Assembly (NCBI RefSeq): GCF_001194135.2
Contig: NC_068982.1
Span: forward strand, 148,183,036 to 148,247,035
DNA length: 64,000 nucleotides
Source of the DNA: Octopus bimaculoides
Taxonomy: Eukaryota
Reading direction: 5' to 3'
A program made the translations under genes and the position numbers. Positions 1 through 64,000 of the stretch are shown here, one piece after another. How positions within the stretch are numbered: the first letter of the stretch is position 1; each line of letters begins with the position of its first letter. The notes beneath the pieces were generated by a model. It did no database searches, was not told the DNA's origin, and saw nothing but the letters and a program-made list of their open reading frames with translations.

Positions 1-863
1 ACCCGCCCTTATCTTGAATACTGCTGCCTGCAGACTAATCGCAAGGAAAATACACATGGCAGGTCTTGGTTATTGTGATCGCCTGGAGAAATACAAACTT
101 TGTTCCCTCTAGCACTGCCGTGAAGACTATATCATTTCTATGATGTGGAATATACTCTAACAGCACTGCACAATTGATAATGACATCAGCTTAAAAAGAC
201 AATCAAGGCTTGGACCCTATTCCAACTATATTATCATGCTCGCGTTACACCACAACGCTGAAACACAACTATTTCACCTCAACTAGCCCTGCTCTCTTAA
301 ACCTCATACCAAGACACATAAGGGAACAAGAAAAAGATCTCATAATATTCTAAAGCCAACAACTGATGAAGAGCCATTTTCTATGTTACTTGTCCTGTTT
401 TCCATTTGTCTCTCCTGTTGTTTGCGTATTGAACTCATTTGTTTTCGTATTTCATGTTGTTTAGTTGGTGACGTCCTGTAGTCATATATGCACATATATA
501 TATATATGTGCATATATGACTACAGGACGTCACCAACTAAACAACNNNNNNNNNNNNNNNNNNNNNNNNNNNNNNNNNNNNNNNNNNNNNNNNNNNNNNN
601 NNNNNNNNNNNNNNNNNNNNNNNNNNNNNNNNNNNNNNNNNNNNNNNNNNNNNNNNNNNNNNNNNNNNNNNNNNNNNNNNNNNNNNNNNNNNNNNNNNNN
701 NNNNNNNNNNNNNNNNNNNNNNNNNNNNNNNNNNNNNNNNNNNNNNNNNNNNNNNNNNNNNNNNNNNNNNNNNNNNNNNNNNNNNNNNNNNNNNNNNNNN
801 NNNNNNNNNNNNNNNNNNNNNNNNNNNNNNNNNNNNNNNNNNNNNNNNNNNNNNNNNNNNNNN

Positions 864-906
<43 letters not shown>

Positions 907-910
907 CGAT

Positions 911-1065
911 AGGATTCTTTCAGTTTCTGTCTACCAAATCCACTCTGAAGGCTTTGGTCGGCCCGAGGCTGTAGTAGAAGACACTTGCCCAAGGTGTCAC
1001 GCAGTGGGACTGAGCCCGGAACCATGTAGTTGGTAAGCAAGCTACGTACCACACAGCCACTCCTA
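911..1065 (-). mobile_element. tRNA-derived SINE family 1, 5' part
   Basis: Reverse complement of the head seen at 1859 (ggagtggctgtgtggta...ggttcagtcccactgcg...gggcaagtgtcttctac). Confidence 0.8.
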
Positions 1066-1721
1066 AAATTCTGGACGGTTTCCTTGTTTAAGCTGGTGAA
1101 TGCTGCCATAATCCTTGCCTTCAGTTTGTCTTTAGTGTTATAAAGAGTTTTGTTGGTCTCTCGGTCAACTACGCCCCACACATAATAATCAAATATTTGC
1201 AGTCTGGGGAGTTAGGTGGCCAGATGTTATGGGTGATGTTGTCGCAGAAATTGTCTGACAACCATCTGCTTGTGTGGCATGGTGCAGAGTCCTTTTGTCA
1301 GACATAGGGTCTTCTAGCAGGCACCCTCTTGATCCAGAGCAGTGCTACCTCCTCCAGGCACTCGATGTAGGCTACCATATTGAGTGTGGAGCTGTGTAGG
1401 AAGATGAATGGAGGCATAAAGCCGTCATCACAAGTGATTACTCCAAACACTATGATGTTGACTGAATGTTTGATTTTATCATTCTCAGTACATGATATTT
1501 TGGGACACGGCAATCCAACGGTTGTTCTGCGTGTTCACCATCTGTTCGTATTGACGATTCCAAATTTCTGCTAGACTGAAGAGTGTCATGGTGCTGTTTT
1601 TCTCACAGACGGTGCCCAACTGACCCTAGTATACTATGTAGTCGACAAAATCAAAAACAAACAATGCGCATGCACGAAATTAAAAATATAAAATGGCGAC
1701 AATTGACCCATTGCACCCTGT
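1066..1721 (-). mobile_element. Degenerate Tc1/mariner DNA transposon fragment
   Basis: Transposase-like pieces (IVFGVIT...MPPFIF; WGVVDRETNK...KLKARI) and a CAGGGTG-type terminus (caccctgta at 1713-1721). Confidence 0.7.
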
Positions 1722-1768
1722 ACATATATGGACATGTATGTATACATATATATGTATAGCAACAGATG

Positions 1769-1803
<35 letters not shown>

Positions 1804-1858
1804 CACAGTGATATATATATATATATGTATATATGTGTGTATATATATATATATATAT

Positions 1859-2024
1859 AGGCGTAGGAGTGGCTGTGTGGTAAGTAGCTTGCTTACCAGC
1901 CACATGGTCCCGGGTTCAGTCCCACTGCGTAGCAACTTGGGCAAGTGTCTTCTACTATAGCCTCGGGCCGACCAAAGCCTTGTGAGTGGATTTGGTAGAC
2001 GGAAACTGAAAGAAGCCCGTCGTA

Positions 2025-2075
<51 letters not shown>

Positions 2076-2381
2076 NNNNNNNNNNNNNNNNNNNNNNNNN
2101 NNNNNNNNNNNNNNNNNNNNNACACACACACACACACAACACAGTGATATATATATATATATGTATGCGTGTTTGTGTGTCTGTGTTTGTTCCCCCCAAC
2201 ATCGCTTGACAACCGATGCTGGTGTGTTTATGTCCCCGTAACTTAGCGGTTTGGCAAAATAGACCGATAGAATAAGTACTAGGCTTCCAGAGAATAAGTC
2301 CTGTGGTTGATTTGCTCGACTAAAGGTGGAGGTCCAGCATGGCCGCAGTCAAATGGCTGAAACCAGTAAAAGAGTAAAGAG
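1859..2381 (+). mobile_element. tRNA-derived SINE family 1, full length with central (TA)n/(TG)n
   Basis: tRNA-like head with A/B-box-like motifs, shared body and aaaga tail; further copies at 4906-5318, 5854-6310, 7486-8225 and (minus) 31995-32100. Confidence 0.85.
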
Positions 2382-4364
2382 TATATGTATATATACATAC
2401 ATACATGCATACATTTATACTTTTAATATGCATACATAGGTATATATACATATATATGCCTGCTAATCTTTACAGCCCGTTACATCGGAGCATTTTTCAT
2501 CACTTTGTAGCGGTTTGTAGATAAAACATCACACAAATACCTCGTCTGTACATCTAATGCATTGGGACGAATATATTCAGCAGGCAGCATTCAGCACCCT
2601 CACGCATACACTTAGACAAGCTTTGTCATGCACATTTACCTACATTTTGTTTGTAATAAACTCTTTAAACTTCCCATAATATTATCGGGTAAACCGGACG
2701 GTTGCATCAACTTAGGGCATGCATTCTATTTTAGGTTGATTATTTCTTTCACATAAGCTATGACATGCTGAAATTTACGTGTGTGGTATCAAATTGTTTG
2801 TTTCAATCGTTACTTAACATTCGTTAAATATTATCACTAATACTACCAATATCGATTTTTAAAATTGAAAAAATTTCTAGTGACCCAAACAAAAATAGAA
2901 ATAATATATTATATATTATATTGGCGTTATTACAGAGTCAAACAGCACTATCATCTGAAGCAGATAATATACACCCAGAAAAATAAAGAAATAAATTTTG
3001 ATCAAGCTATTCTTTATTAGGGCACTTATATACTGAATACCATTAGTTATTTTTAATGTCCTCATATTTTCAGTACACAAAGTGTCATGATTGCCAATGA
3101 TTTAAATATATGATAAATTGATAAATATTAGAAAAGATTTCGGTTAGTAATTGATAAATAGGAATGAGTTAACTTAAAACTTCAAAAATAAACATCTACA
3201 TATTTGAAAAACTGACTCACAAAATAGAAGTGTGTTATCTTTTTTTTTTAATTTTTTTTTTTTTTTTTTTTGACCAAGTAACAAATTTCTATATTTATTT
3301 TTCCCTAATTTAACGTGAATGGAAGGCAGTGAGCTGGTGGAATGGTTTTCACCCCGGGCAAAATGCTTAGTGGCATTTTCGTCCGGGTTTACATTCTGAG
3401 TTCAAATTCCGCTGAGATTCACTTTGCCTTTCATTCTTTCGGGGTCAATAAAATAAGTACCGGTTGAGCCCTGGGATCGATGTAATCAACTTAAACCTCC
3501 TCCGAAATTGTTACCCTTGTGGCGAATTTTTGAAATCAATGTTTTAAAGTGAAAGGAATAATTTTATGGGAATTAGCATTCCTTATTTCTAATACTATGA
3601 TTTAAGTAAATCTAAATACCAAGTATTGAACAAGGCAACAAGTTAATAAAAGTACCAAAACATCACAACATTTAGTAATATTTCAGTAAATCGTTATATG
3701 TAACTTTTCTGCCCATTTTAACAGAAGTCGTTAAATACGGATATTGCATTCTTATGGTGTATTTCGTGATTGCATTTGATTTGTAATGTGTTTTATGGGA
3801 GACTGTGTATTGTGAGTGCCACTTTTGTATTTTGTTGGGATCAGTTTGTGAAATAAATTAAAATACACGCACTGGATGTAATTCACTTTTTACAGCTTTT
3901 TACAAATTTGTTAGAAAATTTTCGTTATAAGACTGTGGTCTTAGTAATAACATATAAACCCACCAATATTTTACTTTTATTTTGTTTTTTTTTTATGTTA
4001 TGTAGCTTGTGCTTGTGTTTCTTGGTGTAATATCGCGTTCCTCTTATGTGTTTTTAATTTTCTATGTTTGTATACATATGTTTTTTCATTTGCTTTTATT
4101 TTTTCTAGTGCAGAAATAAGTAAACAAATGAAACATGTGAAATATTTATGGGCGCAATGTAAACAAAAGAGTAACAAGACAGCATATAACACGCTGATAC
4201 CTGTTTATAAACGAATGAAAGATATACAATTGGACATTGAGGATATATAAGTATGACGACATATATGTATGAAGTTGCTACACTAAATAGGAACTTGAGT
4301 TTATACACTGTACACAGATTAATGCTTGTATGGAGGAATACATAGGAGGATAAAATTTACTTAC

Positions 4365-4425
4365 CTTGCGAAAATGCTTGTATGTACACTATACAAAAAC
4401 TGCTTAAAAGCAGAAAATACCTCAT
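4365..4425 (-). CDS. Gene C signal-peptide exon MRYFLLLSSFCIVYIQAFSQ(G); remaining exons presumably left of the window
   Basis: Acceptor tatttcag before 4432, ATG at 4425, donor CAAG|GTAAGT; 61 nt. No linker or module exon was found in 1-4364. Confidence 0.85.
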
Positions 4426-4905
4426 GTTTTTCCTGAAATAATTATGATTAGAGTTTGAACGAGAAAAATATATGTATATCAATACCACAATCAAAAGAAG
4501 AGTAACGAAATTCGGTGTTCCTTTCTGAGTTACCTGAACCTGCTATGGGAAATGAAGTGATACATAACACTATAGACCTGGTCAGTAAATAAAGGCCCAA
4601 ATAATGGTGTTGCATTTGGCGAATGCATTATAATTACCCATTCATCACCGAAAATCTACACAAAATCCTTGTGCATAATTACACAAATATGACTTGCTCC
4701 TAACCATAACTATTGTAGAACATGCACTCTCAGTCTTCTTCATTGCGGAGTCAACACATTACTTTTAATTTCTTAAGAACGGGGCCATGTTTAAGCTAAG
4801 TATATAATTATTAGAAGAAAGTGATACTACAGTGAAATAACAGGACATAATGTAATTCAGAGAATAAGATTCGCAAAAGTACATGTGTTTAAAACATTGG
4901 CATAC

Positions 4906-5318
4906 AGGCGCAGGCGTAGCTGTGTCGTAAGAAGCTTACTGCCTAAAAACATAGATCCAGGTTCAGTCTTACTGCGTGACACCTTGTGCGAGTGTCTTCT
5001 ACTATAACCTCAGGCAGATAAAAGCCTTGTGAATGGAATTGGTAGACGGAAACTGAAGGAAGCCCGCCTTATATATATATTATGCATATATCTATGTGAG
5101 CATATCTTTGTGTTTGTGTTTGTCACCTCACCATCGCTTGACAACCAATGTTGATGTGTTTACGTTCCCGTAACATAGCGTTTCAGCCAAAGAGAATGGT
5201 AAAAGTACTAGGCTTTAAAAAAGTCATAGGTTCGATTTCTTCGACTAAAACTCTTTAAGGAGGTGCCCCAGCATTGCTGCTGTCAAATGGTTGAAACAAG
5301 TGAAAGAATAAAAGAATA
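4906..5318 (+). mobile_element. SINE family 1 copy (gene C intron 1)
   Basis: Aligns along its length with 1859-2381. Confidence 0.8.
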
Positions 5319-5853
5319 AATACACCGATAATCCATATGACATTATTAATAAAATTTAAATACATACAATAAATAGATACAATAAATGCTTAAATGCGCG
5401 AAACGCTTAGCGGTATTTCGCCTGTTTTTATGTTCTGAGTTCAAATTCCACCGAGGTCGACTTTGCTTTTCATCTTTTCGGGGTTGATAAATTAAGTACC
5501 AGTTGCGTACTGGATCAATCTTATCAACTGGCCCCCTCCCCAGAAATTTCGGTCCTTATGCCTAAAGTAAAAAAGAATCGTTAGCTCGGCGCGGCATTTT
5601 ATCTGTCTGTGCATTCTGAGTTCAAATACTGCCGGGATGGTAATCTACCTTAGAGAAAGAAATCCTCCAAAGTAAAACCTGAGGTCTTGGAAGTTCCCGG
5701 TTTTGTCAATTCTCATGTCACAGCGGTGAAAATTTTCTTGGACCAATTGGTGAGCGTAATGCAGTACAACTTACAACCACCGAAAATTATTTATCTGCAC
5801 AGGTACTTCTTGGACACCGAATTTTAGTCAAATCATTGAATGAATGTATGTAT

Positions 5854-6310
5854 AGGCATAGGTGTGGCTGTGTGGTAAATAGCTTGCTTACAAACCACAT
5901 GATTCCGGGTTCAGTCCTACTACGTGACAAATTAGGCAAGTGTCGACCAAAGTCTTGTGAGTGGACTTGGTAGACGGAAACTGAAAGAAGCCCATCGTAT
6001 ATATGGTTCCAGTATATATGGTTCCGACGACAATGGTTCCAGTTAATCTGACCAACAGAACAGCCTGCTCGTGAAATTAACGTGTAAGTGGTTGAGCACT
6101 CTACATGTGTGTATGTTTGTGTGTCTGAGTTTGTCCCCAACATCGCCTGACAACCGATGCTGGTGTGTTTACGTCTCCGTAACTTAGCGGTTCGGCAAAA
6201 GAGACCGATGAAATAAGTGCTAGGCTTACAAAGAATAAGACCTGGGGTCGATATGCTCGACTAAAGGCGGTGCTCCAGCATGGCCACAGTCAAATGACAA
6301 ACAAATAAAT
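5854..6310 (+). mobile_element. SINE family 1 copy (gene C intron 1)
   Basis: Aligns with 1859-2381. Confidence 0.8.
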
Positions 6311-6344
6311 GGGCAAATGAGTGTGTATGTATGCATGCATGCAT

Positions 6345-6387
<43 letters not shown>

Positions 6388-6570
6388 GTGTATATATCCA
6401 CATATATGTAGATAGGCATATATAGATATACATATGTGTGTGTGCGTGCATATGCATAAATCGAAATGGCTCATATTCTGTATAAGTGTATGTAAAATGA
6501 AATCTGGTTAGGAAGGAGCTTCTGTAGTTTGATAAAATAAAAGTAGGAAGCAATGAAACTTAAAACTTAC

Positions 6571-6662
6571 AGGTGTAAATTGAGTCGTAAATACAAACAC
6601 ACACCTACAAAAGGGCAGTGGCAACTGAATATATTCGGTTACGCCAGTCAGTCATATATAAG
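6571..6662 (-). promoter_or_regulatory. Gene C core promoter (TATA + Inr) and non-coding exon 1
   Basis: TATATA at 6660-6655, Inr-like TCAGTT with A at 6626, donor CCT|GTAAGT at 6571/6570; the same arrangement occurs in gene B. Confidence 0.65.
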
Positions 6663-7485
6663 CATGTGCATACGTACACAGTCTGTTTATTGATCCATTT
6701 CTGCTTCTTTGTATCTGCTGCAGATACTTTTTCTTGACCTGTATGAATGTGTGTGTATGCGTTTGTATGTGTGTGTGTGTGTGTGTGTGTTTGTGTGTGT
6801 GTGCGTGTGTATGCGTGTGTGTGTGTGTGTCGGTGTTTTAAGCGAGAGGACACACAAAAAACATAGTAAGTGTGAAAATACTGTCAAAATTTAGCTGCTT
6901 TCACAGTAATACGAGCATTACATGACATTAATCATAACAAAATCTTCGTTTATATAAATAAATGTCATTGTTGTGAAGGATCAATTTGAATATTTTGCGC
7001 TTTTGCTTTACATTTTCCACAAATATTCAATATTTTGATTTCTACGAAAGAAGTTTCTGAGAAAAATTCCTTTCTCAACCCACCCCAACCATCCACACAC
7101 TCACTCACTCACTCAGTCATTGTTCTCTTAAGGGTGAAGAACTTTGAAAAAAAAATAGAATGAGAAACTACGGTAGCATCCACAGATTTTTGACACTTTC
7201 CAGTATAACATTTATTTTCATGTCTAATCTTGTTTCTACCATCTTTGTATCTTTATATCGATTTGTACAATTTAAAAAATATTTTTCAACGAAAATATAT
7301 AAAATAATCACTGTTCGTGAATTCTAATTTGAATTCTATCATGCAAGATAAAAATGAAGTTGGTTTGTGATATAACGGAAATAACTTTTCTCTGAGAATT
7401 GATTCAATATTTCGAAACTGATTATCGCTTTATGTTCATTGATTTAATCAGCAGGCTAAAGATTTGGTAAATAACTAAACAACAT

Positions 7486-7983
7486 AGGCGCAGAAGTGGC
7501 TGTGTGGTAAGCAGCTTGCTTACCAACCGCATAGTTCCGGGTTCATTCCCACTGCGTGACACCTTGGGCAAGTGTCTTCTACTATAGCCGCGGGCTGATC
7601 AAAGCCTTGTGAGTGGATTTGGTACACGGAAAATGAAAGAATCACGTGGTATACATATATATATATATATATATTATTTTGCTTAAAAGAGTTCCAACAC
7701 TGTCTGTTTTTTATGTTTTATTTATATTCCTGCAGAACTAATGTGGGGTATAGAATATGGAATATACAATATATAATATAATATACAATATATAATATAG
7801 AATAAAATAAAAATGGATGGCACCATGAAATAAAGTATTGAATGTAGATGAAATATTGAGTGTTCAATATAAAGGATCAAATATATAAATATATAAATAT
7901 AAATATATATATATANNNNNNNNNNNNNNNNNNNNNNNNNNNNNNNNNNNNNNNNNNNNNNNNNNNNNNNNNNNNNNNNNNNN

Positions 7984-8015
<32 letters not shown>

Positions 8016-8225
8016 TGTGTCTGTGTTTGTCCCCCCAACATCGCCTGACAACCGATGCTGGTGTGTTTACGTCCCCGTAACTTAGCGGTTCGGCAAAGGA
8101 GACCGATAGAATAAGTACTAGGCTTACAAATAATAAATCCTGGGGTCAATTTTCTCGACTAAAGGCAGTGCTCCAGCATGGCCACAGTCAAATGACTGAA
8201 ACAAATAAAAGAGTAAAAGAGAGTA
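7486..8225 (+). mobile_element. SINE family 1 copy with expanded AT-rich centre
   Basis: Head at 7486-7650 and tail at 7984-8225 match the family. Confidence 0.8.
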
Positions 8226-8993
8226 AGAATAATATGGTTCTTAAGTCTATTTTATCCTAAACAAACCTGTACTTTGCTTTACTGCTGAAGCAAAAAAAAC
8301 AAAACAATTTAAAGGAGTTCCAAATATAAAAAAAAATATGTCTTTGCTGTCATTTAACTTCTAAATTTGTTCAGTAATTCTTCATCGAAATCCCATTATT
8401 TTATTCCCTATTCTTTCGCTTCCGTTGTTATACTTCTTTAGTTCGAAATTTGTACCGCATGGAAACATTATCGCGGTTCCCCTATTTTCAGTATGTGCTA
8501 TATGTGACTTAGATCCCAGATGGCTGAGTCTATATGTTTGGAATCCACGTGGTCACATGCTATAGAGGTTTGCACACACACACGAACCACCGTCACACAG
8601 TCTTAGGAGACACCCGATTCATTCGACTGGATGATAAGAAAAGAACTTCCATTGTAGTTTCAGGAGACGATTTCCCATCTTAGTTCAAACGACTTGATTT
8701 TACATATCGAAAAGGCAAATATTTTCAACTGCCCGTTTAAACCTTGAAAAGCAAAGCTTCACCCACGATCAGCTTTACGTTGGATGCTGAAGAAGAGAAA
8801 TAAAGAAAAATCTTTAGATCTATAATCTAAAAGAAACAAAAAAAAAACTTCGTTTATCGAGACATAACGCCCAAATAATGCAGCAATCCCTCCTGATGAA
8901 AACGCCTAACCACCGGCAAGGCATAGAATAAAAAATTGAAATAAAAGCATTCTATAAAAAAAATTGATCGGACACTGATGGTCTACTCTGCTA

Positions 8994-9028
<35 letters not shown>

Positions 9029-10326
9029 ATATAGTCATGAGCTACTAAAAATTTCATACATTGGCGATGGTATTTTGGCAGGCTTTGATAACGCACCCAC
9101 TGTCTCCAACCAATGTCAATCACTGAGCTCATGGGCCTATACAAATCAGGAGAAGAGAACAAAAGGAATCATGAGATAAAAACGAGAGGAGGGTGAATAC
9201 AAAAAGTGGATAGGGGGGAAAACACAGAAAAAGAACAGAAAGAGAATGAGAGCCTTATCCCCGAATCGGTTTCGATTTCTGGATTAATCCAAAAAGGATT
9301 TTTCCTTTATCAGCGAGGAACACAAAATGAAAATTAATGAAATAAGACATACCCACGGAAAGGCAAATGCAAAGTCATTAATACATTTAAGTACCCCAAA
9401 TATATCCAAATGGGTGTGTCTAAGTATTTCATTTATTTTCATTTCTTGTTCCTCACTGAAGAAAGAAAAATCCTTTCTGGGATCTATTTTAAAACGGGGG
9501 CCACAGTATTTTCTTAACGAAACACTTTGAAACTTGGAACACTGGTAGAATGTGTCATATAAAACATCTTTTTCTCTTAGTTTTCTTTAAAAAAANNNNN
9601 NNNNNNNNNNNNNNNNNNNNNNNNNNNNNNNNNNNNNNNNNNNNNNNNNNNNNNNNNNNNNNNNNNNNNNNNNNNNNNNNNNNNNNNNNNNNNNNNNNNN
9701 NNNNNNNNNNNNNNNNNNNNNNNNNNNNNNNNNNNNNNNNNNNNNNNNNNNNNNNNNNNNNNNNNNNNNNNNNNNNNNNNNNNNNNNNNNNNNNNNNNNN
9801 NNNNNNNNNNNNNNNNNNNNNNNNNNNNNNNNNNNNNNNNNNNNNNNNNNNNNNNNNNNNNNNNNNNNNNNNNNNNNNNNNNNNNNNNNNNNNNNNNNNN
9901 NNNNNNNNNNNNNNNNNNNNNNNNNNNNNNNNNNNNNNNNNNNNNNNNNNNNNNNNNNNNNNNNNNNNNNNNNNNNNNNNNNNNNNNNNNNNNNNNNNNN
10001 NNNNNNNNNNNNNNNNNNNNNNNNNNNNNNNNNNNNNNNNNNNNNNNNNNNNNNNNNNNNNNNNNNNNNNNNNNNNNNNNNNNNNNNNNNNNNNNNNNNN
10101 NNNNNNNNNNNNNNNNNNNNNNNNNNNNNNNNNNNNNNNNNNNNNNNNNNNNNNNNNNNNNNNNNNNNNNNNNNNNNNNNNNNNNNNNNNNNNNNNNNNN
10201 NNNNNNNNNNNNNNNNNNNNNNNNNNNNNNNNNNNNNNNNNNNNNNNNNNNNNNNNNNNNNNNNNNNNNNNNNNNNNNNNNNNNNNNNNNNNNNNNNNNN
10301 NNNNNNNNNNNNNNNNNNNNNNNNNN

Positions 10327-10384
<58 letters not shown>

Positions 10385-11204
10385 TATGCACTTGCATAGC
10401 AAGTGACCTGATCTGAGATCGTGTACTGGATGGGCTACCTGGTGTTATCCACGGTTGGGTTATATTTCCCCTGGGTCTACTTCAGGAATTAGTTGAGATA
10501 GTAATATTTGATGAAGGTTGGAAAATAGATTTGGTACCAGTCTTTATTCAGTACGACGATTGTTTCGAATCATCCTGCAAATGTCCTGTATGGGTAGGAT
10601 TTTGTGCATCTAAATATGGTGCACCAGTCTGTGCAATTTGTGTTACATCAGGTACGTGCATAAAGAAGGGGATGTTCCAGTAAAGAAACTGAGATGTCCT
10701 AGGTATGTTGTTCCTGCTTGCTGAATCTTGGTTATGACTGGCTAACGGCTTTCCGTGGGTTTATAAAGTATGAAGCAAAGTGATAAAATATAGAGAATAC
10801 AATTTAATAAAGAAAGATTAGATTTTGGTTAACGGGGAAGGTGTGCATTCCCGATTATGAACACACACTCACACAAGCGTACAGATACACACACATTCAC
10901 CTACACACCACGCACGCACATCGTAAATTACAGACACATAATTGTAGAAGAAAGAGAGTAAAATTGTCAAACAAGATTACATTAAGATTAAGGGGCAGAA
11001 TTCTACGTTCATTGGGCATATACACATATATAGGGAGAATTCACAAAAGAAAAACAAAAGACGAAGACAGGTGGTGTAGACAACAAACAGATGTATTAGT
11101 ATAACGCTCGGGGTGTGAAAAGTCTTTGACATTTCGAGCCTACGCTCTTCTGCAGAGAGGAACACAGGAAGAAACAAGGAGAAAAAATAAAGAGAGATGT
11201 AGTG

Positions 11205-11247
<43 letters not shown>

Positions 11248-11633
11248 TGTGTGTATCACCCCTATCTTTTATCTCACATCCCACTGCAAAGTAGGATCAG
11301 TTGCAGATAACCACTCTCTGGTGGCGGGTGTTAGCAGACATACACACATGTACACTGGAATTTTTATGTATACACAAAGCCGCATATATATGCATATGTA
11401 CATTTAAGCATTCATTTGTTTATCTATTTTTGTATCTGTTTAATCTTAGTGGCATGCTGGCGTTCTAATGTAGGGCACTGTAAAATAGTTGTTTGCATTT
11501 GCACGTTGACGCATTCGTATGCGTATTTCCTCAGTGCATTCAAAACATCCATTTACACGAGAGCCCACTGGTGGTGGCCAATATTACAGGTGTCGCTCTG
11601 CATCTTATAAAGAGTATTTATGTATCTATCCAT

Positions 11634-12154
11634 TTATTACATGAAAAAATGCGAGCATGAAAAGTAATATTCTTAAGATTATTAACCTGGAAACGTACAG
11701 GACAAGTTATTACACCTGGAAAAGTATCGGAGAAGCTGTTACTTCTAGTAAAGTAAAGAATAAGAAACTATTGACTTAAAATATTGCAGCAAAGAATGCC
11801 AGTTCTTCTAATTTATCATTCTTTACTGTTCTCATTTTTTAAATTTATTGTTCAAAACTGTTCATCTAATTTGTAAGTTTGCGTAATTAGTCACTTTTTC
11901 TCTATTTAAGGTAGTAAATTAGCAAAATTCTACTTAATTAAGTATAGCATTATTTGTAAACTATAATAAATGAGTTTTAATATTCAAATTTTAACTTTAG
12001 CTGCAATATTTTAATTAAAATGTTTCTTATTCTTTACTTTACTAGAAGTAACAGCTCCTCCCATACTTTTCCAGGCGTAATAACTTGTCCTGTACTTTTC
12101 CAGGTTTATAATCTTATGAATATTACTTTCCATGCTCGCATTTTTCCATGTAAT
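11634..12154. mobile_element. MITE-like element with ~160-bp terminal inverted repeats
   Basis: 11639-11795 is the reverse complement of ~11996-12153 (e.g. gctgttacttctagtaaagtaaagaataagaaac / gtttcttattctttactttactagaagtaacagc). Confidence 0.75.
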
Positions 12155-12984
12155 CCATGATTTTTCCAGGCATTTCTGTTATAAGATAATTAATAATGTG
12201 TCAATTAATAATTTAAGATTTTACCTTATAAAATACTGAAGGATATTTCAATTTTTCCATGTAAGTGATGATAATATTTTAATTTTTTTCGTGTTTAATT
12301 TAAATATATGTTGTTATTGAATTATTTGATGTTACCCATCCACACCAAACTAATGGCAGGGATTTTTACCATGTTGTTGGTTGCGCCATGGCTCACCAAA
12401 AGTTACAAACAACAAGACCCCAAGACCATCAGTTACCAGGCTCACCTTAAGTAACCTAATTTTGCAATATTAGGAGGTCACAGGAATTCATCCAACAAAA
12501 TAAACTTCCATTGATTCCGGGATTGTAATATGCATAAATATCATCGGCAGAAGTTAGAGAGTTTCGTGTATTGGCAGTTATCAAACACGAATTTGTCCAT
12601 TGTCACTCAGTAACTTCTGACGAAATAACGTCTAAAATACAAAATTTTGTCAAAAACGTTAAGAGTAAACCCACTTCTATGTGACACATTCTACCAGTAT
12701 CGGAAGTTTGAAAGTGTTTAGTTAAAAAAAAAAAATAATTAAATAATCTGTACGTTAAAGCCGACCTCGGCGACATTTGAACTTAAGAGACAAACGAAAC
12801 ACTACTAGGCATTTCAACTGGTGCACTAACGTTTCTGCCAGCTCGCCGCCTTAGAAGGGAAAGCATTCATTTTAGAAATATATTCTTTATTCTTATTGCT
12901 TAAGCGTTACTCCCTTACTGACATTAAATTTCGTCGCATTTTACCTCATAACTGTTTTACTACTAATTTTTGTTCAATCTGACT

Positions 12985-13480
12985 AACGATTCTGGCCGCC
13001 TTCCACATCATGCTACCCTTAACAAGATGATTAAGCATTGCCTATACGCCGCAGACTTCCCTTCCCAGCTCGAACCAGTGGGACTAGACCGAGGGCACGG
13101 TAGAAGGCCGGACGATATGACAATTTTCCAGTTCCGTGGTGGTACTGCCCTCATCTGGGAGGTCACATGTTGTAACAACTTCTATAGCGGCAACTTGGTG
13201 TTGTCAGCTACCAGCCCAGGCTCTACTGCTTGTCAGGCTGAGATAATAAAAAAAAAGACTGTCCAGGCATCGGCTACTCTCCGACAGGTTTATTGTCAAT
13301 CCCATGGAAGAGACCTCCGGCGTTCTTGTCCCTGGACCATATCTCTACTCGCAGCTATTGGGGCAGAGATTGCTGACCGTAAGAGTGAGCCTTGTGAGTC
13401 AGAGTGGCTGTTTCAGCACATCTTCGCCATCCTCCGGGGCAACGCCTTGTTCATTTTGTCTCCTGGTGCCATGAGAAATA
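12985..13480 (+). mobile_element. 3' relic of an RLE-type non-LTR retrotransposon (CRE-like)
   Basis: ORF 12970..13494 contains HHATLNKMIKHCL...LEPVGLDRGHGRRPDDMTIF...LIWEVTC, resembling the RHxxxN / RPD / D restriction-like endonuclease motifs. Confidence 0.7.
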
Positions 13481-13925
13481 TTTTCATATTGTGAGAGGTA
13501 AGGTTCTCCGTTCAGTGGAATAACATCTGATAAGGCTCTGACGACGTTATCTGCTAAATAGTTATTTTCTTTAGAAATATGTAAGCTTAAACAAATACAT
13601 ACATACACACAATGATCCAAGCTGAAGTCATTAATTAGGTTATAGATAAGTGGGTAACTTAATTTGTATATTCGAGCAGAACACAACGTAAATAAAATCC
13701 GAAGTAAATTTAAATATTATGAATGTTCACTGTGGAATAAGAATGCGAACTCATTTCTTCTATACTATTGAATTTTGTCAAAGAGTGGGAGTCTCACGAC
13801 TTATCAGTGACATTGATCGAGAAAAGAAGATCAGGAAGTCTTCTGTAATGAACGCTCAAGAAATTGTAAAATTCTTCTTCGACGATGCCTTTCTATTTTT
13901 GCACTTCCATAATGTAGCAGTACTA

Positions 13926-15071
13926 TACGAAGTAGTATTAAAAAGTTCCCGGACTAATTCTGCTGCGCACCAACAGATGGCAGTAGACGGCTGTGTGCGC
14001 AATAAGACCTAGCGGGAACCTTGATGGGGCATTGTGTCAAGTGACATCGCTGTGTTTACTTCCTAACTTGTGAAAGTTGTGCTTTTCTAACCACGTGTAT
14101 GCTGTAGTCTGCAACTTTTGTCATGGACAATAAGTTGGAGCAAAGAGTCAACGTGAAAGTTTACATTAAGCTTAGACATTGAGCATGCTTCGGCAAGCTT
14201 ACAGCGACGAGGCAATTGGTTGTACGCAATGTTTCGAGTGGTACGGGCGCTTCAAAAACAGAAGATCCTTGGAAAGCGATGAGCGATCTGGAAAACCTGT
14301 CACGAGCTTCACCCCCAGAAATGTGGAGAAAATTCACCAGCTTGTGCATGAGGACCGTCGGAGGACAATCAAAGACATTGCTAATGATGTTGGCATATCG
14401 TATAGGTCCATGCAGGCAATATTAACGTCTGGATTCTTCACCCCGTCACCGAGTTTTCCTGTCACGGAACTTTCCTCATTCGTGAGTTTCGGTGCCATGT
14501 CTTTTTGTCAAACGTCTTTTCGTCCGACGTCTGTTTTTCCGATGATTTTTTTTGTTCAACGACAAATCCTATCAATAAAATTGTCAATGATTATTTGATT
14601 TTGATGTTCACCTTGTTTTCTAAAGGGTTTATTTAAAATTGGACAAGAATTCTTTGGACAAAAAATCATCGGACAAAATGACTTCGGACCAAAAGACGTA
14701 GACGAAGTGACATTGAACAAAGTGACATCGGACGAAAAGTTGGGTCACGGTGACGTTCTCGCTAAAAACGTGGTATCGCTTCCGCATCCGCTCTATCCGC
14801 CGGATTTAACGCCTGCGGACTTCTATCTCTTCCTCAAGATGAAAAGGCAGCTCAAAGGTGTTGATACCGTTCTGAAGATCAAGAGCGAATCGCAGAAGGT
14901 CACGACTAGCTTACAGAAAACGACTTCCTGGTCGGATTTCAAAAGTAACAGGAGCGCGGGGACTGGTGTATTGCTGAGCAATTTCGAAGGAGATAATATT
15001 AAAACTTAGGTAAATAAATAATTTTTTTATTAAGCATAACTAGTCCGGGAACTCTTTGGAACTTCCGCATA
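13926..15071 (+). mobile_element. Mariner transposon relic with TIRs, interrupted by a nested element
   Basis: TIRs aaaagttcccggact / agtccgggaact; transposase pieces (EWYGRFKNRRSLESDERSGKP; HPLYPPDLTPADFYLFLKMKRQLKG). Confidence 0.85.
14436..14760. mobile_element. Nested inverted-repeat element with short internal tandem motifs
   Basis: cgtcaccg...cggtgacg ends, inverted tttgtc/gacaaa and ttcgtccga/tcggacgaa motifs; it breaks the mariner reading frame. Confidence 0.6.
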
Positions 15072-15978
15072 TATTTAAATGCATACTTACTCTCCTTCAC
15101 GTACTGGAAACGATTTATATTATTTAAATTGACACCCACTTATGCCTTTACGCTGTGTGTGTGCGTGCGTGTGTGTGCAAGTGTATGTGTGCGTGTGTGC
15201 GCGCGTGTATTATGTGGTGGCAAGTGGCTTAGTGGTCAGAGTTTTGCATTCATGATTGTAAGTTTGAGGTTTCGAAACCTCGACCGGGCAATGCGTTGCG
15301 TTCTTAAGCAAAATACTTCGTTTCACGTTGCTCCAGCCCATTCAACAGGCAAATATGAGTTACCCTACGATGGACCAGCGACCTACCAGGAGGGGAATGT
15401 ATACGCCTCAGATTCCAAGAAACCGGCTTTAAGACCCGATGGCTCTTGAACATTGTAGGTTAAAACATTAACATTTATTAAATATGTTCATGTTTTAATC
15501 TACAATATTAAATTTTATCTTAAATATATATGAAAACCTTTATATTTTTCTTAAACTCAGTATATGATATATATATATCTTTGAATGTTTCGCTCGGGGA
15601 AATATCTTCTCCCCAATTAGCAGCTATTATAGGATGGAGTTTCCTGCTGTAGACGACAAATGCATCTTCAGCAACGTTTTAGCCTCAAAACTTGCACTGG
15701 TCATTTGTTTTTGTGATCAAATGATTGTAATGCACATTGGCTCACTTTCTCCTTCAAATTGACATTGCCTGAGATCGCAGACTACATCGAGGTTGTTGTT
15801 ATTATTATTGTAGTTCTGTATTCTGCCGTATTCCATTTAACGTCCAAAGTGCCTAGCTACAGTCATTTGTCTCATTAACTAATACAAAATAAACAGCATA
15901 CATTTTATTTGTTTAATTAACGATAAAATCAAATTTCCTGAATAAAATTCAACTATCGTAATGATTGAAATACTCAAG

Positions 15979-16000
15979 TTTATTTTCAATATAATTTATT
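15979..16000 (-). terminator. Gene B candidate poly(A) signals (two AATAAA)
   Basis: tttatt at 15979-15984 and 15995-16000; paralogous to 39605-39626. Confidence 0.5.
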
Positions 16001-16323
16001 AAGCATTGATGATATTTTCACAACTATAAAAATATAAAAATAACAAGTTAAGTGTGTTGTTTCCTACAGAAATAAATTGGTTAGGTGTGTTGTTATCTTT
16101 CGCTTATACACTTATTGACTGAACATTGCACACTCACATTTTGGTCATTTGAAACTACGTAAAGCGGACCCAATTGTTTCATGCACAGTTCTTTAAGAAG
16201 TTATTATCATGCTACGAAGATTATTGCAGTTGTCATTTTATTTTAAATAACATTTAATGAAACAACTAAATTCACAATAACTCTATGTACTGATATGAAT
16301 TAGAAGCATCTCGAAGTATGTAA

Positions 16324-16525
16324 ACAAAATCGAACACACATGCACAAGGTGTGTGTGCTTTTAGTTCGTGCGTTGGCTGCATTTAAGGCTTAAGGGAAAA
16401 TATTCTCAATGCGCTAGGTGTTTTTACTTTCAGGTGTTTTGAACACCTGGCGCATTGAGAATGTATTCCCTAGCAGCCGAACTACGAACTAACGACACAC
16501 CCTGTGTATATGCGTTCGATTTTGT
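16324..16525. repeat. ~200-nt imperfect palindrome inside the predicted gene B 3'UTR
   Basis: Arms caaaatcgaac/gttcgattttg and attctcaatgcgctaggtgtt/aacacctggcgcattgagaat; ~20-nt loop at 16422-16441. Confidence 0.85.
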
Positions 16526-16672
16526 CTATGTCCTGAATACTCATACATATCTTCAATCCTCGTTTTAATTTACGTTCACGCGCTCCGTGTATATTTTAAA
16601 ACTGGTGTTAACTTGATTATTTGGACTCGTACCTATCTCTAGGTTCAAATATGGTGCATCAACGTTTTCATA

Positions 16673-16680
16673 TTAGCAAC
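16673..16680 (-). CDS. Gene B terminal coding exon (G)C*, followed by 3'UTR
   Basis: TTTCTTTTCTTTTATCTCTCTAG|GT TGC TAA; homologous to 40067-40077. Confidence 0.8.
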
Positions 16681-19600
16681 CTAGAGAGATAAAAGAAAAG
16701 AAATAAAACATACTATTAATAATTGACAGTGAAATAGAGACTTCGGTTCAAACAATCAAATGTATGGCATGAAATGAATTAAATCACATATTAATGTAAA
16801 ATATTCTTTTTTTTATTTTTGTAAAATGAAAATAAAACAAAAACTTATCTATAGTTCTATCAAGAACAGAAATGCGTGAGTAAGAATCTTAACAAAGTCA
16901 AGCATAACATTAACACGTCATTAGTAATTTGTGAGTTATGCTCGGATAAGATAGCAATGAAAACTTCTCACTAACTATGTATCATCATTATGTTAATATT
17001 TCATCTTCGCAAGGCGTCGCCTTGGCAGAATCGTTAGCACGTCGGGCGAAATGCTTAGCGGTATTTCGTTCTGAGTTCAAATTCCGCCGAGGTCGACTTT
17101 GCCTTTCATCCTTTCGGGGTCGATAAATTAAGTACCAGTTACGCACTGAGGTCGATGTAATCGACTTAATTCCGTTGCCTGCCCTTTATTGTCCCCTCTA
17201 TGTTTAGCCCCTTGTGGGTAATAAAGAGACAAGAATCGTTAGTACGCCGAGTAAAATGCTTAGCGGTGTTTTGTCCATTTTAAAGATCTGAGTTCAAATT
17301 CTGCCAGAGTCAACTTTGCCTCCTTTTTTTTCCAGCTCAGTAAAACAAGTATGATTTGAGTATTGGAGTTGATGTAAGCGACTCACTCGCGTCCCCGAAA
17401 ATTTCTGGCTTTGAACCAAAATTCGAAACCAACATTTCCTCTAGATTTGGGATCATCATGCAAACAAATCCAAATACTCGAATTATTGAAAATGTAAGTA
17501 TTAGTGAAGTACTTCATTCATCATAATACTGAATATTTTTTTCTAGTCTAGGCACAAGGCTCGAAATTTTGGGGGAGGGGGCCAGTCGATTAGTACGACT
17601 CCAGTACGCAACTGGTACTTAATTTATCGACCACGAAAGATTTAACGGCAAAGTCGACCTCAGAGCAATTTTAACTCACAACGTTAAGACAGCCGTGCAA
17701 CGTAAAGACAGTCGTACCAACGTTTCTACCAACTCACTACCTTCATAATACTGAATATTGATAAGGGACAGAAATTGATAAGCAGTTGTTAATTATTCAA
17801 AATATAGGTATGGATGATTCTACATTATATTTAAAAAGATTTGTTGGTTTAAAAAAAAAATGGATTTGCTTTTCCTTCGTCAGTATGCTTCAGATTAAAC
17901 AGACAACAGTATATAAAGTTACCATGTTTGCAATTATCACAAAGACGTCTTTTTTTTTAATGCCTTATGACCATAAAATATTTTAGTGGTGAAGAGCATT
18001 ATCTTAATGCATTTTCATTGAATATTGAATGACAGGCATATAGGTACTTGCAAAATGAAATTAATAAGGGAACGAGGTTAATGTAAGTGATTTCCAGTCT
18101 TTAATATCCTATCCAAAATCAGAGCACTTTAAATCGAAGAAAGGCTCATCTAACATCCTTGCTGTTAGAAACAAATTACAAACATAATGCGCTAAAGTAA
18201 TCCATTTCGTCATATATGTATTTTGATCAATAAGTATCCGGACTGTTGCTATAGTAACAAGGCTAAAGCACAGAGAGTAAAGCTGCTTAGCAAAAATTGA
18301 CCGTGAACTCTGCTGTACATGCGCACTAAGTTTTAACGTTTTAGTTCACTTCTGCTGTTTACAGAAGTGCTTGGAAACAAAGTGTGTACCATGTGATCGT
18401 CGCATTGAGCATGACAGAGAAAGTTGAGCAAAGAATTTACATCAAATTTTGTCAAAATCTTGGCGATACCTGTTCAGAGGCCTACACAAAGTTTTCAAAA
18501 CGTTCTCATCGTTCTACACACAATCAAGAAGATATTGCGCAACTGAAACCCGAATGTGCTTTTGTTCAACTGAAAGCAGTTTTGGCACAAACTTGGCAGA
18601 CACGCATCTCATACCCAAATCTTCAGGGATAATGGACTGGACTGAACCATAACTAATCTGCACATCCTCTGATAACTCACGGATGGTGATTCGACGATTT
18701 TCCCTCACAGCTACACACAGTTCTGCGATGTTTTTCTCAGTTGTGCTGGTTGCTGGTCTCCCAGGACGTTCGTTAATAACGATATTTTTTCGGCCATCTT
18801 GGAAATGTCTGAACCACTCGTACACTTGTGTGCTACTTATTCACTCCCCTTCATACACTTTCTGCAACCTTGCGTAAGCCTCTGAGCATGTATCGGCATG
18901 ACAACTTTCCCTGTCATGGTCAATGTGACGATCAAATGCTACACACCTTCCTTCCAAGCACTGCTTCAAACAGTGGAAGTGAGCTAGAACGTTAAGACTT
19001 AGTGTGCGTGCACAGCAGAGTTCAAGTTCAATCTGTGCCAAGTGGGTTTACTCTGCGTACTTTAGCTTTGTTACTATGTCAACAGTCCAGATACTTATTG
19101 ATCAGACCTTGTATGTGTAAAACATAAAATTTTTGATGCACTGATAAATTCTCAGATAAATTAAACGGTCAATTTGTTTATACGAATTAAAGATATAAAT
19201 AAATAAACAATATAATTTATTTTTCAGCGTGTGCCGGGAATACTTTAAGAAACCATTAAACAGTTTGCTCAACCTTAACGTAAGAGACATTCAGTTGCTT
19301 GCATTTTACAAATAATGACGTTATAATGATTATATTTTCTTTATTATTTCTTGTCTATATATCTATGGTGGAGGCGCAATGGCCCAGTGGTTAGGGCAGC
19401 GGACTCGCGGTCATAGGATCGCGGTTTCGATTCTCAGACCGGGCGTTGTGAGTGTTTATTGAGCGAAAACACTTAACGCTCCACGAGGTTCTGGCAGGGG
19501 ATGGTGGCGAACCCTGCTGTACTCTTCCACCACAACTTTCTCTCACACTTTCTTCTTGTTTCTGTTGTACCTGTATTTCAAAGGGCCAGCCTTATCACTG

Positions 19601-22600
19601 TGTCACGCTGAATATCCCCGAGAAGTACGTTAAGTGTACACGTGTCTGTGGAGTGCTCAGCCACTTTCACGTTAATTTCNNNNNNNNNNNNNNNNNNNNN
19701 NNNNNNNNNNNNNNNNNNNNNNNNNNNNNNNNNNNNNNNNNNNNNNNNNNNNNNNNNNNNNNNNNNNNNNNNNNNNNNNNNNNNNNNNNNNNNNNNNNNN
19801 NNNNNNNNNNNNNNNNNNNNNNNNNNNNNNNNNNNNNNNNNNNNNNNNNNNNNNNNNNNNNNNNNNNNNNNNNNNNNNNNNNNNNNNNNNNNNNNNNNNN
19901 NNNNNNNNNNNNNNNNNNNNNNNNNNNNNNNNNNNNNNNNNNNNNNNNNNNNNNNNNNNNNNNNNNNNNNNNNNNNNNNNNNNNNNNNNNNNNNNNNNNN
20001 NNNNNNNNNNNNNNNNNNNNNNNNNNNNNNNNNNNNNNNNNNNNNNNNNNNNNNNNNNNNNNNNNNNNNNNNNNNNNNNNNNNNNNNNNNNNNNNNNNNN
20101 NNNNNNNNNNNNNNNNNNNNNNNNNNNNNNNNNNNNNNNNNNNNNNNNNNNNNNNNNNNNNNNNNNNNNNNNNNNNNNNNNNNNNNNNNNNNNNNNNNNN
20201 NNNNNNNNNNNNNNNNNNNNNNNNNNNNNNNNNNNNNNNNNNNNNNNNNNNNNNNNNNNNNNNNNNNNNNNNNNNNNNNNNNNNNNNNNNNNNNNNNNNN
20301 NNNNNNNNNNNNNNNNNNNNNNNNNNNNNNNNNNNNNNNNNNNNNNNNNNNNNNNNNNNNNNNNNNNNNNNNNNNNNNNNNNNNNNNNNNNNNNNNNNNN
20401 NNNNNGTCTTTATAAGAATTTATCAAGTAGCTAGCGTGAAAAAACCTCATAAGGGAAAAATCCATAATTTATTCCCTAAAATAAATTTATTTATATAAGG
20501 GCATTACATGAATGCCCCACGCTAAGAGGGACTCTAGGGTCAAAATACTATAATAAACACATTTATATATATATAACAAGTTTAATGAATATTGCTTAAT
20601 TTTCTATTGGCATATCGACTGAGCATATGAATTTAAGCTTACCGGCTGCTTCAGTGTAATGTCCAAATCCTTTCCCCATTCTGTCACAAACACTCACAAT
20701 ACATCCATCTTCAGACTTTATTCTCGTTCCAGCTTCCTGACAACTACCGTTTATTCTGCAACCTTGAAGTGAAAAAACAAATTTGTTTCGTTGCATCAGT
20801 ACCTGTATCTATGAAATGTATATTCAATTATTTCGACTAAATCACATTGTGTATTGTCAGTGTATTAAAACTATAAAATATTAACTAAACCTTCAAATAT
20901 CAATCGTAGCATAAAACTTACATGTCGTATCGAAAGTAAGTTTGTTTTAATATATCGTTTCCTTACACATAATGAAAGTAAAAGTAATACATTGACTTAC
21001 AACTGTTTATAATATTGCATGAATAATTTGATTGAGCATTTTATTCAAAAGTTAGATTTTCTTATATATTTTAAATAGAAGTATCTCATCAGGGCGCTTT
21101 ATATGTTAGTACCATGTCATAGCAGTACTCTATTTGACAATGTGCACTATCACTTGAAATATAATGTAGGATATGTATTTTTAAAAACATATTTTAATCT
21201 TGTTGTGAAAAGAATTCAAACTGAGCCATAGAGCCGAATTGTTACTAGTCACTGCCCTTTCTTTGTTGTATCGTTATTTAGCAGAATTAGCATTTAAGAA
21301 TGACCATTATAAATTGTGTTCATAATTTCTAACTGATCAAAATCAGATATCCTCAAAATAAATCAGATTATTGTAGGAGATTTTAGTATATGAATCTGGC
21401 TATTTCTATTTTAGCGGAGACGTATTTGTTACCCCGAGAAAGTTTTTACGTATTATGTATTTTGAATGGTTAAGGCAAAGTACGATAGTTATGCCAAATT
21501 AAATTCTAAACGTTTTATAATTATTGAGTGAAATATATATCACGAAATAACATTCCGTTTTCAATATGAAATTGATTTTTGTTGGTGTATAACCTGTAAT
21601 ATTTTGTAGTTCATAAAATACATACCTGAGTATCTTATATAAGGGACATTTTATAAAAAGATTTACAAACTTACCAGTGCGGTTAGTGTAAACTTGATAT
21701 CCATTGTGGTCCATTTTACAAATTCTTACAGCACAAAGATTTTCTGAATATACTTTCTCTCCAACCTTCCGACAAGCACCGTCTATTAAACAACCTTGAT
21801 GTAAAAAAACAAATAGTTTTCTTTTATTTCAAGAAATGTGGATTGCCTCTTGTCAATATATTTATACCTAAGCAATATTAACAACTCTTCCAAAAACGAG
21901 TATTCCTTAAAGATTTTGTCACATTTCAAATATAATGCGTTAGTCAATAAAGTCATTCTACTAATTGTGATACTAAATATGCAAGGCATTTTGCTAATGT
22001 TTAATGAAGGCAGAGGCAAAAGGATTTATTTATAGCTAATTAGAGATTGTTACATGATTAATTAAATAAACTATGGTATTCAAAATCAATTTTCTAATAT
22101 ACATCTTTGCTGAAAACGTCATATCAGAATTCTTTATGCGTTTGCAATGCGTCATAGTGTAATATAATTTGGAATATATTATATGATATACATTTTCAGA
22201 TACCTATTTTAGTTTCCAAGTGAAAAGAAAATCAAGAAATTGCAGTATACAATTTTGTTTCACATTTTATCTCTCCCTAGTCAGAAGATATGGTATCAAT
22301 ATGACTAATTTTAATGATTACTCAGTGGTTACTTAATGAGTACTTTATAATTGCTTAAAACTTACCTAAAAATGAAAACACATAATGAGTTCATAGGAAT
22401 ATTTATAAAATGTGCAGAAACAAGTCTTAAACCTAGCTGCTGAGTCAAATTTCAAACGCTGGCAACGTGTAATGATTCGTTTATTCCTAAGACAGTACAC
22501 AGTGTTGGCGGGTAGATTGAATTATAATGTGTGATACACTTTTTTTGTTAAATATACAATGATATACCCGTTCAGGCAATCAAACAAATCTGATCGATCA

Positions 22601-25600
22601 GATTAATTTCTACTACAGTCTCTTAGATCGAAACCCCCTACTCTCCAATCGAAACTCAAGATGTAAGAACAATTCTATGTGAATCTCGATCTTGAACAAT
22701 GCAGATTATCATAAAATTAATTACAATATTACACTCGAAATTAATTCAAAGAAATGATTTAGATAGAAGATTCAGATTAAGCATCTTATAGTAATTACTA
22801 TCGTCACTTTGCGCTTAAACTTCAAATCGAGCTGGAACTATTGTGATTACCCTGACAAACAAGTCTACAATATATTTATCAATGATCCAAGTTTTGATTC
22901 CGTCGTTTATAAATTGTCTCTTGAAAAAAATAAATTCGATGATTATCACATTTCTATTGTCTAAAATATTTGATGTCTTTCACATTTCCATTTGCCAAAA
23001 TATATTCTTCTGAAATAGTGTTTTTCCAAACTTCTGACAAAAATAATATAATAGTGTTGTTGTTAATTAAAACTAAAGATACACTGAGGTTTAAAGAATG
23101 ATTAGTAGTGATCATGACACGCGCTTTTTATTTTCATCCATTCAACGATCCCCTTCACCGATTTATTAATAGAGAAGACAATACATACAATATTACAACA
23201 TTCAATTTGTGCATTTCAACCTCAATACATGCGTATTGTTATTATAACAAAATTATTCAAGGAAAGCGTTTTTGAAATTAATAGATATTGTTAAGACATT
23301 TATACTTGTTATTTTAATTTAAATATTGAATGCAGTTGAACATTTTCAACAACAAGTATCAATATCTGAAACTTACCGTCAAGTTTTCCTCGCCATCCAA
23401 TATACGATGGATACATATGTGTGCAAAGTATAGAATAACAAGGGTCCCTTGTTTGTATTTTCGTGCCAACACTGTGACATATACGATTTAGTAAACAACC
23501 TACAAACAAGAAAATAATTACGATAAATGTAGGAGAAACTTCTCAGTTATGTCAAGGTATTGTCTCCATAAGAAGACTAAGATATTTACTCAGGTATGCA
23601 CAGAGCAAAATTTCAGTGATGTTTACTTCATACATACATACATACATACATACATACATGTGTGTATGAGTGTGTATTAATGACCTATGACATTGCTAAC
23701 TGGATGGCTTCTCATAAATTATCCCAGGTATCGAAACTATAATGATGTTAAATAAAGTATAGGAATAAATATATCCCGAGTCTAGTTTTCTGGCTTATTA
23801 CATATATTACAGCAATTATAATCTTATTTCATGTCAAACTATATAGAAAAATACAATCAGTTTGATAATTCCAGTACAATTTAATCATTTGAAATAAATG
23901 TTGTTTCATTATATGGTCAAATTCATTGAAAAAAACGTGAAAATTTGATATAAACCACCCTAATGGTTATACATCTAATCATAATGTAATGCAATTTACA
24001 GTATTTAATTGCAGACGTTTCTCCAAGAAAATGTCTTTAAAAAATCAATCTGTGTCCTGCGTGCGAATTTGTGCCCATATTACATGATTTAATTAACTAA
24101 AAGCATTTTTCCTGAATATGCACTGCTGAAATTGAGGTGCGACTAATATTCCTGAGCGTCTTTTACGCCATCAAATCTCTAAGAAAACGAAAATCCTTGA
24201 TAATTGTCAAAATATTCCTATTTCAAGATATAGAGAAGTTTTGCGATATTTGCAAAGCACATCAAATCTGTGTACAAATAAAGCAATTAAACTACATTAT
24301 ACTTATTTCTATTATATTTGCCCAATATTCGAGTGGCTTTTTCAAAAAGTTTGCTACCTTATTGGTACCTCTTAAACTTACGTTATGTTAGCTTATGATA
24401 TTTTAACAGAAGACTGGTGACTAATTATTTGCATCGAAGTTCTTCATCAATGTTCCACAATGAAAGAATAGTATAGACATGTATATACATAACGCTATCT
24501 GTAGCAAAGTATTTCAGCATTAAACAATATTGTACATAAAATATCCTATGTATTATCAGTGAGTTACAATTAAATTATGGCGGAAATCACCTGGCTCATA
24601 ATAGCATTGAGTTATTATCGCCCATGCAAGCTTGGGTATATTGTATCAGTATGTTCTTATTTATGTATCTACACATTTTTTTATAATGAAAACGCTTTAT
24701 CATTCTTCATCAGAATTTATTTCTAAATAAATAATTGTTGAATTTAATCATACGTTTAAATCAGAAAATTCTGTTAGGAATCTAATAACATCTGATTAAA
24801 TTCACCTAAAATAAAAGGATTTTTTATTACTATTTAAGTAAGAGTATTGGAAAAATTCTTCATGGTAATCAATTATTAGTTACGGATATTACTTTCTTAT
24901 TTTAAAAAAATATCGAAGCCAATTTAACATTTCGTTTCGTCGGAACCGATAAAATACATTATAGTCAAGCACTGAGTTCGTTTTAATCAACTCTGCACGT
25001 CTTTATCTAGCTTATTGCATCATCTTTCATTTGTCGGAATAAATCACAACAGGAAGAGTAGTACTTAAAACACATTTAATCTAAATACAAGAAACTGGCA
25101 ACGTAAGAAAATTCATATGTATTACATTTCTGATAAATGTTGTGAATGTCAAAAGAAAATATTGAATCCCATACGTTACGTTAATAAAATAGAAAATAAA
25201 GTTTTATTTTAGAGAAGTATCACTATAAATGTATACATTTCACTTACTGCATATTGGTATTGTTGTTTAACTACTGGCAAACACTAATCGAACATAATTA
25301 TGATTAACGATATTGCAGTCCTTCATTTTTTATAAAATTGTAGTGTAGTTTTATTGAGGTATATCTGCCATTTCTACCTGGTTGAGCGAACGCACTACGT
25401 ATTTTTGTCCCTAATTAGCTACGTATTTTATTGCTACGACGGTACTGAATAATAGATTTTACTCATATTTAATTATTCAATTATTAAATTTTCAATAGAG
25501 TAAAAGAATATTTTAACCTACCAGTATATGTCGCTCTCCACACATATCTTCCGTATGGGGTACGCATGCAGGTATGGTACATACATCTGCCTCTTTCTGT

Positions 25601-25904
25601 AATTCTCTGTCCTTCTTTATAACAAACACCATCCCGGTAACATCCTAGAAGTTGCGAATATACACAATTTGTTATTTTCAAAACTATAGGTCAGGAAGAA
25701 TAGAATTCTTTTCGAAAATAGCCCATATGCAATTCATGCAATTTCATTTACATCTAATTAAGATAGAAATACTTGTCTTGTTTTAATGACAATGACCCAG
25801 CATAACCACACCAACGCCTTAAAATAAATCAAAGGGAGATTGAAATTCGCATCCATTAGGCAGCGTGTAGGTCGCACTCATCACATGTGCACAAAACTCC
25901 ATAC

Positions 25905-25945
<41 letters not shown>

Positions 25946-28212
25946 TTTCATATACGTACATATAGAAATGTTGAGACTGAAAACCATCCACTGCTGCAAT
26001 GTGTAAAAACGAAGGGAAAATCATTTGAAAAAATGTGATATTTAATTTTATCATTAAATCTTAGCCTACTATAAATTGTATAGACCAATTTCTAGTTAAC
26101 TCAAGAAAATGTTCATAACACTACATGCAGTTTACAAAAAAAAAAAAAAGAATCGAGAGAACTTAGTTCAATGTTCCGACTGATTCTGAGATGCACTACC
26201 TCCTACATACAAGATGGAACATAACGATCTCCCACATTTAAAGTGGGCACTGTGCAGGCTGTAATGGCGGTACAAAGGTGTCGGACTCATTCGGTAGGCT
26301 AGGCTCTACAATTTTCATTCTTTTTCATCAATTATTTTAGCAATTTCTCTATCAATGATCATAACCTTTTCCTAATCACTTTCAGAAGGCATCACGTGTT
26401 GAACTGGTGAACATCATGGCTTTGTTGTTCAAGTGTATTTGAAAGCAACCGATCTGTAACAGTGACGCAACGAGCATTCCGCAGACGATCGATAAACGAT
26501 TTTGCTTTGGATTTCTAATCTTCAGGCAAGTGGACCCACACTGAAAAGAAAGTCACCTGGCAGACCCAGGACCGTTAGAACTCCAGAAAATGTAACAGCA
26601 TTAAGAGCATCCATTCAACAATCACCAAAGTGTTCCGCTCGTAAGTATAGCATAGCACTAGGGATATCAAGTCGGAGTCTGAGGAGGATTCTGCATGCCG
26701 GTCTGAAACTGCATTATTACAAAATGATGTTGGTTCAAGAATTAACTGAGGCAGATCATATCAACCACAGAGCCGTATTTGTGAATATTCTTGCAAAAGT
26801 TCCAACTGTAACTGTTCCTCTGAGTACCGATGTTACTTACTTCCATACCAATGGGATCAACATACTCCTCATGGACTCCACCAACGACCGCGTCACTCTC
26901 CTTGCGTAACTGTTTGGTGTGCAGTGGCCGACTTTGATGTGATCGGCCTGTGCTTTTTTGAAGGTGGGGAAACAATAACTGTTACTTCCGGCCGATACAT
27001 TAAAATGTTGGAGGCTTTTCTGCACCCTAAACTGGGCGATTTGGATAAGAACATGTGTGGTTTCAACAGGACAGGGCCACGGTTCACGCAGCCAGACGTT
27101 TGTTCGGAGTGTTGAAGGAAATGCTTCCTGGTCGTTTTATCTCTTTAAGTGGGTACGTGGGGTTGCCGGCAAGTCCACCAGATTTAAGCCTTTGTGAGTT
27201 TTCCATTTGGGGATACCTAAAGGAAAAGGCTTTCTGACATCGTCCTCGTACTCTTAAAGATTCGAAGGAAAGAGTCAGAGGAAATCGACGTATTTCAACC
27301 TGAGATGAGGCGGAGATTCATGCAGAACTTCTGTGAACGACTCCATTAATATATTGCCAACAAAGGCTGCTATTTGTTTAGTATAATTTTTAAACCCCTC
27401 TAAAACAAAACTATATTTTATTTGCTTTTAGAACTATAACCAGCTTTCTTCTGAATAGTTGTGTTCTTTTTTTTTATATATATTTCCATTCAAAATGTGG
27501 GATATATTTATGTCCACCCTGTATAGCACGTTATTTAAATAATGAATATTGCTTTCAAATGTTGGCACGAAGCCAGCAGTTTTGGTGGAGGATTAAGTCG
27601 ATTCCATCGACTCCAATGTTTAAGAGGTGCTTATCTTATCGACGCAGTCGACATCAGCGCAAGTTGAACTCAAAACGTTCAGACGGACGAGACGCCGCTA
27701 AGAATTTTCCCCTAGTATAATAACGATTCTACCAGCTTACAAGCTTACATCTAAAGGATGACTATTGCTTGTAATATTTATTTTCTTGATATATTAATGT
27801 ATTGTTGCAAGTTCTGGCATGCGTTTTATAATATAGTTTTTGGAAGATAAAGTCCGTACAAACCTACCGGTTACTTTATGTCGCACGTAACATCCATGTC
27901 CTCTTCTTTCAGAAATATAAGTCATACAGAATGGAGTTGCTTCTACTTTTCTTCCATATTTCACACAAACGCCACGTATCAAGCAACCTATGAGTTGAAA
28001 GAAAATTAATACATTTTGTTTATATCAGAAACTCTTTATGAAATACATCATTATATTTAAAACACTACAAATGGTTGAAGCTTTTCATGTGATGCAAACT
28101 TACTAAGTTTAAAGTTGATATTGAAACAAGAATCATCACTGAAGGTGACACTCATCTTTCTACATATGGTTATTGATATTAACTCATTTAATATAAATTA
28201 ACAATGAGTATA

Positions 28213-28257
<45 letters not shown>

Positions 28258-29375
28258 AGTAGAAAGATGACCGTCACCTTCAGTCACAATTCTTCTTTCA
28301 ATACCAGCTTTAAACTTAGTAAGTTTGTGTCACATGAAAAGCTTCAACCATTTCTCAGGCCTACATGGTTGAGTGTTAAATTATATTTACTCCACACACA
28401 CACACACACACACACCTTCGCTCATGTGTGAGCCAGTTATATATTTACTTGTATGTGTGTGTGTGTGCGTGTATAATTACACACACACACACACATTTAT
28501 CATTGTATTTTGTACGTCTGTATAGTATACAATAGTACATTATCCATTCAAAAATAATAATTACACAAATGTTCATATGTTCCAAACAGCACAGACGAAG
28601 TCGAAGTATAAAAGTTTCGAACAGCACCTAGCACTTTCTTCAATATAATATCACAAATTGTTAATCTCTAATTTTGCTAGGTCTCATTATCTGTTCATTT
28701 ACATTTAATCATACAATCGTTGATGCTGTCATGGTTTATAGGGTATAGATTATAGATATAATTTCTTCCAGAGTAAAAGAGAGCCAAATATGTAGCAAAA
28801 TAAAGAAATATGATGAAGACTAAATATGTTAAAATATTTACCTTCCTCTAAGATATAATATTTCGATCCAAGAGGTATTTTCTGCTGACACGGTTTTGTT
28901 ATCCCTGCAAAAATGTAAATATAACTTGTGTTATAAAAATATAACACTAGTTCTCGTTATATTCTTTCTGCTATAGACACAATGCCTGACATTTTCTGGT
29001 AGGTGGCTCGTTGATTATATCTACCTCGGAACTTATCTCGTGCTCATTTTATCGAGCCCGAAAGGATGGAAAACAAACATGATTTCGACGAGATTTGAAA
29101 ATAATGTAAATATCCAGAAGAATTTATTCCGGTATTGATAACTCTAGTACAGTGTAGAGGTGTTGACATAATCTTTGACAGAACAGTGATCCGATATTAA
29201 AATGAAATATTAATTTCGAATGAGCTCCTGCAAAATTTCTATATTATGCGAGTATAAATATGGATTTGTGGTGTTTAACTACGCACATCATTATTTGAAT
29301 TACAGGTGAAATTAATTCAAATATTCAAGGCAAAATCAAGGGGAAAATTGTCACGCTAGAGCTGATATTCTCTGA

Positions 29376-29430
<55 letters not shown>

Positions 29431-29443
29431 AGAAATATATATA

Positions 29444-29482
<39 letters not shown>

Positions 29483-30897
29483 GTGTATGTATATGTGTGT
29501 ATGTGTATCTGTGTGTGTATGAGCAATGAAAGCACACTGTTGACAATTCCCAGATGAGACTGTGCAGTCCAATGTTCTAGCTTTGCTTTGTTCATGGGGC
29601 AGTTATCTACCCTGTCAGTTTATATGAATGTGCTTTTTCGCAACTATAAGTAGTTTAACTCTTGCTTCTAGCAATATATGTGCTTTACAGTACGTTGCAT
29701 CAGTGCATTGTTCATCTTTTTGTAGCAGTTTGTAGATGAAACTTATTAGTATCTAGTTTGTACATCCAATGCATTGGAGGAGATATTTTCAGCAGGCACC
29801 ATTCAGCACTCTCACACATACACTTACGCAAGCTTTCTTATGCACATACACCATTTTTTTTTGTTTGTTTGTGATAAACTCTTTAAATTTCCCATACTAT
29901 TATAGAGTAACTGGACGATTACATCATCTTAAAGCATACATTCTATTTTGGGTTGAAGGTGGCGAGCTGGCAGAAACGTAAGCACGCCGGACGAAATGCC
30001 TATCGGTATTTCGTCTGTTTTTACGTTCTGAGTTCAAATTCCGCCGAGGTCGACTTTGCCTTTCATCCTTTCAGGGTCAATAAATTAAGTACCCCTCCCC
30101 AAAAATTTCGGGCGTTGTGCCTAGAGTAGAAAAGAATATCCTGACATTTGCAGTATACATAATATCATGATTGACAATAATTTAATGATATGGTAAAGTA
30201 TTAGAAATTAGAAGAGTTCTGAAGCTAGTTACAGGTTAAAGAGAATTTAAATGTTCAAAAAGAGACAACTAGAAAGATGAATCCCATTTCCCTCAAAAAG
30301 AGAAAAAAAACCATCTTATTTACTTAGAGATCAAGTAACATATTTCCTCAGCATTTTCTGGGTTTCACTATTTCAAAGTTAATGTAAGAAGGTGAGTTGG
30401 TAAGGCGGTGAGCTGGCAGAAACGTTAGCACGCCGGGCGAAATGCTTAGTGGTATTTCGTCTACCGCTAAGTTCTGAGTTCAAATTCCGACGAGGTCAAC
30501 TTTGCCTTTCATATTTTCAGGGTCGATAAATAAAGTACCAGTTACGCACTGAGATCGTTGTAATCGACTTAATCCCTTTGTCTGTCCTTTCTTTTTCCCC
30601 TCTATGTGGGCAATAAAGAAATAAGAAACGTTATTAGCATTTTTCCCGTCTTTGTGAGTTCAAATGCTTTCCCTTTCAGGGTTGTTAAAATAAGTACTAT
30701 CTGGTCATTGGGGTCTATATAATTGACTTGCTCCTCTCCCGAAATTGCTGGCCTCCAACAAAATTTGAAAACAATGACACTCTTCATAGATTAATGCTAT
30801 TATGGAGGAATACATAGCAGGCTAGACGTTACTCACCTTGCGAAGTTGCTTGTTTGTACGTTATACAAAAACTGATTAAAAGCAGAAAATATCTCAT
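16673..30897 (-). CDS. Gene B: secreted Cys-rich modular protein, 8 coding exons (signal, linker, 5 modules X-Y-Y-Z-W, terminal GC*), predicted 245 aa
   Basis: Exons 30837-30897, 28842-28904, 27868-27987, 25522-25644, 23377-23499, 21675-21794, 20643-20762 and 16673-16680; canonical splice sites, all phase 1, sum to 738 nt (246 codons) with no internal stop. The N-gap at 19680-20406 could hide an extra exon. Confidence 0.85.
18225..19103. mobile_element. Mariner-derived inverted structure (two 5' ends facing each other)
   Basis: gatcaataagtatccggactgttg at 18225 and its reverse complement ending at 19103; transposase N-terminal pieces on both strands (MTEKVEQRIYIKFCQNLG; EWFRHFQDGRKNIVINERPGRP). 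Confidence 0.75.
19369..19679 (+). mobile_element. tRNA-headed SINE family 3
   Basis: tRNA-like head (ggcccagtggttagg...ggtttcgattc) running into a non-tRNA body; related copies at ~15215-15450 and 43915-44160. Confidence 0.7.
20643..20762 (-). CDS. Gene B module 5 (W-like) GCRINGSCQEAGTRIKSEDGCIVSVCDRMGKGFGHYTEAAG
   Basis: TTTTTTCACTTCAAG| acceptor, GCCG|GTAAGC donor, 120 nt. Confidence 0.9.
21675..21794 (-). CDS. Gene B module 4 (Z-like) GCLIDGACRKVGEKVYSENLCAVRICKMDHNGYQVYTNRTG
   Basis: TTTTTTTACATCAAG| acceptor, ACTG|GTAAGT donor, 120 nt. Confidence 0.9.
23377..23499 (-). CDS. Gene B module 3 (Y-like) GCLLNRICHSVGTKIQTRDPCYSILCTHMYPSYIGWRGKLDG
   Basis: TTTGTAG| acceptor, GACG|GTAAGT donor, 123 nt. 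Confidence 0.9.
25522..25644 (-). CDS. Gene B module 2 (Y-like) GCYRDGVCYKEGQRITERGRCMYHTCMRTPYGRYVWRATYTG
   Basis: CTTCTAG| acceptor, ACTG|GTAGGT donor, 123 nt. Confidence 0.9.
26390..27524 (+). mobile_element. Degenerate Tc1/mariner-superfamily transposon in a gene B intron
   Basis: KSPGRPRTVRTPENV...LGISSRSLRRILH; WFQQDRATVH; SPPDLSLCEFSIWGYLK; terminus gtccaccctgta. Confidence 0.8.
27868..27987 (-). CDS. Gene B module 1 (X type) GCLIRGVCVKYGRKVEATPFCMTYISERRGHGCYVRHKVTG
   Basis: CTCATAG| acceptor, ACCG|GTAGGT donor, 120 nt; the fourth Cys position is Ser and a new Cys lies 7 residues later. Confidence 0.88.
28069..28353. repeat. Inverted repeat (~95-bp arms) around a (TA)n core, MITE-like
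   Basis: 28069-28163 is an imperfect reverse complement of 28259-28353. Confidence 0.8.
28842..28904 (-). CDS. Gene B linker exon (G)ITKPCQQKIPLGSKYYILEE(G)
   Basis: TTTTTGCAG| acceptor, GAAG|GTAAAT donor, 63 nt. Confidence 0.82.
30403..30630 (+). mobile_element. tRNA-derived SINE family 2 (gcggtgagctggcagaa...gttctgagttcaaattccgccgaggtcgactttgcc)
   Basis: Many copies: ~3325-3545, 5400-5580, 17020-17420, 17545-17720 (-), 27545-27740 (-), 29960-30135, 56400-56580, 57330-57520 (-). Confidence 0.8.
30837..30897 (-). CDS. Gene B signal-peptide exon MRYFLLLISFCITYKQATSQ(G)
   Basis: Acceptor tttcag before 30904, ATG at 30897, donor CAAG|GTGAGT. Confidence 0.9.
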
Positions 30898-32432
30898 ATT
30901 TTTCCTGAAACAATTACAATAAAAGTACAAACGAGTTAAAATAAATTTATGTATATTAATGGCTCAATCAAAAGAAGAGCAATGCATTTCAATATTTCTT
31001 TCCTGGTATTCGAAATGAAGAAAGAAACGAGATGATTAAATTGTCGTTATAAAACTGTAGACCTGATCCGATTCTCTGCAACATAGTAGGAGTAGAGACT
31101 ATTCCAACAGCAATATTAAATAAATACTTGTTTCATATAACTAAATAAAATCCTATCATTTAATGGAAATAAAAAATAAAAATGAAAAATGTGAAATTTG
31201 GACTAAAGGTTCACACAGTGCTACATTGGATAACGCATTAAGCTTACCCAGTTACCACTAGTGGAAAATGATTGTCCTTTCACCGAAAATTTACACGAAT
31301 TCCTTCAACTTAATTACACGTATAAGTCTTGCTACCAACCATAACTATAGTTGAACATGCACTCTCAGTCTCCATTACTGTGGGGTTCAACGCGTTACTA
31401 GAAAATCCTTAAACGCACGATTACATTTACGCCAACTATTCAGTTATTAGAAGAAAATGATAGCACAATGAAATAACAGGACATGTAATTCAAGGAATAA
31501 AATTCACAGAAGTACATATTTTTAGAATGCGCCTATAATCTATATGGCATTATCAATTAAATTTAAATAGATTTCATGTAACTAAATAATATAGCGTAAT
31601 TTAATTTTTAAAAAAATAAACTGAAAAACAGAGTACATCATTTCAAAGGATTTTAAAGTTATTCCCTCTCCCTTTCAATGTAACTCTATAAAAATATATA
31701 ATATATATTATATATGCATATAATCTGTCTATCTATCTATCTATCTAACAATCTATCTATCTGTCTGTCTGTTTGTCTGTCTGTCTCTATGTCTGTCTGT
31801 CTTTCTGTCTATCTGTCTGTCTATCTGTCTGTCTGTCTGTCTGTCTTATATTATTTTATGGCATGTTATATTTCTAATGTAAATAAAATGTTAGTTTGTC
31901 AATTGTATTTCTCTATTTCATTTAATATTTGTATATATATATATATATATAAAGTTGTGTGTGTGAGTGTGTGAGTATGTCTGTGTGTATTTATATGCAT
32001 ATTCTTTAGTCATTTGACTGCGGCCATGCTGGAGCACCGCCCTAAAGGATTTTAGTCGGAGAAATCTCCCCCCACGCCAGGACTTATTCTTTGTGAGCTT
32101 AGTATATATCTTATGTGTATATAAATATATATATATATATNNNNNNNNNNNNNNNNNNNNNNNNNNNNNATACGCATGCATGCATACGTTTATATATATA
32201 TACATATATATATATACACACACACATATTAACACATACATCATACATACGCATGCATGCATACGTTTATATATATATACATATATATATATACACAAAC
32301 ACACACACACACATATAATAATCGAAACGGCGTCAGTTCTGTAATAAATGTATTTAAAATAAGATTTGGATAGATGCAGGTTTCTACAGTATGAGAATGT
32401 AGACGTAGAAAGCAATGAAAATGAAAACTCAC

Positions 32433-32528
32433 AGATGTAATTTGAGTCGTAAATACGCACTCACACTCATATATACACTTCTAGTGGCGATTGATTATAT
32501 TCGATTACGTCATTCAATCGTATATAAG
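32433..32528 (-). promoter_or_regulatory. Gene B core promoter (TATA + Inr-like) and exon 1
   Basis: TATATA at 32526-32521, TCAATC with A at 32492 (same 34-nt spacing as gene C), donor TCT|GTGAGT at 32433/32432. Confidence 0.62.
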
Positions 32529-35129
32529 CATGTGCCTATATACCTGTTTATTGATCTTTAGTGTTCTTTTTCTACTTCCTTGCATCTATCGTATATACAT
32601 TTTCTGGTGCTGTATGTAAGTGTGTGTGTGTGTGTGTGTGCGTGTGTGTGTATGTGTGTGTGTGTGTGTATGCACCTGTGAATTTATGTGTGTAGGTATG
32701 TGTGTGTTTGTATATCTCTATGTTTCACAGGAAAGGACATAGAAGAAATACGTAAGTGCGAGATTACTGTCAAAATTCAGTTGCTTTCACTGCAATACCA
32801 GCATTGCATGACATCAATCATAACAAAATAATCGTTTATATAAATAAAATTCCCAGTAGTGAAAGATCAATTAGTTGGAAAATTTTGCGCTTTTGTTTTA
32901 CATTGTTGACAAACATGCAATATATATCACCAGATTTATTTTGGTTTTCTGCGAAAGAAGCTTCTGAGAGATATTTCTTTCTCACACGTAGACGCACGAA
33001 CACACACACACATACACACACACACACAAACAACCCACGCTGATATGCACACATACACACACAGGGGCCCACACACAGAGATATACAGACACACACACAC
33101 ATACGGACGGAGACACACACACACACACACACACACACACGAATACACACACACACGGTCACACANNNNNNNNNNTTTATGCTAGCATCTACAAATCCTT
33201 GCTTTTCTGGTTTTCATGTTTTCCAGGATGCCATTTCTTCTGATGTCTGATCTTGTTTCTGCCACCTTTGCACCTTGATACCGATTTGTACAAGATTTCT
33301 AATGCTTTTGTCAACGAAAATATATAAAACACTTACCGTTCGTGAATTCTAATTTCACTTCTATCATATAAAAGAAAAATTAAGTTGGTTTATGGTTATC
33401 GTAAGTGACTCTTCTCGGAAAATTGATTCAATATTTGGTAACTGATAATCACTTTATGATCATTAATTTAGTCGAGAGGTAGGAAATTTGATCAATAGCA
33501 AAATTTCCTCTGAGTGGAATCTTACGCTAAACTAACATCTAGTTTGCTTTACCTCTGAAACACATACACAATTTAAAGAAGGTTCAAAAATAATAATTTT
33601 CTATCCTTACTGTCACCCAGTTTTCAAATACATTCAATAATTCCCCAACTAAAATCCTTGCTACTTTATTCTCCATTCTAAAATTAAGAAACTCACATAA
33701 TGTGGATGTAGATGTCTTCAAAAAGGAATTGGACATCCTCCTCTCCACAATGCCGGATAAACCGGCGACCCGGCATTAGGTACAGACGAGGGCAGCGGAA
33801 TCAAATTCAAAGTTGTTGTCTAATCCGTTGGAACTATTAGCGAAATAATCAATAAAAGCGGATATAACATTATAAAATATTTCAAAAGAATTTATATTTG
33901 AAAGAATAGAAGCATTGACTTTTGTTACCTGGTAATTTATTATGATTAAATTTATTTTTAGATTTAGTTCAAATTTTGGTAATATGGGGTACCAAACCAA
34001 ATTCTTAACGACATACCTTTTTTTCTTCGAATATATTAGTCCTCGGTTTGTTGCAGCGTATCCGTATATCAAATAGGCCAATACTTGGAACAAAGGTACG
34101 CACGGGAGTGGCGATGTGGTGACGTGAATAGCCCCTTTTTTCTTTGAATGTATTAGTTCTCGACTTGTTGCGTCGTATCCTTTACAGGACACCGGTGTTA
34201 TTGACGAATAATTCCTGTTTTCGGAGCAGCTTTAATTAAAACTTATCCATCTTTCTCTTTATAGTATTAGAAATTGAAGTTTAATTGTTAGAAGCTAAGT
34301 TTTAATAGATCTAATTTTCAGAGGTTAACATGGCAGATACAAGACATAAAATACTCAAGCCCCACAAAATTCAAAATAAACCCCAACCTTCTCACTTGAT
34401 AGTAGAGACAAACTTGATTGTTTATTAGCCGTAAATCACTAAAGGAGATGAGCTAGCAGAATAGCTAGCGCATCGGACAGGATACGTTTCTGTATTCATT
34501 CTGGCTCTTTCCATTCCGATTTCAAGTCCTATGAGGAGAAATTTGCTTTTCGTGGTCGATAATAGAAAGTAGTAGCCAAATAGTGATTATATTGGGATGA
34601 CTTTGTTCCTAATTTAGAGACAATTATTTGTCGTAAACTTATTTAATATTTATGATGTATTAAATCAACGACCACAGTATAACCAAGTATGATATTTTTA
34701 CTATTTCTAATTCACTTCTCCCTTAATGAATGGAAATTTGTCAACTGAATCGTTATGTCGAAGTATTGAAAGTATGCATATATGTGTGTATAATATGTGC
34801 GAGAACAGTATGTTCCAGATGGTGCTATTAAGTTAGACGTGGCCTGGGATAATCATAGACAAATCTGATCTAAGTTATGCTTGTATATCACGCACACACA
34901 TATATGTTTTAAAAACTTAATGTCTCAAAAAAAAATGTGTTTTGCTACTTTCTATCTCCACCGGAAAAAAGTATTTTGATTCTATAAGCGCAGTTTCACC
35001 GTTATTTCAGAATATATTTTTGTAAAATCCCAACGTTTGAAACGAGTGTAATTCATAACAGTCTAATCAAAGTACTTTCTCCAAGATGTGGATGATTTTT
35101 ATAATAATGATGATGATGATGATGTAATA

Positions 35130-36110
35130 TCAGGCACTCGTTCTCATGAGCTTCTGATCTTAACTGATTGGAAGTGATATCATGTGCATGTTTTGTCTTC
35201 GTACAGAAGATGGGATACAGCAAATATTCTCAGATTTGCTCGTCACTTGTTTGACCTTAACCATTTGAGCATGTCCCTTAGTGGCTGACGATATGTGCAT
35301 CTCTGATCACAAGGAGAAATAGTTGGGAACATCATAGCCATATGTTGACAGGAATTCATGTGTTGATAGGAATTCTGGAAATATAGGTATTTCGTTCGAC
35401 ATCTTTAAACAATCATTATTCAGAGGCCTTTTGAGCGGGTTGGACTACTCGACCTGAAGAAAATTCTAACTGGGTCTCACCTGGAAGTTCATGCTGTATT
35501 TACCTTGATATGAGATCACCATGTCACGCACATATTGTTGTGACGCATGTGCCCGGTGTACCCTTATAAGACAGGAAGTCATGATGGTTATATTAGTCTT
35601 CATGTTCACAAATGTTTCTTTCATGGCATGCGCTGTTCTCTCACTCAATACCAGCTGCGGATCTCTAAATCAACAGTTGCAAGAGTCTGAATCAGCAGCT
35701 ACGGGGCTGTGAATCACAAGCTGTGAAACTCGGAATATTGGGTTGGTACCCAGGGAAGGATAGCTCACTTAAATTTCTCTGGGTAGGACCCCTGAACCCT
35801 TTACTCTGCATGAAAATAATGAATAATAGAATTAACACAAACAACGGCATGAATGAGGATGGAACTACAGGTGATGGACATCTCCCAGCAGGTGCCCTGT
35901 GGGTGAGCAGCACAGGCAAAATGGACTAAAACGATGAATACAGCTGTCATGGAATGTTATGTTATTTTTTGAGTAGACTAATGAAGGGACACCCATAAGA
36001 GGAGTGCATGTCATCCCAGTAGCTGTAGGGGTACTTGGAGAACTAACAAACAAGTTCGAGAATATGTTAGAGGAATCGGAATTGAGATGCGAGCAGAACA
36101 AGTCCCCCCC
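35130..36110. mobile_element. Mixed non-LTR retrotransposon fragments
   Basis: Degenerate LINE-like peptides and an R4-like C-terminal piece (VIPVAVGVLGEL) at ~36000-36100; part is shared with 47590-48200. Confidence 0.5.
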
Positions 36111-36289
36111 CCCAAAAAAAAACTGTATTAGTTTGGAGTTGGGTTTTCGAATCCCCGAGGAAGCATGCTACTTAAAATTTTCGATTCATATCTGTTGCTT
36201 CCAGTCGTTTTTCGTGAATAAATTCGGTATTTTTTCTGTTTGGTGCGTTATTATAACATATCTAGTTGCAGTTTATATTTTTAATAAAA

Positions 36290-36760
36290 AGTTTTCCTTA
36301 TTTAATCGAAATTGTGTTGAAGTGTTTCTGGTCCATTGATAGAGGGAAAAATCTGATATTTCGGATTTTTGCAGAGCATTGAGCTAAATGTTTACTTACG
36401 CGAATTTTCCTGGTCGTGGAGTCTCGAATCTGTTGCCTGCGTACCGACAGTCTGTCCCTCAGGGTCAATATCGTTTGACCTATGTAGTCCCCACCGCACC
36501 AACCACATTTGATATCATAATCTTCAATGCACATGAGAAACGACATTTTATGGTGAATATTTGACCTTGAATTCTAATGTTGATCCTTCCAAAAGGTTGA
36601 TGCAAGTTCCAAAGTTAGGGCAATTGCATTTTTTGACTAGAGTGGGAAGTTGTACTTTTGATGGGTAATTTGTCCGTGGTAACCTTTTTAAAGATGTAGA
36701 TTGTCTTTTACTTTTAATAATTTTATGTGCTTCGAGTGCTTTTTTCATTCGCATTCACGA
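36290..36760 (-). mobile_element. Penelope-like element fragment (GIY-YIG endonuclease)
   Basis: CGWCGGDYIGQTILTLRDRLSVRRQQIRD...SKHLAQC resembles the YIGxT half of GIY-YIG in Penelope elements. Confidence 0.75.
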
Positions 36761-36799
36761 TTCACTGCGCAGTGTGTTTTGACACATATCATCTAGGAC

Positions 36800-37500
36800 A
36801 GTGGTTCTTACCTAAGGGTCGTGACATCTGGGTGGGGAGAAGGTCATTTGAGGTTTCTTAGTTGGGTCACTGAGGGTTTGGGAAAAAGTAATTTATTTCA
36901 TGTGTTTGAAGTATTGCATTGCGGCTTTATTGCTGTATTGCAGTATCATGTATCGCAGCTGCAAGTTATATCATAACTTCATATGCTTTGTTCCTGCTTT
37001 CTGACTCCCAAGACACAGCTTTCTCCCTTCAGATGACAAATTTCCTGGATTCTATGACAGAAGCTAAATGTAGTTCCCGTGAAGAGATCTCAGCTTATCT
37101 TCTGGCAGTGGATGACGCCATTGAATGTTACTTCACAAGATTGGATGACCGCTGTATTTGCAAACCCTCTGAAGTGAAGGAGAGTACCATCAGTGATACT
37201 GATGGTACTACGAAGGTGGAATTTCTTCAAATTTGTGAGGATACTTAGTTGAAAGTCGATTTTTCTGAACAGGAACTTCCGACATTTTGGGCGAAACTGA
37301 AAGATGACTATCCTCTTCTTTCGATGCGTTCACTGATCATGCTGTTCTAGTCCCCCTCGACCTCCCGCTGCGAGGCTAGATTCTCAGCAGTGATGTCTCT
37401 GAAAACGAATGCATACAGTAGGCTTGTGATTCACGCCGACATGAGGTGTTGTCTCTCGCTTTGATGTACTTATGGTTGCAAAACAATATCAACCCACTGA
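36800..37500 (+). mobile_element. hAT (Charlie/Buster-like) transposon relic
   Basis: cagtggttc terminus; degenerate C-terminal dimerisation-region peptides (LPTFWAKLKDDYPLLS...CEARFS...LKT). Confidence 0.65.
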
Positions 37501-39283
37501 GTCAATAAGTAGGTTTTGTAAAATGTTCAGTAGTTACATACGTTTCTTTATCACTTGTAGCATTTTCCAATGTCTTTTATTTGTAACAGTTTCAATAAAT
37601 TAGAATCTTCATATAGTTTTGTTTTATCTTAGTTTTACACAAAGGTCATCATTTCAAAATGGTCCTTTAGGCTCGAATGCACATGGCTGGCCTTATTTGT
37701 AAAACTGTGGAAAGATGCTAGCCTATGAGAAAACACGAGGACGGGTGTGAGGAAGGTTAATGCAAATGGTGGAATGAGAAATTGTAGACAAGAAATAAAA
37801 GCGGTAAAAAAAAAGACAGGAAAGATTACCAAGAGTAGCGTCCTCTTTTGTCCATCGAAATCCTTATTAGTATAGTAAGGGTAGAATAATTTAATAGGCA
37901 GGAGGCCGAAGCCTTTGAGAGAGCATACTTAATACGGTGAGGGTGGTTTCCTGCTCTTTGACAAAAGAAATTTACCCAGTAGCCTCAAACATAAGATATC
38001 TTACAACTCATCTTTTGAAAATATGAAACTTAAAAAATAGACCCAGGAAAATATCATCGTTCACCCCACCCATCCTTTTCTTTGAATGTTAAGACTAATA
38101 CTGGCAAAAATTCATCCTGAAAAGCATAAATGCAGGAACATTTTAATATATATATTCAGTAAAAATTTCGTGCAGTTGCTGCCCCAATATTAAGACCATC
38201 ATCACTCGCAAGTCACACCAACAGACTACTGCTAGTTGTAATCACTGAAACCCAGAAGGTTGTCCAGTTTATGAAACTGAAGTCACAGCAGTACTCCGAC
38301 AATTTTAAAAGAAGATACGCGAACCACCAGCCATCTTTCGGACACATGGACAAAAATAAAGCCACAAAGTATGTTAGCGATATATAGGATCTGAAGGCCA
38401 ATTGCACACCGCATATAATCAAGTGGAGCATTGTTAATTAATCCACGCCACAGGTAAATTGATTAAGGAGATGCAAGTGATTTGTAGCCGAAAGATTTCA
38501 CATTCTTGATAGTTGTAAGGATTCCCCCACACTAGTTAATTCCAGATCCGAAATTTTTAACAAATGCAAGCACATGGACAAATTTCTTCTCTCCGACCGG
38601 TGGACACCACCCTCTTTAGATTAAGCATATTTTCTTACAGGCTTCGGCTTCCTATCCGATGAATTATCCTGCAGTTACTATTCTAATTATGATATCGATA
38701 AAAAAAAAGGACGCAACACTGATTTCCTTTCCGTTCTTTCTGTTTCCGTTTTTATTACTTTTAGTTTTTTCGTCTTTGTTCATTTCATTCCACCTTTTGC
38801 ATTTACCTTCCTCTCACCTTTTCCCATTCTTTCTCATGGACCAGTATTTTGTTTTAGTTTNNNNNNNNNNNNNNNNNNNNNNNNNNNNNNNNNNNNNNNN
38901 NNNNNNNNNNNNNNNNNNNNNNNNNNNNNNNNNNNNNNNNNNNNNNNNNNNNNNNNNNNNNNNNNNNNNNNNNNNNNNNNNNNNNNNNNNNNNNNNNNNN
39001 NNNNNNNNNNNNNNNNNNNNNNNNNNNNNNNNNNNNNNNNNNNNNNNNNNNNNNNNNNNNNNNNNNNNNNNNNNNNNNNNNNNNNNNNNNNNNNNNNNNN
39101 NNNNNNNNNNNNNNNNNNNNNNNNNNNNNNNNNNNNNNNNNNNNNNNNNNNNNNNNNNNNNNNNNNNNNNNNNNNNNNNNNNNNNNNNNNNNNNNNNNNN
39201 NNNNNNNNNNNNNNNNNNNNNNNNNNNNNNNNNNNNNNNNNNNNNNNNNNNNNNNNNNNNNNNNNNNNNNNNNNNNNNNNNNN

Positions 39284-39344
<61 letters not shown>

Positions 39345-39604
39345 TGTGTGTGTGTGTGTGTGCATGTGCGTGCGTGTGTAAAAACATAACTTCGTGATGG
39401 AGTGCGCGTACGCGTGTGTGCATATGTGTGAGTAAACAATAACAAAGTTATTCTTCGGTCGGTATTTGAAATATCTATTTCCATCAGCCAAGTGATATTT
39501 GTTTGTTGTGTAGTCCTATGTGAGTCTGGTTGATCGATGAACAAAAGTGTCTCATCGAATTTCATGGTAAAACTTTATACTTTTAATGATTAAAAATATA
39601 CAAG

Positions 39605-39626
39605 TTTATTTTAAGCGTACTTTATT
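39605..39626 (-). terminator. Gene A candidate poly(A) signals (two AATAAA)
   Basis: tttatt at 39605-39610 and 39621-39626, in context homologous to gene B 15979-16000. Confidence 0.5.
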
Positions 39627-40066
39627 AAACATTAACATTGTTTGAAAATAAATAAGAATATAAAACTTTTATACAAATATACAGAAGAAAATCGAGTTGC
39701 TGTGTTGTTATTGTCTTCCAGTTGTACATTTATCGACTGACGATTGTACATTGAACATTTAAAATCTTAATGAAACGGACCCAAGTATTTTCATTGACGG
39801 ATGATTAAGAAGTTATCTTGTCACAATAGCTATTACTTTTGTCGTTACTGCTTGTTAAGCGTGTAACCTAATGGAATTGCCAAAATTGTTGTCCACAATA
39901 ATAATTATTATTAACACTTAGGTTACAGAATTTTTATACAAAACTTCAACCTCAATCTGATGTACAAGTTCAAGCACTCTGTGTAAATTTTACAACTGAT
40001 ATTAACTTGTTCTTGTGGATTCCTACGTATCTCTACGTCCGAATATATTGGTGCATCCGCCTTTTC

Positions 40067-40077
40067 TTAAGAACAAC
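40067..40077 (-). CDS. Gene A terminal coding exon (G)CS*, followed by 3'UTR
   Basis: Strong acceptor TTTCTTTTCTTTAACTATCTAG|GT TGT TCT TAA; the homologous acceptor and downstream sequence occur at 16673-16680 in gene B. Confidence 0.8.
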
Positions 40078-40752
40078 CTAGATAGTTAAAGAAAAGAAAT
40101 AAAGCAACTTTTAATAACTGGTTGTAAAATAAAATTTTGCTCAATATAATGAAAGTAAGTAAATCAAATATTGAATTAAAATTGAAGTAAAATCAAAATT
40201 AAAACGAAAATGCATTTATAGTTCTGTTGAAAAGTATGTGAGTAAACATCTTAATAAACTGCTGAGCAGCATTAACATAGAAGTAATTTGTGAATTATGC
40301 TTGAATAGGTTATCAAACTTAGTACTGAATGTAATATCACTATGTTCGAATTACATTAAGGTATGTGATCGGCAAAAAGCAGATCTCCCATCCAAATTAT
40401 TGAAAACTTAAGTATAAGTCAAAAATCTGATAAATCATAATATTCAATATTGAAAACAGATTGAAACTTTCATGTTAAGTGGCTGTAGTTTATTCAAAAC
40501 ATCAGTATGGATGATTCTGCATCATATCGATAGAAATCGTTGTTGAACAAAAATAATTTGTCTATCTTTACAATATTTTAGATTAAACAACTGACAATAA
40601 GCAAAATTACCATCAATGAAATTATCTTAGAGAAAGAGCTTTTTTTTTCATTCGTTTTGGCTATTTACATCAATGGCGTCGGAAAAGTAATGTTATTTTG
40701 ATTGCTTACATTAAAAATGCACATACATACGTACGTACACACATGTACGTAC

Positions 40753-40783
<31 letters not shown>

Positions 40784-40849
40784 TGTATGTATGTATGTAT
40801 GCATGTATGTATGTATGTATGTATATATGTATATATATGTATATATATA

Positions 40850-40883
<34 letters not shown>

Positions 40884-41252
40884 NNNNNNNNNNNNNNNNN
40901 NNNNNNNNNNNNNNNNNNNNNNNNNNNNNNNNNNNNNNNNNNNNNNNNNNNNNNNNNNNNNNNNNNNNNNNNNNNNNNNNNNNNNNNNNNNNNNNNNNNN
41001 NNNNNNNNNNNNNNNNNNNNNNNNNNNNNNNNNNNNNNNNNNNNNNNNNNNNNNNNNNNNNNNNNNNNNNNNNNNNNNNNNNNNNNNNNNNNNNNNNNNN
41101 NNNNNNNNNNNNNNNNNNNNNNNNNNNNNNNNNNNNNNNNNNNNNNNNNNNNNNNNNNNNNNNNNNNNNNNNNNNNNNNNNNNNNNNNNNNNNNNNNNNN
41201 NNNNNNNNNNNNNNNNNNNNNNNNNNNNNNNNNNNNNNNNNNNNNNNNNNNN

Positions 41253-41283
<31 letters not shown>

Positions 41284-44226
41284 AAAGAAAGAAAATCGAG
41301 AACAATGAATGTATGAATAATTTATTTGTATATAAAGATGTTGATATTTTTAAAAAACATAACAGTAAAAATAAATTATAACTTGGAAAGCTAAAAAAAT
41401 GTGAAAAACCTACATATATGTTTCAGTTCTAAACCCTAGTTGGTATGCAATTCTAAGAATTTGGTTATATGCTAAGAAAGGTATAATTGTTTGTCTGTGT
41501 GGGGTAGAACTTCTTCAAGGTCATGTGCTTATCCGTGGATCTAACTTCTTCGAATTGACTGTATATATATATAATATGTGTGTGTGCGAGAAAGAGAGAG
41601 AACAAAATATATATGCATATATAATGAAATAAACTACTAGCTGCAATTTGAGAATAATAAATATTACTTAATATTGCATTAATGGATCAAAACAGTTTGA
41701 TGCAAATTCATTTGTACTCCGAATTTCAAACGTCGTGCTAATCTTAAGTCATTGAGAATTCCCAACGGCTACAGATTAGCATCACTCGGAGTACCAACGA
41801 ATTTGAATCAAACTGTTTTGATTCGTACATATAACTTCCAGTAAATGTGTCGAGTACCCTTCTTTCGGTTGTCCAGTCACTCTATAATATTGAATTAAGT
41901 AATTTAAAGGTCTCGAACAGTATGTACTTCCTTTATTAAATAAAACACTTGAAAATTCCGGTGCTCACCCTTATATTTAGTTTCGAGGATAGCCCCAAAC
42001 CGTATTTTTCGACAATATAAATCAAAACAATTGAATCGCTTTCTTGTTCCAACGGGTAAACACTGATCATTTATTGGACAACCTGCCAGAATAAAAAAAG
42101 TAGTTTATTTTTAAATCAGTTATTGCTTCTGTGAAATATAAAGTTTTATTTTCGTTTTCTTAGATATATACATTATGCATTCGTAAACAATTAAATAATA
42201 ATCGATAGTTGATTGATTGATTTCTTCACTCATGCATTACATCACATAGAGAGAAAGTTTGAAGAGTAAAAGAGAGGTGCAGAGAAAGTTACAGTAAGAG
42301 GTGCAGAATGAGTGCTTAGATGGAGGAATAAGACATGAGTGCTAAATACACAGTGAGAGAGAAAAGTTCATACAGACAGCAGTAGGAAATAAGTAAATGA
42401 CAAAGTAGTTATGGAAAATACATGCATGCATGTGTGAAACGAAATACGTCAGTTACTGCATACTACAGACCAACAGTTTAAAATAATTTAAATTATGGTA
42501 CGCATACATATACATGAAGTGTATATACTTTAGTAAACAAGTACTTAGGAAAAATAATTTAGAATTTATTCCATAGTTCATATCCAAAATGTAAATGAAC
42601 AATCAAATGCAAAATTATTCACTGTGTTCATTTTATATAATGAAAATTTACCCACACAGTATATATATATATATGTATATATACTAACACACATACAGGA
42701 TTTAAATTCGATAATCTGACAAACTTGTATAGCATGCTGTGTATTGCCAAGCAATCTTTCAGGTTCAAACATGCAACATGGTTGGTCTTTTTTGAAAAAA
42801 AGTAAAGGAAGCCAGTTTGTTGGAAAACACGAAAATGTACCTTAGTCTTTCAGAAAAATTTTGTAGTTCTGTAGAGTTCTTAGATCTAAAAAGTATGAGA
42901 TTTTTCGGCTAAACAAAACCTGCATTTCTTTGATTCATTAACCTATGGCGAGGATCGTTCCATGATGCTCCACTTGATTGTATGTGGTGTACAGTTAGCC
43001 TTCAGATCCCAGATATTGCTAACTTCGTGGCTATAGTATTATTCACGATCGAAAAGAAGGCAAGTAGTTAGTGTATCTTTTGCTAAAATTTGTTCTGCCA
43101 ATGCACTTTTTTCTGTTGAGTTTCCGTATTCTGGAACGCTACTGTCACTTCAGCTTCATAAAACACTGAAATAATCGTGCATGTTTGGCCGAGTGCGCGA
43201 GGAACTGAGTTTCGACAGCTACAACTAGGAGTGGACGCTTGGTATGACCTCTGAGTGATAATATTTTTCTTATTGGTTTATCAGCTGTATGTCCATTACA
43301 AATTTTGCTATTAACTGGAAATGCTTATCTATTAAGGCAAGAGATTTTCTACCTACGTCAGTCTTAACATTCAGAGGAAATGGGAACCAACCATATAATC
43401 TTTTTGGTTTTGTAATTTTAATCATATGGTTGTAAGTTATCTTTTCTTTCAAGTCACTGTTAACCAGGGTGTGACTATAATAGGGTGCTTCCTTATCGAT
43501 TGTTTCCTTAGAAGAGGAGAGTTTAGATATATTATTGTTGATATTGACTGTAAGGTTTTTGAACACTATAGTGGTACAATGTAGTAGGATTGTTTATGTA
43601 GATAACTCACTTTTTCATCGGGTTTATTTTGAGAAGGCACATTTAGGTCTTGGGTAGCATCTAAGAAATCGACTTTAGAGAAGTTAGTAATTACAGTAAT
43701 TATGAGGTCTATTCGTCATAGAGTATTTATGAAATTCTTCGTTGATTTAACAAGACCATCATAGCCTATACTATTGTTATAGTATTGACGAATGTCATGG
43801 TAGGGAAACTTAGATATTATCTATCTAATATAAAAAGACCTACTATCAGCACTGCCATATGAATCCATCGATTCATCAAATAATTCATCTTTTTCAGACT
43901 TTATACATAAATGAAGCTGTGTGGCCCAGTGGTTACGGTGTTGCACTCACGATTCTAAGATCGTAGTTTCGGTTACCGAACTGGATGGTACATTGTGTTT
44001 TTGAGCAAAATGCTTCATTTCATGTTCCTTTGCAAATACTTCTCTGTTTGATGTGTAGCACATCGTGCACTCGTTCGGGTAAAGTCGATTTGATGAAAGA
44101 AGTGAGTACATGTATACCACAGGATTTTGTTTATGATAAGCAAATCGTCTGTGCGGGTTAGTCAGCAAGATGTTGCAGAATCCTCATCTGCAGTTTACAA
44201 CAGGAGAGGCAAGCATATATACATAC

Positions 44227-44288
<62 letters not shown>

Positions 44289-47200
44289 GCTGAGAGAGGG
44301 GGAAAGAGAGAAAAGAAGCATGAATTTGGTATTCTTTTATTTCATCTGTTACACGTTTTTGAGTTCGATTATTTAAGATGTATTATAAAAGCAATTTACA
44401 AAGGCCTTTTAATCACTCCGGTTATGTCTTCAGGTCAGGTATTTATATAAGATGGTTGGATGTCTATGATTCGATGTTTGGTATGATTAGGTGCTCTTTG
44501 CAAATTGCATTTATAATACATTCATAATTGAAAACTGAAACTTATGTAACAGATTAAATAAAGGAACAACAGAACACCAAATTCGGGCTTCATGTCTTTC
44601 TCTCCTTATATATTGCTTAATTATTTGTCAGGGCTATCATGCAAGAATGACCAGAAAATTCTTTATTTTGTATATGATTAGTAACTGATGGAGATCAATA
44701 GATAAAAACGCATGACAAATAAAGTATTATTTTCTGTTAGTATATGAAGTACATATATTTTTGGCATGAATGTTTTAGCGTATTACATGACAGACCTTCC
44801 TCCGAGTGATCTACAGGCTTACCCATGAATTCTTTGAAAAAATTATATCCATTTTCGAGTTTCTTGCAAATTCCATAGCGACAGTGCTTGAGTTTGTATT
44901 TCTTTCCAGTTTTGTAACACACATTTTTATCTAAACAACCTTTGAGGGGAAAAATAGTTTTTGTTTATTTCAGTGATTGAAATTTATACTTGTGTGAATT
45001 ATGTAATTATATTGGTCTCATCTGAAATATATAAATTATTCTTTCAATAAATTTATGACTACTGAATATTAACTACGTTTTGAAAGACAAGTATGTACCT
45101 GAAAATTATGTCACATCTCAATAATAATTAATGCCTCAATCAATAAACTCACTTTACTAAACATGGCGTATGCTTTATAACAGAGGGGGAGGTCATTTGT
45201 TTTACTTATAGATATTTATTGATTATTACATGATTGATTTAATAGAATATATTCAAGAGTGCATTTTTCTAAAACATACCTTAATGAAAGCTTTACAACA
45301 AGTTTTGCTTTTTGTTGGCATTGTGATTAAATGTATTATAATTTGAGATGTACCAGATGATATATCTTTTCAACAACATGTTTTAAATTCAATGCGAAAA
45401 GGAAGCAATGATTTTACACCATAGATTTTAACTCTCTGTGTTTAAAAGAAATGGCATCATTGTGACCTATCTTAGAGCTTCGCAAGCGGAAGAAAATGCA
45501 GCTTCTGTTAAAAAAGATTAGAAGTATATAGCTAATCCTAATGTATAGAACTTGGAATTACACGGAATTACTCTGTCTAAATTGCATAACAGTTTCCAAC
45601 ATGGAATCATTCAGTAATATCCTCGTGCACTGTAAATTGCTTTTGAATAATTTGAAATGTAATCTTTTCTAATTTCTCTTAGAACGTTCCCCATTTTCAT
45701 TTGCACGGACAAGTAAAATCTGTGGTGTGACCTCTTTGTTTACTACCCGCAGCATCGATAAAACACATCATTATTGTCATGTATTCATTAAAAACTTAAT
45801 TATCCCAAAGGACTGTGTAGTGCACAATGAATTAATTTGCAACACAGAGCAATATTACACTAATCTTCTGCCTTTTCTGCAGACATATTTCTAGCACAAA
45901 TCACATTGCATAAATAAAGCTCATAAATATTAGATGGAAGAAAACTTCCTAGGAATGAGGGTAGTTGATGTCAACACTCTTTGGAGTCTCATAGATTGTT
46001 GGTTTCCCAGAGATCTGGTCAAAAAGTTTGTCACTAACTTTCTTGAACATTCCCAGGGCACCTACAGAGATAGTTTTTGTTTTTAATTGCAACATCCTAG
46101 ATATCTCAATCTCAAGGTCCTTATATTTCGACAGTTTTTCAAATTCTTTTGCTGAGATGTTTCTATCAGTAGGTACTGTCATGTCAATTAACAAGTATGC
46201 TTTTTGTTTTAGGTCTTTGATGACGATGTCTGGTCTGTTATCATTTATTTGCCTATTTGTATGTATTCCATAATCCCACAGGATAGTAGCATTCTGTCCC
46301 TCAGTGATTGGCTCTGGATGATGTTTGTAACAGTCCTTAGGGTGCAGAATATCATAGTGACGACATACTCTCCAGTATTGGCCAACTCGATCATGCCTGG
46401 TTTTATATTCTGTAGGTGCAAGGACTGAGCAACCGGCAACAATGTGGTCAATACGCTCAAGTTTGTCATTGCAGAGTATACCTCACTGTGTGTGACATTA
46501 GCTTGATAGTTCTAGATAAGAAGACTCTGGCCTTGTGCTGCTAGAATGAATCTTTCTCTTTCAACTTTTAAACCAACACTCTGCAACCACTGATGGGTTC
46601 TTCTTATATTTATATCAGCTTCTCCCAGCTCGTTTGAGGTGTTGCGCATTCAATGGTTTTCTTTTCACAGTCTTGATATTTCCTCGAAGCTTTCCTGTTT
46701 GGCTTTTGCTTTACATATCTCTGCTGCCTTAGTAGGTGGTGTGTCCTTATCAACATCATAATCAGGTAGCTTAAGCTCTCGTCTGTATTTACACGCTTCG
46801 TTGTGATTGAGTGCAGTTTCTTAATCTGTTCATGTTGCCTTACCATCTTGATCTGTTCATGTTGCCTTGCCATCTTAATCTGTGATGAAAAGTGGTGTAA
46901 TCACAAAGTACCGATACTGCAACGATGGGATTGAATCACTAAGCACCCTAATCTCCGGGTGTAAGGTTTTAGCACTTGTAGAGTACAAATGAATATATGA
47001 CAGATGTGTCAACATCCAACACCACTGAATGTGAGGTATTCAATTTCCCATTTTGAAAAGTGGCCTAAGCACATTTATCACGACCAAATTCCATCCCGAT
47101 ATCATCACTGAATGCTTTCACAGACGTAGTAATCCTTTCGCACAAAATTGTAGATATTAATCTTTTAAAATTTTCTAGAGATAATCGTTTGTATGTCCGA

Positions 47201-47526
47201 TTAGAGAAGACTGTAGTACTTTTGCAATAAAAAGGATGTTTATATTTTCGAATACTTGGGGAGAAAGGAAAGAATAGTCATTCACAGAAGTTGTAGATAT
47301 TAAAGTTTTTAAATCTGATCGTTTGTGTGTTTGAAAACTGTAGATATGTAAGTTTCTTGACTTATTTTGAGGGAAATTTAAAATACTTACAGGAAATTGT
47401 AGATATTCCAGTCTTTGAGTGTTATTTTTCAGTTGTCCTGCTGGGTTGTATTAGTGTTTCTGTGTTTTCGGCTGCTGACTGGTCAGAGCAGCGAATGACA
47501 CGTCCAGCAGCTGTCAAGGCTGGCGC

Positions 47527-47588
<62 letters not shown>

Positions 47589-50500
47589 GAGTGAGGGAGC
47601 AATGCATGTCATCAAAATGACACTGGGGTACAAATATACGAAACCCAATATAACTATCATGACGTCTCATCTAAGGGTACACCAGGTACATGCATCATAA
47701 CCATATGTCGGTGACATGGTGAACTCATACAAGATAAATAACGCAGGACCTTGCAAGGAGAAACCGGTTAGGATTTCTTTTCGGTCGAGTAGCCCATCCC
47801 GCTCAAAAGCTCCTTGAATAACATTTGTTTACGAATGTCGAATGAAAGACCCAGTTTTCCAAAGGGGAATTATTCAAACCCCAAAAAATTTCTCTCAACA
47901 CTTTTTTCTATATATTGCGAGCTGGACTGAACTACTGCTATTACTAGCGGACGAGTATCTATAACCGAGGATGACCATAAAGAGGTCGAAACTGTACAGT
48001 CAGGTGATCTCAGTGCTAGAGTTCTCTTCTCGTCAGTGATATATATCGAGTGCAAAGTATACTGAATAACCAACTGGAGAAGGCGCCCTCACGAGTTTAA
48101 AATAGAAGTATCGCCGGTTCTTAAGCAGCATCCGTCTTTAGGTGGGGTTAAACACTACTTCACAATATAAACACTGCTTTCATTTCTCATAGGGATTTTC
48201 TTAACTTGCTAGTTTGCTTGTTACATATATACATATATAGGTATAAATATATATNNNNNNNNNNNNNNNNNNNNNNNNNNNNNNNNNNNNNNNNNNNNNN
48301 NNNNNNNNNNNNNNNNNNNNNNNNNNNNNNNNNNNNNNNNNNNNNNNNNNNNNNNNNNNNNNNNNNNNNNNNNNNNNNNNNNNNNNNNNNNNNNNNNNNN
48401 NNNNNNNNNTATATATATCCACCTCTACCCCCACCTTCAGCCTAACCCACACCACACACCACTACACCATACACCACCATATCACACAACACATCACATC
48501 ACAATACACCACCACATACATACCAGCACTGACCACTTCCCAGCCCCACATTTTCACACATACATACACGCACACGTCAAGATCACCAGCCCTTTTCCAC
48601 ACACACATACAAACTCTCTTGTACAACGCACGCTTACCTTCATTTTGGGATAACCACTACTTTATTACTTCCCCTTCTCCCTAGCTCTCCTGTGTGACCC
48701 TTCTGTCCGGCATTCGCCATGATAGATCGCTAGCCACTACATATTCTTTATTTTCTCTCCTTGTTTCTTTCTGTGTTCCTTTCTGTGGAAGAGCGTAGGC
48801 AAACTTAGGTTCACAGTAGAAATGAGTAAAATGGATCATAAAAACTGGTATGTTACAGATTCAATAACATTGTTTTTCATAGAACGTAAGAGACTAAAAC
48901 AAGAAGTATGGAACGGCTCAGTTTGGTGATTTCCCATCTTCGAATGCCTTCAACTTGGAAATAATGCTCCCTAAATTGGATTATAGTCCTATTAAATATA
49001 ATGAAAAGATGGCTTACACAACAGAGGCTTCAAAGTGAACAACATTTTTATAGAGGTGGGTAAACAGTTCATCCAGTTTACGCACCTCTTTGTACGGCGA
49101 CTTATGTTAGTAGTAGAAGAGACTACAGTGCCCTTGACCCGTTGGGTTACCTGGAAACTCTGACTGTCCCAGCAATGGACTTTTGTTTCGTAAGTTTTTT
49201 CTTTTCCAGTTTATTTGGCATGCTTTCAACGAATGTGACATCGAAAGGTTAGAGTTTCTTTCCTTTCAAGATGGAGTAAAACTATACACCGTTTTGGGTG
49301 TTTATCTCACCAAACACGAATATCTCAATAACTACTGCTCCGATTTACGCGAAACTTGTTTCATTCCTTTCGTATTAATGTATGTATGTATGTATATATA
49401 TATATATATATATATNNNNNNNNNNNNNNNNNNNNNNNNNNNNNNNNNNNNNNNNNNNNNNNNNNNNNNNNNNNNNNNNNNNNNNNNNNNNNNNNNNNNN
49501 NNNNNNNNNNNNNNNNNNNNNNNNNNNNNNNNNNNNNNNNNNNNNNNNNNNNNNNNNNNNNNNNNNNNNNNNNNNNNNNNNNNNNNNNNNNNNNNNNNNN
49601 NNNNNNNNNNNNNNNNNNNNNNNNNNNNNNNNNNNNNNNNNNNNNNNNNNNNNNNNNNNNNNNNNNNNNNNNNNNNNNNNNNNNNNNNNNNNNNNNNNNN
49701 NNNNNNNNNNNNNNNNNNNNNNNNNNNNNNNNNNNNNNNNNNNNNNNNNNNNNNNNNNNATATAAATATATATGTGAGTGCGTGTTTATATATATATATA
49801 GTTTTAGTAATGCTATAAATGATACTGAAAACTATAATGCTTGTCGAAAATTGTAAACGAAGAAAAAGACGACTATAATGTGCACAAGTTACTGTTTTAC
49901 CAGTGTACTAGTTTTGACGTTTAGCCTCTGAGAAACGTTGCTGACGCAGACTTATGATCAAAGATAGCCTAAAAAGATCATCGCTTACGTTGGGGAATAA
50001 AATATCAAAAGATTTCCATCGTTTATTAAGATTGTGGAATGTGAACTGAGTGGGATTTGGCTCCTCTTTTATCTACTAGTAGCTGCTCAATGAATTTTTA
50101 TGTTGATTATGAAAAAGAACAATATTTCTATTTATCAGAATTCATAAATTTCACATGAACAAATTTCATTATACAACTGATGATACATTTTAGCATACCT
50201 GTGAATTCCCTTTTCCACTTATATCCAGTAATTGATAAATTCGTACAGGTAAGGAGTACACATTCACTTTCTGCTACAGTTTCACCAGACTGGTAGCATT
50301 TGTGATTCACTCTACAGCCTGAAAAATAAATTGATAAGAACAATTTCAAATAATTGCAAAATGACGTTTAGAAAGTATAGGATTCTTTTACAACTCTTTA
50401 CATCGGAAACGTTGTACAGTCCCTCGCTGATTGGAAGAGGCGACCGTCTGGAAGGGATGTTCTCGTCGCTCCTTTCTGCCAACGGGCAGCCCCACGCGAC

Positions 50501-50999
50501 CCCGTTGCCTGATCGACTCTACACGGTCGGCGTGTCCCCGACTTTCCGGTTATTCAACTGATGGAATGAAATCTAACGTACCTGTGAATTCCCTTTTCCA
50601 CTTATATCCAGTAACTGGTGAATGCGTACAGATAAATCGTTCACATGTCCTTTTTGCAGTCACAATTCTACCATTCTGGTAACATTTGTAATTCAATAAA
50701 CAACCTGAAAAAAATTAAGAACAATTTTTTTTTAGAGTCACAAACTAATGTTCAGAAAGTATAGAATTCTTTTACAACGCTTCATATCGAAAACGTTGTA
50801 GAGTCGTTCAGGTCAAATTAAGTCATGCTACTCATGTTCCAGGGAAGCGTCAGCCCACTGACTGAAACAGTAAAATGCCATACAAAGGCTGATATTCATA
50901 ATTATTTGTGAAAAGCTTCAAAAATATACTGAAACATTAACACGCAACTAAAGCACGCATATAACTATAATTGTTTGTCTGGCTGAAATCCTAGAATTA

Positions 51000-51043
<44 letters not shown>

Positions 51044-51254
51044 ATATATGTGTGTGTGTGTTCAAAGATACAGGTAAAGAAATAATTTTATTCTCAAAGT
51101 GATTCCTTATCTCTATCTTTCAATACAAGGCTTCTAAAGCAAACTTTGTTGACCTTCAACGTAAGTTGAATTTAACATATGTATCTATGTATTATGTATG
51201 TATGTATGCATGTATGTATGTATGTATGTATGTACGTATGTATTATGTGTGTGT

Positions 51255-51293
<39 letters not shown>

Positions 51294-53325
51294 TGTGCAT
51301 CACCCTTTTTATTCCTCTTTTACTATTTTTACCGTTCGTTATACAGCTAAATTTAGATTTAATTAATGAAATTAAATGTCCTCGTGCTGCATTGTCTAAT
51401 TGCCTTTCCTCACTACACACACACACACGAAGGTGGGCTGAGAAGCCCACAGGCTAAGTATGAAGGAGGGGTGCTAAAGCTGTAATATCTTGCATTCATC
51501 ATTCCCAACTACAACTATTTTTATCAATAACTGCATTGTTTCTTTCCAGCTAAACTAACATCAGACTCTTCAAAGGCTCCCAAAGAAACTAGTTGCGTCT
51601 TGTCTTGAAAATGGAGAAAAATTAACATCGTCGTGTCATCAAGTACCTGCAGGAAAAGGGTTTAGACTTCAAGGCTATTTATGCTAACATTGTTGCTATA
51701 TTAGGGCATAAGGCTCCAGCTTTATTAACAATGCAAAAAAGGGCAGCTAAATTTGTGAGAAGAAAGAGTCTTTAAGATGACCCAAGTTCTGGACGTCCTA
51801 CAATTGCTACCACCGAGAAAAACATTGCTCGTGTTCACCACATGTTACTGCATGACAGGTAACTGACTGTAAATCAAATAGCCAATGCTATTAGCATATC
51901 TTGTGAGAGAGTAGAGAAAATTCTTCAAAATAAACTTAGCATGACGAAATTTTCTGCGCAGTGTGTGCCACATCTTCTGACACCTGATCAAAATGTACCT
52001 GGTTGATCACATCACAAGAAAATTAGACATTGTTTCTGGCAGATACAACTGGTTGCCATCAACGATTCCTAAGCCAAGTTGAGTGTTGGCTATATCATTT
52101 TGAGCTGCAGATAGATACAATCCATGCAATGGAAACACCCTTTCTTACCTGCTCCGAGGAAAGCCATGGTCATTTTGTCTGCAAGGAAGTTGATGGCCTC
52201 GGTTTTTTGGGATGCAAAAGGCATTGTGTTTATTAACTTTCTTCAAAAGGGCCACACCATCAATGCAAAGTACTATGCCAACTTGCTGGAGCAGATATGA
52301 CAGGCTACCAAAACCTTGTTTCACTAGGACAATATTCCAGCACACAACTCCTTCAATCCAATTGGTGCTGTGCATCATTATAGCTTTAAGCTGGTTGATT
52401 ATTCTCTCTGTTCTTCTTACTTGTATCGCAGTGATGAAGATGTCATGTTGTTAATGACTTTTATCTGTCAAGTGTGGTAGAAGAGGATCACAAGTTTAGC
52501 CTTAGAAATATTTGTAGGCTTATCCCGCTACGTCCGTGCGTTAATATCACGTGAGTATATTTTTTGCACCCAAAATTAAGGCTGACACGATTGAGTCAAC
52601 ACGACTCGTGAGAGTCTGAAACAAGGCTTTCTAAATTTAATTTGTCAAGTGTTAGAGTGGACAGGAATTGTTTCTATGTAGAGCAATGGTTGAATAGTTA
52701 TGGTTTGTATCTATGTATGCAGGCATCAAATTTTGTTCTCCACTAAATTCGTGTTAGAATCATACGATGAAAAGTCAAGAATGTGTTCAAAGTTTTGATT
52801 GTTAGCTGTGTAAATTCAGCACATCACTGAGTTTAGTGGTCAATGTACTTTGTTAAAGTTCAATCAGTCTTTGTTTGAATTTTTTATGAATATATTTTCT
52901 TTGTTTATCCGTGTTTGGTCTGTGGTATTGACTGAATAAAAGTAAAGTGGAAAGACTTGGAACTTGAGACATTTATCTTTTGTGTATGTTTATGTGTCCA
53001 CCCAGCCTTGATTGTTTGAGATTATCACTAGACACGTTCACTCAACCGGGACAGCTTTGATATACGGCGCCAAACATATTGTTACATGGCATTAAAGAAC
53101 GGGCGTAGCTGGGAACTTACAAAACTTTCTAAACCTTATCACGTGATCACCCTCGGTCAGTCAAATCGTATCCAAGACAATTTTTGAATTGCAAACAAAA
53201 GCAAGACAGTTCCAGCATAGGCTTATGACTTTCTATCTCAAGCTTTTGAAAATCAGACAAATCTGTGAAACTGGTTAAGTCTTTAAAAAATTTTAAAACT
53301 AAATCAATCCAAGAGCATTTTCAAC

Positions 53326-53420
<95 letters not shown>

Positions 53421-56400
53421 TGTACATGTATACAAGAGGGAGAGAGAGAGAGAGAGAGAATCCAATTACATATATAATGGCACTTACCAGAAGAAACTTG
53501 AAATTTTGCTCTAACTAATAATCAGGAAATTTTATTCTTGATATTGGTATTAAATATCTTTTAATATATGGTTCAACTAAGGCAGAGATCTTGCAGAATC
53601 GCTAGCATGTCCTGAGTTTAAATACCAGTTGTGTACTGGAGTCTATGTAATCGACTTATCCATCCTCCGAAATTGCTACAAAATTTAAAACCATTACATG
53701 GATCGTCGATTTTATCTATTATCTAAATGTCATCTATTTTATTGTGTTGCAGTCTCCTCAAGATTGATAGATCAATAATACACTAAATTTTTATTTCGGA
53801 GCCTGCCATACATTAACATGACAGGTGTTGGTGTAAAGGGAAAAAGTGAATACAAAAACAGTGTTTTTGGAGGAGTGAATTGTCAACCGAAACATTGCAT
53901 TAAGTAGTAGTTATTTTAGCGATTCCCAAAGATGAAACCGATTCCAAATAAATCTGAACTCAGGAACGAAAAAATGACGAGCATTATAAATTCAGCAAAA
54001 GATTTTACTTTCTGTTCTTATAGATTCTGAAATGCATTGTTTTCCTCATGTTCCACTATTATATTTAGATTATAGATATTACATTCTAGATTTATTTTAT
54101 CGAAACACATGGCACGCATTATATGATTCTGACACGTATTATATGATATGGATTTGGAGGAGAAAAAAAAGAACCTACAAGCCTACCAGTTGTTTGTTGC
54201 CGCATATAAAATACATGTCCTATTCGCTCACAAGTATAAACCAGGCAAGAATATGGCTGTCGTATTTTTCCCCCATCTGGATAACAAACTCCATTTACCC
54301 TACAACCTATGAATTAAAAAGAGACGTAATAAGTTTTGTTTTCTATTATCAACAATGTTCATGAAATACATGTTTGTTCTTGTAACACACTTATAAACGA
54401 TAAATTATCAATTTATCTTCAATGGTGAACATATTTCTATAGCTCGGAATTCATAAATTTCACATGGGCAAATTTCATTATTCAACTGATAAAACTGAAG
54501 TTTTTAACATACCTCTTAATTCCTTTTTCCACTTATATCCAGTAACTGGCGAATACGTACAAGTAAGTCGGATACACGTCCTTAAATTTATAATTTTACC
54601 ACACTCATAGCATCTGCGATTCAATCTACAGCCTGAAAAAATTAATAAGTCAGTTCCTTATAATCACAAAATATTGTTCAGAAAGTATAGAAATCTTTTT
54701 CAACTACTTGAATTGAAAATATTCAATATTCACTTAAGACTAATTAAGTTACGTATGTTTTATATTTGGATTGCGCTGGTATGTTTCAGTGCAGCGACAG
54801 CCAACTTATTGAAACGATAAACTGTGATCTTCTTCTTCTAGTCAGGTGTCGCACTATGCGATGCTGTGGTCATCACGATGTCTTGCCACCTTCTGTTCTC
54901 TGCCCCATGGACAGCTGAGAATAAAGACAACCCTGTGGCTGTGATGTCTTTTAGCCAAGAAGTGGGTAGTCTGCCTCTTTTACGTCTGCCGTATGCCCCA
55001 TTGACTGTAGTGCCCTTTGCTAGAAAATCCATCATCACAACTCCGCGCTGGTCCCAAAAGATTGTGAGTATTACCTTGCCTGCTGAGGGTTGGACACGAG
55101 CCTTCTTTGCAGGTGGTGAGTTATCATCCTTCCATTACTTCAACTGGACTCTAGCTCCATGATCATAGTGCTGGGTTCATATTTCATCCTGTGTGATAAG
55201 TCTGCTGAAAAAGTCCTCCTCGTTTTCTTGGTCAAAAGAGTGTGGGAGCAATTGACTCGTACCTGCTTCTGAAAAGGTCCGAGCATCCAGAGAATCCTTC
55301 GTGCAGATAACTTCTGCATGTACAAATCGGCGTGAAGGATGTTTTCCTCCGACCCTACACTCATCTTCACCTTTTAGGCTAGTTGCCGAATAGTTATGCG
55401 GTGATCCTCCAAAATGGCGGCTTCCACTTTATGGATGGTGTCGTCACCAATAGCGGTATGTGGTCGTCTAGAAATAGAAGTTTCCACCGATGTCCAACCA
55501 TATTTGAACTGGCGATGCCAGTGCTTGACTACGTCGTATGATGGTACGTTGTCACCATAGACTTCTTTCCCCTCACTGAAAGTCGCTTTTGGTGTACCAC
55601 CTTTCACGTATAAGAGTCTCATCACTTATCTGCATTCAACTGCCTCCATTATAACACCTTAGTCCACTTTAGCAGCTATGAAAGACAAACGAATACTAGT
55701 GGAAAGCTGCAATTTACAATGTGACATTTAGAGACATGTATAATTATATATGTACAAGTTCAGTTTCCTGCAACAACCGGAAATTGGTCAGAGGCCCAGT
55801 TCCCTCGTGTTGACTTCACGGAACTCTACTTCACTCTCACAGATAATGTCAATGTGGAAAAATGCATTGAGATTATTTGTGAGAGTGAAGTAGAGTTCCG
55901 TGAAGTAGGGTTCTGTGTTCAAACAGATTCTGCTATGCACGGCTCTCAACATCCGCTACTAACTATGTTTAAATATGTTTAAATAACAGCGATATAACGT
56001 TTTATACTTATTTTATCGAAACATATGGAAAACAGTAAATTCTGGCACGTATTATATGATATAAATTTAGAAAAGAAAAAAAAGAATATACAAGCGTACC
56101 AGTTACTTCATGCCGCACATAAGATAGACGTCCTTTTCGTTTACAAACATAAACCATGCAAGAAAGTGCCTGTTTTATTCCTTTCCCATATGGCTGACAA
56201 ACTCCATTTATCATACAGCCTATGAATTAAAAAGAAACACGATGAGTTTTGTATGTTTTCTATCAACAATGTTTATGAAATACATGTTAGTTCTTATAAT
56301 ACATGTTAGTTCTTGTAAAAGAACCTTATAAACGATAAATTATCAAAGAGTGAGTTGCATTTTCAGTAATAATGCGTTTCAATCGTAGTTCTAAACTAGG

Positions 56401-57070
56401 CAGCAAGCTGACAGGATCTTTTGCACTCGGGCAAAATGCTTAGTTCAAATTCCGTCGAGCTTTGCTTTCATCCGTTCTAGGTCGACAGTATGAGTACCAA
56501 CTGAGCACTGTGGTGGATTTAATCAACTTGTCACCAACCCTGAAATTGCTGGCCTTGTGCCAAAATGTGAAACCAATATTAGTTAAAACTAGGATGCTTG
56601 AAAAATGTCACTCTATTGTGATCGCAAGGAATACTCATGTCAATTAATAAACACACCGTTTTTGTCGGATCTTTTATAATAATATCCGGTTCATTAGCCT
56701 TTATAGTTTAGTCGGTATGTACGGGGAAGTCCCAGAGAATCGACGCATTTTCTCCCTCAGTCACAGCTTCAGGATGGTGTTTATACCATTTGTCAGCAGT
56801 TTTGATTTTATAATGCCGACATATTGTCCAGTGTAAATACTGGCCGACTCTGTCATGTCTTGCTTTATATTCTACAGGTACTAAGACTCTACACTCTGAG
56901 ATTAGGTGGTCTATAGTTTCAATCTCATCGTTACAGAATCGCTATTGTGGGTCAGCTCCATTTTTTATCACATTGGCTTGGTAGTTCCGGGTTAATAAGC
57001 TTTGGTCTTGAGCAGCTAATATGAAACCTTCACTCTCTGCTTTTAGCCCTGAGCTTCGTAATTATTATTA

Positions 57071-57132
<62 letters not shown>

Positions 57133-60100
57133 GTCTATGGAGAGCGGGTTTAAGGTTCTCAATAAAATTTTCCATTAGTCTTATAAATTCGCTTGAAATG
57201 TAAAGCTTTTAAAATGGGAACATTATAAATATTTTCTACAGCAAGTCTCTAAATGATTGCTTAATTCGTTCTGATGGACATATATTTCCGACTTTGTTGC
57301 CGGTGTACTCACGTGTTGCCTGTAATTCCTTTTAATTTTGGCACAAGCCCAGCAATTTTGAGGGGTTTGGGCAAGTCGATTGCATACACCTAATTATTTG
57401 ACCGGTACTAATTTTTATCAACTCCAAAAAGGATGAAAGACAAAGTCAACCTGGGGCAATTCTATCCAGAACGTAAAGTGCAAGAACGAACTGTCTCTAA
57501 ACCTTTCCCGATATGCTAATGATTGTAACATTTTGCTCCCCAGTGTGCGATCCGAAAATGAGTTTCATCTCTAGCCAATGTATATTTCTTCACAATTTGG
57601 ACATTCGATGTAGTAGATCACATTTCTGTTTTCACAGTTCATATTTGCATTTTCTTTCGGTTTTTGTGTTGATATACCGACTGGTATATACGAGCTGACA
57701 TGTACCAGAACGGTTATCATTGAATTTTGATACTGTAAACGTTTGATCGATGTTGTTTAGATCAAAATTTTCCTTTGCTACTATTGCTGCAAGTTTTGTT
57801 TTAGCTGCCTTTGTCTTTGAACAAGTGCACGATCTGTAAATAAATCTTTTAGTTTGTTTCTTTAAAAAGTTTTATCAAAATATATTCTGATATCACGGAT
57901 TGTTTATCACTATAAAAGATACGATATTCTGGTCTTGCGTTCCTCTTTGTTGGGAATCTATAAAGTTTTCAATAGGTATTGGTTTTTAAAATTGGATACT
58001 ATTTTCTATTAGTAGTTTTTAAGTCATTCTTCTCTGGTATCTACGTCTTCAAACATTTTCCCGATTAGACAATATGGAACAATACTTTGTGAATGTGCTA
58101 CATGTCATTATTAGAAGGTACGGATGTATATGTGTCTTTATAATTTATATCCTTTTTGATGTTGATATTTTTAAATACTATTATATTGAGAAATTATTAT
58201 TGTATATAGCTCATCTTCTTCGTGAATTTCAAAGTCGGATGTAGATTGTTTAGCTAGAAGTGAATTCTTCCAAACAGTAGATTTTCCCCAAATTAGAAAA
58301 CAATCATCTTTTCGGTGCACTCTGTCTAAATTCTTTTTAATGTGTGCCATAGTTTTCTTCTACTTTTTGATAAGTTCTTGCCTAGACTTTCCTAATACTG
58401 AATTTGTATAAACTGCAGCGTTGTCAAAATAGTGTGTTATACACATGGCTAAGGCTGGCAGCGCTTAATATAATAGCTATAGGGAATCGAATGGAAATCA
58501 CTTCTCTGTTTTTCGATCTAATGTTTAATTACCATTATTGCTAAATCACGAGGAAAATTTGTATTGTGGTTTACTACAAGAAATTTAACCATCACCGAAT
58601 TTGCTCTGTTGTTTTAGATAGATGATACAGGAAAGCAATGTCATCCCGAATGAATTTCAGTTCGTGAGTGTATAGAGGTTTCAAAATTACATCAGCAAAA
58701 TTGCTTAGTTGATGGGTAGATCGTACCGGACTAACTACGAGAGATCTAAATTTTGGGTAAGTTGGTTGTAGCAATTTTATGTATTCACCACCTTGTTCCT
58801 TTTTTGCGTGTTGTATTTCATTTGACATGTATTTGTTAGTTAGCCATAAATGTTGTAAGGTTTAAGTTCAAAATTCGTAATACATTCACTTTTATAAGTG
58901 GTGGTTTATGACGTTTTGAAACCAGATTACTAGGCTGCTTTATATTGTGGTGGTCTACATTTGTACATATTTCAGAGTAAATGGTTGTTCTTCAACTAAT
59001 CTTCGTCGAAATACCGATAATATTCGGCATCCATTATGACAATGACAATAACACCACTCTTATCTGCTTCTTTCGTCACTTTTGTATCATCCTTTTGGAG
59101 ACGTTTAAGTGTAGAATCTCTAATTTGGAAAATATTTCATCTGACACTATTTCATCTGCTTAAGCGAGAATTGGGAATATACTAGTTTAGACATGTATTT
59201 CTTCTCCTTAGCATCATGGATGATAAACACAGCGACACAGTTGAAACATATTGACCGGGTCCAACTTGTTGACAAGGTGTGTAAAAACATGGGTTGCAAA
59301 TTACGACATCCGATTGTAGGACGAGTGTTTCTGCGTCGTTATCTTACTTTTCCATATCCTACGAAGAAATTCTGTTATTATATGTAAAAACAGCAAATAA
59401 TAAATTTGTCAGTGTGTGCAAAGCGTCGTCAAACAGGAATTAATAATTAGAGACACATTTAACAAAGCCAGTAAGATATTTACTACTTCATGTGTTTGAG
59501 GAAAGAAACAACTGTATCTAGAAATATAACAAAAAATAGATATAAAAATGCAAAGAAATGCAATCAAAAGTAAATATATCAAATAAACTAACCCCTGTAT
59601 GCGATTGAACGGATTCCGCTAGTATCTTCTTTTCTCACGCATGGTTTTGATAAACCTAAAAAGTATAAAGAGTCGAGAAAATAAATAATTGATAGTAAAT
59701 GAGTTGTCAATGTGAGAAGGTAAATAGTTGGCTTTTGACGTGTTAACCCACACATCTACACGCATGCGCACACACAGACACACACACACACATTTTCTAA
59801 TATGTTATTTGAAAAACTTTTCTAGAATTAGAGGTAATCAATTAAAAATTAACATGATTTATCTCTACATCTATAAAATCATTACAGTGGAGCAGTAATT
59901 ATAGAACTGTATGAAGAACAACTGTATTGATATTGTAGTAAAATTGAATATTAATTCCATGCGATCTGCTGCAATACTTGTATTATATACGTGAACAGCT
60001 AATGGAAAGTTGTGGTACTTAATCTTCCGCAAAAGAATTTTTGTTGTAATGTGGTGCGGTCAGTTGAAGTGAGAAAAAGAAACGGTTGGGTAATTTACTA

Positions 60101-62068
60101 CTCTAGAGTACACTCACAAGCACTCTTGCACATAATCTAATTATAAATTAGATTAGAGCAACCTAATTACAAATTCAAACACATATCTTAATTGAACTTA
60201 TAATTAGATTTGCATCTCCCTTTTTTGACAAAATGAACTTCAATAATATCATTGACGAATAATATTCCTCCACTATTACTTCTGTTTAGCCTCTCTCTCT
60301 CTATCTATCTATCTCTCTCTTTCTCTATCTCTCTTTCTCTCTCTCTCTCTCTCCTATGATGGTATACTCGGCCTGTGGGATCCTCGCTTGACACGATGTT
60401 CCAACAGCGATGTTCTAGAAACAGGTGTTAGAGACTTTGTATACCCTTTTATTGTATAGCTAAATCAAATGTCCTTGTCAAATCTTCTCAAACCGTCTGC
60501 TTCTTTATTTCTGTTTTAATCTACATACACACATATAAACTTTGGAATTGAATGAAACTCTTTTCATGTAGCTGGATTTCGTTTCAGTATGCAGCACCAG
60601 TTCGTTCGGGTACATTTCCGTAAAGATTGAGAGGTAAAGGAATTCATTTAGTATGTGGTAAAGTTTTTATCATAGTGCTTGAATGCACTGGAAGGAACAT
60701 TCTCTGAGCCAGTGGCTCTGTTGATCTGAAAGAAGAGGAGCATGATGTGTATGCATGCACAGTGTAAACCCTGGTCGAATTGAAGTAGATGAATTTAGAG
60801 AGGTCAAATGCGGAGTGTGGAGCTAGACACAAAATGGGCTGAGAAAATGAAAACTTTCTGCATAAATTTATTGCTCACAGAATCCTTATTGTTGAGAGGT
60901 GGATAAAAAGAGCATTCTGCAAAGTTGGTGAAGATTCTTTTTGCACGGGACCAGAAAGACAGGATGCAGCTTTGGAGACAGGAATGCTTGAGAGCTGTGC
61001 TATGCACGAGACGGCCCTTTGCAAACTGGATAGGGGTTCTACATTTGGATTGTACAATGGACTGTACATTTACGCTCAAAAATGATAAAAAATATATGAG
61101 GGATATGATAAGCCATTCATTTGTGATTAACGTGTCGGTGTTTTAGAGGATGGAAAGCCTAGATGCTTGAATGTATGTTTTTATTTTTGGTATCATAAGG
61201 AATTATGGAAGGCTATGATACGTGGATAGGTTATGGAAGTCCAAACCAGAGATCTGGTCCGAAAGCCTACAGCAGTATCAATTCTACGAAAAGCACACTC
61301 AAGGTCGTAAAGATCATGTTTAACCTATCTCCTTCATAAAAGAGCGGAATATCTATACTTTATAAACGGGGAACGCTAATCAGTTTATCAAATTTTTTAT
61401 CACACTGCTGTGAACTTTTCAATGACTTTTCAAGCTACGAATACCTATTTCTCTTACGCCTGTTTTACTGTCATATAAAGCATTCATGTGTTGTTCAGGT
61501 TGCGTGTGAGTTGGTGTGTCATCGCGTTAATGTTTTGTTTCCATAAATACAGGTTTATTTTTTCGCTTATATTTTTATTTTTGTTTTTCTTGGTACTACA
61601 ATAATCACGCAAATGAAAATATGAAAATATAAATGGGCGCAATGTAAACAAAGCAAAAAACACGACAACATAACACGCACATAGGTCTTGATCACCTATA
61701 AATATATAATACTCGGCAACAAACAGAGAGAAAAACAGTTGGAGAATAAAAGTCATAAACAGAAGTCGTTACAGTTTTGTGCCTAAACATTTCTGACAAA
61801 CTGGTTAGTAAAATAGGCAACAATATTAAAGAAGTATACTACAATCAGTGCGAATGTTTTATGTAATTAGAAAAATCTCACTCACATACGTAGAATTAAT
61901 GTGTTGCAACATCAAACTGGAACCAGTAGTTATACGCTGTTCACAGATGAAAGTGACAATGGATTATAGAGATTACCAATTTACATGAGATTATGGAGTT
62001 TACTTACCTTGCGAAGTTGCTGGTGTGTACGCTATACATAGGCTGATTAAGAGCAAGAAACACCTCAT
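40067..62068 (-). CDS. Gene A: secreted cationic Cys-rich modular protein, 10 coding exons (signal, linker, 7 modules X-Y-X-Y-Y-Z-W, terminal GCS*), predicted 322 aa
   Basis: Exons 62008-62068, 59593-59655, 56100-56219, 54513-54632, 54187-54306, 50582-50704, 50199-50318, 44823-44939, 41969-42082 and 40067-40077 have canonical AG/GT splice sites where expected, are all phase 1, and sum to 969 nt (323 codons) with no internal stop. The architecture parallels gene B. No transcript evidence is available here. Confidence 0.85.
41969..42082 (-). CDS. Gene A module 7 (W type) [39 protein letters not shown]
   Basis: TTTTTTTATTCTGGCAG| acceptor, AAGG|GTGAGC donor, 114 nt; not in the ORF track. Confidence 0.88.
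43270..43800 (-). mobile_element. Penelope-like RT fragment
   Basis: ORF 43270..43566 (KEAPYY...[24 protein letters not shown]) resembles the region downstream of the Penelope RT. Confidence 0.6.
44823..44939 (-). CDS. Gene A module 6 (Z type) [40 protein letters not shown]
   Basis: TTTTTCCCCTCAAAG| acceptor, ATGG|GTAAGC donor, 117 nt. Confidence 0.9.
45950..46900 (-). mobile_element. R4/Dong-like non-LTR retrotransposon 3' relic
   Basis: [33 protein letters not shown]...VGALG is the RLE-domain motif typical of the R4 clade. Confidence 0.8.
47527..47589. repeat. (TAT)n microsatellite
   Basis: Direct reading; another at ~57060-57131. Confidence 0.95.
50199..50318 (-). CDS. Gene A module 5 (Y type) [41 protein letters not shown]
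   Basis: TTTTTCAG| acceptor, ACAG|GTATGC donor, 120 nt; lies within track ORF 50128..50349. Confidence 0.9.
50582..50704 (-). CDS. Gene A module 4 (Y type) [42 protein letters not shown]
   Basis: TTTTTTTCAG| acceptor, ACAG|GTACGT donor, 123 nt. Confidence 0.9.
51425..52500 (+). mobile_element. Degenerate mariner transposon
   Basis: Frameshifted transposase remnants (DDPSSGRP..., [29 protein letters not shown]). Confidence 0.75.
53327..53416. repeat. (TG)n microsatellite
   Basis: Direct reading; many other (TA)n, (CA)n, (TATG)n and (TCTA)n tracts occur, usually next to N-gaps. Confidence 0.95.
54187..54306 (-). CDS. Gene A module 3 (X type) [41 protein letters not shown]
   Basis: TTCATAG| acceptor, ACTG|GTAGGC donor, 120 nt; paralog of 56100-56219 including intron flanks. 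Confidence 0.9.
54513..54632 (-). CDS. Gene A module 2 (Y type) [41 protein letters not shown]
   Basis: TTTTTTCAG| acceptor, AGAG|GTATGT donor, 120 nt; carries a fifth Cys. Confidence 0.9.
54950..55790 (-). mobile_element. Degenerate mariner transposon
   Basis: ORFs 55374..55625 and 55140..55370 ([15 protein letters not shown]...[10 protein letters not shown]; [11 protein letters not shown]); [15 protein letters not shown]. Confidence 0.8.
55813..55906. repeat. 94-nt near-perfect hairpin (42-bp stem, 10-nt loop)
   Basis: acttcacggaactctacttcactctcacagataatgtcaatg pairs with cattgagattatttgtgagagtgaagtagagttccgtgaagt with 2 non-Watson-Crick positions. Confidence 0.9.
56100..56219 (-). CDS. 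Gene A module 1 (X type) [41 protein letters not shown]
   Basis: TTCATAG| acceptor, ACTG|GTACGC donor, 120 nt, 4-Cys pattern. Confidence 0.9.
57850..59350 (-). mobile_element. Penelope-like retroelement relic
   Basis: [28 protein letters not shown]...FIRDDIAFL resembles the Penelope RT N-terminal region. Confidence 0.7.
59593..59655 (-). CDS. Gene A linker exon (G)[20 protein letters not shown](G)
   Basis: CTTTTTAG|GT...AGGG|GTTAGT; 63 nt, phase 1-1; same length and KPC motif as the gene B linker exon. Confidence 0.8.
62008..62068 (-). CDS. Gene A signal-peptide exon [20 protein letters not shown](G)
   Basis: Acceptor tttcag before 62077, ATG at 62068, donor CAAG|GTAAGT at 62008. 61 coding nt, as in the B and C paralogs; hydrophobic core. 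Confidence 0.9.
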
Positions 62069-62111
62069 TTTTCTTTCCTGAAAGGAAAATTATCACAAAA
62101 GTAAATGTTAT

Positions 62112-62186
<75 letters not shown>

Positions 62187-62287
62187 CATACACATACATA
62201 CATACACATGCATGTATACACACACACACACACACGCACACGCACACATATGTATATATATATATTAAAGTAATATAGTTAATGTCT

Positions 62288-62421
62288 GGTCATAGAGTGA
62301 CCAATGGTTCCACATCCACGAAAGCTGTAGCTTCGCGGACAACTCATCGGTTTAGAGTCTGGTGAACCGTCCGCGAAGCTACAGCTTTCGTGGGTGCGGA
62401 ACAATTGGCCACCTTATGACC
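62288..62421. repeat. GC-rich hairpin with a 25-bp perfect core stem
   Basis: ccacgaaagctgtagcttcgcggac (62316-62340) pairs with gtccgcgaagctacagctttcgtgg (62369-62393), with imperfect extension outwards. Confidence 0.85.
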
Positions 62422-64000
62422 TGACATTAACTCTTTAACATTAATACTTTACTGCTGTATACTTTAGTGTGTGCTTCTTTTCGGATATATGATACATTGA
62501 CTATATATNNNNNNNNNNNNNNNNNNNNNNNNNNNNNNNNNNNNNNNNNNNNNNNNNNNNNNNNNNNNNNNNNNNNNNNNNNNNNNNNNNNNNNNNNNNN
62601 NNNNNNNNNNNNNNNNNNNNNNNNNNNNNNNNNNNNNNNNNNNNNNNNNNNNNNNNNNNNNNNNNNNNNNNNNNNNNNNNNNNNNNNNNNNNNNNNNNNN
62701 NNNNNNNNNNNNNNNNNNNNNNNNNNNNNNNNNNNNNNNNNNNNNNNNNNNNNNNNNNNNNNNNNNNNNNNNNNNNNNNNNNNNNNNNNNNNNNNNNNNN
62801 NNNNNNNNNNNNNNNNNNNNNNNNNNNNNNNNNNNNNNNNNNNNNNNNNNNNNNNNNNNNNNNNNNNNNNNNNNNNNNNNNNNNNNNNNNNNNNNNNNNN
62901 NNNNNNNNNNNNNNNNNNNNNNNNNNNNNNNNNNNNNNNNNNNNNNNNNNNNNNNNNNNNNNNNNNNNNNNNNNNNNNNNNNNNNNNNNNNNNNNNNNNN
63001 NNNNNNNNNNNNNNNNNNNNNNNNNNNNNNNNNNNNNNNNNNNNNNNNNNNNNNNNNNNNNNNNNNNNNNNNNNNNNNNNNNNNNNNNNNNNNNNNNNNN
63101 NNNNNNNNNNNNNNNNNNNNNNNNNNNNNNNNNNNNNNNNNNNNNNNNNNNNNNNNNNNNNNNNNNNNNNNNNNNNNNNNNNNNNNNNNNNNNNNTATAT
63201 ATATATATATATATATATACATATGTATGTATACACATACATATACATACATACATACATACATACATACATACGTACATACACACAAGGCGATGAAAGA
63301 ATTGCAACGATCTTTGCCAAGATTTCCGGAAGATCTTGAGATTGGTAAAGGAAATGAGGTAGAAAACATAGATGATTCATTCGTAATTCCACGCTAGGAG
63401 ATCTGATCTAAATGTTTACAAGGCAGTGGAAGCCGCTAAATGAACCCAAAAGCCAGGAGCTTGTCATTTTACAACAATAGGCAAAGTCTTCTGGAGAGAG
63501 ATTTTTAACCATTTCCGTTTGCCTAACTGCAAACATAAGACTCGACACAAACTACAAAAACAGCAGATGATGAAATGCTGAGTAAAAATCAACAGAAGGA
63601 ATATAACTGTGTTCAACAGCGGAACCATTATAGATGGAATTATTGTGAAATAATATTACTGAAAGGATCAAAAAATAAATTTAAATTAAAGGCTGTGGAA
63701 TTTTGGCCGCTTCACCTAAAATTAATGATATATATTAAATTGGTCAGGGTATTACTATTCCATGTGGACAATATCACTCTATTGAAATTATGTACTGAAA
63801 CCTCATTCGGATATTAAAAATTTCGGAGAAAAGTGTAAAATTGATTCTAAAACGCAATAACGCATATCACTTGAGAATGTCTTTTTGTACTCTGCCTATT
63901 TTAGCTCTCTTTCTACAAAAACAAGCACGCTCTCGCACGCACTCACACACACAACACACAAACATATAAACTCATACATGCATATATATATATATATATA

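Follow-up and report, generated by a model that had tools for sequence, protein, structure and literature searches.

Two exons of the Octopus bimaculoides gene LOC106869873, localized at 56100–56219 and 54187–54306 on the minus strand, are paralogous and encode two modules (M1 and M3) of a lineage-restricted secreted cationic modular protein. These modules have probably been under recurrent diversifying selection that targets their surface while the scaffold stays stable, and this selection appears to extend to the whole mature protein. All positions refer to the window, i.e., the whole analysed stretch of 64,000 nucleotides of the O. bimaculoides genome.

The two exons rank third and fifth among the coding exons of the gene, and M1 and M3 match the annotated protein XP_014771282.1 (A0A0L8HLW9) exactly. 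The product is a secreted, very basic protein of approximately 30 kDa (pI 9.6; 53 Lys/Arg vs. 15 Asp/Glu residues; 26–27 cysteines) with a signal peptide and a chain of six to seven 40-residue modules containing four cysteines each; where the cysteine count is odd, one of them would be predicted to stay free or to form an intermolecular bond. Every module is encoded by one exon of 114–123 nt with symmetric phase 1/1. All exons of the gene are flanked by AG/GT splice sites, and their in-frame joining reproduces the annotated isoforms. The intron sequence bordering the 120-nt exons encoding M1 and M3 (hereafter X exons) is ...TTCATAG on the upstream side of both and GTAGGC or GTACGC on the downstream side. 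Annotated as optional are M3, M4', M5, and the module at 25523–25642 of the adjacent gene 2. LOC106869873 is the first in a row of three tandem paralogues, and literature searches by accession, locus name, and general terms yielded no description of it. The locus comprises the following features:

62008..62068, minus strand: signal-peptide exon, 20 residues; conserved, with two replacement and three silent changes between species.
59593..59655, minus strand: exon 2, N-terminal linker with one Cys.
56100..56219, minus strand: X module 1 (M1), coding exon 3; 120 nt, phase 1/1; encodes G/39 residues/G, residues 42–82 of isoform X3; orthologue at 16404–16523 of the O. sinensis locus sequence L001.
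55913..56365, minus strand: duplicated block around M1; the exon plus intron sequence on both sides (~146 nt upstream, ~187 nt downstream) that can be aligned with the M3 block (MAFFT, four sequences; repeat families D6, D10, D13).
54513..54632, minus strand: Y module (M2), encoded by coding exon 4 and duplicated together with X; fifth, extra Cys at module position 10; flanks sharing homology with the M4 and M4' flanks (repeat families D7–D9, D12).
54187..54306, minus strand: X module 2 (M3), coding exon 5; 120 nt, phase 1/1; encodes G/39 residues/G, residues 122–162 of isoform X3; orthologue at 28269–28388 of O. sinensis L001, skipped in O. sinensis isoform X2 (XP_029648495.1).
54010..54421, minus strand: duplicated block around M3, paralogous to that around M1; p-distance between the flanks of the two blocks 58/289 = 0.201 (0.139 upstream, 0.241 downstream).
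50582..50704, minus strand: Y module (M4), 123 nt.
50199..50318, minus strand: Y module (M4'), cassette exon, present in isoform X2 and absent from X3; orthologous to the one M4 that O. sinensis has.
44823..44939, minus strand: module M5, a cassette exon that isoform X3 includes and isoform X2 skips.
41969..42082, minus strand: module M6.
40067..40077, minus strand: last exon, coding part, G/GT TGT TCT TAA, ending the protein with GCS and a stop; assigned by alignment with the annotated O. sinensis gene end.
20644..30897, minus strand: paralogous gene 2 (orthologue of O. sinensis LOC115232515), internal control; signal exon 30835–30897, exon 2 28840–28905, modules 27869–27985, 25523–25642, 23378–23497, 21676–21792, and 20644–20760.
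4366..4425, minus strand: signal exon of paralogous gene 3 (LOC106869870), the remainder of which lies outside the window.

The sequence-only reading of this region had aligned the X exons by hand, and its coordinates coincide with the exact exon boundaries. Our counts reproduce those it gave: 29 of 120 nucleotides differ, with no indels; 19 of 39 residues are identical, each encoded by an identical codon, and all 20 differing codons replace the residue. The split Gly codon at the 5' end (G/GC vs. G/GT) differs silently, and the claim that other silent steps are few agrees with the Nei-Gojobori total of Sd = 1.5 (S = 26.8, N = 90.2, Nd = 26.5). The resulting dN of 0.373 and dS of 0.058 correspond to a ratio of 6.4 (one-sided Fisher test, p = 0.015). 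Over codon positions 1/2/3 the differences are distributed as 15/10/3 (third-position depletion, p = 0.006), and pairwise maximum likelihood gives omega of 7–16 (p = 0.0005–0.022). For this pair alone, the pattern departs from chance at p ~0.005–0.02, a modest significance given the ~27 silent sites available in 39 codons and the selection of the pair by visual inspection.

Such a pattern could be an artefact if the frame were wrong, the exons were non-coding pseudo-exons, the paralogues were wrongly paired, gene conversion had affected tracts of them, or mutation were biased in a way that imitates an excess of replacements. Plus-strand ORFs do overlap both X exons in O. bimaculoides, the genome is AT-rich, and G/C (0.109) and CpG (~0.147) positions mutate faster than A/T positions (0.067). 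However, the reading frame is that of the annotated proteins in three species, and the same 29 differences counted in the five wrong frames yield Sd of 4.5–10. Splice sites and cysteine spacing are intact in all copies. In O. sinensis the plus-strand ORFs over both exons are interrupted, and antisense coding was rejected on this ground. Base and CpG context is already included in the simulations described below, and the neighbouring paralogue of the same composition has omega of about 0.4. Informative sites in the X exons number 14 for orthology and 0 for concerted evolution, which rules out gene conversion between them. An artefact is thus largely refuted and, in our estimate, hardly credible.

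The O. bimaculoides and O. sinensis loci are collinear (blastn), and, judging from their sequences, the X duplication is older than the split of these species. The marks of tandem exon duplication are present, including symmetric phase, equal length of the X exons, and flanks homologous over ~150–190 nt per side. An ancestral X-Y exon pair was probably duplicated in tandem before the divergence of O. bimaculoides from O. sinensis/vulgaris, at an age that flank divergence places at ~2.5–3 times that of the species split; the copies have since evolved independently, without gene conversion. The comparison comprises two effectively independent lineages only, as O. vulgaris and O. sinensis differ by 3 nt.

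The elevated ratio proposed from the single pair persisted when sequences were added. The four-sequence codon model with the tree ((ObiM1,OsiM1),(ObiM3,OsiM3)) gives omega of 3.1–5.8 and rejects omega = 1 at p = 0.0006–0.04, the p-value varying with the codon-frequency model; under the most parameter-rich one, the codon-model tests of this analysis, including the pairwise ones, are only nominally significant (p = 0.02–0.047). Omega is alike on the terminal and internal branches. Between X orthologues, Nd is 25.5 vs. 14 expected (p <= 0.002). The sequence-only reading had named two outcomes that would count against it, a dN/dS not significantly above 1 with more sequences, or exon divergence equal to that of the flanks together with no replacement excess under a model of mutation bias; neither was obtained. 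For the paralogous X exons, total divergence is equal in exons and flanks (0.242 vs. 0.201, p = 0.36), but an excess of replacements is retained after mutation bias is modelled: the fraction of replacements has p ~0.007, and the excess itself is borderline, with p = 0.026–0.17 depending on the flank used and no significance against the faster downstream flank (p = 0.17).

The similarity of exon and flank divergence is what one would expect from relaxed constraint and sampling noise, i.e., if the loops outside the Cys/Gly scaffold were unconstrained (omega ~1) and the silent scarcity in an eye-picked pair were due to chance in ~27 sites. Several other observations point the same way. The Y modules, which stem from the same duplication event, have the same pN as X (0.24–0.26), a normal pS (0.25–0.27), and omega of 0.9–1.0; hence, the extreme ratio of 6–16 for the X pair owes much to its few silent changes. 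The X and Y modules pooled have pS of 0.157 and pN of 0.279 (p = 0.052), the difference in silent counts between X and Y is not robust (p = 0.02–0.13), and the O. sinensis X paralogue pair alone is non-significant (omega 1.6–2.9, p = 0.08–0.46).

Evolution of the whole mature protein argues against relaxed constraint. The local intron alignment of 14,623 sites (14.6 kb), with a divergence of 0.081 and with base and CpG context modelled, served as a neutral yardstick. Between species, Nd is 79.5 vs. 47.0 expected, so that the replacement rate is ~1.7 times the intron-calibrated neutral expectation; none of 3000 simulations reaches this value. Silent changes match the expectation (Sd 13.5 vs. 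15.0), and a Fisher test against the introns gives p = 9e-6. Pairwise omega is 1.9–2.6 (p = 0.0016–0.047). The differences cluster at codon positions 1 and 2 (44/30/19), and the mature region contains no stop codons vs. ~3.6 expected under strict neutrality. The four-sequence rejection of omega = 1 is likewise at odds with relaxed constraint, as are the X-module codons hit two to three times, e.g., codon 38, which reads V/A/T/I. Moreover, about one-half of the positions form an invariant scaffold; for the mean pN to equal or exceed the neutral rate, the other sites must therefore evolve faster than neutral. With these data, we consider relaxed constraint unlikely.

The analysis supports positive selection that is gene-wide and not special to the X duplicates, since omega is equal on terminal and internal branches and the signal covers the mature protein in its entirety. 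The adjacent gene 2, used as a control, behaves differently: its omega is 0.36–0.41, with Sd of 15 vs. 12.9 expected, Nd of 24 vs. 41.6 expected, and differences by codon position of 10/10/19. The replacement-to-silent ratios of the two genes differ at p = 0.005 (Fisher test).

A further explanation places the constraint on the silent sites: the X exons might be regulated cassette exons or carriers of RNA signals, the ratio being inflated by a small denominator. Indeed, silent differences in the X exons are below the flank-calibrated expectation in both comparisons made (1.5 vs. 5.6, p = 0.02; 1.5 vs. 4.3, p = 0.06–0.07), one O. sinensis isoform is annotated without M3, and 110 nt upstream of M3 are strongly conserved between species (2/113). 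On the other hand, the replacement excess over the intron yardstick, both in X orthologues and gene-wide, is obtained without any use of dS, and silent changes over the whole gene occur at the rate predicted from introns. Considered jointly, the 120-nt flanks of these exons show no extra conservation relative to introns (0.063 and 0.080 vs. a mean of 0.081), so that flank conservation of the cassette-exon type is unsupported for the X exons as a group. Rfam has no match in the 64-kb window, and no antisense ORF is conserved. Silent-site constraint thus seems distinctly improbable as the source of the signal.

The fixation of Cys and Gly positions noted earlier for the X pair holds in an alignment of 24 modules, where C1, C7, G11, and C20 are invariant and C25 is near-invariant. 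The modules, 39–41 residues long, have the cysteine spacing C-x5-C-x11-12-C-x4-C and no invariant Trp. Replacement hot spots are module positions 2–5, 10, and 12 and alternate positions of two C-terminal strands (26–38). Structure prediction used a 23-row module alignment; the AlphaFold model of M3 consists of all-beta hairpins (pLDDT 89). In the explanation that we favour, purifying selection fixes the scaffold of each module, namely Cys1, Cys7, Gly11, Cys20, Cys25, and some hydrophobic or aromatic residues, whereas replacements at positions 2–5, 10, 12, and alternate positions of 26–38 accumulate faster than the local neutral rate. Recurrent diversifying selection of this kind, confined to the surface of the scaffold, has probably acted on every branch and was not limited to the time after the duplication.

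The module seems to be restricted to Octopus: a profile search of 1.84 billion proteins retrieved four octopus clusters, and further matches outside them were rejected as low-complexity repeats. Pfam searches with concatenated modules, single modules, and four full-length family proteins gave no credible match, and neither the protein nor the module profile matched PDB sequences. UniRef names isoform X2 (A0A0L8HLT6) Sushi, and the modules do resemble Sushi/CCP domains in having four cysteines each, an extracellular location, and phase-1/1 exons. Nevertheless, this name is unsupported, as the modules have 40 vs. ~60 residues, lack the conserved Trp and the Sushi cysteine spacing, and have no Pfam Sushi match at E <= 10.

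For two structural models, the top Foldseek matches include MUC2 D3 (TMq 0.71, prob 0.85, E = 1.4) as well as FnI pairs and MUC2 C-terminal domains at E = 3–8, with nothing at E < 0.1. The N-terminal motif C-x3-G-x2-Y-x2-G-x2-hydrophobic presumably resembles the VWC/FnI hairpin, which we treat as a lead only. Like TIL, E, VWC (mucins/VWF), and fibronectin type I domains, the modules are encoded one per phase-1/1 exon; unlike VWC, fn1, and TIL, they have no Pfam match at E <= 10 and contain four cysteines rather than the 10-Cys VWC/TIL or the FnI pattern. The best E-value for the M3 model belongs to the chitin-binding domain of Blo t 12 (E = 0.75, prob 0.69, TMq 0.56), which is not significant. 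Conserved aromatic residues on hairpins are shared with Peritrophin-A/CBM14, but the modules fall outside this family, having four cysteines vs. six in CBM14 and no Pfam match.

Conotoxins and mussel peptides of the MgCRP-I/myticin type are rapidly evolving, secreted, disulfide-rich molecules with a conserved signal peptide and a hypervariable mature region. LOC106869873 resembles this class in the conserved signal exon, the invariant cysteine framework, mature replacements above the neutral rate, gene copies in tandem, and taxonomic restriction. It differs in being a 30-kDa chain of six to seven exon-duplicated modules, not a short single-domain peptide, in having no propeptide, and in that its neighbouring paralogue is under purifying selection. 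PMC4558851 is a reference on this class.

The variable surface of LOC106869873 may be a putative binding surface in an antagonistic or co-evolving extracellular interaction. As a first guess, its candidate role would be recognition of microbes or other non-self by a cationic effector, with reproductive or salivary functions as alternatives; the toxins, immune effectors, and gamete-recognition proteins named in the sequence-only reading are likewise candidate classes. A bolder and rather doubtful proposal is that LOC106869873 and its neighbours constitute a recognition system invented by cephalopods, in which a new 40-residue disulfide module without relatives outside Octopus was multiplied by exon and gene duplication, its surfaces diversified, and cassette splicing mixes the modules into multivalent binders. 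If true, this would make the system a functional analogue of the diversified immune or mate-recognition molecules of invertebrates.

These results overturn nothing, as fast-evolving secreted cysteine-rich proteins are already a familiar class. What they add for structural studies is a new small disulfide-rich module. LOC106869873 is one of the many lineage-restricted cephalopod genes with no known role, and its signature is indicative of an interaction shaped by conflict or co-evolution, making this gene a well-defined candidate for studies of octopus immunity, saliva, or reproduction.

The window is genomic DNA of Octopus bimaculoides. Its open frames, joined and used as a query, retrieved A0A0L8HLW9_OCTBM / XP_014771282.1 (282 aa), annotated as "uncharacterized protein LOC106869873 isoform X3", and all placeable residues of this protein match minus-strand exons exactly. 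In this gene (gene 1), each of the Cys-rich modules M1-M6, ~40 residues long, is encoded by one exon.

Exons of gene 1
62008-62068, minus strand, signal exon
59593-59655, minus strand, linker exon
56100-56219, minus strand, M1 (X module)
54513-54632, minus strand, M2 (Y module)
54187-54306, minus strand, M3 (X module)
50582-50704, minus strand, M4 (Y module)
50199-50318, minus strand, M4' (Y module), optional
44823-44939, minus strand, M5, optional
41969-42082, minus strand, M6
40067-40077, minus strand, terminal coding piece of 11 nt

The X modules coincide with exact 120-nt exon boundaries; both are preceded by ...TTCATAG and have intron phase 1/1, and the donor sides are GTACGC after 56100-56219 and GTAGGC after 54187-54306. 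M4' and M5 are cassette exons, since they alternate between annotated isoforms. The Y modules M4 and M4' of O. bimaculoides lie 384 nt apart, and a single Y module occupies this position in O. sinensis and O. vulgaris; omega for the M4-M4' pair is ~1.5 (not significant). The M1-M2 intron contains a degraded mariner (Mos1-type) transposon fragment (54780-55660), which matches HTH_48 and a partial DDE domain of Transposase_1, carries stops and frameshifts, and does not align with the collinear O. sinensis intron. Introns are rich in long microsatellites (TATG/TA, CA/GT, CT; 40741-41300, 44190-44300, 51190-51310, 53310-53450, 62080-62290), and the window has twelve assembly gaps.

The sequence-only reading held that the duplicated X modules differ almost only at non-synonymous sites, as under diversifying selection. 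Its counts for M1 vs M3 are all right: 29 of 120 nt differ without an indel, the translations share 19 of 39 residues, no shared residue is encoded by two different codons (20 codons differ, and 20/20 change the residue), and the split Gly codon is GGC vs GGT. Nei-Gojobori counting (S = 26.8, N = 90.2; silent differences Sd = 1.5, replacement differences Nd = 26.5) yields dN = 0.373 and dS = 0.058, a ratio of 6.4 (one-sided Fisher p = 0.015). The differences fall on codon positions 1/2/3 as 15/10/3, and the same 29 differences read in the five wrong frames give Sd of 4.5-10, vs 1.5 in the true frame. Pairwise maximum likelihood (GY94) estimates omega at 7-16 and rejects omega = 1 with p = 0.0005-0.022 across codon-frequency models.

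The duplicated block reaches ~150 nt upstream and ~190 nt downstream of the X exon. The p-distance between the M1 and M3 blocks is 0.242 (29/120) in the exon and 0.201 (58/289) in both flanks, being 0.139 upstream and 0.241 downstream. Total divergence of exon and flanks is thus equal (p = 0.36), meaning that the exon as a whole diverged like its introns, and what is unusual is the distribution of differences inside it. Both X exons can be clearly paired with orthologous exons in the compared octopus loci, O. sinensis LOC115222431 (locus L001) and O. vulgaris (locus L002). Fourteen informative exon sites favor the grouping ((ObiM1,OsiM1),(ObiM3,OsiM3)) and 0 favor concerted evolution; hence the X duplication is older than the split of O. 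bimaculoides and O. sinensis, and homogenization of M1 and M3 since the duplication is ruled out. Flank distances place the duplication at ~2.5-3 times the age of the species split. An [X-Y] pair underwent tandem exon duplication, after which the copies diverged independently. O. vulgaris adds almost nothing, as its gene 1 differs from that of O. sinensis at 3 coding nt (2 replacement, 1 silent).

With the M1 and M3 sequences of O. bimaculoides and O. sinensis combined, the codon model retains a high omega for the X modules, 3.1-5.8, equal on terminal and internal branches; omega = 1 is rejected with p = 0.0006 (equal frequencies), 0.007 (F1x4), and 0.040 (F3x4).

Silent and replacement differences between gene 1 orthologues of O. 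bimaculoides and O. sinensis
Signal peptide exon: silent 3, replacement 2
Linker exon: silent 1, replacement 9
M1: silent 1, replacement 11
M2: silent 4.5, replacement 10.5
M3: silent 0.5, replacement 14.5
M5: silent 3, replacement 11
M6: silent 0, replacement 11

For the mature region (250 codons), omega is 1.9-2.6 (p = 0.0016-0.047), and codon-position differences in the gene are 44/30/19. The neutral yardstick came from the locus itself: 14,623 aligned positions in introns and intergenic DNA, leaving out exons +/-30 nt and gap edges, whose divergence is 8.14% (A/T 6.7%, G/C 10.9%, CpG cytosines ~15%). When the mature coding sequence was evolved neutrally under the context-dependent intron spectrum, the observed 79.5 replacements (47.0 expected) were reached in 0/3000 simulations, whereas silent differences numbered 13.5 vs 15.0 expected. 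Hence silent sites evolve neutrally and replacements accumulate at ~1.7 times the neutral rate. Diversifying selection is supported with mutation bias modelled, most strongly at the level of the gene. For X orthologues (M1+M3), Sd is 1.5 vs 4.3 expected and Nd 25.5 vs 14 (excess p <= 0.002). For the X paralogue pair, the outcome depends on calibration: with the flank value of 0.20, Sd is 1.5 vs 5.6 expected and Nd 26.5 vs 18.7 (P(Nd) = 0.026, P(Sd) = 0.02, P(fraction N) = 0.007), whereas with the downstream flank value of 0.24 (Sd 1.5 vs 6.7, Nd 26.5 vs 22.6) the replacement excess is not significant (p = 0.17).

Two paralogues lie downstream of gene 1 on the same strand.

Paralogues of gene 1
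30835-30897, minus strand, signal exon of gene 2, then five modules down to 20644
4366-4425, minus strand, signal exon of gene 3 (LOC106869870), its sole part inside the window

Gene 2, 11 kb from gene 1 and alike in module architecture and base composition, served as an internal control in the comparison of O. bimaculoides with O. vulgaris (locus L003). Here Sd is 15 vs 12.9 expected and Nd 24 vs 41.6, omega is 0.36-0.41 (significantly <1), and codon positions show the usual pattern (10/10/19). The N:S contrast between the genes is significant (p = 0.005). Every branch of gene 1 shows replacements above the neutral rate, and gene 2 does not.

In the X pair, small numbers exaggerate the effect. 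The Y modules, derived from the same duplication event, have pN as high (0.24-0.26, vs 0.29 in X) with pS of 0.25-0.27 and omega ~1; the pooled X+Y unit has pS 0.157 and pN 0.279 (p = 0.052), and omega of the O. sinensis X pair, 1.6-2.9, is not significant. Hence the O. bimaculoides X ratio owes much to few silent changes, and the shortfall (1.5 instead of ~5.6 in ~27 sites) may be chance. Alternatively, silent sites of X exons could be constrained, and an annotated O. sinensis isoform does skip M3; yet the 120 nt on either side of the X exons, taken together, diverged like an average intron, and no Rfam elements were found in the window. On the plus strand, ORFs of 110 codons (54032-54364) and 66 codons (56025-56225) overlap the X exons in antisense; since stops interrupt them in O. 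sinensis, they are not a conserved gene. What holds robustly is that, across the gene, replacements exceed the neutral rate despite about half of the positions being frozen.

Several features of gene 2 vary. In O. bimaculoides, the first module (27869-27985) has the fourth scaffold Cys replaced by Ser and a Ser replaced by Cys eight residues downstream, and the linker exon (28840-28905) has Tyr for Cys relative to O. vulgaris; disulfides may have been re-wired. The exon 25523-25642 encodes a well-formed module whose protein sequence is 95% identical to the O. vulgaris equivalent; as isoform X3 of O. sinensis (protein P0006) lacks this module, the exon is probably another cassette. An assembly gap (19680-20405) occupies the expected place of the last module: nothing in the window matches the O. 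vulgaris exon (L003 25226-25342), but 19168-19367 corresponds (96%) to the stretch immediately following that exon. The final coding exon of gene 2 probably lies at 16613-16736, a segment sharing 77% identity with the region of the gene 1 terminal mini-exon (…CTAG followed by GTTGCTAA).

The mature gene 1 protein (~30 kDa, pI 9.6) contains 53 Lys/Arg vs 15 Asp/Glu as well as 26-27 Cys, and lacks N-glycosylation motifs. At module position 10, M2 of O. bimaculoides (54513-54632) has an additional, fifth Cys (CYECGK vs CYRSGK in O. sinensis), making the cysteine number odd (27). An alignment of 24 modules, drawn from three genes in three species, gives the consensus CxxNGxCYxxGxxIx5Cx4Cx5GxY, with C1, C7, G11, and C20 invariant and C25 nearly so; between-species replacements in gene 1 cluster at positions 2-5, 10, 12, 18, 26, and 29-38. 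AlphaFold2 predicts an all-beta module (pLDDT 77 with 12 module sequences, 89 with 23) in which a short N-terminal hairpin and a short strand (13-15) precede a long C-terminal hairpin (21-28 / 31-38). In the predicted strand 21-28, conserved positions 23, 25, and 27 alternate with variable 24, 26, and 28, suggesting one buried and one exposed face. No Pfam family or PDB sequence match was found for the module, and the UniRef label of isoform X2, "Sushi domain-containing protein", is not supported. With Foldseek, only sub-threshold resemblances emerged: to MUC2 (C-terminal and D3 domains; TMq 0.71, E = 1.4), to paired fibronectin type I modules, and to a chitin-binding domain from a mite (E = 0.75). 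When the module profile was run with HMMER against 1.84 billion representative proteins, it yielded four true clusters only, all from Octopus, corresponding to the three genes and a fragment.

In gene 1, the disulfide scaffold is frozen and the signal peptide is conserved. The variable surface would be a ligand-binding face under recurrent positive selection, engaged extracellularly with an antagonistic or co-evolving partner. Judging by the strong positive charge of the protein, a role against microbes or other non-self seems the first candidate, with reproductive and salivary roles next. Literature searches found no papers mentioning LOC106869873. While the phenomenon itself is well known, the new part is a well-controlled example in a cephalopod orphan family built of an unclassified module.
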